Source: Tubiluchus corallicola
Taxonomy: Eukaryota; Animalia; Priapulida
Direction of reading: 5' to 3'
NCBI GenBank assembly: GCA_030141605.1
Contig: JAQGDQ010000424.1
Location: 124,001-188,000 of the forward strand
Length of the DNA: 64,000 nucleotides
How positions within the stretch are numbered: the first letter of the stretch is position 1; every line of letters starts with the position of its first letter. The position numbers were made by a program, and so were the translations under genes. Of this stretch, positions 1 to 64,000 are shown piece after piece. Under the pieces are notes generated by a model. That model searched no databases and was not told the DNA's origin. It was given only the letters and a program-made list of their open reading frames with translations.

Positions 1-188
1 TTTTAAAAATTGTGCACAGAAATCACAGCTAAACTGTGCTAATTGCATGACCTTTCAAATGTTTTGATGATAAAGAACGAATGCGGTTGAAGTGCTGAAT
101 TATTCGAATCTATAGTTTTAGGTTCGAATCGATTTCGAACTAAAAAAACTCGTTTGAATCAAATGTGAACATTCGATTCTCACCCCTA
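1..188. mobile_element. End of a dispersed MITE-like repeat (other copies about 10770-11137 and, inverted, 40231-40530)
   Basis: Shared terminus cattcgattctcacccct(a) and internal ttcgaatc-rich sequence in three places. Confidence 0.6.
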
Positions 189-1111
189 TTTGCGACCTTG
201 CTGGCCATGGGCCTTATATGGAGATTAAATTTAAATTTGCGCAATTTTATTAAACTGAAAACCGTTTCTAGACCTCTTCTGAAGGCTTAGTTAATTAGGT
301 AAACATTTCTCGAAGGCTCTAAGCACTGTAAATTCGGTTTTGTATAAAGCACATTTGTGTGTTTGAGTAACCACATGCTGTCATCTCCGCTGTCTCAAGC
401 CATAATGTTTGGAAAAAAATCAATACATTCAACAACAAACAAAAAAGAGAGGCACTAATGAACCCAGTTGACAAAAGAACAATAGCATCTTTAAATCGGG
501 TGTAGCCAGATTTGAACACTTTTTCACTACTAGGTGGAGCCGCCGCCTTCAATTGCTCGCTATATCAAATCGGAACAAAGTCATTCATTGCTTACGATAG
601 CAGCGTGACGAATTTGCGCATTGCATTCAATTTCAAATCAAGAAATCGATATCATTGGCAAAAAAGCTATCCCCTCGAAAGAACAGATGGAAATGTGAAA
701 GTTGTGCACAGACCTGCTTCTATATTAAATTACTTTTCTGTTTTCGTTTCTCAGAGATCTTGCGTTATAAACACGAGACAGTAAATTTTGACTTCCTGAT
801 GTTCACTATTGGTGTCGAGAACAAGGATAAAATTGTTTTTATTTTTCGTTTAATGCATTAGACTGAATATTTTTATCTGAAGTTTGTTCTAGAAAAGTAT
901 TATTAGTGTTTGATGTCCATTGTCATGTCACCTGTATATATTTGTAAATAAAAGCAATAAACAAATGAGCTAAAACATCTTGATGCACTTATTTACATTA
1001 TCACTTCATAACATACAATCTGTAAATATATAAGTGTTAGTTGACGTCACAACATGTTACAATTCAACATTTAATCTTGGGAATTTCTACCCCGACACCT
1101 ACAGTGTCTTT

Positions 1112-1573
1112 ATTAAGTTAAGAGAAAGATTTGCCTCTAAATGTGAGGAAAACTAACTTTCCTTTAACTACAGTTAGTACATATCAAGTTAAGAGACAGT
1201 TTTGCCTCTAAATGTGGGGAAAACTAACTTTCCTTAGTAACTGTACGTACTAAGTTTAGAGATAGCTTTACCTCTAAATGTGGGGAAAACTTTACTTCCC
1301 TTTAACTACAGTTAGTACATATTAAGTTTAGAGATAGCTTTGTCTCTAAACGTGGGGAAAACTAACTTCCCTTTAACTACAGTTAGTACATATTAAGTTT
1401 AGAGATAGCTTTGTCTCTAAACGTGGGGAAAACTAACTTCCCTTTAACTACTGTTAGTACATATTAAGTTTAGAGATAGCTTTGCCTCTTAATGTGGGGA
1501 AAACATTACTTCCCTTTAACTACTGTTAGTACATATTAAGCTAAGAGATAGCTTTGCCTCTTAATGTGGGGAA
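1112..1573. repeat. 71-bp minisatellite, ~6.5 copies
   Basis: Unit attaagtttagagatagctttgcctctaaatgtggggaaaactaacttccctttaactacagttagtacat (copies start at 1321 and 1392). Confidence 0.92.
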
Positions 1574-2710
1574 AGACCTGCCCCGTCAACTTTCACGCCT
1601 GTCAGGTCTTTCCCAAAGAGTTATTTCCTGCTTTGGACTTTATACCAGGCCTATTCATTAAACAATTACACGGTTAATAATGCGATAAGACAGGTTTCCT
1701 ATCTACATACTTGTACAATAAAACTACAGAAGTAATTATGTACTCTTTCTTTAAGTGCTTCATACAGTTATTTATACATAGCAAATAGTAATTTGCTTAC
1801 TTCGGTAATGAGTTTCCGGCGGGAGTCATTAAGTGACGACTTATTGTACCTCGAGTCATTTATACCTGCTAACTTGGGCTTCACTCTGAAGTTATAAATT
1901 TGATCTTTATATCATATTTTCAATATATAGAGCCTATGTAATCATAGTGCTGTATGCCCGTCTTATTAATTATATGATAATCTGTGTCATAAGTGTTTAT
2001 CTAATTTAATTTAACAGCGTATTTTATTCACAGCTGAATGTTTCAATCAGCAACTTATAGACGTAAGCATTTTCCATTTCTTCCTATAAATGAAACTAGA
2101 GTATATATTACCACTAATTCACTTGCAATTTCAATAGACCATAATAAAATCTAGAACCAGGCCAATATTTCTCCCTCCAACTAATGAAAAGTTTAGCATT
2201 TTCCATAACAGTATTAGACGGAGCTGTAGCTAAATGCCCCGAACGTGCCTGTGTCAAGTAAGCTCTGGAGGGGCGTGAAATATATTGCATGCTGATTGGG
2301 CAGTCTAACATAATTGACATTATGTTAGACATCAGTTGTCTAATGCAACCAACTCTCTCATTGTTTTTACATGTGTAGGCAAACCAAATCCAGTTAATGA
2401 TGTTACTCAGACACACGGGCGTGTCAAGACTTTACGACGCCCTAGGCTGATAGTTCTGTGCCCCCCGTTTCCATTGTGAATTTATGGTTGTTTATGTAAT
2501 GAGCAGATTAAACAATTACTTGTGGTGTGTTAGAAACACTATTAATCTAGTTTTCGTAACGGTACAACACGATAACATTTGCGATTGAGCCAACTTGGCA
2601 CGAATTCATGCTCTTGTTACTAATTAAACTGAGATTTTCTGTTACTTAATTCTGGCCAGGGCTTTTGTTACGAGGTTTTATTTGATGAATTTCTATCTTT
2701 TACATTTCAG

Positions 2711-2783
2711 TGCAGAGATTTGTACAATGCAATCAAAGGTGCAATGGAGAGAGCTGCTGCTCGATGCAACAATCCCATGCCAG
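2711..2783 (+). CDS. MADD: MADD / Rab3 GDP-GTP exchange factor, internal exon (first visible; upstream exons not found in the window)
   Basis: Acceptor tacatttcag, donor gtgagt. Translates CRDLYNAIKGAMERAAARCNNPMP(G), matching the MADD C-terminal CRELYYCVKDSMERAAAR segment. Phase 1 joins the next exon. Confidence 0.92.
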
Positions 2784-2793
2784 GTGAGTAAAC

Positions 2794-2850
<57 letters not shown>

Positions 2851-3338
2851 CTTGTCGTTTAGAATTGATGCTTTCTAGCATTTCTCGTCAGTCAGCTTTA
2901 ACGAAAGAAACCGACACATTTCCTGTATAAAGTTGTAAAAAACTCGACAAATGCGATAGTTATGTCATTAATTATTGCACAAGATTTCGCATGAAACTTT
3001 TTGCAATAATTTTTTTTACTAATGTTTGAATTCTACATTTTCTTTCGCATTGTTTGACTTTTTTATCTCTTTTCCCTGTTTCTCTCTCCCGCTGTTTCCT
3101 TTTCTTCGTTGGCCCTCCTCCTTTTTCTTTCCCTCAGTTTGTCTTTTTTGTCTTTCTCTTTTTTCCCCTTTTTTATCTGTCTTTATTCCCTTTCTTCTTC
3201 TTTTTTCTATTTCTGTTGTTTTATTCCTGTCTGCGCTCTAATATCACCTATAATGTCAAGTTTATGTGATTGGGAAATTCTGAAACTTCCTACAAATCAC
3301 TCATTACTTGGAAGACGTTGTAAATTATTTTTCTGCAG

Positions 3339-3445
3339 GTCCGGAACTGGGCGGGGAATTTCCTGTGCAAGACATGAAAACGGGAGAAGGCGGATTACTC
3401 CAGGTGACGACGAAGGGCGTCGGTTTGCTCTTTGCAGACAGCAAG
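3339..3445 (+). CDS. MADD: MADD exon
   Basis: Acceptor ttctgcag, donor gtgggt. (G)PELGGEFPVQDMKTGEGGLLQVTTKGVGLLFADSK is the diagnostic MADD GPELGGEFPVQDxKTGEGGLLQV motif. Confidence 0.95.
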
Positions 3446-3753
3446 GTGGGTGATTTTCTACCGCGATGTTCCATCCCTCCTGTCGGAATTAATCTTCTTT
3501 CAAATTTCGCTGTTCAGTTTGAGAATAATTATAAATATTTGTGTGGTATGTGTCTCTGCTGTAAATTTGAATGAGTGTAATTACCAGAGAGTATTCGATA
3601 AATTACACTTTCCTTCGAAGTGACGCACTTAGGGCACCCCTTACATGTAATATATTGTTAACATGAATACAACATTTTGCGTTTTTTATGTAGGCCATTT
3701 ACAGTAACCGTAACCATCTATACCTGTTAGCAACGGTAAAGTACAAGTTTGTA

Positions 3754-5211
3754 CAGGTAGTAGTCAATTTGCGACTGTTCGATTTTAGGACATAATTAGT
3801 AATTAAAACTAATAATAACTCATACACTTATATCTCCGACAACAGAGGGGAATTTGGCAATTGTCGGTATTTATTGATATTAAGCTAACACAGTAGCATG
3901 ACGCATAGTAATGTAGAATCAATCGTCTAATTGTCTGAAAAACGTCTAGTACGGCCCCGTTCCTGATATATAAGCTACGCACGTGTTGTTACACGCTGCT
4001 TGGTTACATTGATGTAATGATGTAAACAAGGTGACGGCCTGCCAACTAGCGCTCAGCTCGCAACACAACAGACTGTGTCCGTAGTATGCGGGACTTTGTA
4101 ACCGTGCAAATTTTGTCCGTTTCTTCCGATATTCGTAAAAGTGAAGTCCGGCATGCCGTGATATGGTTGTGTTTCCTTTTTCCTTTGAGCAAATTAATTT
4201 TAAATCGTTATCCGTTGTGACAAATTCATCTTTAGGCTCCTCCATACTCAACACGAGCATACATACAAAATCTTACATGCAGGGATGCACCATTTGAACA
4301 TACGGGTCCGACCATAGACATCTGTTGGTCTGACCATAGACATGTATCGGTCCGATCATAGACATTTATCGGTCCGACCATAGACATCTATTGATCCGAC
4401 CATAGACATTTATCGGTCCACCATAGACATCTATTGGTCTGACCATAGACATCTGTCGGTCCGACCATAGACATTTATTGGTCCGACCATAGACATGTAT
4501 CGGTGCAACCATAGACATTTATCGGTCCGACCATAGACATTTATCGGTCAGACCATAGACATCTATTGATCCGACCATAGACATTTATCGGTCCACCATA
4601 GACATCTATTGGTCTGACCATAGACATCTGTCGGTCCGACCATAGACATTTATTGGTCCGACCATAGACATCTATTGGTCCGACCATAGACATGTATCGG
4701 TCCGATCATAGACATTTATCGGTCCGACCATAGACATCTATTGATCCGACCATAGACATTTATCGGTCCACCATAGACATCTATTGGTCTGACCATAGAC
4801 ATCTGTCGGTCCGACCATAGACATTTATTGGTCCGACCATAGACATGTATCGGTGCGACCATAGACATTTATCGGTCCGACCATAGACATTTATCGGTCC
4901 GACCATAGACATCTATTGATCCGACCATAGACATTTATCGGTCCACCATAGACATCTATTGGTCTGACCATAGACATCTGTCGGTCCGACCATAGACATT
5001 TATTGGTCCGACCATAGACATCTATTGGTCTGACCATAGACATTTATTTGTCCGACCAGAGACATCTATTGAACCGACCATAAACATCTATTGGACCGAC
5101 CATAGACATCTGTATGTCCGACCTTAGACATCTACTGGTCAGACTTGTGTGAAAGTCATCTTACGACAAATTCACCGGAACAGACTGTGGTCGTAAGTTG
5201 ACAACTACCTG
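3754..5211. mobile_element. Non-autonomous Tc1/mariner-pogo-like TIR element enclosing the 22-bp minisatellite
   Basis: TA|caggtagtagtcaatttgcgac ... gtcgtaagttgacaactacctg|TA: imperfect 22-bp TIRs with a TA duplication. Confidence 0.6.
4305..5142. repeat. 22-bp minisatellite, ~38 copies, with higher-order structure
   Basis: Unit gtccgaccatagacatttatcg. A 1-bp-deleted variant recurs every 175 bp. Confidence 0.95.
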
Positions 5212-6579
5212 TACCCTGCCTTTTGGAAAATAGAATTTTAAGTTAGCTCTCATAACGCGACCGGTATTTCGGCATTCCATCAAAGCAAACTCCTCTTAGG
5301 TTAAAGCTGCAGCTTTTGACGAAAACCATTAACTCCACCGCATCTGGTTTTTTCTCACGTTTTGCAACATTAAGTGCTGTTAGTTTTAGGAACCGCTTAA
5401 CAGTAAGTGCAGTTGCGTTAGGGAATCCTACCGATGATCCATTTGAAATTTTTGCTTCAAAACAACTAAAAAACTTTCAGTTTCTTAGCATGGCTGCTTT
5501 TTATTTTGGTATTTTGTGTTTTTAATTTGCCACTTTTTTCGCGTATTCTGCGTTTTTTTTCCTACGGGCCGTTACTATGGTAACCATTACAAGCTGAAGT
5601 GTGAGCGTTTTCCGGTATCATTTGTTTGACTTTTGTTTCTTGTGGGGCTGTTGTTTTCATCGATTTTTTGAAAATCTACACCCACGCAGATTTCATCTAT
5701 ATTGATAAACGCTTCTTGTTAGTGTGGTTAGATAAACAATCAACGATATTGATTCATTATTTCTTTGCTTCTGTAGTTGAACCTGTCTTATTAGTACAAC
5801 TGTAATGCCAATTTGACAAGTTGATTTACAGTGAATCAAAATTAGAAGGACATCATTAGTGTCTTTCTTTTTAAATTTTGCTAACGCAATTAGTTCTGCA
5901 ACATAACATGACCGTTTGATTATGTGAAGGGTTTTGTGACAGATCTGTTCAATCCTCCTGAGAGGCACCATTTCCCTTAGATGTGTGGCTTCTTTTAAGG
6001 AGGATGCTCAGATTTTCCATTTAGAATTTCATTAGAGAAATTAAGCAAGGACTGCCTAATGAATTTCTGTCGTTGTTGAGCTGTGTCGCAGTTTTTTACT
6101 GAAGGAAATTTTTGTGCAAAATAATTGAATTTGTTGAGAAAAGTTTATTTGTTCATTGTGTTGTATAAAAATGCATGTGCGTGCGAGGGTGTGCTCATGC
6201 ACCTGTATGTGTGTGTGTGTGTGAGGGTGTGCTCATGCACCTGTATGCATGTGCGTGTGTGTGAGGGTGTGCGCATGCACCTGTGTGTGTATGTCTTCCT
6301 CAAGGTGATTAGAAAATGTAAAAATGCCGTAATTGTGGTTACGAAGCCACTACAAAGTACTAGGGACCCTTTTCACACCTTAATCTCTTTTTCTTTTTGT
6401 TTTTAACGCTTCGTTTCGCTATGACAGGAATTTGAGGTATAAAACGACATCGTATGGTGTCCACCCGTTGCATGTTGCAAGTGTAATTTTGGTTTAGGCA
6501 TATTGTACAATTGTCTGTGTGCTGCAGTAGGTTTCCCCCCTATGCACGTGGTGTACATAGTGATGCAAAGTTTTCTTGC

Positions 6580-6793
6580 ATATTGTTCAAAACAATGTAG
6601 CACGCGTTTGCACATATTGTTCAAAACATTGTAGCACGCGTTCGCACATATTGTTCAAAACAATGTAGCACGCGTTCGCACATATTGTTCAAAACAATGT
6701 AGCACGCGTTCGCACATATTGTTCAAAACAATGTAGCAAGCGTTCGCACATATTGTTCAAAACAATGTAGCACGCGTTCGCACAATATTGTTC
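6580..6793. repeat. 34-bp minisatellite, ~6 copies
   Basis: Unit atattgttcaaaacaatgtagcacgcgttcgcac. Confidence 0.92.
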
Positions 6794-6824
6794 ACTTTTG
6801 TCTAATAATGCATACAACTGAATA

Positions 6825-7291
6825 CAGTCAACCTAAGGTACTAGGTACTCGCTTATAACGGACATTCACTTATAATGGACCATCAACTCCGGTCCCGATT
6901 TTTCGTAACGTCTTTCTTATGTAAAAGTCTTCGTATATAAGGTACTCGGATATAAGGGGCTTTCGGTTATAAGGGACGATATCTTCAGGTCCCGCGTAGT
7001 AGAAACCTAGGTAAATTACCTCGCATATAAGGGACCCAATGATCAAAGTGAAATCGGCCTTCGAACAGCTCAGTTTCACCTCACATTACTGAAGGTGCTT
7101 CCTACATGCCATTTGCACTGAATGTGTAGCAATAATGTATAAAATATGGGTAAAACTACAGAAAAGTACAGGTCCAGATACACGTAACACCCCCCCCCCC
7201 TGCCTGACTCAGCTTCGACTATAAGGGATATTGGAACCAAGGGACGGTTTTTTCCAGTCCCGAGGTGTCCCTTTTATCCAAGGTTGCCTGT
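6825..7291. mobile_element. pogo/Tigger-like MITE
   Basis: TA|cagtcaacct ... aggttgcctg|TA termini with internal tataaggg sub-repeats. Second copy at 23421-23890. Confidence 0.8.
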
Positions 7292-9626
7292 ACATGCTAC
7301 GCGTTTTCTACATGGGGAGATCGTATTGAAGGCTGAAAATTATCTCTTATTCTGCCAATTTTTGTATTTTTGGTCAAAATCCAAAATTGTTGCATAATTG
7401 CAGTAAATTATTATTAATACGCACTTAAATTAGTTACTATAACACCAAAAGTGGCACTAATAAGTGTAGAATTAAATTTTTTAAAACAAAGTAAAATGTG
7501 ACTAGCTTGTGCAGAATTAAGGCTCATCGTTGTCACGACAAACATTTTTTGGATATCGGTGCTTTTTTTCAAGAGACTGCGACCAGTATACTTCAGACTA
7601 CAATGAAGTCAAAGTTTATTTACTTCAATGATTAGCAGTAATATTGTGAATGTTTTCAGTGCACAATTTTTCATATAATCATTGATTATCGAATAGTCTC
7701 TTTTTCGTACGGTGTGAGACCTCAAATTGTCTTGTATTTTGATAGTTATTTAACATACGGCAACCCTGACTGAAAATGTCGTAATTACTTTCTTGTGAAA
7801 TCGTAGTTTAATGTACCGCAATTGGGTTGCCGGCTGCATAAAGTACAAATGCACACGAGTTTGAGCATTGTTAGGCATTGTTTCTGTTCTGTGTGTTGTT
7901 TGCAGAATGTCAGTGGTCGCAATGCATGTCACTACGTGACTTTGTTGTCATTAATTCAGGGAGGCCCGCAAAGATCCTTATTTTTTGTACAAGGCTGTAT
8001 TTTTGCGATTCGTGCATTAATGCATTTGCAAGCCCAAGGCATCTGCGACATTTTAGAATAGTAGGCCTTTTAACAATTTCTTTGTGCACCCACGCAGTTG
8101 CTGTAGGTCAAAGGTTAAGTGTACCACAGAAAACGCGTCTTAACTACAACCGTCACGTCTCATGTGGGCAGAGCTGAGCCGTCTGACGTATCAGCTCAAT
8201 ACTTCAGTTGTTTTACGTGGACTTTAATTAATTATGCATTAGACCATGCGTAGAGTTATTTACTAGCAGGAACTTACTTGGGAACAAGAAAAAATGAACT
8301 AGGTAAGGTTCTAGCTAGCTGCTAAAACTGTTGCTATTACAATGGCATGGGCTGAGAGGCGTTGTCAAGTGTACACAAATGCGTTGTCTGGTACACTTAA
8401 CCTTTGACCTTTTTGCGATCATCATCAATCACTGGAACTGTGAAAAGGCTTAATGTAATGGCACTATGTTTATTGTTGATTCAGTGCTACTAACAAAGCA
8501 CACAGTTTTAGACAATAACTACATATGATTTATAGTCTAAAATATCTTCAGCACAACCATTGCTTTTTGTTAAGTAAAGCATTATTACCTCGGGTCCCGA
8601 ACTCCCGTGATTTCTTAAATAGTCACACTCGCAACTTACATGTGCTGTCCGCTCCTACTTAGTTGGGCAACAACGCCTTTTCTTGCATACGAATTGGATA
8701 AAAAATGGGCGCTGCACCAGATGTGCAAACGCACAATGTAGTCATGATACTCTCATGTGTTTTACCATCAGTATGACGCAGTAGTGCTACATTGCTGTCT
8801 TTGCTAAACTGAAATACATGCAAAATTTCTCTAACTGGAAATTTGTCTTCCAGCAATGACGTCATTACAAATCGTGTTGTTGAACCAGTGATTAAGCTTT
8901 AAAGCTAATGTTTGAACATAACAAACTCCTTTTTTTAATGAATTGAATAATTTAGAGCATAAGTCTAATTAAGCTAATGTTTAAAAACACTGTGTTTATT
9001 CATTATGTAAGACACGATTAGATAGTTGGTTAGTTAGTAGTCAAGTCACGTAGATGGCATGGGTAGGTGCACATAGGCACGGCTCATCAATCAATGTTTT
9101 CTAATGCATAAGCAACATTACGTATGCACTATGAAGTATGTTTATGACAAAAGTGCAATTACGTTACAATACTTTTCACTTTGTTACTACATATAGTCGA
9201 GTTGCACTTTTGCAAGTGCAACCAAAATGTGCTCAAACAATGGTGCGCGCAACTTTTAAATGTGTACCATCGTTCACCAGGGGCTCTTGAAAAAATTAAG
9301 ACCCTTCCTAAGTTTTGCCGGGAAACCATTCGAGGATTTCCGTAGTTAAAGTGTTGCTTATGTGTGTAGTCTCAAAGCACAAAATTTAATATCTTTTGAT
9401 GAGGGTCTTGGAAGTAGAGTTAACAAAGGAGTTTTGTATTCTTACAAAAAAACATACAATAGTGTTACTATGGTAGCATTGCATTACCATAACGAATGAA
9501 GATAAACCATATTGCTGGAGAAGCTACACAAGTGAAATTTATGCGATGAAGATGAATTTTGACTATTTTTAAGTTGCAAAAACTTCACACATTTTTATAG
9601 TTTTGTTGGGCCTAATGTAATATTTA

Positions 9627-10098
9627 CAGGGTCCTCACAGTCAGGGAATCCAGGCTATCCTTGAAAATACAGGCTATCCTGGAAGACAGTTTTGGTAAAG
9701 ACAATTTTGGTAAAAGTCATGGAAAATGATGAAAATGGTGCGAAAAGTCAGGGAAATTGGAATATTTTTGGAACCGTGAACTGATATTTTTCCAACCATA
9801 TTTCCCAGTGAATGATGCTCAAACAAAATTTTGCTATGGCAGGCTCCCAGTTTCAATTTCTGTTCCAAAAATAATGATTGGATTAAGAAAGTTTATTTAA
9901 TGTGATTAGTGTAGTTTATTTAGCGCTACTGGAACTGTGCCTACATGCCAGTATATGTAATGTTAGATTGGTCCATAGGCAGACATGTTTGAATATGTAT
10001 ACTGGTAATGCTATTTCTGTTTATCTTGGTCATGGAAAATCAACATTTGGTCAGGGAAAAGTCAGGGAGGTTTATTTTGAAATTCCGTGATAACCCTG
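9627..10098. mobile_element. MITE with CAGGGT...ACCCTG termini
   Basis: cagggtcctcacagtcagggaa ... ttccgtgataaccctg, with repeated aaagtcagggaa subterminal motifs. Confidence 0.55.
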
Positions 10099-11139
10099 AA
10101 TTTGCATCACCTATTTTTTCTGCATAAGATTTTGAGTGATTTAAAAATTTTAATTGTTTTTTTCTAAATACGAGTCTCGTGTATTTTTTAACGTTGCGTG
10201 ATTTCTTAGATGGCTTGTGCAAAATTGGAGCACTAAAGTTTTGTTTTGGCCCCCAGCTTTGTTCATAAATTGCTTTGTGTTGTTGCAGTGAAGCATCTTT
10301 GCTTTTGGGTTTTTTATTTGCATTGTGAAATTGCTTCGTTTTGATTACATGCATGACTTTGCACGTGTGCTGTGCGCAGTTAGTATACGATTAGTTGCAG
10401 GTTATATAATTTCCGTTCTTTTTTATTTTGCCCACTTGCTTGCCCGCTTGCTTGTTTGTCTGTTTAGTTTTTGTTTGAAAATATAAGGCACATTTTAATT
10501 CCTGACTGTGCCACATAGCGGTCATTTCATGTCACAGGTAACTGCAGTTTCTCATAACACCTGTGCATGCGTAGTCATAGATACGGGTATGATTACAGCA
10601 CTATAAACAGTCATAGATATGATTGCAGTTTGAGAAGCATGACAACAGCATTGTACCTAGTCATAGTCAGCAGACAATATCGTATTTTTGACCATCTCAC
10701 AGGAATGTGGTCACTAATGCGGTCAAATTGTCCCGTTAAAAGCGTTTGGCTTGTTATCAAATATTATACACAAATCTACCAGAAAACATTTTTTGAATCG
10801 AATTTTTGATGATTGAACTCGAATCAAATCGAATTTGAATTCGGTCGTAAAGATTTTCGAATACGTTTTCGAATCATTCATAGAAAAGCGGTCTCACAAA
10901 GATCATGCATATTGCTTTGTTTTATTCTGCAGTAAATGCACTAATAATTTGTTTAAAAATTTTGCACAGCAATATTGTGATAATTGCCTACCGTTTCAAA
11001 GGTTTTAATGATAAAGAACATATGAAGTTGAAGTGGTAAATTATTCAAATCTATGTTGGAATCGAATTTTAAATCAAAAAGTCACTTGACCCGAATTCGA
11101 ATGTTCAAATTCGATTTAAACATTCATTGCTCACCCCGC

Positions 11140-11910
11140 CGACTCTTCAATGCATTTGTAACTCGTATCTCATGTACAACTGTGAAATGTGAGGTTTAAC
11201 TGCAATACAGGAAACAGCAATAAATGTGTTTCACAGACGTCTGCTCAGAAATCTTAAAAATGAAATGGCCTTATATAATTTTAAATGAGCAGCTGTATAA
11301 CAGAACCAAAGAAGAATACTGGAGCACAAAAACCAGAATCAGAAGGCGAAGATAGGAGGGTAGGACATTTAATGATATTGCCAGAAACGACACCAGTAAG
11401 ATTAGCATTGAACATTGGAGCACTAAAATCAGAATCAGAAGACTAAGATGGGTTGGACATTTAATGAGATTGCCAGAAACAACGCCAGTAAGATTAGCAC
11501 TGAACATTGGAGCACTAAAATCAGAATCAGAAGACTAAGATGGGTAGGACATTTAATGAGATTGCCAGAAACAATGCCAGTAAGATTAGCACTGAACATT
11601 GGAGCACTAAAATCAGAATCAGAAGACTAAGATGGGTAGGACATTTAATGATATTGTCAGAAACAATACCAGTAAGATTAGCACTAAACGAGGCACTGAA
11701 ACCTGCTAACCGACCTCCAGGCAAAACCAAAAACAACCTAGATATCAAGAATTAATAAAAATTTACAACAGGTGGAACCAAACCTAACATTAGCATCACA
11801 GGAATTGAAAATTTTAGCTGCGGAGACAGGAAACAGCGGAGTGCTCTAATAAAGAACGGTGGTTCTATGTCTACAACAGATGTTTAGAGCAAGAGAAGAA
11901 GAAGAAGAAG
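11140..11910 (+). mobile_element. 3' fragment of a non-LTR retrotransposon (RTE-like) with an internal 92-bp x4 amplification and (GAA)n tail
   Basis: Frames give FHRRLLR..KWP..NEQLY..IRRLRWVGHLMRLPETxPVRLAL..RPPGK, typical of RTE ORF C-termini. Ends in agaagaagaagaaga. Confidence 0.75.
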
Positions 11911-11974
11911 ATGTTCACCCTTAGGCAGTTTCATACCACAGATACAATCTTCACAATAGATATGAGCATGGCTT

Positions 11975-12273
11975 CGTAAGTGGTCATAGATATGGTGATG
12001 TTACGAACGATTGCAGTGCTATGGGTACGATTACGTTTGCATACCATATCTATGACTATGGGATAACACTATGCCACTGATCGTAAGTGGGGATAGATAT
12101 GGTGATGTTACTAACGACTGCAGTGCTATGGCTGCGATTACGTATCTATGACTATGGGGTAACACTATGCCGCTGATCGTAAGTGGGGACAGATATGGTG
12201 ATGTTACTAACGACTGCAGTGCTATGGCTGCGATTACGTATCTATGACTATGGGGTAACACTATGCCGCTGAT
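11975..12273. repeat. ~96-bp tandem repeat, ~3 copies
   Basis: cgtaagtgg...gatatggtgatgttac...ctatgactatgggg...aacactatgccgctgat recurs (copies start at 12082 and 12178). Confidence 0.85.
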
Positions 12274-12580
12274 CTGAATTTCACATTATAGTTACGGTAT
12301 TTTTCAAGATTTGGTCATTGTGACCGCGGTGTCGTATGCAACTAATCGCCATGATTTCACAAATACCACCCACTGTACCCACCCACCCAGCTTAGATTCA
12401 GTTTTTAGTCAGTCTGTAGTAATCATTGGTTATTAATACACGGCAGTGCATGATGTACAACTGCTTAGAGTTTTACCACTGAAAGTTTGCATTGCAGATT
12501 GCACCGTGTGAGTAGATTATTTAAGATACATTGTGCTGTGATGATGCTGAGATATCGTAGTGCAGATATCAGCTGTGTTA

Positions 12581-12730
12581 GGACATCCGGAATGCATTGT
12601 CGCGTAAAAATCAATTTATATTGTTTTCAATGAGCCCGCTTATCAGACCTGCGTTATTTTTCTGCTTTTCCTATTGGACCGTTTATGCGCAGCTGGATGC
12701 AGAATGATGCGTAATGCATTCCGGATGTCC
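12581..12730. mobile_element. Small inverted-repeat element
   Basis: Perfect 18-bp inverted repeat ggacatccggaatgcatt ... aatgcattccggatgtcc. Confidence 0.65.
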
Positions 12731-13096
12731 GGTAAACGCCGCTTTAGAGTCGTTGGGCCATTTTTATAGAGCGGAGTAGTTTGCAGCATGTTTCAAGCAT
12801 TTTAATTATTAACTTGAACAGTATTTGACACTGCTATTTACAATATTATGATATTTAATAGTTTGCTTCCTTTGTCACCCTTAATTTGCTTGTCAAACTA
12901 ATTGGAATTATGAAACTTGTGTCAGGCATATTATTGTGATTGTAGCTTTTTCTGAATTTCTTTCATACATTGTTTAAGGTATTGTTGTTTGGACTGTTTT
13001 ACGTATATAACATGTACATAAGTAACTTTAATTACATACTGTTTTACGTATATAACATGTACATAAGTAGGTTTAATTACATTTTGTACTTTGCAG

Positions 13097-13169
13097 TTTT
13101 TCATCGAACTGAGTCACATTAAGAAATGCACCACTCTAAAGGGAGGAGTTTTTGTCTTGGAAGAGTACG
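13097..13169 (+). CDS. MADD: MADD exon
   Basis: Acceptor ctttgcag, donor gtgaga. FFIELSHIKKCTTLKGGVFVLEEY resembles MADD [22 protein letters not shown]. Phases 0 and 1 fit its neighbours. Confidence 0.93.
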
Positions 13170-13346
13170 GTGAGAGCACATAACATCTTTTCCATTGTTG
13201 AAATAGTTTTGAAGTACTGAAATTAAATGTACATTGAATAAGTTACAGCCTCTTCTGGTTTAATTATATTTATCTGGCAATATTTAATTAGTACAGCCAA
13301 ATCTCGCTGTAACGCCTCCCTCTTTTGTAATATCTACCTTGCTTAA

Positions 13347-13888
13347 AGGAAGACTGGACGATTGTTTAGACTCAATCTTATTTTATTTACTGTCCAAATT
13401 ATACATTTTCTTACCTATAAAAGTTAACAATTGTTTCTTATATTTGGATAATTAGGTTAGAAAGTTAATTAACAGCAACCGAACACAGCTATTGCTTACG
13501 TCAGAAACTAATCACAGTCTGTGCAATGGCAGGCATCTTCCCTTGCGCGTCAAGCACGTTTGCTTAAGTGTTACTACTTAAATGCATGATGTCACGAAAA
13601 TGGGCTCTAGATCATATGATGTCAGAAACTAACACTGCAGTTCATGATCATGGTTATCACGGTATCGCCTTCTATTTGTCGGCCACGTGAATGTGACAAA
13701 AAGGCGCCGTTGCCAATCCTATTAAACTCACTCAGCCGCGCGTAACTTTGAAAGTTTAACAAAATTTGAGTATCCGAGGTAATTATTATTTAGTCTAAGG
13801 TTTTATTTAAAATAAGCTATTGTAGTTTTCAATATTTTAGAGCATTCTTTACTCTGAACTAATGTATACACAATCAACCGGTTTTGCT
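13347..13888. mobile_element. TTAA-flanked MITE (Kolobok-like AGG...CCT ends), nested in an older pogo-like MITE (about 13293-14032)
   Basis: TTAA|aggaagactgg ... ccggttttgct|TTAA. A full-length related copy lies at 58296-58830. Confidence 0.8.
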
Positions 13889-14269
13889 TTAACAAACGCC
13901 CAAATTTTTCGCAAAACAAAATATCTTTATCTACATAGACATGTATGTATATTGTTGTGTCTCGTTTTAATGCCATACTAGTTTAATGCCAACTTTGTCT
14001 GGAGTCTCAACTTAGGCGAGGAGGTTTGACTGCATATGATTTTTTTTCATTTATTTGTTTGGGATTTATTACATAAATTAGTACAGCTATCTAATAATTC
14101 AAATACACAAAACCCATTCCTCAATCATTGCTATATATACGTTGTACCAAAAAACTTTTTTGCTTTACATAAATTTCACTATTGCAGGCAACACTAATGC
14201 TAAGTGCTTTATTTACTAATTGTTTCTAATAGACATTACCTAGTTTATTTTTTTGTATTTATTCTCTAG

Positions 14270-14316
14270 AGCCAAATTCTAAGACGATCACCGAGAGGAA
14301 GTTTCGTTCGGCCATG
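14270..14316 (+). CDS. MADD: MADD exon
   Basis: Acceptor ttctctag, donor gtgagt. (E)PNSKTITERKFRSAM aligns to MADD VPEIKEVVSHKYKTPM. Phase 1 in, phase 0 out. Confidence 0.88.
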
Positions 14317-14762
14317 GTGAGTTTTCTTTCATTTTTCTAGGTTGTGAACCTTTGTCTTCGCAACGTTGACTTCACAGCCGTCAGAGTTGTAATTTGCCCC
14401 GATTTTAGCGACAAGAGTTTGAATACAACGGTGCGCTTCCTGTCTGCTATCATCAAACAGAGAAAGAGTTGATTTTTTTAAAGACGTTGCTACTAGTATT
14501 AGAAATGATAGTGATAATGATACGGTATGCATTAGTGCTGTGAATGGATGTTATGGTAGTGAGTGCGTTAATGTCATTATATGTGCGGGGTGCGGTCAAT
14601 TCCAGGATATTTTTGAAAAGTGCCACAAGTAGTTTCAACTAATAGAATTTGTGTGGGACTTTGTTAAACGTAGCCCTGTACTGTTCGTTTGTAAACTGTC
14701 TAACTTTATACAAAATGCGAAAAATTTATCCGGCCAAAAACAACCTTAAACATCCAGCCTTT

Positions 14763-16188
14763 ATTAAACTTCACAACTGGTGCAGAATTGTACATTAGAA
14801 AAGCTATGACATTTTACATTAAACTTTACAAGTAGTGCGGAATTATGCATTGGAAAAGCTATGACATTTTACATTAAACTTTACAAGTAGTGCGGAATTA
14901 TACATTAGAAAAGCTATGACATTTTACATTAAACTTTACAAGTAGTGCAGAATTGTACATTAGAAAAGCTATGACATTTTACATTAAACTTTACAAGTAG
15001 TGCGGAATTATGCATTGGAAAAGCTATGACATTTTACATTAAACTTTACAAGTAGTGCGGAATTATACATTAGAAAAGCTATGACATTTTACATTAAACT
15101 TTACAAGTAGTGCAGAATTATACATTAGAAAAGCTATGACATTTTACATTAAACTTTACAAGTAGTGCGGAATTATGCATTGGAAAAGCTATGACATTTT
15201 ACATTAAACTTTACAAGTAGTGCGGAATTATACATTAGAAAAGCTATGACATTTTACATTAAACTTTACAAGTAGTGCAGAATTGTACATTAGAAAAGCT
15301 ATGACATTTTACATTAAACTTTACAAGTAGTGCGGAATTATGCATTGGAAAAGCTATGACATTTTACATTAAACTTTACAAGTAGTGCGGAATTATACAT
15401 TAGAAAAGATATGACATTTTACATTAAACTTTACAAGTAGTGCAGAATTATGCATCATAAAAGCTATGACATTTTACATTAAACTTTACAAGTAGTGCAG
15501 AATTATACATTAGAAAAGCTATGACATTTTACATTAAACTTTACAAGTAGTGTGGCATTATGCACTATAAAAACTATGACATTTTACATTAAACTTTACA
15601 AGTAGTGCGGAATTATGCATTGGAAAAGCTATGACATTTTACATTTAACTTTACAAGTAGTGCGGAATTATACATTAGAAAAGCTATGACATTTTCCATT
15701 TAACTTTACAAGTAGTGCGGCATTATGCATTAGAAAAGCTATGGCATTTTACATTAAACTTTACATGTAGTGCGGAATTGTGCATTAGAAAAGCTATGAC
15801 ATTTTACATTAAACTTTATAAGTAGTGCAGAATTATACATTAGAAAAGCTATGACATTTTACATTAAACTTTACAAGTAGTGCAGAATTATGCTTTAGAA
15901 AAGCTATGACATTTTACATTAAACTTTGCAAGTAGTGCAGAATTATGCATTAGAAAAGCTATGACATTTTACATTAAACTTTACAAGTAGTGCAGAATTA
16001 TACATTAGAAAAGCTATGACATTTTACATTAAACTTTACAAGTAGTGCAGAATTATACATTAGAAAAGCTATGACATTTTACATTAAACTTTACAAGTAG
16101 TGCAGAATTATACATTAGAAAAGCTATGACATTTTACATTAAACTTTACAAGTAGTGCGGCATTATGCATTAGAAAAGCTATGACATT
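14763..16188. repeat. 55-bp minisatellite, ~26 copies
   Basis: Unit acattaaactttacaagtagtgcggaattatacattagaaaagctatgacatttt. Confidence 0.96.
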
Positions 16189-18344
16189 GTGCAAGCAAGA
16201 AGTTGGAATGGAATTTTGCTTTTTGCTAAATAAAATAAGCCGTATGGTCCCGGCTTTGTTTACTGAATATGTGTGCTGTTATTGCAGTTGGTGCTAATAC
16301 GCATAGCACCATTTTATTTTTATCTCTCCAACACGTCTTTGCTAAACGTTGTTGGCATATTTCAGCAGAGTCAGGTAGACAAATTTCAAAATCTTTTCAG
16401 AATCATAAATCTTTCCTATTCGAAACTAACATTTTGCATTCTTGCAAGTTCTATCAGTAGGAATCCAAGCTGTAGTCATCCGGTGTTTACTAAATTTTTG
16501 CACTCTGCTTTCCAACTCCTGATAATAGATGTCACTTTTCCTTAGTAAATCAGTAAAGCATCAGATGAGACATGACACCGTCACTGTGTTTTTTCCTAGC
16601 TGCCAGCTCTGAACAATTTCACTTTGTGAATTTAGACAACTATGGAATGAGTATAAACGTAATTGTACCATTGGGGTTTCCAGGCAATGTATTGGTTACT
16701 CAAGTGAACGGGTTAATTTTGGTGAAATGGTGGTCACACGCAGGCTTGCCACATTAATTGTAGTGACCACACATTGTTTTGGTAGCGGAGTGCGGATTTT
16801 TTGTGTGGTGTGTGAGGCCGTGTGATGATTTAATGAGTCAAGTGATGTTTGAAATCATGCATTGAACACAATGCACATTATGCACACATTCATTAACGAG
16901 TCGCTGTGTGCATTATTCGAAAAATTCGGTAACTTAAACGGCCACAAGATGGCTCCGGTGGTGTTGGTGGTGGTGGCGCCTCTACTCTCCTCCTGCCCAC
17001 TCTAACATATCTGAGTTGGTGCATGCATTAGTTTCTTTGTTCTGCTAGTTTTCTCTAGTGCGGTGCTTCTCAAACCACGACTAGTTTAGCTTATGGCTGG
17101 TTCACACTGCCAAGGTGCAGCCCGGACCAAGATCTGTTCACACTAGGTCCGTATGGAAACTATTCTGGGTCCTTGCGGTTTTTCTTAAATCGGTTGTGTT
17201 AATTGATGATGAAAAATTATCAAAAGCAGTGGCAGATAAAGAATATTTGGCATTTAAATGTGATCAACAAAGGTCTCGCTCGTAACGAAGTCCGTGTAAA
17301 AATAAAAGATGGAAAACCGTCCTTTTTTTCGGGGGAAAAGCGGAAATCTTTCGGCTTACACGTGTTAAAACATTTACTGTAGGAATGACAATAAACGATT
17401 TTTTTAATTTTTTGCCAAATTTGGCATTTTGCCCTTTTGATCTTTGAGAAGCACCAATCTAGGCTAGTTTCTAGCTGAGTGGTTGTAGATGATAATAGAG
17501 AATGTTCATACTGTTCAAGGTACTGTTCACGCTGTTCAGGATGTGCATACTGTTCAACGCATGTTTTCTGAATCCTTGAACCATTCCTACCCCCCTTCTG
17601 TAGGCTTGTAGCAGTTTCTGTAGATTAATACTAGTTACGGTGTTGTAAGCTGTGCCGCTAATGCTGCTGTTAGAGTAATTATTGATTTTTTGGTGATCAG
17701 CTCTGGTGGCGGTGCTTTTCTGCGTCTTTATAATCTTCTTTCATCATATTTTTAAAGCACTGTAATGCATTGTAATTTCACTGACATTTTAATGCAGAAC
17801 AGAACTTTATTTAATACTAAATTCTCCTTACGTTAATTGTTTATTGTCATAAAGTAAGTTCATCATACGCCTGTCGCGTCTATGTAGACTTGCAGGCAGA
17901 ATTGTAAAATAAAAGAAATCTGCCTTCAGACAGGTAAACGCAGCAGTAATCCAGCAAAAAAGCTAGACACTGCTACGCCAGTGGCTTGTCAGCACCACTT
18001 CCGTTAAATAAAGTAAGACAAGACAAGTCAAATGCATACAATGAGGGAAATCTTTAATGCATGCCATTGGGATTCAAAAAAGCTTATAGGTGGACCTAGA
18101 AAGTATTATTTTGTGAGGTGGACACTGGGAAATGTTAACCGTTTATAGTAAACATAATTAAAGTGTCTGTATAATCTGTATTTAAGAATCAGTATACCGT
18201 GCAAGTTGTGATAACAACAGGTTAAACTTTGCTGTTCAATTCAGGATGAAACTTTCATTGTTGTTTTATAAGAATCACCTTTTTGTCTTTTCTTCATTGA
18301 TTACCTTTTACGAAAACTCGTACTGTTTGTGTCTCCCTCTGTAG

Positions 18345-18527
18345 GCGGATAAGCTAATCCTCGCCGTTCATCGGGTATTTTCCGTCCAACCGGAACTGTT
18401 TATTCCAGACCGCTTAGCAAAATCTAGTCGGGCCAGAGAGCGTATGAAACTGTGTTTTACCTGCGCAAATTCTCACCAGCATTGTTTAGCCGTAACCATG
18501 GTGACGGACTCTGTACAGTGGAAATAA
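18345..18527 (+). CDS. MADD: Candidate alternative terminal exon of MADD, similar to the 25674 exon
   Basis: Strong acceptor tgtgtctccctctgtag in phase 0. Reads ADKLILAVHRVFSVQPELFIPDR...QWK*. The first 13 residues align with ADHICYSVLCIFS. The 3' end is uncertain (possible internal donor gtatga near 18442). Confidence 0.5.
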   Translation, partial: ADKLILAVHRVFSVQPELFIPDRLAKSSRARERMKLCFTCANSHQHCLAVTMVTDSVQWK

Positions 18528-19976
18528 GTTTCCGTTTTGTCGTTTTTACAAAATTTCGTGTACTAGAAATAACCATTTTAACTGTTAGAGAGTAACAGTC
18601 ATTTTAATGACACAAAATATGCAATTAATATTCCTCAGCAATAGCTGAAACAAATCTTTGTGTAATTTTTCTTTCACAATGGAGGAAATCTTTAGTGTTA
18701 GCAGTTGTGAAAAGTCAAATACGTAAAAATAATTAATGATTCATCTGTTATTACATCAGACTATTTAAGAATCAGTGTAAAACGGTCAAATTTTCGTACT
18801 GATCGCACTCTGTCTGTGCACTTGTTTTATACATTCATTTGATCAATGTCTGTAAAATTTTCATTGGTAAGTTACAAAAGGGTTAAATGTTTAACAACCC
18901 CCTCCCCCCAAAAGACTGTTAACTTCAAAAATTTAGCTGATTTTGGTAAACAATGTTCCAAATTTTAATTTGCTATGTTGGGATTTCTTTCTCGTTTAAC
19001 GATTATGAGGCGTTTCTTCGTTTCCTGTCAAGTTTTCGCTTTTTGCCTGAACGATATAAAACTGATAAACATTGGCGTGGCTTATGCTGACTGTGCAGTC
19101 GTCATGGTTACGGCATCTATTTGGTGAGAATTTGTCAAACTTTTGTGCTTAACAATTTTTCGATAATTGTTCAGTATGTATGCATCGTAGATTAGAAAGC
19201 TTAGTGTGGCTACCTTCTGTGCATTGCCTTCCTATTTGTCTGCATGTCAGAAATGCTCGTTGCTTCGCTTGAATCTGGCTGCCTGTTACCCGTAGAAATT
19301 TTTCTAACGTGCATCTGTATTTCTTACCCAAACTACCATGTAATTTTAATTACGATGTGTCTAGCAACGAAATAGAATGTTTTTTCAGTTTTGATGTTGA
19401 AATCTGAGTCGACACCACCACCATCTAGTAATGAAAAATTTACCATGAGTTAAAATACATGTATGTTGCCGTACTTTGTGCGTGATAAATCGTGTCTTTA
19501 TGCCTGAAGCGTACTCTTGTATTTCCGTAATTTTGAGTGGTGTAAAACAACTCATTGGATGTTTACGACCTGGTGCAGCAAGGCATGTGAGCACAGCTTA
19601 ACGTCCTTCAAAATTATAATAAGAACCTGGCTTCAGGAGAGAAGTGTGATTTTTTAAAATCTTGATGGTGGAGTTGTTTTCATTTTATCCCGCTTAGACA
19701 ACATCTCAAGTAGCAACAAACGACAGACTTCACCTTACAAACCGTGCAAATTAATCTTAAAGAAATAGCACTATTTTGCTGTTTATTGCAAACGAAATCC
19801 TCACGTTCCAATACATCCGTAGTGAAAAAACAGTGTTACCAAAGTTTGAGGGGCCGTAGACCATAGCCTACTCTAGGTATAGGATAATCCGTGCACCGTA
19901 AACTGTAGCATAAAATAAAAGAGAAATTAGCATAGCCAATTAAATGCTTTGAGCTCGGCTTCTGCCAAAGTATTAA

Positions 19977-21019
19977 GAGTCATTCCGCGAGAAAACCATG
20001 CAAAAGTCAAAAAATAGTGGAAGGTGACAAATCACCGATTTTGTTCATATTCACAGGGTTGGATGATCCCCTCAGATGTACCCCACAGCCAAAATATTAG
20101 ATATCAAAAATGAGCCGTTTCGGAGATAGGCCGCCATTTTGATTTTTTTCGGATTTTGGCCATTTTGACGTAAAAAAATGACCTATATTTGTCACATCAT
20201 TACAGGCAGTAAATGAATGATCCAGGACTAGTTGCTGTGTGGTATATATAGTAGGGGTCTTGCCCTATTGCCACATTGAGTTTGATGAATTGAGATTCTC
20301 TTTCAGTAGGTATGATGAGCTCATGAAAGATGCGTGTCTGCTACAGTCTGAATGACACCCTGTTTTAAAATTCTCATAACTCCACTGGGGCGGGTATTTG
20401 AAGTATAATTAATATATGTTTATTTACAGCTTGACCAGGCATACTTAGATCATTAATAAAATTTTGGCCAGCTCGTCCATAAATTGACGAGATTCGATCT
20501 TGAATGTGACCTAAATCGAAAAAAAATTAGTACGAATTATTCATAATTCTGAATAAAAAAATGAAAATTTCAAAAAGAAACGATAAATTACAGTTTCTGT
20601 CTCTCTGTCTCTCTGTGTCTCTCTGTGTCTCTCTTTGTCTCTCTCTTTGTCTCTCTCTGTCTCTCCGTGTCTCTCTCTGTCTCTCTGTGTCTCTCTCTGT
20701 CTCTGTCTCTCTGTGTCTCTCTCTGTCTCTCTGTGTCTCTCTCTGTCTCTCTGTGTCTCTCTCTCTGTCTCGGTCTCTCTGTGTCTCTCTGTGTCTCTCT
20801 CTGTGTCTCTGTCTCTGTCTCTCTGTGTCTCTCTCTGTCTCTCTGTGTCTCTCTCTGTCTCTCTGTGTGTCTCTCTGTCTCTCTGTGTCTCTCTCTGTCT
20901 CTCTGTGTCTCTCTGTATCTCTCTCTATCTCTCTGTGTCTCTATGTATCTCTCTCTGTCTCTCTGTGTCTCTCTCTGTCTGTCTCTGTCTCTCTGTGTCT
21001 CTCTCTGTCTCCCTGTGTC

Positions 21020-21086
<67 letters not shown>

Positions 21087-22837
21087 GTGTGTCTCTTCTG
21101 TCTCTCTCTGTCTCTGTGTCTCTCTCTCTCTCTGTCTCTCTCCGTCTCTTTCTGTCTCTCTCTCTGTCTCTCTGTGTCTCTCTCTGTCTCTGTGTGTGTC
21201 TCTCTCTGTCTCTGTCTCTCTCTGTCTCTATGTGTCTCTCTCTGTCTCTGTCTCTCTCTGTCTCTCTCCGTGTCTCTCTGTGTCTCTTTTGATAAGGAGG
21301 TTACCATAGCAACACATAGTAGCAGCTTACTGTATGTATTATCAATTATTAGCTTATTATTATTTACTATAGTGCGACTTTTCATTGAATATTGGCGAAT
21401 AAAAAATTGTCGTGGACGTAAAGAATTTGTTGTTGTCTTTTTGTTATTTTGAAAATTTGCGATTATAAGCGTCAGCGCCCTGATTCTCGTTAGAGTTTAG
21501 TTGAATATGGTAGTCGGTGTATATGCGTATATCTTTACGAGACGGTGGAAACCTGGCGGTTAAATACAATATGAGCGAATGGCTTGAAACATACGTTGCA
21601 CAGAGTCGGAATTAGTATGTAACGGCCGAGGCAGGGTCGTACTGGCCTTTGCTGCTTTTCTTAACCAGTTTTTCAGAAGTCTGGTTGTCGAAGCTGCCAA
21701 AGTTGCCACACCAGGGTATTAGTAACTAACTAACTATTAACTCGAATTGATTTGAGGAAAAATATCAGGGACTGTCAACTATTCGCCTGTTGAATACAAG
21801 ACCACACAAAGCTGTGCGCATTTTAAAAATTGGCTCGCAACATGTTATATTCGATGCTCGCGGCGGTTTCAACACAATTTCACAAATAGTGCCTTGCCTC
21901 GCCTTGTCTGCCTTACTTTAGAATCTTGTTCAGCAAAGCGACACTAAACCCTTTTGACTGAAGTCTATTTTTCAGTCAAGACAGTGGGGCCCTCCCGAGG
22001 CCCCCGTATTGATCCACGGGCCATAGGTATATAGCCCGAGCACTTGTACACGAAACTGTTATTATGTACATGAAACTATTCCGTGTTTTATACAGATTAT
22101 AAAAATCACTATGTTGTAATCGTCAAAGGGGCCCTTCGAAGGGAATGCCCTGATGAGGGGCATGGTTGCTAGGAGTGCCCAGACATCTAAAGCCAGTCCA
22201 TTACTACTATAAACATTGACGTCGCTGCACTTTGTCTCGATTCTAATGGCAACACCGTCATCCAAAGGCGAATAGCTAAATATAGGTCAAGGTTGTGAAA
22301 ATGGCAAAAAAGAGCAACTTTGGCTAAAAATTCTGGACTCTTGGGAGATCGCTGGCCAAAATTTTATTTCATGCATTTGTAGAACTAGTCAAGCTGCAAA
22401 TAAAAATATATTGATTAGTCCCCCAATACCCGCCCCAGTGGAGTTATGGGGATTTCAAAATGGCGTCTAAATTCAGCAGCAGCAGACACGTATCTTTTGC
22501 AATCTGATGACACCAACTGAAAAGGAGGTTCAACTTGGCAACGATAATGGTACGGTAGGGTAAGACCCCTACTATATATATCACCAATTAACTAGTGCTG
22601 GATCGCTCATTTACTGTCTGTAATAACGTGAGAAATAATGGGCAATTTTTTATGCCAAAATGGCCAAAATCCGAAAAAAAATCAAAATGGCGGTTTTTCT
22701 CAGAAACGGCTCATTTCTGAAATCTAATATTTTGGCTGTGGGGTACATCTGAGGGGACCATCAAACCCTGTGAATATGAACAAAATCGGTGATTTGTCAC
22801 CTTCCACTATTTTGCTGATTTTCTCACGGAATGACTC
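19977..22837. mobile_element. Non-autonomous Sola3-like DNA transposon with ~500-bp TIRs
   Basis: TTAA|GAGTCATTCCG ... CGGAATGACTC|TTAA. About 19977-20500 is an inverted repeat of about 22320-22837. TTAA duplication, GAG/CTC termini and long TIRs are the described Sola3 hallmarks. No transposase ORF. Confidence 0.8.
20596..21288. repeat. ~700-bp compound (CT)n/(CTGT)n microsatellite
   Basis: Direct reading. Source of the spurious SLSLC and RETER ORFs. Confidence 0.97.
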
Positions 22838-23420
22838 TTAAGGTGTAAATCTGAGTTGACACGAATATCTGGTGCGCTGACTGCCTTGCTGCATCTGCAG
22901 AAATTGTGCTGTGTGTTGAGACTTATGCGTGTTTTGACTAGTTTTGTTTGAAATTAATCAAGAATGGTACTGTGCTGTTACACTGGATGTATGTTAAAAG
23001 ATTGTTTATATGTTGCAAAATTACTTATATTATATAATTTGGTAGACTAAGACAAAGCTGCCTGGAAATTAATTTGCATCTGCAACATTTGAACAAAAAA
23101 GCCTGTCGTAAAAGTTTAGTTTCTCTACAATCTACACCATGCAAAGTAAGATTTGAAACTTAAATGTCCTTACAGAAGTAAAGAAAAATACCACCAAAAT
23201 TCGTGTCTTAAATACATAAAAAGATTCTGTCTATCTGCAATTTCTGCATTTATGGACAAAACTTTACACTTCAATACTGGCATTCATAAAGGTAGCAGAA
23301 TAGTGTGTAATTAGTTACACCTACATTCTATAAGTTACTTTCATCGACAATGTGGTGATCTGTGACCACTTGTATGCCCCATAAGCCATGTAAGAGACTA
23401 TCCGTAGCTGTTTGCAGGTA

Positions 23421-23890
23421 CAGTCAACCTCGGGTATAAGGTACTCGCTTATAAACGACCACCAACACTGATCCCGATTTTTCGTAACGTTTTTCCTATG
23501 TAAAAATCTTCGTATATAATGTACTCGGATATAAGGGACTTTTGGTTATAAGGGACGATATCTAATAGAGACCCAGGTAAATTACCTCGCATATAAGGGA
23601 CCCTATGATCAAAGCGAAATTGATCGATCTTCAACCTCAATTTTTCGCAAACTCGGCTTTCAAACAGCTCAGTTTCCGCGGTCACATACATCTCACATCA
23701 CTGAACGAGCTTCCTACATACCGTCTGCATTGAATGTGTAGCAATAATCCATAAAAATATGGGTAAAAGTACAGAAAAGTGCAGGTCTAGATACACCCTC
23801 GCTCTGACTTAACTTCGGCAAGAAGGGACATCGGATATAATGGACAGTTTTTCCGGTCCCCGAGGTGTCCCTTATATCCGAGGTTGACTA
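23421..23890. mobile_element. pogo/Tigger-like MITE, second copy
   Basis: TA|cagtcaacctcgggtataagg ... ccttatatccgaggttgact. Colinear with 6825-7291. Confidence 0.8.
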
Positions 23891-25673
23891 CACTTCCTTG
23901 ACAATGTGATTTAAATGCCCCAAAATCATGTAAGAGACTATCCATAGGTGTTTATAGGTATATGTCCATGTATCTACATTATATCAACAAAAGAAACAAA
24001 AACATATAGTCTAAAAGTTGTTTGTGATCAAAGCTACGTAAAAACCATGTAGTATGATGTGTCTCTGTAGTCACAATATGCAAAAAAGTGCTGAATAATC
24101 TTTTCTACAAAATGTGACCTGCGATTAAATGTAAGAAGAACCTTGGATTACAATATGTCTGTGCAGTTAAAATTTATGAACAGGCATCTTAAGTAACCAG
24201 ATGCATCTAAAAACGTGACTTATGATCAAGAGTATCAGTGCCCCCATGCAAGACATTTCTGCTCATGTGGAACATAAGAATAAAAGCTTTGAATAATCAC
24301 TTGTATCTACAAACACGTGAATTGTGACCAAAAGTATCATAGACCATGCAAAAAGTACATCTGTGCATCTACAACATTTTTATTTATTTTTATATAAGAA
24401 CATTTATAAAATATTTTTTTTTTGATAAAATAAAATGGCAGCAGGCACACAGCACTTATGCTAGCCATATGATACAATATAAACGATTTACAATACATTT
24501 ACAATCACAGTTATAAACAAATACAAAAACTTAAAAACCTAAAAAACCTTAAAAGAAACTTGAAACGGAGAGACACTACATACAATAAAGAACAATAGCT
24601 TACATAAAACGACTAAAATGGCAGTAGCTTAAAAAATTGCAGCGTGTTAGTCTGCTGTTGAAAATGACAATGTTTGGCGCATTAACCATGTCATAACATC
24701 TGAACAAAAGTGTCCAATAAACACTTTCATAGATCTACAAAGTGTAACTTGTGTGATCAGATGTCACAAAAACCATGAAAGACAATATATCCATGATGCA
24801 CTTGCAAGGCATTTGAAAACACTTGCATCTGTAATATCGCAACTTTAGTGCCTGCAAAAATGAATCTTCACTTAATTACTCGTAATACTGTATCATGTCC
24901 ATCTTATTTCATTTTCCACCAAGTGAAAATCAGTTAGTATACATTATGATCAAACAATTTGTAATCAGTTTCCTGTTTTGCACCAATGTAAACAAAGACA
25001 CCACAAAAGTAAATTAGGCATGCATTATGTGTCCATAGACAATACATCCTTAAAAGGCATTGGCTCGTTGTGCTTCATAATGTGTAAAAGATGTGTAGTG
25101 GAAAGCAGTCTAAGCAGTGTTTGAAGGCAAATAAAACAGATCAAATATATTACAACATTTTCTGCTCTTCACATACAATTATATTGTGCCTTTAAAAATG
25201 TCTCGGCAGAAACTGAAAAACTCTTCAGCTGCTAGAAGCTTTTCCAGGCATTTTTGTGTTAACTCTACCAAGATTTTGTGATAACAACATCTCTCTATTA
25301 GTCTGACATTAAAGAATTGTGATCGTAGCTTCTTAAAAATATCGACTGGCAGATGGCATAAGAACCCAAATCAACTCAGATATTCATAAATGAACGTGTG
25401 ATTTTGTGATAGTAACATTTCTGTGACCTTTATCAAGTTTTTGGGTTGCTGAATGTAATTGAGTACTCATATTAACCATTGTTGTAGGTTGTGGTTGTGA
25501 TTTTACAATAACAAGTTGTAGTTACTCTCTATTATGGCTACTAATGTGCCGTGATTTCACATGAATTATAAGTTGATACAATCACCTTCAGGAACCATCT
25601 GCCAGTAGTGCTAAAGCTAATGTAACAACTTGAGTTGGTAATAAAAACTTCACTTTATTTTTTATCTATTCAG

Positions 25674-25829
25674 GCTGACCACATTTGTTACTCCGTGCTG
25701 TGCATCTTTTCCTACGTCGCCGCCGGAACGGACAAGCAGAAGCAAGAAGAGGCCATCTCCAGAAACAAGGAGGCGTTGAAGGCCAGAATAGAGGGTTCCG
25801 TGTCGAGGCCCAAGTTCCCGCAGTATTAG
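25674..25829 (+). CDS. MADD: MADD terminal coding exon
   Basis: Acceptor tttatctattcag. ADHICYSVLCIFSYVAAGTDKQKQEEAISRNKEALKARIEGSVSRPKFPQY* matches MADD AHEICYSVLCLFSYVAA. Confidence 0.95.
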   Translation, partial: ADHICYSVLCIFSYVAAGTDKQKQEEAISRNKEALKARIEGSVSRPKFPQY

Positions 25830-25934
25830 TTTGGACGACCTGCAGTATGGCCTACAGGAAGTGTGGTGAATGAACAACCACGGCTGTTTTCTGTGGTTAA
25901 AAAAATCCTTCACATTCCTAGAGTTTTTCGTTGG

Positions 25935-26067
25935 TAAAATTACAGAGGGAGGGAGAGAGAGAGAGAGAGAGAGAGGGGGGGGAGAGAATTGAAGAAGTAA
26001 CTATGGTACTGCGAGTGAGATTGTAACTGTGATGTCACTTCCCGTGGAAAATTACAGAGGAAGAGGC

Positions 26068-26139
<72 letters not shown>

Positions 26140-26245
26140 GAGAGAAATGAAGAAGTAACTATGGTACTGCGAGTGAGATTGTAACTGTGATGTCACTTCC
26201 AGTGTGATGTCTCCTCCACTGTGATGTCACTTCCCGTAGAAAATT
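25935..26245. repeat. (GA)n tracts within a local tandem duplication in the MADD 3' UTR region
   Basis: aaaattacagagg(ag)n-gaagaagtaactatggtactgcgagtgagattgtaactgtgatgtcacttcc occurs twice. Confidence 0.85.
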
Positions 26246-26719
26246 AGCAGCTAATTTGCTATTGGTTATTCAATTTTGTCCGAGTGAATGACGATCTTTG
26301 TTGATCCTCGCCGATTCTACTGCAGTATTTACATCTTATATTGGACCTTAAACATTTGATTACTAAGTACCCGGTACTGACGTACCAAATGGGTCTGTGT
26401 ATTTAACTATGTTACTGACAAACATTCCATAAGTTATATTGTAAGGACTTGCAATACAATACCACAAATGTCATTGTTAACCAAAGAGTATATATTAGTA
26501 CTTGTACTGTGATTACTGTGTAAATTTAAACAAAATGAATCTATCTAGTATTGCTCTGTAGAGCCTTGTGGAGCCTCAGTTTTATTTATAAAATCTATAC
26601 ATTATTATTGATAATTGGTTACTGGGCGTAGTTGCAATGTTCTCATGATGTTCGAGTATATATATATATATTTTATTATTACTTTTTTGATTCGATGTTA
26701 TGCTTTCCTCTGCCTATGT

Positions 26720-26725
26720 AATAAA
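26720..26725 (+). terminator. Putative MADD polyadenylation signal (duplicated at 31646-31651)
   Basis: AATAAA followed by a GT/T-rich tract (ttgttggtttgtttgtattttgg), about 0.9 kb after the MADD stop. Confidence 0.45.
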
Positions 26726-29700
26726 ATTGTTGGTTTGTTTGTATTTTGGCTAATAACTTCCGTGCAGCGGAAAGATTTGTTAGATGAAATGTTTGGAAAT
26801 TAAAATGACTAAGTTTTGCTCACAGTAGAACCTTATTAAATAAATTCAACTTGACAAGAATTTTATATTGAATTACGTTTCTTTTGTCTACTGAAAATGA
26901 ATTGCACAAGTGGGTTAAAAATGGCTTCTGCTTCAGTTTTACGTGCGTTGGCTTTACGAACAGTAATTTAAAACCATTTAAGGGTCATAATTATGCTTTG
27001 ACTTTGCAAAGTAGTGTAGGTGAAATCACCTCTGCATCAGTTTCAAGCATTAACTCTGCAAGTAGTATCGTAAAGTCGTCTCTCTGCCACGTTCGTGTGC
27101 TGACTTTGCAATTTAAAATCATGGCAGTGCCAATTTTTGCATTGACTTTGACCTTTGCACTACAGTTGACAAGAATGCTCAGCAGTAACAAGTGAGAGCA
27201 ACCCGACAGTTAAACTGTGAAAAGAAAGCCAGCGGCTTGTCAGAGCCACTTTCCAACCGAATACAAATACAAGATGGCTTCATTGGATTGAACATGCGCT
27301 AAGACTACCTCAAGAATCTCTTCTTCGCTTTACGTAAAACTCTTGAAACGACATACATATAATGCAAAACGTGACGATTGTTTCGGCTACTGAAGCCATT
27401 ATTAAACTATAAATGAACCCAAAAAGAAGAATAAATAATACATTAATGATACAAAGGCACAAACTGAAACTACAAAACAACAGATTAGAATTTAACCTGC
27501 CAAAATAAAGTAGCTTGTGGTGGAAGAGAATTTCTTCCATTACAGCCTAGTTTATTTTGGTCAACACAAGTCAGTAACAATATCTAGGCCTATAGTAAAC
27601 AGCACCAATAGAGCAAGTAGTGCCACACAATTTAGTTACCACCATCATGATCATTACCGTAATTAACACAGCTGCCTTCACCATCAACACCAACAGCAAA
27701 CAATAACGTCAATAACCCCTCTCTCTCAAAACAACAAAAATAATGCAACAATTGGCTTTAAAATTAAAGTATTAACAGTTAATATCGTGCATCTAATTTC
27801 TAGAATCAGAAATTTTTCCAAGTAAACAGTGATCATACTGATAATTACCTTTTCCCACCTAAGCTTATAACAAATGTTTCCTGCAAGCCGCCATGTTCGG
27901 TGTAAGGTGCACCTGCAATTTAGCAGTTATTGCAGGCGACCACCGCAGTAAAAATTACTGTGTTATATGCTGTTAGAATGCCTATGAAAAAGAGTGCGTT
28001 TTTTAACAGCGCATGGTAAACCCCTGGAACATATTACCAGAACACGTGGTTTTGATTCTGTTGTGTTTTGTTTCTCTGGGAAGGCTATTGCTAACTTTAA
28101 AATAAAGTTAAAACACAAGAAAACACTTTACTTACATAAAGCTGAAAAAAATTTGTCTAAAATGTTTGTATCGCTGACTGTTTTTGTGCACACGGAGCTT
28201 GTGTCAGCAGCACCGCTGTTTAAAACTTGAAAAATCAACCTCTCCAGATCGTTAAGTGCAGCCATTTTGACAATAGGTCGCTCGAAACAAGTTTAGATAA
28301 CATTGCATGAAGTTTGAAAAAAGAATCAGAGTATTCGTAGCAAACACTTCACAAATTGCAAAATTACAGCGTGACATCTGAATAAGATTTTTAAAAATAC
28401 GTTTTTTTCTCCAGTCAGTGGTGCACCCTGGGAAAGGTGACATTTTACCAGTTTATGCGAACATTTTAAAATATTAAGAATTTCAATTTCTAATCACATA
28501 AGTCTTTCAAACAGGTAAGCATAATGCTAAGTGGTATAATTATGTGTGGAATGTTTTTAGGGACATACTGTAAAGTTGCCCTTTCTTCCCCCCTAAAAAC
28601 AATTCGCCGTAGAAAAGAAAATCTTTAATTGCAGCCTGTTAAGGCCAGTGTGAACATGACTTAATAAATATTAATTTTGTAGCGAAGGTGGCTCCATCTA
28701 GCTAGAAAGTTTAAAGTGTGGGCATTGACATAGTTACGTTTTTCATTTATGCTGTGAACATGTGAGTGAACATGTGTCTTGTACAAGCTAGTGAAATTTT
28801 CATTTAGATATATGCCGCAACGATGTAAGTTTACTTCTATTAATTTTTATTTTGATTTATTCATTGATTCATTATTCATTAACAATCTAGTTAAATTAGC
28901 CAATGTCAGTCACCTTTGCCTTTCTATTTTTTTAAACACTGCAGAAATAAAGATCAGTGGTTTATATGAAAATTAAACTGAGACTTTTCAAGTTATCATA
29001 AATGCCTCTCAGAGACACTAACACAACCAGTAAAAGGAGGTACTGTAGTACGTAAACACCTTCTGAGTATTGAAAACTATATTTTGAAATTTTAAAATGG
29101 AATGATTTGCTCTGAAAATGTACTTTTTACAAAGCATTTACCCTGGAGGGCTGCCACCCTCCGTCTCGTATATCTAGGGCGTCAGTGTTTGTTATGAACA
29201 CTATTGCATTAATCATGCAACCAGCCACGCCCTGTTGTCAGTTATGCATGGACGGAATCTAGGCAACCAAACGACGTCTAAGCAACTGTTTACGTCAAAC
29301 CCACAACACGTATACACATTGCGGTAAATTGATTTTCATAACATTACGTTGCTGTAGCGAAACTTCGAACACAGAGTACAGTTAGCGAGCGTTATATAAA
29401 CACATAGGTTGAATGTTGTTGAAACAGCAAGTTTGTCGATAAACGACAGCCACACGAAGTGTGAATCGAATATTCCTGTTTTACTAATAATGTGATATGA
29501 AAATTATTGAAGTTGCAAGCCAGTTTGCTGGCATTATATAAGTGAAACTGCAAGGCGAATTTCAATACAATAGTCAACAACAATAGACTCTCTACAAGGC
29601 TTTGTTGCACACAAGATAGACGTGATTGTAGTGATTGGTTCACATGGATTGTGACGTAACACTTTCACCTACCGCCATTGCTACAGTGCCAATAAATTTC

Positions 29701-29785
29701 TGATCATAAAGCGACTGTAATTTTCGACCCGCTAAACTCAATCGCGTGAAGTCACTTCCTGCTCCTGTTCCGGTAATCTTGGATC

Positions 29786-30013
29786 ATGGGGTGCGTGGCT
29801 TCTTCTTCCACTAAGGTCCGGGAAATATCTCTGGAAAAGCAACCACAACACGAAACAGACAAGACTAAGAACAAAAAGAATGTCCAGAAAAGCTCGCAGA
29901 ACGGTGTGGTGAAAATTGAGGACACGGTTATGACAAAAACCAGCAAAGAACTGGGTTCGTCGGTACAACAACAACCGTTTGGGGGCATTGGAGACCATAG
30001 CCTTGGAGTAACG
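29786..30013 (+). CDS. Duplicated calpain exon 1 (MGC acylation motif); putative exon 1 of a calpain-MITD1 chimera
   Basis: ATG in atcATGg context, 76 codons MGCVASSSTKVRE...DHSLGVT, donor ACG|gtatga in phase 0. It shares 72/76 aa with 34371-34598. Confidence 0.7.
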
Positions 30014-30294
30014 GTATGAGCAAACAAAATGCTTGACTGTCTGACAGTGTGACGGACTGATTATCTGATTGACTGACTGGTTGATATTCAGACTAGCTGA
30101 CTGACTGACTGACTCATTAACTGAGTGACTGACTTACTAACCAACCGACCGACTGAATTGCTTACTGACAGACTGACTGTCTGACTGGCTGGCTGACTGA
30201 CTGACTGACGACTGACTGTCGTTTTTTCATTTAAGCTTTTGCCCCGTCTCTGTTTATTCAATAGACCTACGTTTATAAATTTTCTTTTTTGCAG

Positions 30295-30927
30295 GAAGGT
30301 ATTCAACTCCTACTGGATGCAATGCGCAGCTCCTCGGAAGAAAAGCGTAAGAAACTTCGCACTAAAATATCCGAGTACATGGATCGTGCAGAAGTTATAA
30401 AAGCAATGGTGGAAGAAATCAAAGCAAACGGTACTTACCACGAACAAATAAAAATCGAGAACAATGCCGTCGGTTTCAGCTATGACCGTTTGTTTGGTCG
30501 ATTCCTGGACGAAAGCGTGGAGACGGTGGATATCGACGATCCGTACATTCGAGCCGTTCACCAAATATACAACTTCCTCCGTTTTTGCGAACTGCTCGTG
30601 AAAAAGTGTCCTCATTTGAAGCGCATTCAGTTGATAACCGGTCAAGACCAGTACAAACAGCACGAGAAACTGCAAGAACTAGCGCTGAGTCTGGCAGACG
30701 AGGGCGTAAAGTTGATCGTTCAGTATTCCAAAACCATTCACGATCGCGAGATTCGGTTAAACACGGGTTGGATAATCAAACTCGGGCGCGGTTTGGACAT
30801 TTACAAAGCCCCTCCCGGAAAGTTTAGCCTCGGATATTGTGACTACGAGTTGAGAAGATGTCACGAGACCACAGTTGACATATTCCATCAGAAAGGCAAG
30901 CAGAAGAGTGTGGCGTTTGTGGAATAA
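30295..30927 (+). CDS. MITD1: MITD1-like exon (partial MIT domain plus PLD-fold C-terminal domain), lacking its native first exon
   Basis: Acceptor ttttcttttttgcag, phase 0, 210 aa open to [85 protein letters not shown] closely follows MITD1. An in-frame TAG at 30262 excludes upstream extension. Confidence 0.92.
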
Positions 30928-31188
30928 ATCGACCCAGACGACCATTGTAAATCTTCTGTTGCATGAATAATTTACATTCCGATAACACTACTCGAATGGT
31001 GTCATTCCATGTTATCCACACGTTTAAAAATTTTTAATAAGTTGCTTTACTACAGCAGCTTTACACTTATGCTTTTAATTGTTCGTTTAGTATTGATGAT
31101 GCAAAATCGTTTGAAGTCGAGTGTTCACCATAGATTTAAATTCCACCCGTGCTCAAACAATGGCCGCCATATACTAATTCAAATTCAA

Positions 31189-34100
31189 ATTGGTTATTCA
31201 ATTTTGTCCGAGTGAATGACGATCTTTGTTGATCCTCGCCGATTCTACTGCAGTATTTACATCTTATATTGGACCATAAACATTTGATTACTAAGTACCC
31301 GGTACTGACGTACCAAATGGGTCTGTGTATTTAACTATGTTATTGACAAACATTCCGTAAGTTATATTGTGAGGACTTGCAATACAATACCACAAATGTC
31401 ATTGTTAACCAAAGAGTATATATTAGTACTTGTACTGTGATTACTGTGTAAATTTAAACAAAATGAATCTATCTAGTATTGCTCTGTAGAGCCTTGTGGA
31501 GCCTCAGTTTTATTTATAAAATCTATACATTATTATTGATAATTGGTTACTGGGCGTAGTTGCAATGTTCTCATGATGTTCGAGTATATATATATATTTT
31601 ATTATTACTTTTTTGATTCGATGTTATGCTTTCCTCTGCCTATGTAATAAAATTGTTGGTTTGTTTGTATTTTGGCTAATAACTTCCGTGCAGCGGAAAG
31701 ATTTGTTAGATGAAATGTTTGGAAATTAAAATGACTAAGTTTTGCTCACAATAGAACCTTATTAAATAAATTCAACTTGACAAGAATTTTATATTGAATT
31801 ACGTTTCTTTTGTCTACTGAAAATGAATTGCACAAGTAGGCTACATGGGTTCTGCTTCAGTTTTACGTGCGTTGGCTTTACGAACAGTAATTTAAAACCG
31901 TTTGTGTGTCATAATTATGCTTTGACTTTGCAAAGTAGTGTAGGTGAAATCACCTCTGCATCAGTTTCAAGCATTGACTCTGCAAGTAGTATCGTAAAGT
32001 CGTCTCTCTGCCACTTTCGTGTGCTGACTTTGCAATTTAAAATCATGGCAGTGCCAATTTTTGCATTGACTTTCACCTTTGCACTACAGTTGATAAGCAT
32101 GCTCAGCAGTAACAAGTGAGAGCAACCCGACAGTTAAACTGTCAAAAGAAAGCCAGCGGCTTATCAGAGCCACTTCCCAACCGAATACAAATACAAGATG
32201 GCTTCTTTGGATTAGACAAGCGCTAAGACTACCTCAAGAGTCTCCTCTTCGTATAGCTTTACGTAAAACTCTCGAAACGACAAAAACACCAAGACGGGGT
32301 CAGCTAATGACGTACATACATATAATGCAAAAACTGACGATCGTTTCGGCTACTGAAGCCATTATTAAACTATAAATGAAGCCAAAAAGAAAAATAAATA
32401 ATACATTAATGATGCGAAGACACAAACTGAAACTACAAAACACGAATAGGAATTTAACCAGCCAAAATAAACTAGCTTGTGACGGAAGAGAATTTCTTCC
32501 ATTACAGCCTAGTTTGTTTTGGTCAACATGAGTCAATAACAATATCTAGGCCTGTAGTAAACAGCACCAATAGAGCAAGCAGTGCCACACAATTTAGTTA
32601 CCACCATCATGATCATTACCGTATTTAACACAGCTGCCTTCACCAGCAACAGCAACAGCAAACAATAACGCCAATAACCCCTCTCTCTCAAAACAAAAAT
32701 AATTCAACAATTGGTTTTAAAATTAAAGTATTAACGGTTAACATCGTGCATCTAATTTGTAGAATCAGAAATTTTTCCAAGTAAACAGTGATCATACTGG
32801 TTAATTACCTTTTCCCACCTAAGCTTATAACAAATGTTTCCTGCAAGCCGCCATGTTCGGTGTAAGGTGCACCTGCAATTTAGCAGTTATTGCAGGCGAC
32901 CACCGCAGTAAAAATTACTGTGTTATATGCTGTTAGAAAGCCTATGAAAAAGAGTGCGTTTTTTAACAGCGCATGGTAAACCCCTGGAACATATTACCGG
33001 AACACGTGGTTTTGATTCTGTTGTGTTTTGTTTCTCTGGGAAGGCTATTGCTAACTTTAAAATAAAGTTAAAACACAAGAAAACACTTTACTTACATAAA
33101 GCTGAAAAAAATTCGTCTAAAATGTTTGTATCGCTTACTGTTTTATTGCACACGGAGCTTGTGTCAGCAGCACTGCTGTTTAAAACTTGAAAAATTAACC
33201 TCTCCAGATCGTTAAGTGCAGCCATTTTGACGGTAAGTCGCTCGAAACAAGTTTAGATAACATTGCATGAAGTTTCAGAGAATCAAAAAAGAATCAGAGT
33301 ATTCGTAGCAAACACTTCACAAATTGCAAAATTATAAATTACAATGTGTCATGTGCATAAGATTTCTAAAAATACGTTTTTATGTCGAGTCAGTGGTGCA
33401 CCCTGGGAAAGGTGACATTTTACCAGTTTGTGCGAACATTTTAAAATATTAAGAATTTCAATTTCTAATCACATAAGTCTTTCAAACAGGTAAGCGTAAT
33501 GCTAAGTGATATAATTTTGTGTGGAATGTTGTTTTGGGACAGACTGTAAAGTTGCCCTTTCTTCCCTTCTAAAAACAATTTGCCTTACAAAAGAAAATCT
33601 TTAATTGCAGCCAGTAAAAAGAGGTACTGCAGTACGTAAGCACCTCCTGAGTATTGAAAACTATATTTTGAAATTTTAAAATGGAATGATTTGCTCTGAA
33701 AATGTACTTTTTACAAAGCATTTACCCTGGAGGGCTGCCACCCTCCATCTCGTATACCTAGGGCGTCAGTGTTTGTTATGAACACTATTGCATTAATCAT
33801 GTAACCAGCCACGCCCTGTTGTCAGTTATGCACGGACGGAATCTAGGCAACCAAACGACGTCTAAGCAACTGTTTATGTCAAACCCACAACACGTATACA
33901 CATTGCGGTAAATTGATTTTCATAACATTACGTTGCTGTAGCGAAACTTCGAACACAGAGTACAGTTAGCGAGCGTTATTTAAACACATAGGTGAATGTT
34001 GTTGAAACAGCAAGTTTGTCGATAAACGACAGCCACACGAAGTGTGAATCGAATATTCCTGTTTTACTAATAATGTGATATGAAAATTAATGAAGTTGCA

Positions 34101-34807
34101 AGCCAGTTTGCTGGCATTATATAAGTGAAACTGCAAGGCGAATTTCAATACAATAATCAACAACAATAGAATCTCTCTCTGCAAGGCTACAAGATAGACG
34201 TGATTGTAGTGATTGGTACTTATGGATTGTGACGTAACACTTTCACCTACCGCCATTGCTACAGCGCCAATTAGCAATAAATTTCTGATCATAAAGCGAC
34301 TGTAATTTTCGACCCGCTAAACTCAATCGCGTGAAGTCACTTCCTGCTCCTGTTCCGGTAATCTTGGATCATGGGATGCGTGGCTTCTTCTTCCACTAAC
34401 GTCAGGGAAATATCTCTGGAAAAACAACCACAACACGAAACAGACAAGAATAAGAACAAAAATAATGTCCAGAAAAGTTCGCAGAATGGTGTGGTGAAAA
34501 TTGAGGACACGGTTATGGTAAAAACCAGCAAAGAACTGGGTTCGTCGGTACAACAGCAACCGTTTGGGGGTATTGGAGACCATAGCCTTGGAGTAACGGT
34601 ATGAGCAAACAAAATGCTTGACTGTCTGACAGTGTGACGGACCGATTATCTGATTGACTGACTGGTTGATATTCAGACTAGCTGACTGACTGACTGACTC
34701 ATTAACTGAGTGACTGACTTACTAACCAACCGACCGACTGAATTGCTTACTGACAGACTGACTGTCTGACTGGCTGGCTGACTGACTGACTGACTGACGA
34801 CTGACTG
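31189..34807 (+). repeat. Tandem segmental duplication, copy 2 (continues into the intact calpain gene)
   Basis: Direct repeat of 26261-30218. The ORF track shows paired near-identical ORFs (26884/31823, 27994/32954, 29786/34371). Confidence 0.95.
34371..34598 (+). CDS. Calpain exon 1 (N-myristoylation/palmitoylation motif MGCVAS)
   Basis: ATG, 76 codons, donor ACG|gtatga in phase 0 matching exon 2. MGxxxS consensus with Cys3. Confidence 0.8.
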
Positions 34808-36623
34808 ACTGACTGACTAATTGGCTGGCTGGCTGGCTCACTGACTGATTTGATTTGATTTAAATCTTTAGTGCAAACTCTAGGTTCATATATACAAAAA
34901 TACATTCAGGACAAAAAATAACATACAACAGTTATAAATATTTACAATTATAATGACTTAGTTAATTGACTATTGTTAATTGACTTGTTAATTAGTTAAC
35001 TGACTGACTGACTGACAGACTGACTGAATGAATGAATGTATGAGCGAATGAATGAATGAATGGCTAACTGAGTTGTTAAGACTTGCCACCTTCTGAACTC
35101 TTGTAAACAGGTGATAAACAGCTACCTCCATTAGTGATGAACAGCAAATTAGAAAGAAAATTTTAGCTCTACAATAAAAACTCTGCAAAAGGAACTTTAA
35201 TACTGATTGTCGATTACTAGATTAAATGAAATAAGTTTACTTAAAAAAAACTCTACAGTATTAGGGAATCACAGCATAAATTTGACTGTTCATGTAAATA
35301 CTAAAATAACCACAACAATTAAAGAGAAATCGAAGCGATTTTTTTGCCTTAAAAAGCATGAATTATTTAAATGCTTAACAAACGTGTCAGTAGTTTCTCG
35401 AGCACCTATGATTTACAGGCTAATAAATTCGTTTAGACCAACTATGTATATTGTGGCCAGGGGCGTAACTAGGGTAACTAGCCTAGGGCGCCAAAGTTTG
35501 AGGGGCGTCACATTTTAGAAAAAAGTCTTATTTCTCTTCAGAAAATGTATATATATATTTTCATATTCATGTAAAGGACACTTTTTTATAACACACCACA
35601 GGCAGTTACTGAGCTCAACTTTTATATAAGAACCACATAACGATTAAGTGAAAGGTAGTACACAACAAACAGTTGCATAGCCTGCTTAAATATAAGCGCT
35701 ATGCAAATATACGTAACCACCACAAGTGGTTGCTTATTGTACTCATTACATAAACAAACATAAATTCACAATAGAGATGGGATTATCTGCCTAGGGTGAT
35801 ACGCCCTTGGCATGTTTTTGTTGTGACCGGGTTTATGTGTAAAAGTGAACTCTATCTGAAATGTTGACATCTTTTCAAAAATGACTTTCTATTCTGCTTT
35901 GAATTCTATTGTTTCACAATGGCTCCTTAACGATGTCACGCCATAATTATAACGCCTGGTACACCACAATCCCACTCCTGCAATTCTGTAGATCGATTAT
36001 CGCAGATCAATGTTGTACCTTAGCGACAAAATTTGCCCTTTTTCCACAGACCTACAAATGTTCATATGCGAAGAACCGACAGCTTAAACAGAATAAGAAA
36101 TCGTTTGCGTGAGACTCGGTCAGTTAGGCAAAACTAGGCCTACAACGTGCAGATGAATGATGAAACAAGCAGAGACAGACATGCAGCCAACCATCCAGCC
36201 AGTCAGCGAGATAGAAAGACAGGTCGATAAATACACAGACAGGCAGATAGATTTAATCTGATTTAGTATTTTACTTCAAACTTCACAAAGTTCATATACA
36301 TATCACAAATTAATACAAATAACGCAATAAATCATGACACATAATAATAACACAAATAACAATTAACGATATTACAAACTACGCCAATGACGTCTAATTA
36401 CAAAAGTAAAGTTTATACCACTGTTTAAAATGTTCTTGCATATAAACTGTATGCACATTTTCTGTGAATCACATCAAAATAAATAATATTATATATAATA
36501 TAAATAAAAGACAGACAGACAGTCACACAGGCACAAAGACAGACAAACAGGCAGAAAGACAGACAAAAACAAATCTTCTTGTAATCCTTTTCCTCGACTA
36601 AATTATCCTATTCATGTTTTCAG

Positions 36624-36767
36624 AAAGACAAAAATCGCCTCATTAAAGAAATTGGGAAACTGGGATATGGGGAGGTGTGGAACGACGCAGACTTTGCAGC
36701 TGATGATCGCGCCCTCTATTACAGTAGCACGTCTGTTCCGGAGAATGTAAAATGGTTACGACCAAAG
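36624..36767 (+). CDS. Calpain exon 2 (start of CysPc domain)
   Basis: Acceptor gttttcag, donor gttagt. KDKNRLIKEIGKLGYGEVWNDADFAADDRALYYSSTSVPENVKWLRPK contains the calpain D-x-x-F...LY...W-x-RP pattern. Confidence 0.9.
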
Positions 36768-37195
36768 GTTAGTATTACAGTAGGCGCAGCTTAATAGACT
36801 CACGGTTAATAGACTCAATCGCTTAATTGACCCAAAAACGCCTATTAAGGGCCGCTTCTATTCGAATGTATATAAAAACTGTCGGTAATTGACTCAAATA
36901 ACTCCGTATAACTGACTCGATATTTTTGTTTCACATGCTTCAATAAGACACTTTCGTGTGACCAACAAGCTTTTATGACTTTTATATCATCTTAGGTCGC
37001 TTTTGTCCTATAATATACATAGAAACAATCATGTTAAGTACCGTTTTGTCTGTAAGCAGGAACGTTTATCATACGCTAATTATGATAGCCTAATGGTTTG
37101 CTTTGACCTGTCCGTCCACTGCAATTAACCTCGTTACCCAAGAATTCCTGGAAGCGGGACAGACAGAGAGAGAGAGAAGAAGAGAGAGAGAGACG

Positions 37196-37240
<45 letters not shown>

Positions 37241-37343
37241 TGGGGAGTGAGCAAAGTAAGAAAAAGAAGGAAAGAAGGGGAAAATAACAAATAGATAAAA
37301 GGATTAAGGAGAGGCAAAGTGGAGAGAAATAGGAGACACGTAC

Positions 37344-37511
37344 TTGCATCGTTCCATTCTCTAGACTTCAGTTGAAGTGTGCTAGTCTTTATTTCAGCGA
37401 AGGCATAGTAAATGTGTGTACACAGTGATGGATCAATATTAGACGGTTGAAATTTTCCAATGCCTGGTCTATACTGTGACCAGTTTGTAAAATAACACCC
37501 TACAATCTTAC
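37344..37511 (-). pseudogene. Isolated inverted copy of chitinase exon 2 with flanking intron (fragment about 37190-37778) inside calpain intron 2
   Basis: Reverse complement of about 56747-57330. Same peptide [20 protein letters not shown]...EWNDA with both splice sites intact. No other minus-strand chitinase exons were seen. Confidence 0.85.
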
Positions 37512-38042
37512 CTGAAAAAAACAAAAATTATATCAATCTCATCAAGTGGCCAGTATCTTGGTAAACGTATATACTAATAATGCCTGCAAACCAAAACCGT
37601 CCATAAGTCGGAATAGTCAAAACTGTGTCATGATGCTTCAAGGTAGAAAGTACCAAAAAAAATTTCAAATGTCATTTTTCGTTTTTAATAAAAAGCAACA
37701 CTAAATATATTGGACTTTTATATTCTAGCATCAAATTATCAGAAAGTGTTCAAAAATATTAGAAATTAAATTTTATAAATTTTATAAGTGTTTTATTGAA
37801 TAACAAAACATGTTAAATTACTGACCACAATTGACCAGGTGTGTATAAATAAATCAAATCAACTAGGCAAAAAAAGAAACCCCTGTTATTCCACTTATAT
37901 TCTTCTTAATCTTGTACACGTTACGTGAAGAATAGTAGTTACTGATCTCACATTAAGCATAAGTAACAAGGATGATATTAGTGGACAGATCTATGTGTTG
38001 CAATCCCAATGCATGTAACTGAAATTACATTGATTACTTTAG

Positions 38043-38174
38043 GATATCAGCAGTAAACCGGTCCTAATGGCTGGAGGTGCCACAAAAGACGACATTCAGC
38101 AAGGAAATCTGGGTGACTGCTGGTTTCTCTCCTCCTGTGCAGCTATTGCTAGAGAACCATCCCTCATGTCAAAG
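38043..38174 (+). CDS. Calpain exon 3 (catalytic Cys)
   Basis: DISSKPVLMAGGATKDDIQQGNLGDCWFLSSCAAIAREPSLMSK with the QGxLGDCW active-site motif. Donor AAG|gtcagt. Confidence 0.95.
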
Positions 38175-39130
38175 GTCAGTGTCACTTCTTATGTCACAGG
38201 TCAGTGTCGTTTCTCATGTCACAGGTCAGTAACACTTCTTATGTCACAGGTCAGTGTCAGCCCTCATGTCACAGGTCAGTGTCACTTCTCATGTCACATG
38301 TCAGTATCACTTCTCATGTCGCAGGTCAGTGTCACTTCTCATGTCGCAGGTCAGTGTCACTTCTCATGTCACAGGTCAGTATCACTTCTCATGTCGTAGG
38401 TCAGTGTCACTTCTCATGTCGCAGGTCAGTGTCACTTCTCATGTCACAGGTCAGTGTCACTTCTCATGCCGCAGGTCAGTGTCACTTCTCATGTCACATG
38501 TCAGTGTCACTTCTCATGTCACAGGTCAGTGTCACTTCTCATGCCGCAGGTCAGTGTCACTTCCCATGTCACAGGTCAGTGTCATTTCTCATGTCTCAGG
38601 TCAGTGTCACTTCTCATGTCACACGTCGATGTCACTACTCATGTCACAGGTCAGTGTTACTTCTCAACTTCTCATGTCACATGTCAGTGTCACTTCTCAT
38701 GTCACAGGTCAGTGTCACTTGTCATGTCACAGGTCAGTGTCACTTCTCATGTCACAGGTCAGTGTCACTACTCATGTCACAGGTCAGTGTTACTTCTTAA
38801 CTTCTCATGTCACATGTCAGTGTCACTTCTCATGTCACAGGTCAGTGTCACTTCTCATGTCACAGGTCAGTGTCACTTCTCATGTCACAGGTCAGTGTCA
38901 CTTCTCATGCCGCAGGTCAGTGTCACTTCTCATGTCACAGGTCAGTGTCACTTCTCATGTCACAGGTCAGTGTCAGTTTTCATGTCACAGGCTAGTGTCA
39001 CTTCTCATATCACAAGTCGATGTCACTACTCATGTCAGAGGTCAATGTCGCTTCTCACGTCAAATATCAGTGTTGCTTCTTATGCAAAAGGTCAATGTCA
39101 TTTCTCGCATCAAAGGTCAGGGTCATTTTC
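38163..39130 (+). repeat. 25-bp minisatellite derived from the calpain exon 3/intron 3 junction, >30 copies
   Basis: Unit ctcatgtcacag|gtcagtgtcactt. The first copy is the real exon end (ctcatgtcaaag|gtcagt). The array decays towards 39130. Confidence 0.95.
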
Positions 39131-39467
39131 TCTGCAAGCCAAGTTTGGTCTGTTCTAAGACTGGTATAATGGCTAGGATAACTGCACGGCATGCAGAAAA
39201 TCCATAGTTCGAGTCTCAGTGTAGGTGCAAAATTTTTCAACCGTTCTAATTTAGTAATACTTTCGTGAGCCTGTAAGACTGAAAATTTGAACTAAATTAA
39301 ACTGTAAGTATTATGTGGGCGAAGCTTCTGGATAGAGCGGAGCTTTAATTGTTACTTTTCCATTAAATGCACTTAAACGCAAACGACTTTAAGTAAATTA
39401 ATTTTACACAAAAAACGAATCTAGAAATATCAACAACGTATCTTTTCAGTTGTCTTACTTTTTTCAG

Positions 39468-39661
39468 GTCATGCCTGATAATGTTGTCTTGTACGGCGAC
39501 GGATACTACGGCATTGTTCACTTCCGGTTTTGGAGATTTGGTGACTGGGTTGATGTGTTTGTTGACGACTTACTACCGGTTGTTGATAACAGACTCATCT
39601 ATGCTCACGCAGTGGACCAGAATGAATTCTGGGTAGCATTAATTGAAAAAGCCTATGCCAA
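39468..39661 (+). CDS. Calpain exon 4
   Basis: [44 protein letters not shown]. Acceptor ttttcag, donor gtgagt (phase 2). Confidence 0.95.
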
Positions 39662-39806
39662 GTGAGTAGCTGCAAAAAGGTTTGCTGTTATTTATGGGAA
39701 AGCTGTGAAGCTACTAAGCACGCTCGCCAGGTGGCAGCTGCTGTATTCAGTTTCTCACTGGTGCATGCACTGTGGAGAGACAAAGCACTGTGGAGAAAGC
39801 ACATAG

Positions 39807-40060
39807 TAATGACGATGATGATGATGACAACGACGATGATGATAATGATAATGGTGATGACGATGATGATAATGATGAAAGTGATTGCAATGATGATAAA
39901 GATAATGATGATAGTGATGATGACAATGATGATGACGACGACGATGATGTGATGCCGATGACAATGAGGATGATGATAATGATGAAGGTGATGATGATGA
40001 TAAAGGTTATGATGATAACGATGATGACGATGATGATGAAGATGATGATGACGACGACGA
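39807..40060. repeat. Imperfect (GAT)n microsatellite
   Basis: Direct reading. A similar (GAT)n/(GTT)n tract lies at 48210-48705. Confidence 0.92.
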
Positions 40061-40648
40061 GATTGCAAACTGGAATTAAACCTTTCAAAATTAAGCCTTA
40101 TATAATGGTAGAACCTACTTATTTTCTTGCGATTGTGTTGGAGCTAAAATGTAGCTCATCACCAGGGGTAGTCCCTGAGATACTGCACCACCAGTCGTTC
40201 CAGTTCCCATTCAAAATCATGTGTGTGCAAATAGGGGTGAGCATCGAACATTAGATTCAAATGAGTTTTTTAGTTCGAATTCGATTAAAACGTTCTTTAT
40301 TATTAAAACGTTTGAAACTTCACGCAAGTAGCATAATTTAGCTGTGATTTCTCTGCACAATTTTTAAACAAATTATTAGTGGTTTTACCGCAGAGCAAAA
40401 TCGAGCAATATGCACGACCTTTGTAAGATCGCTTTTTGCTGGTGGCTCAAAAACTTGCTCGAAAATCTTTCAAACTCAATTCCAGTTCGATTCGAATGGA
40501 AAGTCACAAATTCGATTAGATTCGCTTTGTGGTAGAAACCCCTAGCAGCAAATACGTTGTCTATTGTTGCAAAGATTAATCATCAGTTAAAAAGGTTTCC
40601 CGGCTGGTCCACACCTACATTTGAAGTGACGTCTGGCCTACGTAGCAG

Positions 40649-40982
40649 CTGTAGCGGATAGCCCTATAGGCTGAATAGGCTGAAGCCTAAGGCCCGGGAT
40701 CAAAAGGGGCCCGGCAAAATAAAATATAGAAAAAAGTTTTTTTTTCAAAAGTCAGTCACTATATTTCAAATCGGGTTTACACAAATCAAGTTTACACAAT
40801 TCACGTTTACGCAGTTTAAGTTTAAGTTCAACATTTCAGTTTCCGAATTTTTCTGGGGGTAAAGTCAGTTATAATTTCTGAAAAGTCCATTTTTTCAACA
40901 TATGTGACTGAATATGTAGCAACATTTAAAAGGCCCGTTCCAAGCTCAAGCCTAAGGCCCATAAAATCATAATCCGCCGCTG
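40649..40982. mobile_element. hAT-like MITE with 8-bp target-site duplication
   Basis: cgtagcag at 40641-40648 and 40983-40990 flanks imperfect TIRs ctgtagcggat / atccgccgctg. Confidence 0.75.
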
Positions 40983-41046
40983 CGTAGCAGACATCACAAC
41001 TGAGACAGACATATCTGTAGACCAGAAAATGTCATTTCTTTTGCAG

Positions 41047-41218
41047 ATTACATGGTTCTTATGAAGCCATTGAAGGTGGTCATGCAAAGGACGCTCTGGT
41101 GGACTTGACCGGTGGTCTTGCGGAATGCTACGAAATCAACGAAACAACGATACCTGAACTGTATAGACATTTGCACAGAGCAGCACAAAATGGAGCCTTT
41201 ATCACCTGTTCCAAAAAG
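41047..41218 (+). CDS. Calpain exon 5
   Basis: LHGSYEAIEGGHAKDALVDLTGGLAECY...GAFITCSKK. Acceptor ttttgcag, donor gtagta. Confidence 0.93.
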
Positions 41219-41307
41219 GTAGTATGCCCCCCTACTCCCCCTCCCCCCAGAAACCATCCAGCAATTCTCACCCTTAGCCAAGGGATTACATTAATTTAAT
41301 GGTTACC

Positions 41308-41710
41308 AAGGGCGTATCTAGACTTTATGACACCCTAGACTGATAATTTAGTGCCGCCCGTCTCTATTGTGAATTTATGGTTACTTATGCAATGAGCAGT
41401 TTAAGCAATTACTTGTGGTGTATTAGAAGCAGTATTAATCTAGTGTCTACTACGTGGTCATTATTAATTACATGTACTTGCATAACACTTATATTTAAGC
41501 AGGTTGCACAACTGCTTGTTGTGTATTACCTTGCACCTGTTCGTTATGTGGCACTTATATAAAAGCTGCCCTCGGTAACTGGCTGTGATGTGTTATAAAA
41601 TGTACCCTTTACATGAATATGTAAATTTTCCGAGGAGACTAAGAATTTTTTCTAAAATGTGACCTGTGACGCCCTCAAACTTTGGCGCTCTAGGCTATAG
41701 CTGTATTAGT
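41308..41710. mobile_element. MITE family member (partial copy about 2417-2550; inverted relative about 35458-35810)
   Basis: Shared gggcgt..agacttta..gccctaggctgata..attgtgaatttatggtt and gtgacgccctcaaactttggcgc segments. Confidence 0.65.
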
Positions 41711-42542
41711 TTTACATCACTAGTGAGAGTTATTTGCACATAAACATAGTTAGTGTTCTGTCTCCAAAAATGTTGCTATGTTCGTTTGGTTTTTATTATG
41801 TCTTTAGATTTTTATATTTTTTCTCCAATTAACTTATATTTCCGTTGCTTGTTATAACACTTTTGCTCTTTCATCTTTATCATTAATGTACAATTCGTAT
41901 ATATTATACGGGTGGCTAGATTAGATGTTTGTCCACCACCCCGTCCCTATAAACTCTTTAGTTTATTGTATCAACAAACTAGGGATGTTATGTTTGATAA
42001 ACTAAATTAAATGCTTCTGCTTGAAAACCTTAATATAGCTGCCTTAGGAGCTAATATCTGTTGAAGTTGTTATTATTCGGAAAAGATGAATTTAACTATG
42101 TTGCTAACTGTAAAATATTCCAATGTATACATGACTTTATATTACGTACTAAACGCTTCCAGTAGTTTCTATCTGATATGAAATGCATCAGTCTTAAATT
42201 TTCGTACATTAATATTTTCTAACCGCCATTTTCTACTAATGTCTAATGTAATCTTGTAGTAAAACTTGTCAGCTTGTGTAGTTATAGTCTATTCTTACTG
42301 TAAATGTTCTTGTAAATAGTGTATAAAGACTGTTGTGGTGAGGATCCTATATCATGTTGTTCAAACTGTCTAATCCAATCCTAAATAAATTATGTTTAAA
42401 CCAACTAATTCTTTAGTAAAGTATAAGAGACAAGAAAAAGAAAGTGAATTGAATTGAATTGCTTCTGGGCAAACTATAGTCATTCTAATGCAGCACTTAC
42501 CAATGTTTTTAACTTTTATCAATGTGACTCTTCTTTCTTCAG

Positions 42543-42700
42543 GGTAACTGGAGAGATGCAAATGAAGCAGACGAGTACGGTCTTGTAGCTGGTCATGCCT
42601 ACACATTGACCGCTGTCCAGAAGGTTGTCGGTCATTCGTTAGTACGAGTACGAAATCCTTGGGGCAACGAAACCGAGTGGAAAGGAGCTTGGAGTGATGG
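42543..42700 (+). CDS. Calpain exon 6 (catalytic His and Asn)
   Basis: [52 protein letters not shown](G) with GHAY and RNPWG motifs. Donor gtgagt, phase 2. Confidence 0.95.
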
Positions 42701-43326
42701 GTGAGTGCTTGTGGGATCACTAAATTAAAGGAGCTTGGAGTGATGGGTGAATGCTTGTGGGATCACTAAATTAAAGGAGTTTGGAGTGATGGGTGAGTGC
42801 TTGTGGGATCACTAAATTAAAGGAGCTTGGAGTGATGGGTGAGTGCTTGCGGGCTCACTAAATTAAAGGAGTTTGGAGTGATGGGTGAGTGCTTGTGGGA
42901 TCGCTAAATTAAAGGAGCTTGGAGTGATGGGTGAGTGCTTGTGGGATCACTAAATTAAAGGAGCTTGGAGTGATGGGTGAGTGCTTGTGGGATCACTAAA
43001 TTAAAGGAGCTTGGAGCGATGGGTGAGTTCTTGTGGGATCACTAAATTAAATGAGCTTGGAGTGATGGATGAGTGCTTGTGGGATCACTAAATTAAAGGA
43101 GCTTGGAGAGATGGGTGAATGCTTGTGGGATCACTAAATTAAAGGAGCTTGGAGAGATGGGTGAATGCTTGTGGGATCACTAAATTAAAGGAGCTTGAAG
43201 TGATGGGTGAGTTCTTGTGAGATCACTAAATTAAAGGAGCTTGGAGTGATGGGTGAGTTCTTGTGGGATCACTAAATAAAAGGACCTTGGAGAGATGGGT
43301 GAGTGCTTGTGGGATCACTAAATTAA
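42681..43326 (+). repeat. 46-bp minisatellite derived from the calpain exon 6/intron 6 junction, ~14 copies
   Basis: Unit aaaggagcttggagtgatgg|gtgagtgcttgtgggatcactaaatt. The first 20 nt are the last 20 nt of exon 6. Confidence 0.96.
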
Positions 43327-43660
43327 ATGGCTGACTGTAATTTCAGAAACAAAATCAAAATTGCGAAATCTAAATTATGAAATCTAAATAAAGTATTGTT
43401 CTCATTGGAAGTAACTAGAAAGTTGAAATTTGGCAGATTGGCGGAAGGATATTTGGAAGTCAACGGTAAATAGAGTTCTAAAGGACGTATGCTGACAGTT
43501 GGGCAGAAAAAATAAATAAATGCTTCGCATTCTGGACGAGTTGCTAATCAGTCATGTTTACGTCATTACAGTGACATCATGCGAGAACAAGTAGATGCGA
43601 ATAAATCAATGCTTCGCATTCTGGACTAGTTGCTAATCAATCATGTTTACATCATTACAG

Positions 43661-43838
43661 TGACATCATGTGGGAGCAGGTAGACGCAAATACTAAACAA
43701 GAACTGGGTCTGATAGAAAGAGGCGATGGCGAATTCTGGATGGAATTCTCTGATTTCTGTCAACATTACCAGGAGCTGACAATCTGTACACTAGGAGCAG
43801 ATTTGGACAGAGATGGGATACCTGACAAAACTGGACAG
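43661..43838 (+). CDS. Calpain exon 7 (end of CysPc)
   Basis: DIMWEQVDANTKQELGLIERGDGEFWMEFSDFCQHYQELTICTLGADLDRDGIPDKTGQ with the DGEFWM motif. Donor CAG|gtaagg. Confidence 0.92.
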
Positions 43839-44259
43839 GTAAGGGGAGCCTGTGAGATAAATGCAGGTAAATAACCTCAAGGTTAGTGTTAGATTTAGAG
43901 GGAGGGTAGCACACCGCTGAACGAGAAATACAGGGTGTCCAAAAAGTTACTATATACTTTGATTTCGAATTTTCAATTTAAATTTTTTTCCAATCTCAGC
44001 AAGTTTTTACATGAACGAAAAGGCAATTCTTGTTTTTATTTTTTTCCCTGAAAAACCGTTGTAGTCGCAGCAACAGTAAGGTTAGAAATGAGGTTCAAAA
44101 TCTGGGAAGAAGTCCTTTAGTTATCAGTGTAAGTTTAGTGGAAATTCACACCACCGTATGGACCACACTATGGCGACTTTAAAGTGATTTTACTAATCGC
44201 ACTTTTATTACTAAATCCCTCTAACATTTTTCCTAAACCTTGGAATAAGTGTAATTTCC

Positions 44260-44785
44260 AAGAAGGCTGTGTATTTTACTTAAAGCACAAGAGAACCCTT
44301 CATAAACTTTAGGCTTGAAAAATTCGTTTTGAAATTTTATATCACTTACATACTGCCTTCTTGCGTACAGGGCTTGTGTCGGAGTAACGCTGTATAAAAC
44401 ATGTAAATTTAAAGTCCCGCGATGACAGTTAGATGCAGCCATTTTGATGATAAGTCATTTTAAACAAGTTTAGATAACATTTTGGAAAGTTTGAAAAAAT
44501 AATCAGAGCATTCGTTGCGCACACGTCACTAACTAAGTAAAATTTTAAATTACTGTATCTTGTCAATAAGATTAAAAATACGTTTTTGGTTAGCGAGTGG
44601 TGCACCATGGAGTCAGTGATATTTTACCAATTGGTGAAAATATTTTAAATAATTGATAATTTTCTTTTCTAGTCACATAAGTCTTTCTAGCAGGTAAGCG
44701 AAATACTAAGTAATATAGATTTGCATGAAAGGTTTTTGGGAGATTTTTCTGAAACCTACTTCAGGTACCCCTTTTCTTGTCCTCT
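44260..44785. mobile_element. Dispersed TTAA-AGG-type element (inverted copy about 61529-62150; diverged relatives about 28100-28620 and 33060-33600)
   Basis: tcaggtaccccttttcttgtcct is the reverse complement of aggacaagaaaaggggtacctga at 61529, and the internal sequence is colinear. Confidence 0.65.
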
Positions 44786-45512
44786 AAGATCATCACGAGA
44801 CCCTCTTTGCTCATGTCTACAGCATAGCAACAGACCCCCACTTCAGGGTTAAACCCCCAACTGTCAATTGGGTTCAGGTAATGGACCGTGGAACACTTAG
44901 AAAGAATATAACATATAGAACATAGAACCTTTATTTTCTCCAACAGTAAATGCTAGTTAAATGTAAGATAATTGCAATCACGGAGCAGGGGTCACCTAGC
45001 ATCCTGCCCTTTCATACGGACAGGTTTGACAAATTAAAAATACACGGTGATGCTGCAGGTAACAAAATAATTAAAAAAGAAAAACAATACAACAAAACAG
45101 TAGTAGTAATTGTCAATAAACTACAAAATAAAAAACAATAACAAAAAAAATAAACAGACTAAAGTTAAGTATATAAATTTAAGCAATGTAATGATATCTC
45201 TATTTTATATGCGCATTGTTAACATGAGAGCAGTCTCTGCCATGTCATAATCTTTAAGACACGGTTGTAATATTGCGTTCTGAATTATCTATTAACTATG
45301 TTATAGGATCAATCACATTGTTGAGAACCATCCTGTATCTTCAAGCAAGAGAACACAGTCTGGGGTTGGGGTGGGGTGTATGGGTTGCGACAAAAGATTT
45401 GGAAACAACTTATTAACCAAAATTGATGGACAAGAAGTAAAACATTGGGTAGAAGTTGAAAGCTGTTTATAATTCTTTCAACTTATTTATGATAACAGGT
45501 GTCTACTTACAG

Positions 45513-45761
45513 GTAAAGACGATACACGGCTCTTGGGAACAAGGAAAGTCAGCTGGTGGCAGCAGGAATGATTTGAAGAAATTCGCCACAAATCCTCAGT
45601 TTTTGCTCACTCTCACTGAAGCAGACGATTTCAATCCCAAAGTGGATGACGAAAAATTGCGCGGGAAATGCAGCCTTGTGATTGGTCTAATGCAGGAACA
45701 CAGGCGATCGCAGCGTCATCTAGGAACCAAAATATTACAAATTGGTTTCGTTGTTTACAAG
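45513..45761 (+). CDS. Calpain exon 8 (domain III / CBSW)
   Basis: VKTIHGSWEQGKSAGGSRNDLKKFATNPQFLLTL...CSLVIGLMQEHRR...IGFVVYK. Phase-0 acceptor tacttacag, donor gtatat. Confidence 0.92.
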
Positions 45762-45994
45762 GTATATTTTTTAGAATGCCTAGGAATTAATTGATTTTTG
45801 TGTTGAATTTTTACTATAAAAGCCCAACATTCACATTACCGGATCCCTGTTTTCACTTCGACTTGCCAAGGTGAATTTGATGTTTTCAGCACTCATAAAT
45901 ATAGTTTACTGAACATAAAACATAAAGAGATTGAAAAATCGTTGATTCTGTACATAGGATGGAATGGCTCAAACGTAGTAGGGACGATCATACC

Positions 45995-46285
45995 GAAAAG
46001 CACAATACTAATGAAGGCACAGTGATAACGAAAGCACAATAATAACAAAAGCACAATACTAACAAAAGAACAATGATAACAAAAGCACAATAATAACAGA
46101 AGCACAATAATAACAAAAGCACAATACTAAAGAAAGCACAATACTAAAGAAAGCACAATGATAACGAGAGCACAATGATGACGAAAGCACAACACTAACG
46201 AAAGCATAATGATAACGAAAGCACAATACTAACGAAAGCACAATGATAACACAAGCACAATAGTAACAAAAGCACAATAATAACA
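45995..46285. repeat. ~16-bp minisatellite
   Basis: Unit about aaagcacaataataac. Confidence 0.85.
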
Positions 46286-46547
46286 TTTATTAGTGTCAAA
46301 AAATATATACAATACAAGGAAAAAGAAACAAGACATACAATTTCAATTTTGAAATATAATGGCACTGCAGACAAACAGAACGATTACTATAAAACAAATA
46401 TTGTTAAGTCTTCCTGTTAGTTACATTAGTTATTTAATGAAAAGTTTAATGATTAGTATTTAAAATAAATAGTCATTCATTAGGCCTCATTTTTAATGTT
46501 ATGATCATCATATATAAAAACATTATTTATATATATATATATAATTT

Positions 46548-46962
46548 TTAGAACAGGCTTTAGAACAATGGTGGGGGCGGATACAGGTTTTAGAACAACG
46601 GTGGGGCGGATACAGGTTTTAGAACAACGGTGGGCGCAGATACAGGTCTTAGAACAACGCTGGGGGCGGATACAGGTTTTAGAACAACGTTGGAGGCGGA
46701 TACATGTTTTAGAACAGCGGTAGGGGCGGATACAGGTTTTAGAACAACGGTAGGGGCGGATACAGATTTTAGAACAACGGTGGGGGCGGAAACAGGTTTT
46801 GGAACAACGGTGGGCACAGAAACAGGTCTTAGAACAACGCTGGGGGCAGATACAGGTTTTAGAACAACGTTGGGGGCGGATACAGGTTTTAGAACAACGG
46901 TAGGGGCGGATACAGGTTTTAGAACAACGGTAGGGGCGGATACAGTTTTAGAACAACGGTGG
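46548..46962. repeat. 30-bp minisatellite, ~14 copies
   Basis: Unit tttagaacaacggtgggggcggatacaggt. Confidence 0.93.
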
Positions 46963-47828
46963 GCCCATCGGAAATGCAGTTAGGGTGTCTGAGTGAGCGG
47001 TGTAAGCTCCCCAGCGAGGTCCACTCGGACAACAATGCATTTTACTACATTTTAGACCACTTTTCTGTCTTCTAGAAGCCACTTCCTCAAAGAAGGTCAC
47101 TAGTTTAGAACACGTGTCACCTCACATTTGAATCAAAATTACATACACCATATGTTGGTGTCTCTGAGAGACATTTATCTTCAAAAGTCTCAGTTGAATT
47201 TCATGTAAACGACTGTTCTTTATTTCTGCAATGTTAAAAATTAAAATATAAAAGCAAAAGTGACTGACATTGGGTAATTTTATGAAAAGTTACATAGTTT
47301 AGTTAGATTGACAGTTATTTAGTTCAATCAAAAATATCAATGAATAAATCAAGATAAAAATTAATAGACATAAACTTACATCGTTGCGGCATATATCTAA
47401 TGATAAATTTCGCTAGCTTGTACAAGGCAATCGTTCACATATATTACAGAACAGCATAATGAGAACATAACTGGGTCAATGACTTTAAACTTTCCAGCTA
47501 GATGGAGCCACATTGGCTACAAAATTAAAATTTATTAAGTCAGGTTCACACTGGCGTTAATAGCATATATGATGTACATAACTTTCATCTGTTTTCTTGT
47601 GATACATGATCTTTACAGATATAAGGCATCTTTGGAATTTAGCAAATCGTTCTATTGCTTATAATTCAGAAAAAATATTAATTTGGTGTGTTGTAGCTGT
47701 TACTGTGAAAGGGAGGGCCCACCCCCTAATTCCGCTAATGGTTTATAAACAATGATTGTTTTACAAAATTAATCACTAGAAATTCTAAAAATTCCTGTCA
47801 TCCATCTTTTTTACGTTTAATGTTTTAG

Positions 47829-48050
47829 ACGGACGATCCTTCAAAGCGACTTTCCGTCGATCACTTTATGTACAATTACGATTCCGGAACGTCGGGTGTT
47901 TTCATAAACTACCGCGAGGTGACAGCACGATTCGAACTGCAGCCTGGTAATTACGTCATCATTCCGACAACGTTCAAACCGGACTTTCCCGGCAGTTTTA
48001 TGATTCGGGTTCATGCGGAGAAGTCCATTGAACTGAGTGAGATTCTATAA
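47829..48050 (+). CDS. Calpain exon 9 (end of domain III, stop)
   Basis: TDDPSKRLSVDHFMYNYDSGTSGVFINYREVTARFELQPGNYVIIPTTFKPDFPGSFMIRVHAEKSIELSEIL* with FINxREV and PGxYVIIPxTF motifs. Confidence 0.92.
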   Translation, partial: TDDPSKRLSVDHFMYNYDSGTSGVFINYREVTARFELQPGNYVIIPTTFKPDFPGSFMIRVHAEKSIELSEIL

Positions 48051-48499
48051 ACCTCATAAACCTGAGCAAAACAAGAAAGTTTCAATGAAAATTTGAAAAT
48101 ACAGCGAGGCTTAATCCATTATGTCCCACGAACACCCACTCAACGTACAATGCAGTAATATAATTACACTCCCTTATGATCCCTTGACGAAAATGATGCT
48201 GAATATATGATCACTGATGATGACGAATGACGATCATGATGCTGATGATAGTAGTGATGATGATCATGATGCTGATGATAGTAGTGATGATAATGGTGAT
48301 GGTGATGATAATGATGATGACGATGACGACGACGGCGATGATGATGATGATGCACATTTTTAATAACAAATTATAATGGTGTCTGTTCATAATGATGATG
48401 ATGATAATGATGATGATGATGCTGATATTGTTGTTGTACTTGTTAGTGTTGTTTTTGTTGTTGTTGTTGTTGATGATGATGATGGTGATGATGATGATG

Positions 48500-48561
<62 letters not shown>

Positions 48562-49269
48562 CACAATATTAATAACAAATTAAAATGGTGCCTGTTAATA
48601 ATGATGATGATGATGATGCTGATATTGTTGTTGTTGTTGTTGTTGTTGATGATGATGATGAGAATGAGAATGCTGATGACGACGACGATGATGATGATGA
48701 CGATAATTTTTGCAACTGTTAAACATAAACTGTTTTATTGTTGTTCATTCATTCACTGCTTTATTTTTATCCTTTTATTATTATATTTCTGTAATTCTGA
48801 CTACTGAATTTGTCAGCAAATTTAGTTATAACATCAAAGACTGAGCTGTGATGTGATCGAATTTTGTGCATTTAGTTATTAAACGAATAAAATACTGTTA
48901 TGGTTGATCTTTTGTGATCTTTTTTATTCTTGAAATAGTAGTGCTTTTGTAAGATTTATAATCAGCGTCTTACTTTACACAATTCTCTTACCTGACCAGA
49001 TTTTATGCGTCATTATTTTGTGAAGCCACTTCAGTCAGGTGCAGAATACAGACGATAAAAAATTGATGAATCATCACGTTTGCCTCGTGAAATCTGGACA
49101 TCCTCCTAAAATTTATTACATTAAACGAGATCGTTCAGTTTTTAATTTTATTATTCAAAATTGCCAGTTGTTGTCGACTGTCCATATTGAAACTTACATT
49201 TATGCAATTTTTTATACAGAGATTTTCAAAAGTTTATCAAAGAATTTATCTTTTATGACTAATGAAAAG

Positions 49270-49650
49270 AGCTGGGTCATCTTCTAATGATATCATCAAA
49301 ATGTACTGCACTGTGATTAGGCCAGTTGTTGAATACGCTTCTGTCAGGTATGACACTCATCTCTCTCCTAGAATCTCTCTGATTTGTTAGAAACAGTTCA
49401 AAAGTGTTCATTGAAAATAATTTTTCCAAATGAAAGCTAGGCTAATGCTCTAATTTTGGCTAATCTTCAACCTTTATTTAACAGTCACAAAGATTCTTGC
49501 AAGAAGTTGTTCTTATCAATTCAAAATCCTAATAATAAAATCAACACTCTATTGCCAGATGCCCACATACTCATAGATATTGAACTCGCAACCATTTAAA
49601 ATACCCCCCTTACCTAGATGCAGAACAGAGAACTTCAGAAATAGTTTTAG
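49270..49650 (+). mobile_element. Degenerate CR1/L2-like LINE 3' fragment
   Basis: Broken frames give CTVIRPVVEYAS..DLLETVQK..IIFP..ANALILANLQPL..CKKLF..PNNKINTLLP, typical of the region after the RT domain. Contains stops and frameshifts. Confidence 0.55.
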
Positions 49651-50080
49651 CTCAAATGGTTTATTTAAATTCTAAACTTAAGTTTAAACTCAATTTAATT
49701 TTAATTTATTTTGTTTATGTATCTTGTAACAGTGTAATAGTGATTCTCGCTGTTTGTTCTACCTTGCTTGATATTTTAAAAACTAAATATTGCCATTTTA
49801 TGCTGTGCTGTTTTAACTACCATTTGGTCGTAAGGATGGTAAAATAAGCTTGATAGACAGAAGGTGAAAAACCTTGGGTACGATTGTGTACTAAACGTGC
49901 TAAAAGATCTACACGTGGAACTCACTCATACTTATAATACAGCATTTCTGTCCACGTGTTCAATTTAAACTCAATTACGTAAGTTTAATAGTGCAAGAAA
50001 TTAATTTAGTTCTGGCAGTTCATTCGCCTGCGTTCGACTCGCTCTCAGTGCCTTTACTGTTCCTCAAATTGCACTTCTAT

Positions 50081-50843
50081 TTATACCAAATCACCGTACG
50101 AGTGGTACTTTTCATACCTGTACTGTTCAAGTTATACCAAATCACCGTAGGTCTGATACTTTTCATACCTGTACTGTTCAAGTTATACCAAATCACCGTA
50201 GGTCTGGTACTTTTCATACCTGTACTGTTCAAGTTATACCAAATCACCGTAGGTCTGGTACTTTTCATACCTGTACTGTTCAAGTTATACCAAATCACCG
50301 TACGTGTGGTACTTTTCATACCTGTACAGTTCAAGTTATACCAAATCACCGTACGTGTGGTACTTTTCATACCTGTACAGTTCAAGTTATACCAAATCAC
50401 CGTACGTGTGGTACTTTTCATACCTGTACTGTTCAAGTTATACCAAATCACCGTACGTGTGGTACTTTTCATACCTGTACTGTTCAAGTTATACCAAATC
50501 ACCGCACGTGTGGTACTTTTCATACCTGTACTGTTCAAGTTATACCAAATCACCGCACGTGTGGTACTTTTCATACCTGTACTGTTCAAGTTATACCAAA
50601 TCACCGCACGTGTGGTACTTTTCATACCTGTACTGTTCAAGTTATACCAAATCACCGCACGTGTGGTACTTTTCATACCTGTACTGTTCAAATTATACCA
50701 AATCACCGTACGTGTGGTACTTTTCATACCTGTACTGTTCAAGTTATACCAAATCACCGCACGTGTGGTACTTTTCATACCTGTACTGTTCAAGTTATAC
50801 CAAATCACCGCACGTGTGGTACTTTTCATACCTGTACTGTTCA
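50081..50843. repeat. 51-bp minisatellite, ~15 copies
   Basis: Unit ttataccaaatcaccgtacgtgtggtacttttcatacctgtactgttcaag. Confidence 0.96.
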
Positions 50844-51099
50844 TGCTTGAAGAGAATGATAATATTTAATATTTATTGAGCCATTAAGGAATGAAATCAC
50901 AGAAGGCAAAGAAAAAACGACTTAAAAACGGTCAACATCGGGACAAAGAAACCACATATAAGTGGTACAATGGTTCAAACACAAAAAACGCGAACAACAG
51001 AGCAACATACACATATATTATAAACTTAATATTGCATGTGTTACACTTAGTCAGTCAATCAGGCTTGCACTGAGTTATCTCAGTCGGGCCTGTCTTCAA

Positions 51100-51400
51100 A
51101 TATTTTGTGGACCAATCTGGCATTAATTTTAATAACTTCTACATCTTGTGATGCATTTAAAAACACGAACTGCTCATTAGGAGACATATAATGAAAGTTG
51201 GGACAGAAATCAGAAAAAATTCAAAAACATTTCTCTCTTATATGAACTGTACAGTGAACATTCAGTAATTACATACAATTCATCCTCTACTTCGTTCGAA
51301 TATATGTAAAATTTTTTACATATTCGATGTTGTACAGGTATTTGTTTCGGCTTATGATATTTATCGATTTCAATTGCTAATTTATAACTGGCATAGGTAA
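51100..51400 (-). mobile_element. Degenerate LINE (L2/Crack-like) C-terminal zinc-finger remnant
   Basis: KLAIEIDKY..IPVQHRICK..EVEDELYVITECSLY resembles the LxIExGRy..R.C..C..vEDE.Hf...C..Y motif, with lost ligands. Confidence 0.55.
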
Positions 51401-51939
51401 AGTATATCCCACACCTGCAGTAACTGGCCATTATAAGTGCGTTTATAGTTAGTTGTTTGAAATAATAATTGTTGTGAATATATAGAAATCAATTTGAATG
51501 AGAAAAACATGTAACAAATTTAGCTGAAATTTCGTCTTGACGTGAACTGCAGCCTGCAGTCTAGGAATATCATTATATGAGTCAAAAGTTTTAAATCATA
51601 ACTTATTCATTTCACATAACACAGTTTCAATAATTTTGTGAACAAAAATATAGTGAAAGGGCCTGTAATAAACGTAATACAATTTATTTTTTACTATTTC
51701 TGTACAACAAAAGCCTGACATTATGTTTGCCTATGTATAAATGTAATTGTGTTGCAGGCAATCAAAAAGCAGGACTTGTTTTGTTGTCCCACCCCGTGAA
51801 AGTAAAAAAAAGTAGTGAAAATAAACTGAAAATTATGAAGTAAATCAGCTGATAAAGAAAAACATTTAGTGCCTTTCTTTAACGTAGTGCCAACGAATGG
51901 TAAAAAAGTCACAGGTAAAAGAACAAGAAAAAAGAAATA

Positions 51940-52018
51940 ACCCTAAAATTAACACTAACCCTAATCCTAAGCCGAACCCTAACACTTCTCCTAACCCTGC
52001 CCCTAACCCTAACCCTAG
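51940..52018. repeat. Degenerate interstitial (CCCTAA)n tract
   Basis: Several ccctaa units between aaaaaagtcacagg / ctgacttttttcctg inverted motifs. Confidence 0.65.
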
Positions 52019-52692
52019 CAAGATTTAATTCTGACTTTTTTCCTGTGCTATTATCGGCCATCGTGCCAGCAAGGCCTGTATGTTGTGTTAACAGATATTG
52101 TACTGTACTTTACTGTACTATACTGTACTGTGCTGTACTGTGCTATACTATACTATACTATGCTGTACTGTACTGTACTATACTGTACAGTAAACTGTTA
52201 CCTACTTGCTGTTCATTTCAGTAATAACGTAACAATTCTCTAGCAGTGGTTTCACAACTTAATTAAAAACTTTACAAGCATGTAAACAGATATATATAGA
52301 ACGATTTTTCAAGTAGATAATAAGTAATCATGCATTAAAAATGTACAGTGTGTCGCAATGTGAATCCAAGCAATAATGACTATCATTCCAGTTAAGGTAT
52401 AGTAATATTTTACTGGCACAGTGAAAGAGTTTGATAGGTATTCCCGTAAACTTGTGTAGGTTTTGCGTCAAATTTTTGCAGGAGGGCAGTTTTTGGGGCG
52501 TCCTGTACGTTCTGTGCTGCAATTCGCTGAAATGAATGAAATCAAAGCGTGAAATTTTGAAGTATCTATGGACTAAATGGAGTATGTTCAACTACGAGAA
52601 CCGCCTTCAGTTTATATCACTATCTTAGAAAAGCAAGTGAAGTATCACTGCCCGTGGCGTTAAACTTTAACCGGTACGCAAAACTCTGGCCG

Positions 52693-52699
52693 TATAAGA
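52693..52699 (+). promoter_or_regulatory. Candidate TATA box of the chitinase gene
   Basis: TATAAGA about 200 bp upstream of the ATG at 52891. Positional inference only. Confidence 0.3.
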
Positions 52700-52890
52700 G
52701 GCTACGCTTTTTCAGAAGGAGAGGATAGGAGGAAGAATTTTGGAGCACCACGAGGAGTGCAAAGCAGTGAAGAAAAAAAAAATTCCAATTTTGTGTTTTA
52801 CGCGAGTCGAATTTTGGTAGTAAAGCCTGATTCCAATAAACAGGTTTGCAGTTGAAGTCGTAGATTTCTCTGAAAGAGTGAGCGACGAAG

Positions 52891-52972
52891 ATGAAAGTGA
52901 AAGAAAGTGCGTTCATAGTGCTACTCTTTTCTGCTGCTGTAGGAGTGTGTTTGGGAAATAGTGTTGACAAAC
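52891..52972 (+). CDS. GH18 chitinase exon 1 (signal peptide)
   Basis: MKVKESAFIVLLFSAAVGVCLGNSVDK(R): basic N-region and hydrophobic core. Donor gtaagt in phase 1 matches the 57016 exon. Confidence 0.8.
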
Positions 52973-54029
52973 GTAAGTACAAACGTATATTTACAAATTA
53001 CCCAAATTCACTGGTAGTTTAAAAATGACAAACCTCCAAAAAATCAATAACTACTGTTACGCTATTAATGAAATTACACAGGTAGAACGAAGTTAGTACA
53101 ATAATAAAATTAAGACTAAAATAATGCGTAAGACGTTAACATAGCTGCACTTACAAAGTGAGTTGTAATTTTGTTTCGCTTAAACATTCCGTTACTAAGA
53201 AGGATTCTACAGCAAACCTATATCATACTCGCGAGAACTATGTTTACTGTAGAGATAATCTCTGGCTTCTATTTCCCTTCTAAATTTAAAAAACCATTCA
53301 AATGCGAAACCAAATATGAAAACATTTATAAACCTGAACGCTATCTTGTCGTAATTTGCCATGTGCTGACTTGATAAATTGTTACTTCCTCTTTCTCCCG
53401 TGTTTTTTATCTTCTAATGTTTCGCTCCCTCTGCTGATGGTTCTTTACGTTCTAGTTCATCAGCTTGTTAAAGGAAAGGTCAACCCTTCTGGAAATCAGC
53501 CTTATTTCAATGTTTGCGAAAAAGTGTTACAAAGATTTAGCAATAAAACTGCAATAAGAGCCTGGGGTAATTAGTAAAATCATTTTAAAGTCGCGATCAC
53601 ATCATGCTTGGACGCTCTTATTTTCATTGTCTTCCAATGACGTCATTGTGTTAAAGAAAAGTAGCGTACTGTCAATCTTCGTCAAAAGTATAAGAAGATT
53701 GGTAGCTAATTTTGTAATATTTTTACGCGAACATTAGCTAAGCTGCCGAAGTTAGGGTTAGTTTATGCAGCGCGCGTATACGGAAAGCCACGATGCGCTT
53801 ACGAAAAGTCACGAAGTCTCACAGTAACGTCATGATTTTCGAGTGAATGGCGGCAAACATCACGCGTAAAAATTTCTATACAGAGGTAATATATTTTAAA
53901 TTTACACTTTATTGCAAATTTCTTTGCTATATTTTTCTAAGTTCAAGAGATAACAGTAAAATAAACTAAACATACTGACTGACTTGATCTTTCCTTTAAC
54001 ATTTCTTTATATGTGAGAGTTGAGCTGAT

Positions 54030-54660
54030 GGCTTGATGGCCACTGTAAATGATAAACTTGGTACCCACTGTAAATGCTAGACTTCATGGCCACTGTAAAT
54101 ACTGGACTTGATGGCCACTGTAAATACTGGACTTGATGGCCACTGTAAATGATAAACTTGGTACCCACTGTAAATACTGGACTTGATGGCCACTGTAAAT
54201 GATAAACTTGGTACCCACTGTAAATACTGGACTTGATGGCCACTGTAAATAACAAACTTGGTACCCACTGTAAATGCTAGACTTGGTAATCATTGTAGAT
54301 GCTGGCTCTGTGTCCATTATAAATGAGGGATTTGTTGTACAATGTAATTTCTGGATTTGGAATTCACTGTAAATTTTGGGCCATCGCCTTGGATTTGATA
54401 CCCAACGTAAATGTCACTATAGATGCTGGATTTGATACCCAGCGTTAATGTCACTATAGATGCTGGATTTGATACCCAACGTTAATGTCACTATAGATGC
54501 TGGATTTGATACCCAACGCTAATGTCACTATAGATGCTGGATTTGAAACCCAACGTTAATGTCACTATAGATGCTGGATTTGATACCCAACGTTAATGTC
54601 ACTATAGATGCTGGATTTGATACCCAACGCAAATGTCACTTTAGATGCTGGATTTGAAAC
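54030..54660. repeat. Two adjacent minisatellites (alternating 26/28-bp units, then a 39-bp unit x ~7)
   Basis: gatggccactgtaaatactggactt / ggtacccactgtaaat..., then ggatttgatacccaacgttaatgtcactatagatgct-type units. Confidence 0.88.
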
Positions 54661-57015
54661 ACATTACTGAATTTGGCTGACTCTGTCATGGGCTAAATTT
54701 TCGAAATCGGGGAGGGGGATGCGATTGGTGTATCCTACTAAATATAACCGCCAGTGCCGTTCTAATCATTATCAGGCACTTGATATCATTATATCGATTA
54801 CTGATACTATTGATTATATTGATACTGTGCACGGTCTCCTGAACGAGTTTAGGAAAGGAATATAAAGCATTGCTTTTCTAAGACTGTCAGTACATCATAC
54901 ACAAGCACACGATATTAAACCCGGAGTAATAAAATAACATTGTGACCCGATTATCAAAAGTCAGCGCGTCCATTATAAATTTACAAATTTACGACAACAA
55001 CCGGTAAATTTATCATATCCGGTCCTTGTTGCCTCCAAGCCAATTTGTCAGAAACGTTTTAACGACTTCTTACCGTCGTTGAAGAGAATGGATACCTCTC
55101 AGAAGTGAATGAAACGTATTGGATTGGAAATGTCTGATCTGTAGGATCACCATACGAGATTTAAATTACCAAGTACGTAGTTCGAACTGCTTACCAGGAA
55201 TACCTCTATTAGTGTACTGTAAAGATAGCGGATTAAAAATTGCAGATTTTTTTTATTTAAAATTTATTTCAGCTATATAAAAATGCTATAGAAAAACTAA
55301 AATGTTCACTAGAACCTAAGAAACATTGCATGTCATGCACTATTAGAAGAACTACAAATATATACAAAAATATAATAAAAATATAGACAAATTTTAAAAC
55401 TACAAGGCATTGGTTAAAACCCAGCGGTCACTACTTCAAAAATTATGCCAATTCCTAAATATTCGAGTACAAAATCGTTTGGTAGGAAATATGATATACA
55501 ATAGAATTTGTGGGCCCGATAATTCGTGGTTTTAAGCTATAGGCACAGTGATGCTACAGTACTTTAAAATGTTCTTAATTATTTTCTTTACATATTGTAG
55601 AAGGAAGGCATATTGTAAGTATAACACGTGAAAAACTTGTGAAGAACATTGTTGCTAGAGACGCGGATTTTGGTTAAACTTCATACGGCCACATGAACGA
55701 AGTGGACGAAATGGCCAAACCTGGACATTAATTTTCTATGGAGTGACATTTGTGTTGGCGTTTTCGTATTTTCGTAAAACTAGAATAAGAACTTTGCAAT
55801 CTTTTCGTTCCAGTAAAATATCCACAAGCTCTTATTTTTATTATTTTCTGGATTTTTTGCGTTGACCTAATAATAAATCTCTGTGATTGCGCTACGAAAT
55901 TTGTTGTTTAAGACGCAACGATTTCATTACTTTGTGTTAAAGAAAAATGTAAAAGATTGAAACGTGACATTTAAGATTACTTTTAAACATGAAATTCTAT
56001 CATTTAATCTATACTTCTAATCTGATACGTATTTATTTGGAAAATTTGGCTTTCAGGTCGTAAGTACGTCCTACATTGTAAGTACGGGGTCATGGAGAAA
56101 AAGAAACTAATCATGTGCTTTATGCATCTGATGTAAATCATTATTTTACGTGTTAGTAGTAATTTTGTTTTATTAAAACTTGATTTCGCGTTCCAATGGG
56201 AACTTCTGCCTTCTCTCAACCAATTTTTAGAAGCTGTTTTTGAATACTTTGCTCAGTATTTAAACCACATTTGTGAAAGAGTTTTAGGAAGAATTATGCT
56301 TGCATAGCAAACTCGTCCATAAGTCGGTAATTAAGCTGTTCTATTTATTCACATATCCTGAATCTCCGTTTCACGAGGACCATTTTGATACAAAGTTCAT
56401 CACTCTATGTTATTTCCAAACTGAGATAATCCACGTTGAAGTTGAGGTGCAGGCTGCACCATGAAAAACATTATCTTGGGAAAATTGCTGTTAAAATCAG
56501 TCATTGTTTTGTCGCGTGTCTGCAAAACACTTAGCAACCCTACAAATGTGGGTTGCTATGGACTTTGCAAAAACACATTGAAGTTATGTTTAAATCCAGT
56601 AGATGGCTCTTCCTAACGAAGATCAGGGCTTGGCAACAGAAAAGACCCGAAGCAAAATGACTACTTCAACAAGCTGCTATCAGAGCTTGAAATACAAGTT
56701 TTTTCAATTGCAATATTAGTTTCTAGACAGAAAAGTGTGTAAGGAGTTATAAAATTAAATTTCTAATATTTTTGAACACTTTTCTGATAATTTGATGCTA
56801 GAATATAAAAATCCGATACATTTAGTGTTGGTTTTTATTAAAAACAAAAAAATGACATTTGACCAAATTTTTGGTACTTTCTACCTTGAAGCATCGTGAT
56901 GCAGTTCTGACTATTCTGACTTATGGACGGTTTTGGTTTGCCGGCATTATTAGTATCTACGTTTATCAAGATACTGGCCACTTGATGAGATTGATATAAT
57001 TTTTGTTTTTTTCAG

Positions 57016-57183
57016 GTAAGATTGTAGGATGCTATTTTACAAACTGGTCACAGTATAGGCCAGGCATTGGAAAATTTCAACCGTCTAATATTGATCCATC
57101 ACTGTGTACACACATTTACTATGCATTCGCTGAAATAAAGACTAGTACACTTCAACTCAAGTCTAGAGAATGGAACGATGCAA
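57016..57183 (+). CDS. GH18 chitinase exon 2
   Basis: [55 protein letters not shown], with the CYFTNWxQYR and LCTH motifs of animal chitinases. Confidence 0.95.
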
Positions 57184-57287
57184 GTACGTGTCTCCTATTT
57201 CTCTCCACTTTGCCTCTCCTTAATCTTTTTATCTATTTGTTATTTTTCCCCTTCTTTCGTTCTTTCTCTTACTTTGCTCACTCCCCA

Positions 57288-57289
<2 letters not shown>

Positions 57290-57381
<92 letters not shown>

Positions 57382-57555
57382 ATCTCTATCTCTATCTCTA
57401 TCTCTATCTCTATCTCTATCTCTATCTCTATCTCTCTATCTCTATCTCTATCTATCTATCTACTACCTACCTATACTACCTACCTACCTACCTACCTACC
57501 TACCTACCTACCTACCTACCTACCTACCTACCTACCTACCTACCTACCTACCTAC

Positions 57556-57589
<34 letters not shown>

Positions 57590-57590
57590 G
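57290..57590. repeat. Compound (CT)n-(CTCTAT)n-(CCTA)n-(CTAT)n microsatellite
   Basis: Direct reading. Confidence 0.96.
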
Positions 57591-58295
57591 TCATTTTCTC
57601 TTCTTCTCTCTCTTTTTTCCCTCTCTGTTTGTCTATCACTCTCCTTCTCTTTTTCTTTCTGTTTAACTTACGTACACTCTAACCCGCGATTCTGTTATCT
57701 TTCATAAATTCCCTACATTCTACAACCCTCCCCCACACTCCCTCCACTCCCACTCACCTACCGCACATCGTCTTTTTCCCCGATTCTATTCCTTCCGTTT
57801 CCTTTTATTTTTATTTTTTTTTATTCTTATATTCTTTTTATTCTTTTACTTATATTATTCTTTTTATTCCTTAAATGTCTACTTTTTATAACATGTTTTT
57901 CAGCTAGTGAATAGCTAGTAACATTACCCGTCGTAAAAGCCTTTACTTGATTTTATTAGCAAAACCCCGACAAAACACAAAAGCCACTTATAATTTTGTT
58001 ATACGACTTTTTGTATAAGTATAATGGTCTTTTTTTATTAGTTTCGCGTTTATTATAAAAATGAACTTTTGCGGAAACTCTTCACGTGCGGTTTATAAAT
58101 GAGAATAAAAAATAAACCGAACAGGAAGAGGTCACTAATAAAACTGCTTGTTCACTGCGTCGGGAACTTCTAAGTAACTTTTAATAGATCCGGAGAATTA
58201 AAAAAGCTAAGAAACTCTATAAGTAACTAAAAGAAACAGCGCGCTAACAAATGCTACATAAACATGCTAATGTTAATTCACACAAATTCTATTAA

Positions 58296-58830
58296 AGGAA
58301 GACCGGAAGATTGTTTAGGCTCAATCTCATTGAAATTTACTGTCCAAAATATACATTCTCTTGCCTATAAATGTTAACAATTGTTCCTTATATTTGAATA
58401 ATTAGCTTAGAAAGTTAATTAACGGCAACCGAACACAGCTATTGCTTACGTCAGAAACTAACCACGCTTTGTGCAATGGCAGGTATCCTTCCTTGCGCAT
58501 CAAGCACATTTACATAAGTGTTACTGCTTAAACGCGTGATGTCACGAAAATGCGCTCTACATCATATGACGTTAGAAACTAAGACTGCAGGTCATGCTTA
58601 TCACGGTACCGCCTTTTTTGTCGGCCACACGAATGTGACTAAAAGGTGCCACTGCCAATCTTATTAGATTCACTGAGCCGCGCGTAGCTTTGAAAGTTTA
58701 ACAAAATTTGAGTAACTGAGGTAATTATTATTTAATCTAAGCTTTGATTTAAAAAAAGCTATTGTAGTTTTCAATATTTTAGAGCATTCTTTATTCTGAA
58801 CTTGTGTTTACACAATCATCCGGTTTTCCT
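58296..58830. mobile_element. TTAA-flanked MITE, second copy
   Basis: TTAA|aggaagaccgg ... ccggttttcct|TTAA. Colinear with 13347-13888. Confidence 0.8.
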
Positions 58831-59070
58831 TTAAATACTGCGGTTATATCTAGTGAGATGGCCTAACTTTCTGGGTGTCTGTGCAAAAATTCTGCCATAC
58901 ACTGTCTTGCCCGATTCATACATTTATTTGGGCTAATTAGACTGGACTATGATTTGGTCATCGTATTTCAGCATATTACCATATTTTCTACTGCATTGTT
59001 TCTTTTGAAACGCCCTGTACAAGACGACTTGCAGATTAAGAAATAGCCTGCGAATCGAATTCGCCTGTTT

Positions 59071-59460
59071 CAAGAAAGACAGGATGATTTTTCATATACT
59101 GCCCCATTTTCAAATCCGATAAAACGTATACATTTCAACACAATTAACACAGCAAAAGCGTTTCTGATAATTAAATAACAGATCAAAATCTTAATTAAAG
59201 GCAGGCGAGCCTAACTAGTGATGACATCACAAACTAACGTAATTTTCAACAGCAAAAATGTTCCACGAGCGTGTTGCAAGTGTTTGAGCAAGCGAAAATT
59301 GAAGTACAGTGCTACTGTGAGATATTCAGTGTATTGTTTTAAAATTAGGCAAGTTTTAAGATAAAAATTCAAATTCCAAATTTACCGCTGTGGTCACGCA
59401 TGAGCTGTCGAACGTGTGTAGTTCCTGACAAACGAACACATACGAAATGAGAGGTACAGC
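59071..59460. mobile_element. Repeat element, copy upstream of chitinase exon 3
   Basis: Direct-orientation homolog of 60632-61040. Confidence 0.75.
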
Positions 59461-59676
59461 TACTGTAAAAGATTCATTGCGTTGTACTTGACCATTCGAT
59501 GCCCACCCCTGCTCAGTAGTGGTTGCGTCTGTTAGTGGCGCGAAGTACAGTGGTACTGTAAGAGATTCATTGTGTTGTACTTGAACGTTCGATGCCCACC
59601 CCTGCTCAGTAGTGGTTACGTCTGTTTTATTTCTCAAATCATTACCAGTTTCAATTGACTGTGGAGCGTTTTACAG

Positions 59677-59939
59677 AACTGTACGCAGAAGTGACGGCTC
59701 TCAAACAGCAGAACCCAAACTTGAAAGTTCTCCTCTCCATCGGTGGCTACAACGTGGGACCCGCCATCTTTACACAGATCGCCTTTAGCAACACCAACTT
59801 GCGCGCTTTCATACAGGGAGTGATCCGGTTCCTCCGGAAACACCAGTTTGATGGTCTGGACGTTGACTGGGAATATCCGGGAGACACCAGTAGGGGTGGC
59901 TCCTCGCGGGACATCAAGAATTATCCGATTCTTCTGCAG
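59677..59939 (+). CDS. GH18 chitinase exon 3 (catalytic DxxDxDxE)
   Basis: (K)LYAEVTALKQQNPNLKVLLSIGGYNVG...FLRKHQFDGLDVDWEYPG...LLQ. Phase-1 acceptor ttttacag, donor gtaaat. Catalytic Glu present. Confidence 0.95.
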
Positions 59940-59960
59940 GTAAATTGATAAAATTCATTG

Positions 59961-60335
59961 ATCAATAAAATCACGAAATTAAATCGCAATATTTAAAGAA
60001 TTATGGACATTTTGTGGTTCTCCAACGATAGATGATATGAATTGCTTGTTTATCCACACCATATTTCGACAGATGCATGTCTTATCGGTTGTTACTGGAG
60101 CTAAAAGTGAATTAAAAAATAAACCATAGGATAGAAAAATCCCATATCATCTGATTAAAACGTAAATATGTTAAAATATCGTGTAAATAAATGAGCAGTT
60201 CGTGCCATCTGTCGAAATATTGTGTAGATAGACAAGCAATTCATATCATCTACTTACTTCATAATTCATTGAAGAATCATATAATGTCCATAATTCTTTA
60301 AATATTGCGATTTGTTTTCGTGATTTTTTTTTGAT
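59961..60335. mobile_element. Foldback (palindromic) element
   Basis: About 59961-60077 is the reverse complement of about 60203-60335 (e.g. aaatcgcaatatttaaagaattatggacatt / aatgtccataattctttaaatattgcgattt). Confidence 0.85.
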
Positions 60336-60631
60336 AATTGGCCAAGTGCCAACAGTATAAAATGGGTGTTAGTAGTTAAAGAAACTTAATTCATCATTTC
60401 TTGTGGTATGTGAGTATATTGTGTGCACATAGATACAGTTCCTTCAGCTTAGTCGGTATTAAATAAAATCACCATTTTTCTCTCGGCAGCTTTGTCAATG
60501 CGCAAACGTTTCACGTAGTGTAGTGTTCCTTTCTAACAAAAACACATGAGAGACATTATTCAGATAGATATGTCAGTATTATCTATTGATTCAATCATTT
60601 CTATTTGTCATGATTCGTTTTTTTTTGTTAA

Positions 60632-61040
60632 AGGAAGACAGGATGATTTTTCATGTGCTACCCCTTTTATCGGGTCAAGTCCGATAAAAAGTATATACAT
60701 TTTAACACAATTAACACTGCAAAAGCGTTTCTGATAATTAAATAATGTATTAAAAATTTAATTAACGGTGAGCGAGCCCAACTATTGATGACATCACAAA
60801 CTAACATAATTTTCAACACCAAAAATACTCTACGAGTGTGTTGCACGTGTTTGTGAAAGCGAAAATTGAAGTACAGTGCTACTGTAAGATATTCAATGTG
60901 TTGTACTAAAACTAGGCAAGTTTTAAGATAAAAATTCTAATTTCAAATTTACCGCAGTGCTCACACATGAGCTGTTGAACGTGTGTAGTTCGTCACAAAC
61001 TAACACATCTGAACTGAGAGGTACAGGACTTGTCTTTTCC
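60632..61040. mobile_element. TTAA-AGG-type MITE, copy downstream of chitinase exon 3
   Basis: TTAA|aggaagacagg ... cttgtcttttcc. Homologous to 59071-59460. Confidence 0.72.
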
Positions 61041-62330
61041 GACATGCAGGCGCTAGTGCCCGTCTAACTAACGAATGGCGAAATGCATGTAACAGCGAAG
61101 AACTAGTGGCGCAAACGTGAAATTGTGTTTGTGTGGTAATAATTCTTTCACGTAAGTCATTTTCCAAAAAATAGTATGTTTCCTTTCAATATTTTAAAGA
61201 GTAGATTGTTTTGACCTACAGTTTAAGATTCTTTCCATAGCTTTAATATCTTTGAATTTCCCTTATTACTTACTGAACATCATCAAATGCAAAGGCTATG
61301 AAAGAAGTGAATAGCATAGTGTACGGCTTTTGTTGCAGTAAGACACCACGTGGAACGCTTGGGCATCTTCCGCATTACAGAATTATTTTCGTGCCGTATT
61401 GTGAATGGGCGCTATTACACTGCTGAAAGTTTAAAGCATGCTTTTCTGATTTCTGCTGAGATGAATTTGCATTGAGCCGATTTCAAAACCCGTGTGGGGA
61501 TCTAAATTGAGCAAACAATCTATTTTAAAGGACAAGAAAAGGGGTACCTGAAGCAGGTTTCAGAAAAATCACCTTAAAAATTATGTTACTTTACAGCAAT
61601 TTTATGCGTATATCGTGCTCTCATTGAAGAGAATTTTTGTTTGTTTTAATTTTAAATTTCTCGCAATACTGTTCCGACGGCGCCATTACATGACGTCAGT
61701 ACGCCACGTAAATCAGGGGAAGAAAAGGAAATCTTAAATTATGACGCAAAAAACTTTCCATGCAAATCTATATTACCTAGCATTTCACTTACCTGCTGGA
61801 AACACTTATGTGGCCCTCCATGGTGCGCCACTCACTGGCCAAAAACGTATTTTTAATCTTATTGACAAGATACAGTAATTTCAAATTTTACTTAATTAGC
61901 AATTCGTATGCTACGAATGCTCTGATTATTTTTAAAACTTTACTTAATGTTATCAAAACTTGTTTCAAACGACCTACCATTAAAATAGCTCCGCCTAACG
62001 GTCGTCGCGGGAGTTTAAATTTACACGATTTATACAGCTTTGCTGCCGACGCAAGCCTTGCATACGAAAAGGTAGTATGTAAGTGGCATAAAATTTCGAG
62101 ACGAATTTTTAAGCTTTATGTTAGTGGAGGCTTTTCTTTTGCTTTAACGAAATTCCGTTCCTGGAACCTACGCTAAACGGAATATCCCATGGTGCAACGC
62201 GGCATTCAGACAAAATTGCTTGCAACTTACATTGGGTCGTGCATTACTTATGCTACCTTTCTTAGGCCACAGTGAGTTTGAAAGTGTAAACTAAGGAAAT
62301 TAAGATAACTAAAGATCTTTAACTGTTTTG

Positions 62331-62740
<410 letters not shown>

Positions 62741-63054
62741 ACTGCGACAGTTGTACCCACGAGTACTCGCTATTTCTATAAAAACAGTTTTGTACTCATA
62801 TACCTGGCATAAATCATCACAGAGACAATTATCTTGCGAATCCCTCATTAGTCATAACTTCGTTCTATAGAAAAGCTCCGTCCACACTGTGTTAGACTTT
62901 ATTTCGAAGTTGCTGCTCACACGTGTATTTTCAAATTAAATTAAACCATTGTGAAATAATTAATGAATAAGTTATGGTATTCTCCACACGAAATTAATAA
63001 TGCGCTAGAGACTAGTAGTTGATTTTTTTACTGAAATAATTTCATTATTTCCAG

Positions 63055-63179
63055 GATATAAAGCGAGCTTTCGAACTGGAAGCAGCGCAGAAACAGCTTG
63101 AGCAATTATTGTTGACTGTCGCCGGTCCTGCTGGACAGTATTTCATCTACCTGGGGTTCGACATTGCCAACATTTCAAG
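63055..63179 (+). CDS. GH18 chitinase exon 4 (gene continues beyond the window)
   Basis: DIKRAFELEAAQKQLEQLLLTVAGPAGQYFIYLGFDIANIS(R), equivalent to the AFEQEA...RLLLTAAV...GY segment. Acceptor tttccag, donor gtcagc (phase 2). Confidence 0.9.
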
Positions 63180-63294
63180 GTCAGCCATCATTTTAGTCAA
63201 ACGACAATTCAATTTCGCGAAAAAATTAGGAATTGCTTTGAATGATTCGAGGTTTTCATTCTTGAAGATCTCTCTGTTCTTGAATCAGTTTTCT

Positions 63295-63838
63295 GTTGTT
63301 GCTAGTATTGTTGCTTCTAGTGTTGCTTCTAGTGTTGCTTCTAGTGTTGTTTCTAGTGTAGCTACTATTGTTGCTTCTAGTGTTGCTTCTAATGTTGCTA
63401 CTAGTGTTGCTACTAGTGTCGCTATTAGTGTTGCTACTATTGTTGCGACTAGTGTTGCTACTAGTGTTGCTACTATTGTTGCTTCTAGTGTTGCTACTAA
63501 TGTTGCTTCAAGTGTTGCTTCTAGTGTTGCTGCTCGTGTTGCTTCTAGTGTTGCTACTAATGTTGCTTCTAGTGTTGCTTCTAGTGTTGCTACTAGTGTT
63601 GCTACTATTGTTGCTTCTAGTGTTGCTACTAGTGTTGCTACTATTGTTGCTTCTAGTGTTGCTACTAGTGTTGCTACTATTGTTGCTTCTAGTGTTGCTT
63701 CTAATGTTGCTTCTAGTGTTACTTCTAGTATTGCTACTAATGTTGCTTCAAGTGTTGCTACTAGTATTGCTACTCGTTTTGCTTCTAGTGTTGTTACTAA
63801 TGTTGCTTCTAGTGTTATTTCTAGTGTTGCTTCTAGTG
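63295..63838. repeat. 12-bp minisatellite (gttgcttctagt)n, ~45 copies
   Basis: Direct reading. Lies in chitinase intron 4. Confidence 0.95.
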
Positions 63839-64000
63839 AACATTTCCAGAATTTTTTTGTTGCAAATTTCACATCAAAATTAACATTTGTAATCAAAATT
63901 GCCCATGCTTACACTCATGCATTACATTACGTACAATAATAGCTCTACGTTTGCATAAAATGTCCTTTAATAGATATTTGGTACAAATTTTCTGCTGGAG

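What the first reader, a model, noticed from the sequence alone, without database searches (positions are those of the whole stretch)
29600..31700. Candidate three-parent chimeric gene: calpain promoter and lipid-anchor exon, MITD1 body, MADD 3' end
Seen: a 970-bp unique insert (30219-31188) lies exactly between two copies of a tandem duplication. The upstream copy ends with calpain exon 1 (MGCVASSS..., donor phase 0 at 30013) and ~200 bp of its intron. The insert supplies a polypyrimidine tract, a phase-0 CAG acceptor and an intact 210-aa MITD1 exon. The downstream copy starts with MADD 3' sequence including an AATAAA with a GT-rich tract (31646). Splicing the 281-bp hybrid intron gives an uninterrupted 286-aa protein. 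No native MITD1 first exon was found in the window. Established: MITD1 binds ESCRT-III subunits through a three-helix MIT domain and has a PLD-fold dimerising, membrane-binding domain; MGCxxS is a myristoylation/palmitoylation signal. Inference: helix 1 and half of helix 2 of the MIT domain are replaced by a lipid anchor plus linker. This would give a membrane-tethered MITD1 variant under calpain regulation that could alter or dominantly interfere with normal MITD1.
Basis: partly seen in the sequence, partly recalled or inferred. Interest (0 to 1): 0.88.

Follow-up and report, generated by a model that had tools for sequence, protein, structure and literature searches.

The report
Accidental calpain–MITD1 fusion at duplication junction
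In a priapulid-like worm, a DNA copy of most of the cell-division gene MITD1 sits between two copies of a duplicated stretch, so that a calpain's predicted lipid-anchor exon could splice onto it in frame; it is likely a young rearrangement, and whether it is expressed or useful is untested.

Summary
The anatomy is exactly as reported. A 970-nt insert (30219-31188) lies between two copies of the MADD 3' end to calpain exon 1 segment, which are 3.4% diverged. The donor and acceptor are both phase 0 and give a 76+210 = 286-aa frame. The calpain, MITD1 and MADD assignments all hold. The insert is genomic DNA, not a retrocopy, and has no transposon ends. Close full-length MITD1 relatives (95%, 93%) have a 32-aa first exon that is absent from the window, so MIT helix 1 and 9 of 20 residues of helix 2 are lost. 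Read contigs show two near-identical versions of the insert and signs of a second left flank. This suggests the source gene lies elsewhere and the copy is young, in which case an open frame is expected without selection. Best reading: a germ-line templated-insertion cycle that made a potential chimeric gene, a known kind of event. Splicing, expression and function are untested. Two things stay unexplained: the segment copies are about ten times more diverged than the insert versions, and the second version carries two radical substitutions. An older, functional chimera is therefore not excluded.

The parts
25674..25829 (+). Last coding exon of MADD (outside the duplication)
   Evidence: PH_MADD hit upstream at 3284-3571. 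This exon's relative P0157 carries the end of PH_MADD joined to the same sequence.
26261..30218 (+). Copy 1 of the duplicated segment: MADD 3' end, whole intergenic region, calpain exon 1 and 205 nt of intron 1
28635..29026 (.). 392-nt repeat insertion found only in copy 1, about 760 nt upstream of the ATG
   Evidence: very high contig depth over it
29786..30013 (+). Calpain exon 1, copy 1 (76 codons, MGCVAS; predicted myristoylation and palmitoylation motif), phase-0 donor
   Evidence: lipidation inferred from the motif
30014..30294 (+). Hybrid intron, 281 nt: calpain donor and CTGA microsatellite, then 76 nt of MITD1 intron with its acceptor
   Evidence: splicing untested
30219..31188 (+). 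970-nt insert: genomic copy of the MITD1 second exon with intron end and 3' sequence
30295..30927 (+). MITD1 coding exon, 210 codons plus stop: second half of MIT helix 2, helix 3 and the whole PLD-like domain
   Evidence: Pfam MIT_C 7.8e-58 and MIT positions 28-65 of 66; 95% and 93% identical to P0001 and P0002; helices
31189..34807 (+). Copy 2 of the duplicated segment, continuous with the intact calpain gene
31646..31651 (+). AATAAA followed by a GT-rich tract; likely the duplicated MADD poly(A) signal (26720 in copy 1)
   Evidence: use inferred
34371..34598 (+). Calpain exon 1, copy 2 (native position)
36624..48050 (+). Remaining exons of the intact calpain (protease core and domain III)
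   Evidence: Pfam Peptidase_C2 and Calpain_III; tblastn exon map

Best explanation
A 970-nt genomic copy of MITD1's second exon sits at the junction of a 3.6-kb tandem duplication, likely made by one recent template-switching repair event, and it places a calpain promoter and predicted lipid-anchor exon in frame with a MITD1 exon that lacks half of its MIT domain. Shown: the sequence anatomy, the three gene identities, the phase match and the missing helices. Inferred steps: (1) synthesis stalled in the CTGA microsatellite of calpain intron 1, copied about 960 nt from the MITD1 locus, then resumed in the MADD 3' end, possibly on a diverged homologous chromosome; (2) the source MITD1 gene still exists elsewhere in nearly identical form; (3) copy 1 keeps the whole upstream region, so it would be transcribed, spliced 30013^30295 and ended at the duplicated MADD poly(A) site, with no downstream intron to trigger decay; (4) the 286-aa product would be membrane-anchored, unable to bind ESCRT-III tails normally, but able to dimerise through the retained C-terminal domain. 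Most likely it is a passenger variant rather than a selected new gene.
For: The insert lies exactly at the duplication junction. It keeps 76 nt of intron with an acceptor and has no poly(A) tail or target duplication, so the template was DNA. The hairpin test at its right end is negative (z 0.30) and contig depth is flat up to its ends, so no transposon ends are seen. Contigs of the duplicated segment begin exactly at 31189 in runs X1 and X2, and insert contigs begin exactly at 30219 in X2 and in X4, a second sample. Both patterns are expected where two different upstream sequences meet (inference from assembly-graph logic). The insert occurs in two versions that differ at 30311, 30685-6 and 31047. 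In the GC-matched comparison, both exon-1 copies together have about the depth of the insert: 1.12 in X2 and 1.17 in X1. That fits two copies of each. All 23 of the 23 listed variant letters I checked in the segment are the other copy's letter (32 rows of that table were not shown). Relatives have ordinary 246-aa MITD1. The pattern matches 'cycles of templated insertions' (PMC7025897, passages). Chimeric structures are common standing variation in flies (PMC4069613, passages).
Against: Timing does not fit one event simply: the segment copies differ by 3.4%, the insert versions at only 3-4 sites in about 960 nt. The exon-1 copies show purifying selection: 7 synonymous against 5 non-synonymous changes, pN/pS 0.20, P 0.007 against full neutrality and 0.04-0.07 against one neutral lineage. 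The second insert version carries L to P in helix 2 and L to W; P occurs in 0 of 120 and W in 0 of 120 homologs at those columns, which is odd for a working native gene. Which version lies where is unknown. The X2 insert contig runs unbroken into copy 2, which fits both versions having the same right flank. In X1 the segment-to-insert depth averages 1.46 over six estimates (range 1.17-1.65), midway between the two models. The tool warns that contig depth is no copy number. No contig bridges a junction by the tool's 31-letter rule: the right junction has 30 letters on one side, and the left lies in a skipped repeat. X1 and X2 are one sample and may be the assembly's own source.
Confidence: 0.58

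Rival explanations
1. An old, fixed and functional chimeric gene. The duplication is as old as its 3.4% divergence, the two insert versions are alleles of this one locus, and the chimera is this animal's main or only MITD1-derived gene.
For: Purifying selection between the exon-1 copies. Only one MITD1 path at 85% likeness or better in X1 and X2, with no 12-nt insertion among the listed rows (8 rows not shown). The X2 contig is unbroken through the right junction. With 3.4% neutral divergence the frame would stay free of stops only 34% of the time.
Against: This predicts a segment-to-insert depth of 2; observed means are 1.08 (X2) and 1.46 (X1). It needs a chance allelic difference exactly at base 30218 to explain contigs starting at 30219 in two samples. 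One allele would carry a proline in helix 2. Relatives 93-95% identical have the native form.
Confidence: 0.15
2. A reciprocal rearrangement with duplicated ends. One locus reads MADD, copy 1, insert, native MITD1 right flank; another reads native MITD1 exon 1, insert, copy 2, calpain; and the assembly crossed between them inside the insert. The calpain-MITD1 fusion would still exist, but without the MADD 3' end.
For: It has the same graph edges and depths as the best explanation, so short-read contigs cannot tell them apart (inference). It would allow the window's insert to be a mix of the two versions.
Against: The assembly as given runs through in one piece, and the timing problem remains.
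Confidence: 0.1
3. An assembly or amplification artefact: two alleles of the MADD-calpain interval were laid in tandem and joined through a piece of MITD1.
For: Segment and insert totals are about equal and the versions are 1:1, as for ordinary diploid loci. The left junction is in a microsatellite. No contig meets the bridging rule. The X4 contig over 31189 is not broken there.
Against: Contigs break at 31189 in two libraries and one carries insert plus 30 letters of copy 2. A second sample holds both exon-1 versions letter for letter (0 and 10 differences) and starts its insert contig at 30219. The leftover depth at 31157-31273 in X2 would fit a MADD-side contig of about 148, under half the segment total (that contig was not listed).
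Confidence: 0.12
4. The insert is a retrocopy or a transposon-captured fragment that landed in an older duplication.
For: The 210 codons have no intron; the insert begins with TC and has CTAA near its right end; a later insertion would solve the timing problem.
Against: It retains intron sequence and has no poly(A) or target duplication. No hairpin and no high-depth ends. A relative's ORF, P0003, also starts inside this exon on a 3753-nt contig, which suggests the exon is natively intron-free (inference). The position exactly at the junction would be a coincidence.
Confidence: 0.05

Closest known systems
Cycle of templated insertion (Li et al. 2020, PMC7025897; passages seen)
   Same: A host segment is re-replicated with a distant copied segment between the two copies; such events can insert exons of other genes.
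   Different: Described there as somatic in cancer; here germ-line in an invertebrate, and the two host copies are 3.4% diverged rather than identical.
Chimeric genes from tandem duplication in Drosophila (Rogers et al. 2014, PMC4069613; passages seen)
   Same: The duplication joins the 5' part of one gene to the 3' part of another; the paper counts 78 and 38 such chimeras in two species and notes changes in cellular targeting.
   Different: There the chimera is made from the two genes at the duplication ends; here a third, distant gene supplies the coding body.
MITD1 (PDB 2YMB, 4A5X, 4A5Z; PMC3496609 and PMC9477494, passages seen)
   Same: The whole PLD-like domain, the self-assembly region (human 88-123) and the equivalents of M69 and E73 are kept.
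   Different: Helix 1 and 9 of 20 residues of helix 2 are replaced by a 76-aa calpain leader, so neither the H1/H3 nor the H2/H3 groove would be whole; there is a 4-aa loop deletion.
MGC-type invertebrate calpains lacking EF-hand domains (P0121-P0147)
   Same: Same MGC start, leader length and domain order (protease core, domain III) in the intact gene.
   Different: Only the leader exon is used in the fusion. Acylation of these animal calpains was not tested; the listing shows it for a Plasmodium calpain (PMC2746569, title and abstract start only).

Membership tests
Cycle of templated insertion | Host segment duplicated in tandem around the insert | tested here: met
Cycle of templated insertion | Insert copied from another locus that still exists (copy-number gain) | tested here: inconclusive
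Cycle of templated insertion | Both junctions made in one event and phased on one molecule | tested here: inconclusive
   Divergences disagree about tenfold; no piece spans the stretch
Chimeric gene | Parts of two genes joined in frame with promoter and 3' end | tested here: met
Chimeric gene | Spliced transcript across the junction | not testable with these tools
   See Tried and rejected
Chimeric gene | Purifying or positive selection since origin | tested here: inconclusive
   Exon 1 pN/pS 0.20 on 12 changes, which may predate the fusion; insert versions differ by two non-synonymous changes, unphased
MITD1 | Complete three-helix MIT domain | tested here: not met
   The exon starts at residue 33; helices are 2-20, 24-43 and 47-77 in the P0001 model; Pfam MIT 28-65 of 66
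MITD1 | PLD-like C-terminal domain with self-assembly region | tested here: met
   MIT_C 1-142 of 142; alignment to 2YMB; region defined in PMC3496609. Dimerisation itself not tested
Retrogene | No intron sequence, poly(A) remnant, target-site duplication | tested here: not met
   76 nt of intron with acceptor kept; junctions show no tail or duplication
Helitron or Pack-type capture | Termini, 3' hairpin, high-copy ends (features recalled, not from a call) | tested here: not met
   Left flank ends in G, hairpin z 0.30, flat depth at the ends
N-myristoylated/palmitoylated protein | Gly2, Cys3, Ser6 motif (consensus recalled) | tested here: met
   MGCVAS in both copies; 20 of 23 full-length calpain relatives have MGxxx[ST] and 16 of 23 MGC
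N-myristoylated/palmitoylated protein | Lipid actually attached | not testable with these tools
   needs labelling or mass spectrometry

The most novel reading that the evidence does not exclude
The fusion is expressed and kept by selection as a lipid-anchored, MIT-less MITD1, while the other MITD1 version in this animal, which carries a proline in MIT helix 2, is decaying or is only an allele. The animal would then have swapped ESCRT-III-guided recruitment of MITD1 for direct membrane anchoring.
Probability: 0.12. Interest if true: 0.8.

Novelty: new member of a known kind. Interest (0 to 1): 0.4.

Why it matters
As a structural variant it is a clean germ-line example, in a rarely sampled animal phylum, of a copy-and-paste rearrangement best described in cancer, caught at the stage where it makes a ready-to-express in-frame gene by chance. 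If expression and selection were shown, it would be a natural test of whether MITD1's PLD-fold dimer can work at membranes without its ESCRT-III-binding domain. One search for MITD1 with fusion and chimeric gave 12 papers; none of the 10 listed is about such a fusion by title or abstract start. That is a narrow search.

Tried and rejected
No RNA holder listed; this says nothing about expression. No joint 30013 to 30295 appeared in the four runs laid, but X1 and X2 are DNA, X4 behaves as DNA (its contigs run unbroken through both the donor and the acceptor), and the one X6 contig (159 nt, 13 differences) does not reach the junction. Gaps in X4 cover are not used. No depth control on single-copy flanks was obtained, so copy numbers are relative only. 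No whole genome is held, so the source MITD1 locus could not be searched. A search with calpain exon 1 among longer proteins found nothing among 57 candidates (weak). No 286-aa chimeric protein was among the 120 listed of 191 MITD1 hits (two begin MG, neither is calpain-like). The EQDN deletion was rejected as a sign of decay: it lies in a loop, 7 of 120 homologs have a loop of 10-11 residues against 10 here, and the laid contigs of X1, X2 and X4 all lack these residues. Other phase-0 acceptors: 30096 and 30171 hit stops after 3 and 10 codons; 30264 would add 10 residues in frame. Helitron and retrocopy origins were rejected. Earlier scan notes: none found. Hadders et al. 2012 is not held and is known here only through PMC9477494. 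The fused protein was not folded; no complex was predicted. No supplements were read.
Full report
Observation. Self-BLAST gives two direct copies, 26261-30218 and 31189-34807, with a 970-nt stretch between them that has no other match in the window. The copies differ at 122 of 3548 aligned bases (3.4%) and by 16 indels, including a 392-nt repeat only in copy 1. Each copy holds a 76-codon exon beginning MGCVAS with a phase-0 donor. The insert holds 76 nt of intron ending in a pyrimidine tract and CAG at 30294, then 210 open codons and 261 nt of 3' sequence. The first AATAAA beyond the one overlapping the stop is at 31646, inside copy 2.

Gene identities. The insert exon matches Pfam MIT_C over its whole length and MIT only from position 28 of 66. 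Its closest relatives are two unnamed 246-aa proteins, 95% and 93% identical; the best named hit is Priapulus caudatus at 66%. A Priapulus calpain fragment is also the most identical calpain hit (81% over 72% of the query), so the animal is likely a priapulid. The relatives have a 32-residue N-terminus that is not encoded in the window. In a model of P0001 the MIT helices are 2-20, 24-43 and 47-77, so the exon lacks helix 1 and 9 of 20 residues of helix 2. The equivalents of human M69 and E73 and the self-assembly region are kept. ESCRT-III tails bind in the H2/H3 or H1/H3 grooves (PMC9477494, passages), so binding would likely be lost. The downstream gene is an intact calpain; 16 of its 23 full-length relatives begin MGC, which supports exon 1 as its true leader. 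The upstream gene is MADD.

What the reads show. Six runs were listed and four laid, all as contigs. X1 and X2 are one sample, possibly the assembly's source; X4 is a second sample and behaves as DNA. In X2 one 1002-nt contig covers the insert and 30 letters of copy 2, one short of the tool's bridging rule. Segment contigs begin exactly at 31189 in X1 and X2, and insert contigs begin exactly at 30219 in X2 and X4. In an assembly graph this is what happens where two different upstream sequences meet, so I infer a second left flank for the insert. The left junction itself lies in a skipped microsatellite and was not seen. X4 holds both exon-1 versions letter for letter. The insert has two versions differing at 30311, 30685-6 and 31047, and X1 breaks again at 31178. 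No more distant MITD1 path appears at 85% likeness, although the tool filters some records. Depth bookkeeping gives segment-to-insert ratios averaging 1.08 in X2 and 1.46 in X1, and 1.12 and 1.17 where GC content is matched. A single locus would give 2 and a second copy elsewhere would give 1. The tool warns that contig depth is no copy number, and no single-copy flank was measured, so this is a lean, not a result.

How it likely arose. The insert was copied from DNA: it keeps intron sequence and lacks a poly(A) tail and target duplication, and it has no hairpin or high-copy ends. A duplication with a distant segment at its junction is the pattern called a cycle of templated insertion (PMC7025897, passages). 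I infer a stall in the CTGA microsatellite, a switch to the MITD1 locus and a return to the MADD 3' end. The last bases of the insert contain a short repeat also present 8 nt into copy 2, as expected for a templated filler, but this is weak.

How it would work. Copy 1 keeps the whole MADD-calpain intergenic region, so its promoter would likely fire. The donor and acceptor are both natural sites, the exon is terminal, and a poly(A) signal follows 720 nt after the stop, so a stable message is plausible. The product would be a membrane-anchored PLD-fold protein able to pair with normal MITD1; in human cells the C-terminal domain is enough for self-assembly, and a mutant that cannot bind IST1 still inhibited VPS4-IST1 binding (PMC3496609, passages). 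All of this is inferred. If the copy is young, the open frame needs no selection: three random changes leave it free of stops 86% of the time, and matching phase and orientation are not rare. Flies carry dozens of such chimeras as standing variation (PMC4069613, passages).

Results against this reading. The segment copies are about ten times more diverged than the insert versions. The exon-1 copies show purifying selection (7 synonymous, 5 non-synonymous changes; pN/pS 0.20). That fits two working alleles joined recently, but it equally fits an old chimera whose leader is constrained. The second insert version has L to P in helix 2 and L to W, residues found in 0 of 120 homologs at those columns; if that version is the native gene, it looks damaged. 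The versions could not be phased. The unbroken X2 contig suggests both versions may share the right flank. These points keep the old-chimera reading at about 15% and the artefact reading at about 12%.

Verdict. The sequence feature is as described and probably real. It is best filed as a new member of a known kind: a potential chimeric gene made by a duplication with a templated insertion. It is not a full member of the MITD1 family, since the MIT domain is incomplete. Expression and function are untested. Interest 0.4; 0.8 if the fusion proves expressed and selected.

Noticed in passing
window 37158-37778 (-) and 56747-57372 (+): A 94%-identical inverted copy of a GH18 chitinase exon with its acceptor lies antisense in calpain intron 2 and ends in a GA/CT microsatellite. 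It is a second orphan exon copy within 64 kb with a breakpoint in a microsatellite, hinting that such copying is frequent in this genome.
   Followed up: partly
window 25944-26046 and 26101-26204: A 104-nt direct repeat (93%) flanked by GA runs in the MADD 3' region, ending 57 nt before the start of the duplication.
   Followed up: no
window 30135-30141: A TACTAAC branch-point-like motif inside the microsatellite of the hybrid intron; the insert's own 76 nt of intron has no YTRAY match. It could favour other acceptors.
   Followed up: partly
window 26261-26900 versus 27200-27600: Divergence between the copies is uneven: 5 differences in the first 640 nt against 34 in 400 nt in the middle, which fits constraint on the MADD 3' end or gene conversion.
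   Followed up: no
window 30420-30485: Extra unlisted contig depth in X2 and 19 unlaid letters after 30454 in an X4 contig suggest a further minor variant near the A-run at 30446-30454.
   Followed up: no
window 30457-30615: Run X6, under the same species label, has a MITD1 contig with 13 differences in 159 nt, and P0001 and P0002 differ again, suggesting deep divergence among populations or cryptic species.
   Followed up: no
window 31667: An X4 contig with copy-1 letters ends 16 nt after the AATAAA, where a poly(A) site would be expected, although the run otherwise behaves as DNA.
   Followed up: no
window 4261-5173, 14598-16327, 38034-39224, 42543-43440, 49922-50986, 62234-63900: Introns are rich in minisatellite arrays with units of 12-55 nt.
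   Followed up: no
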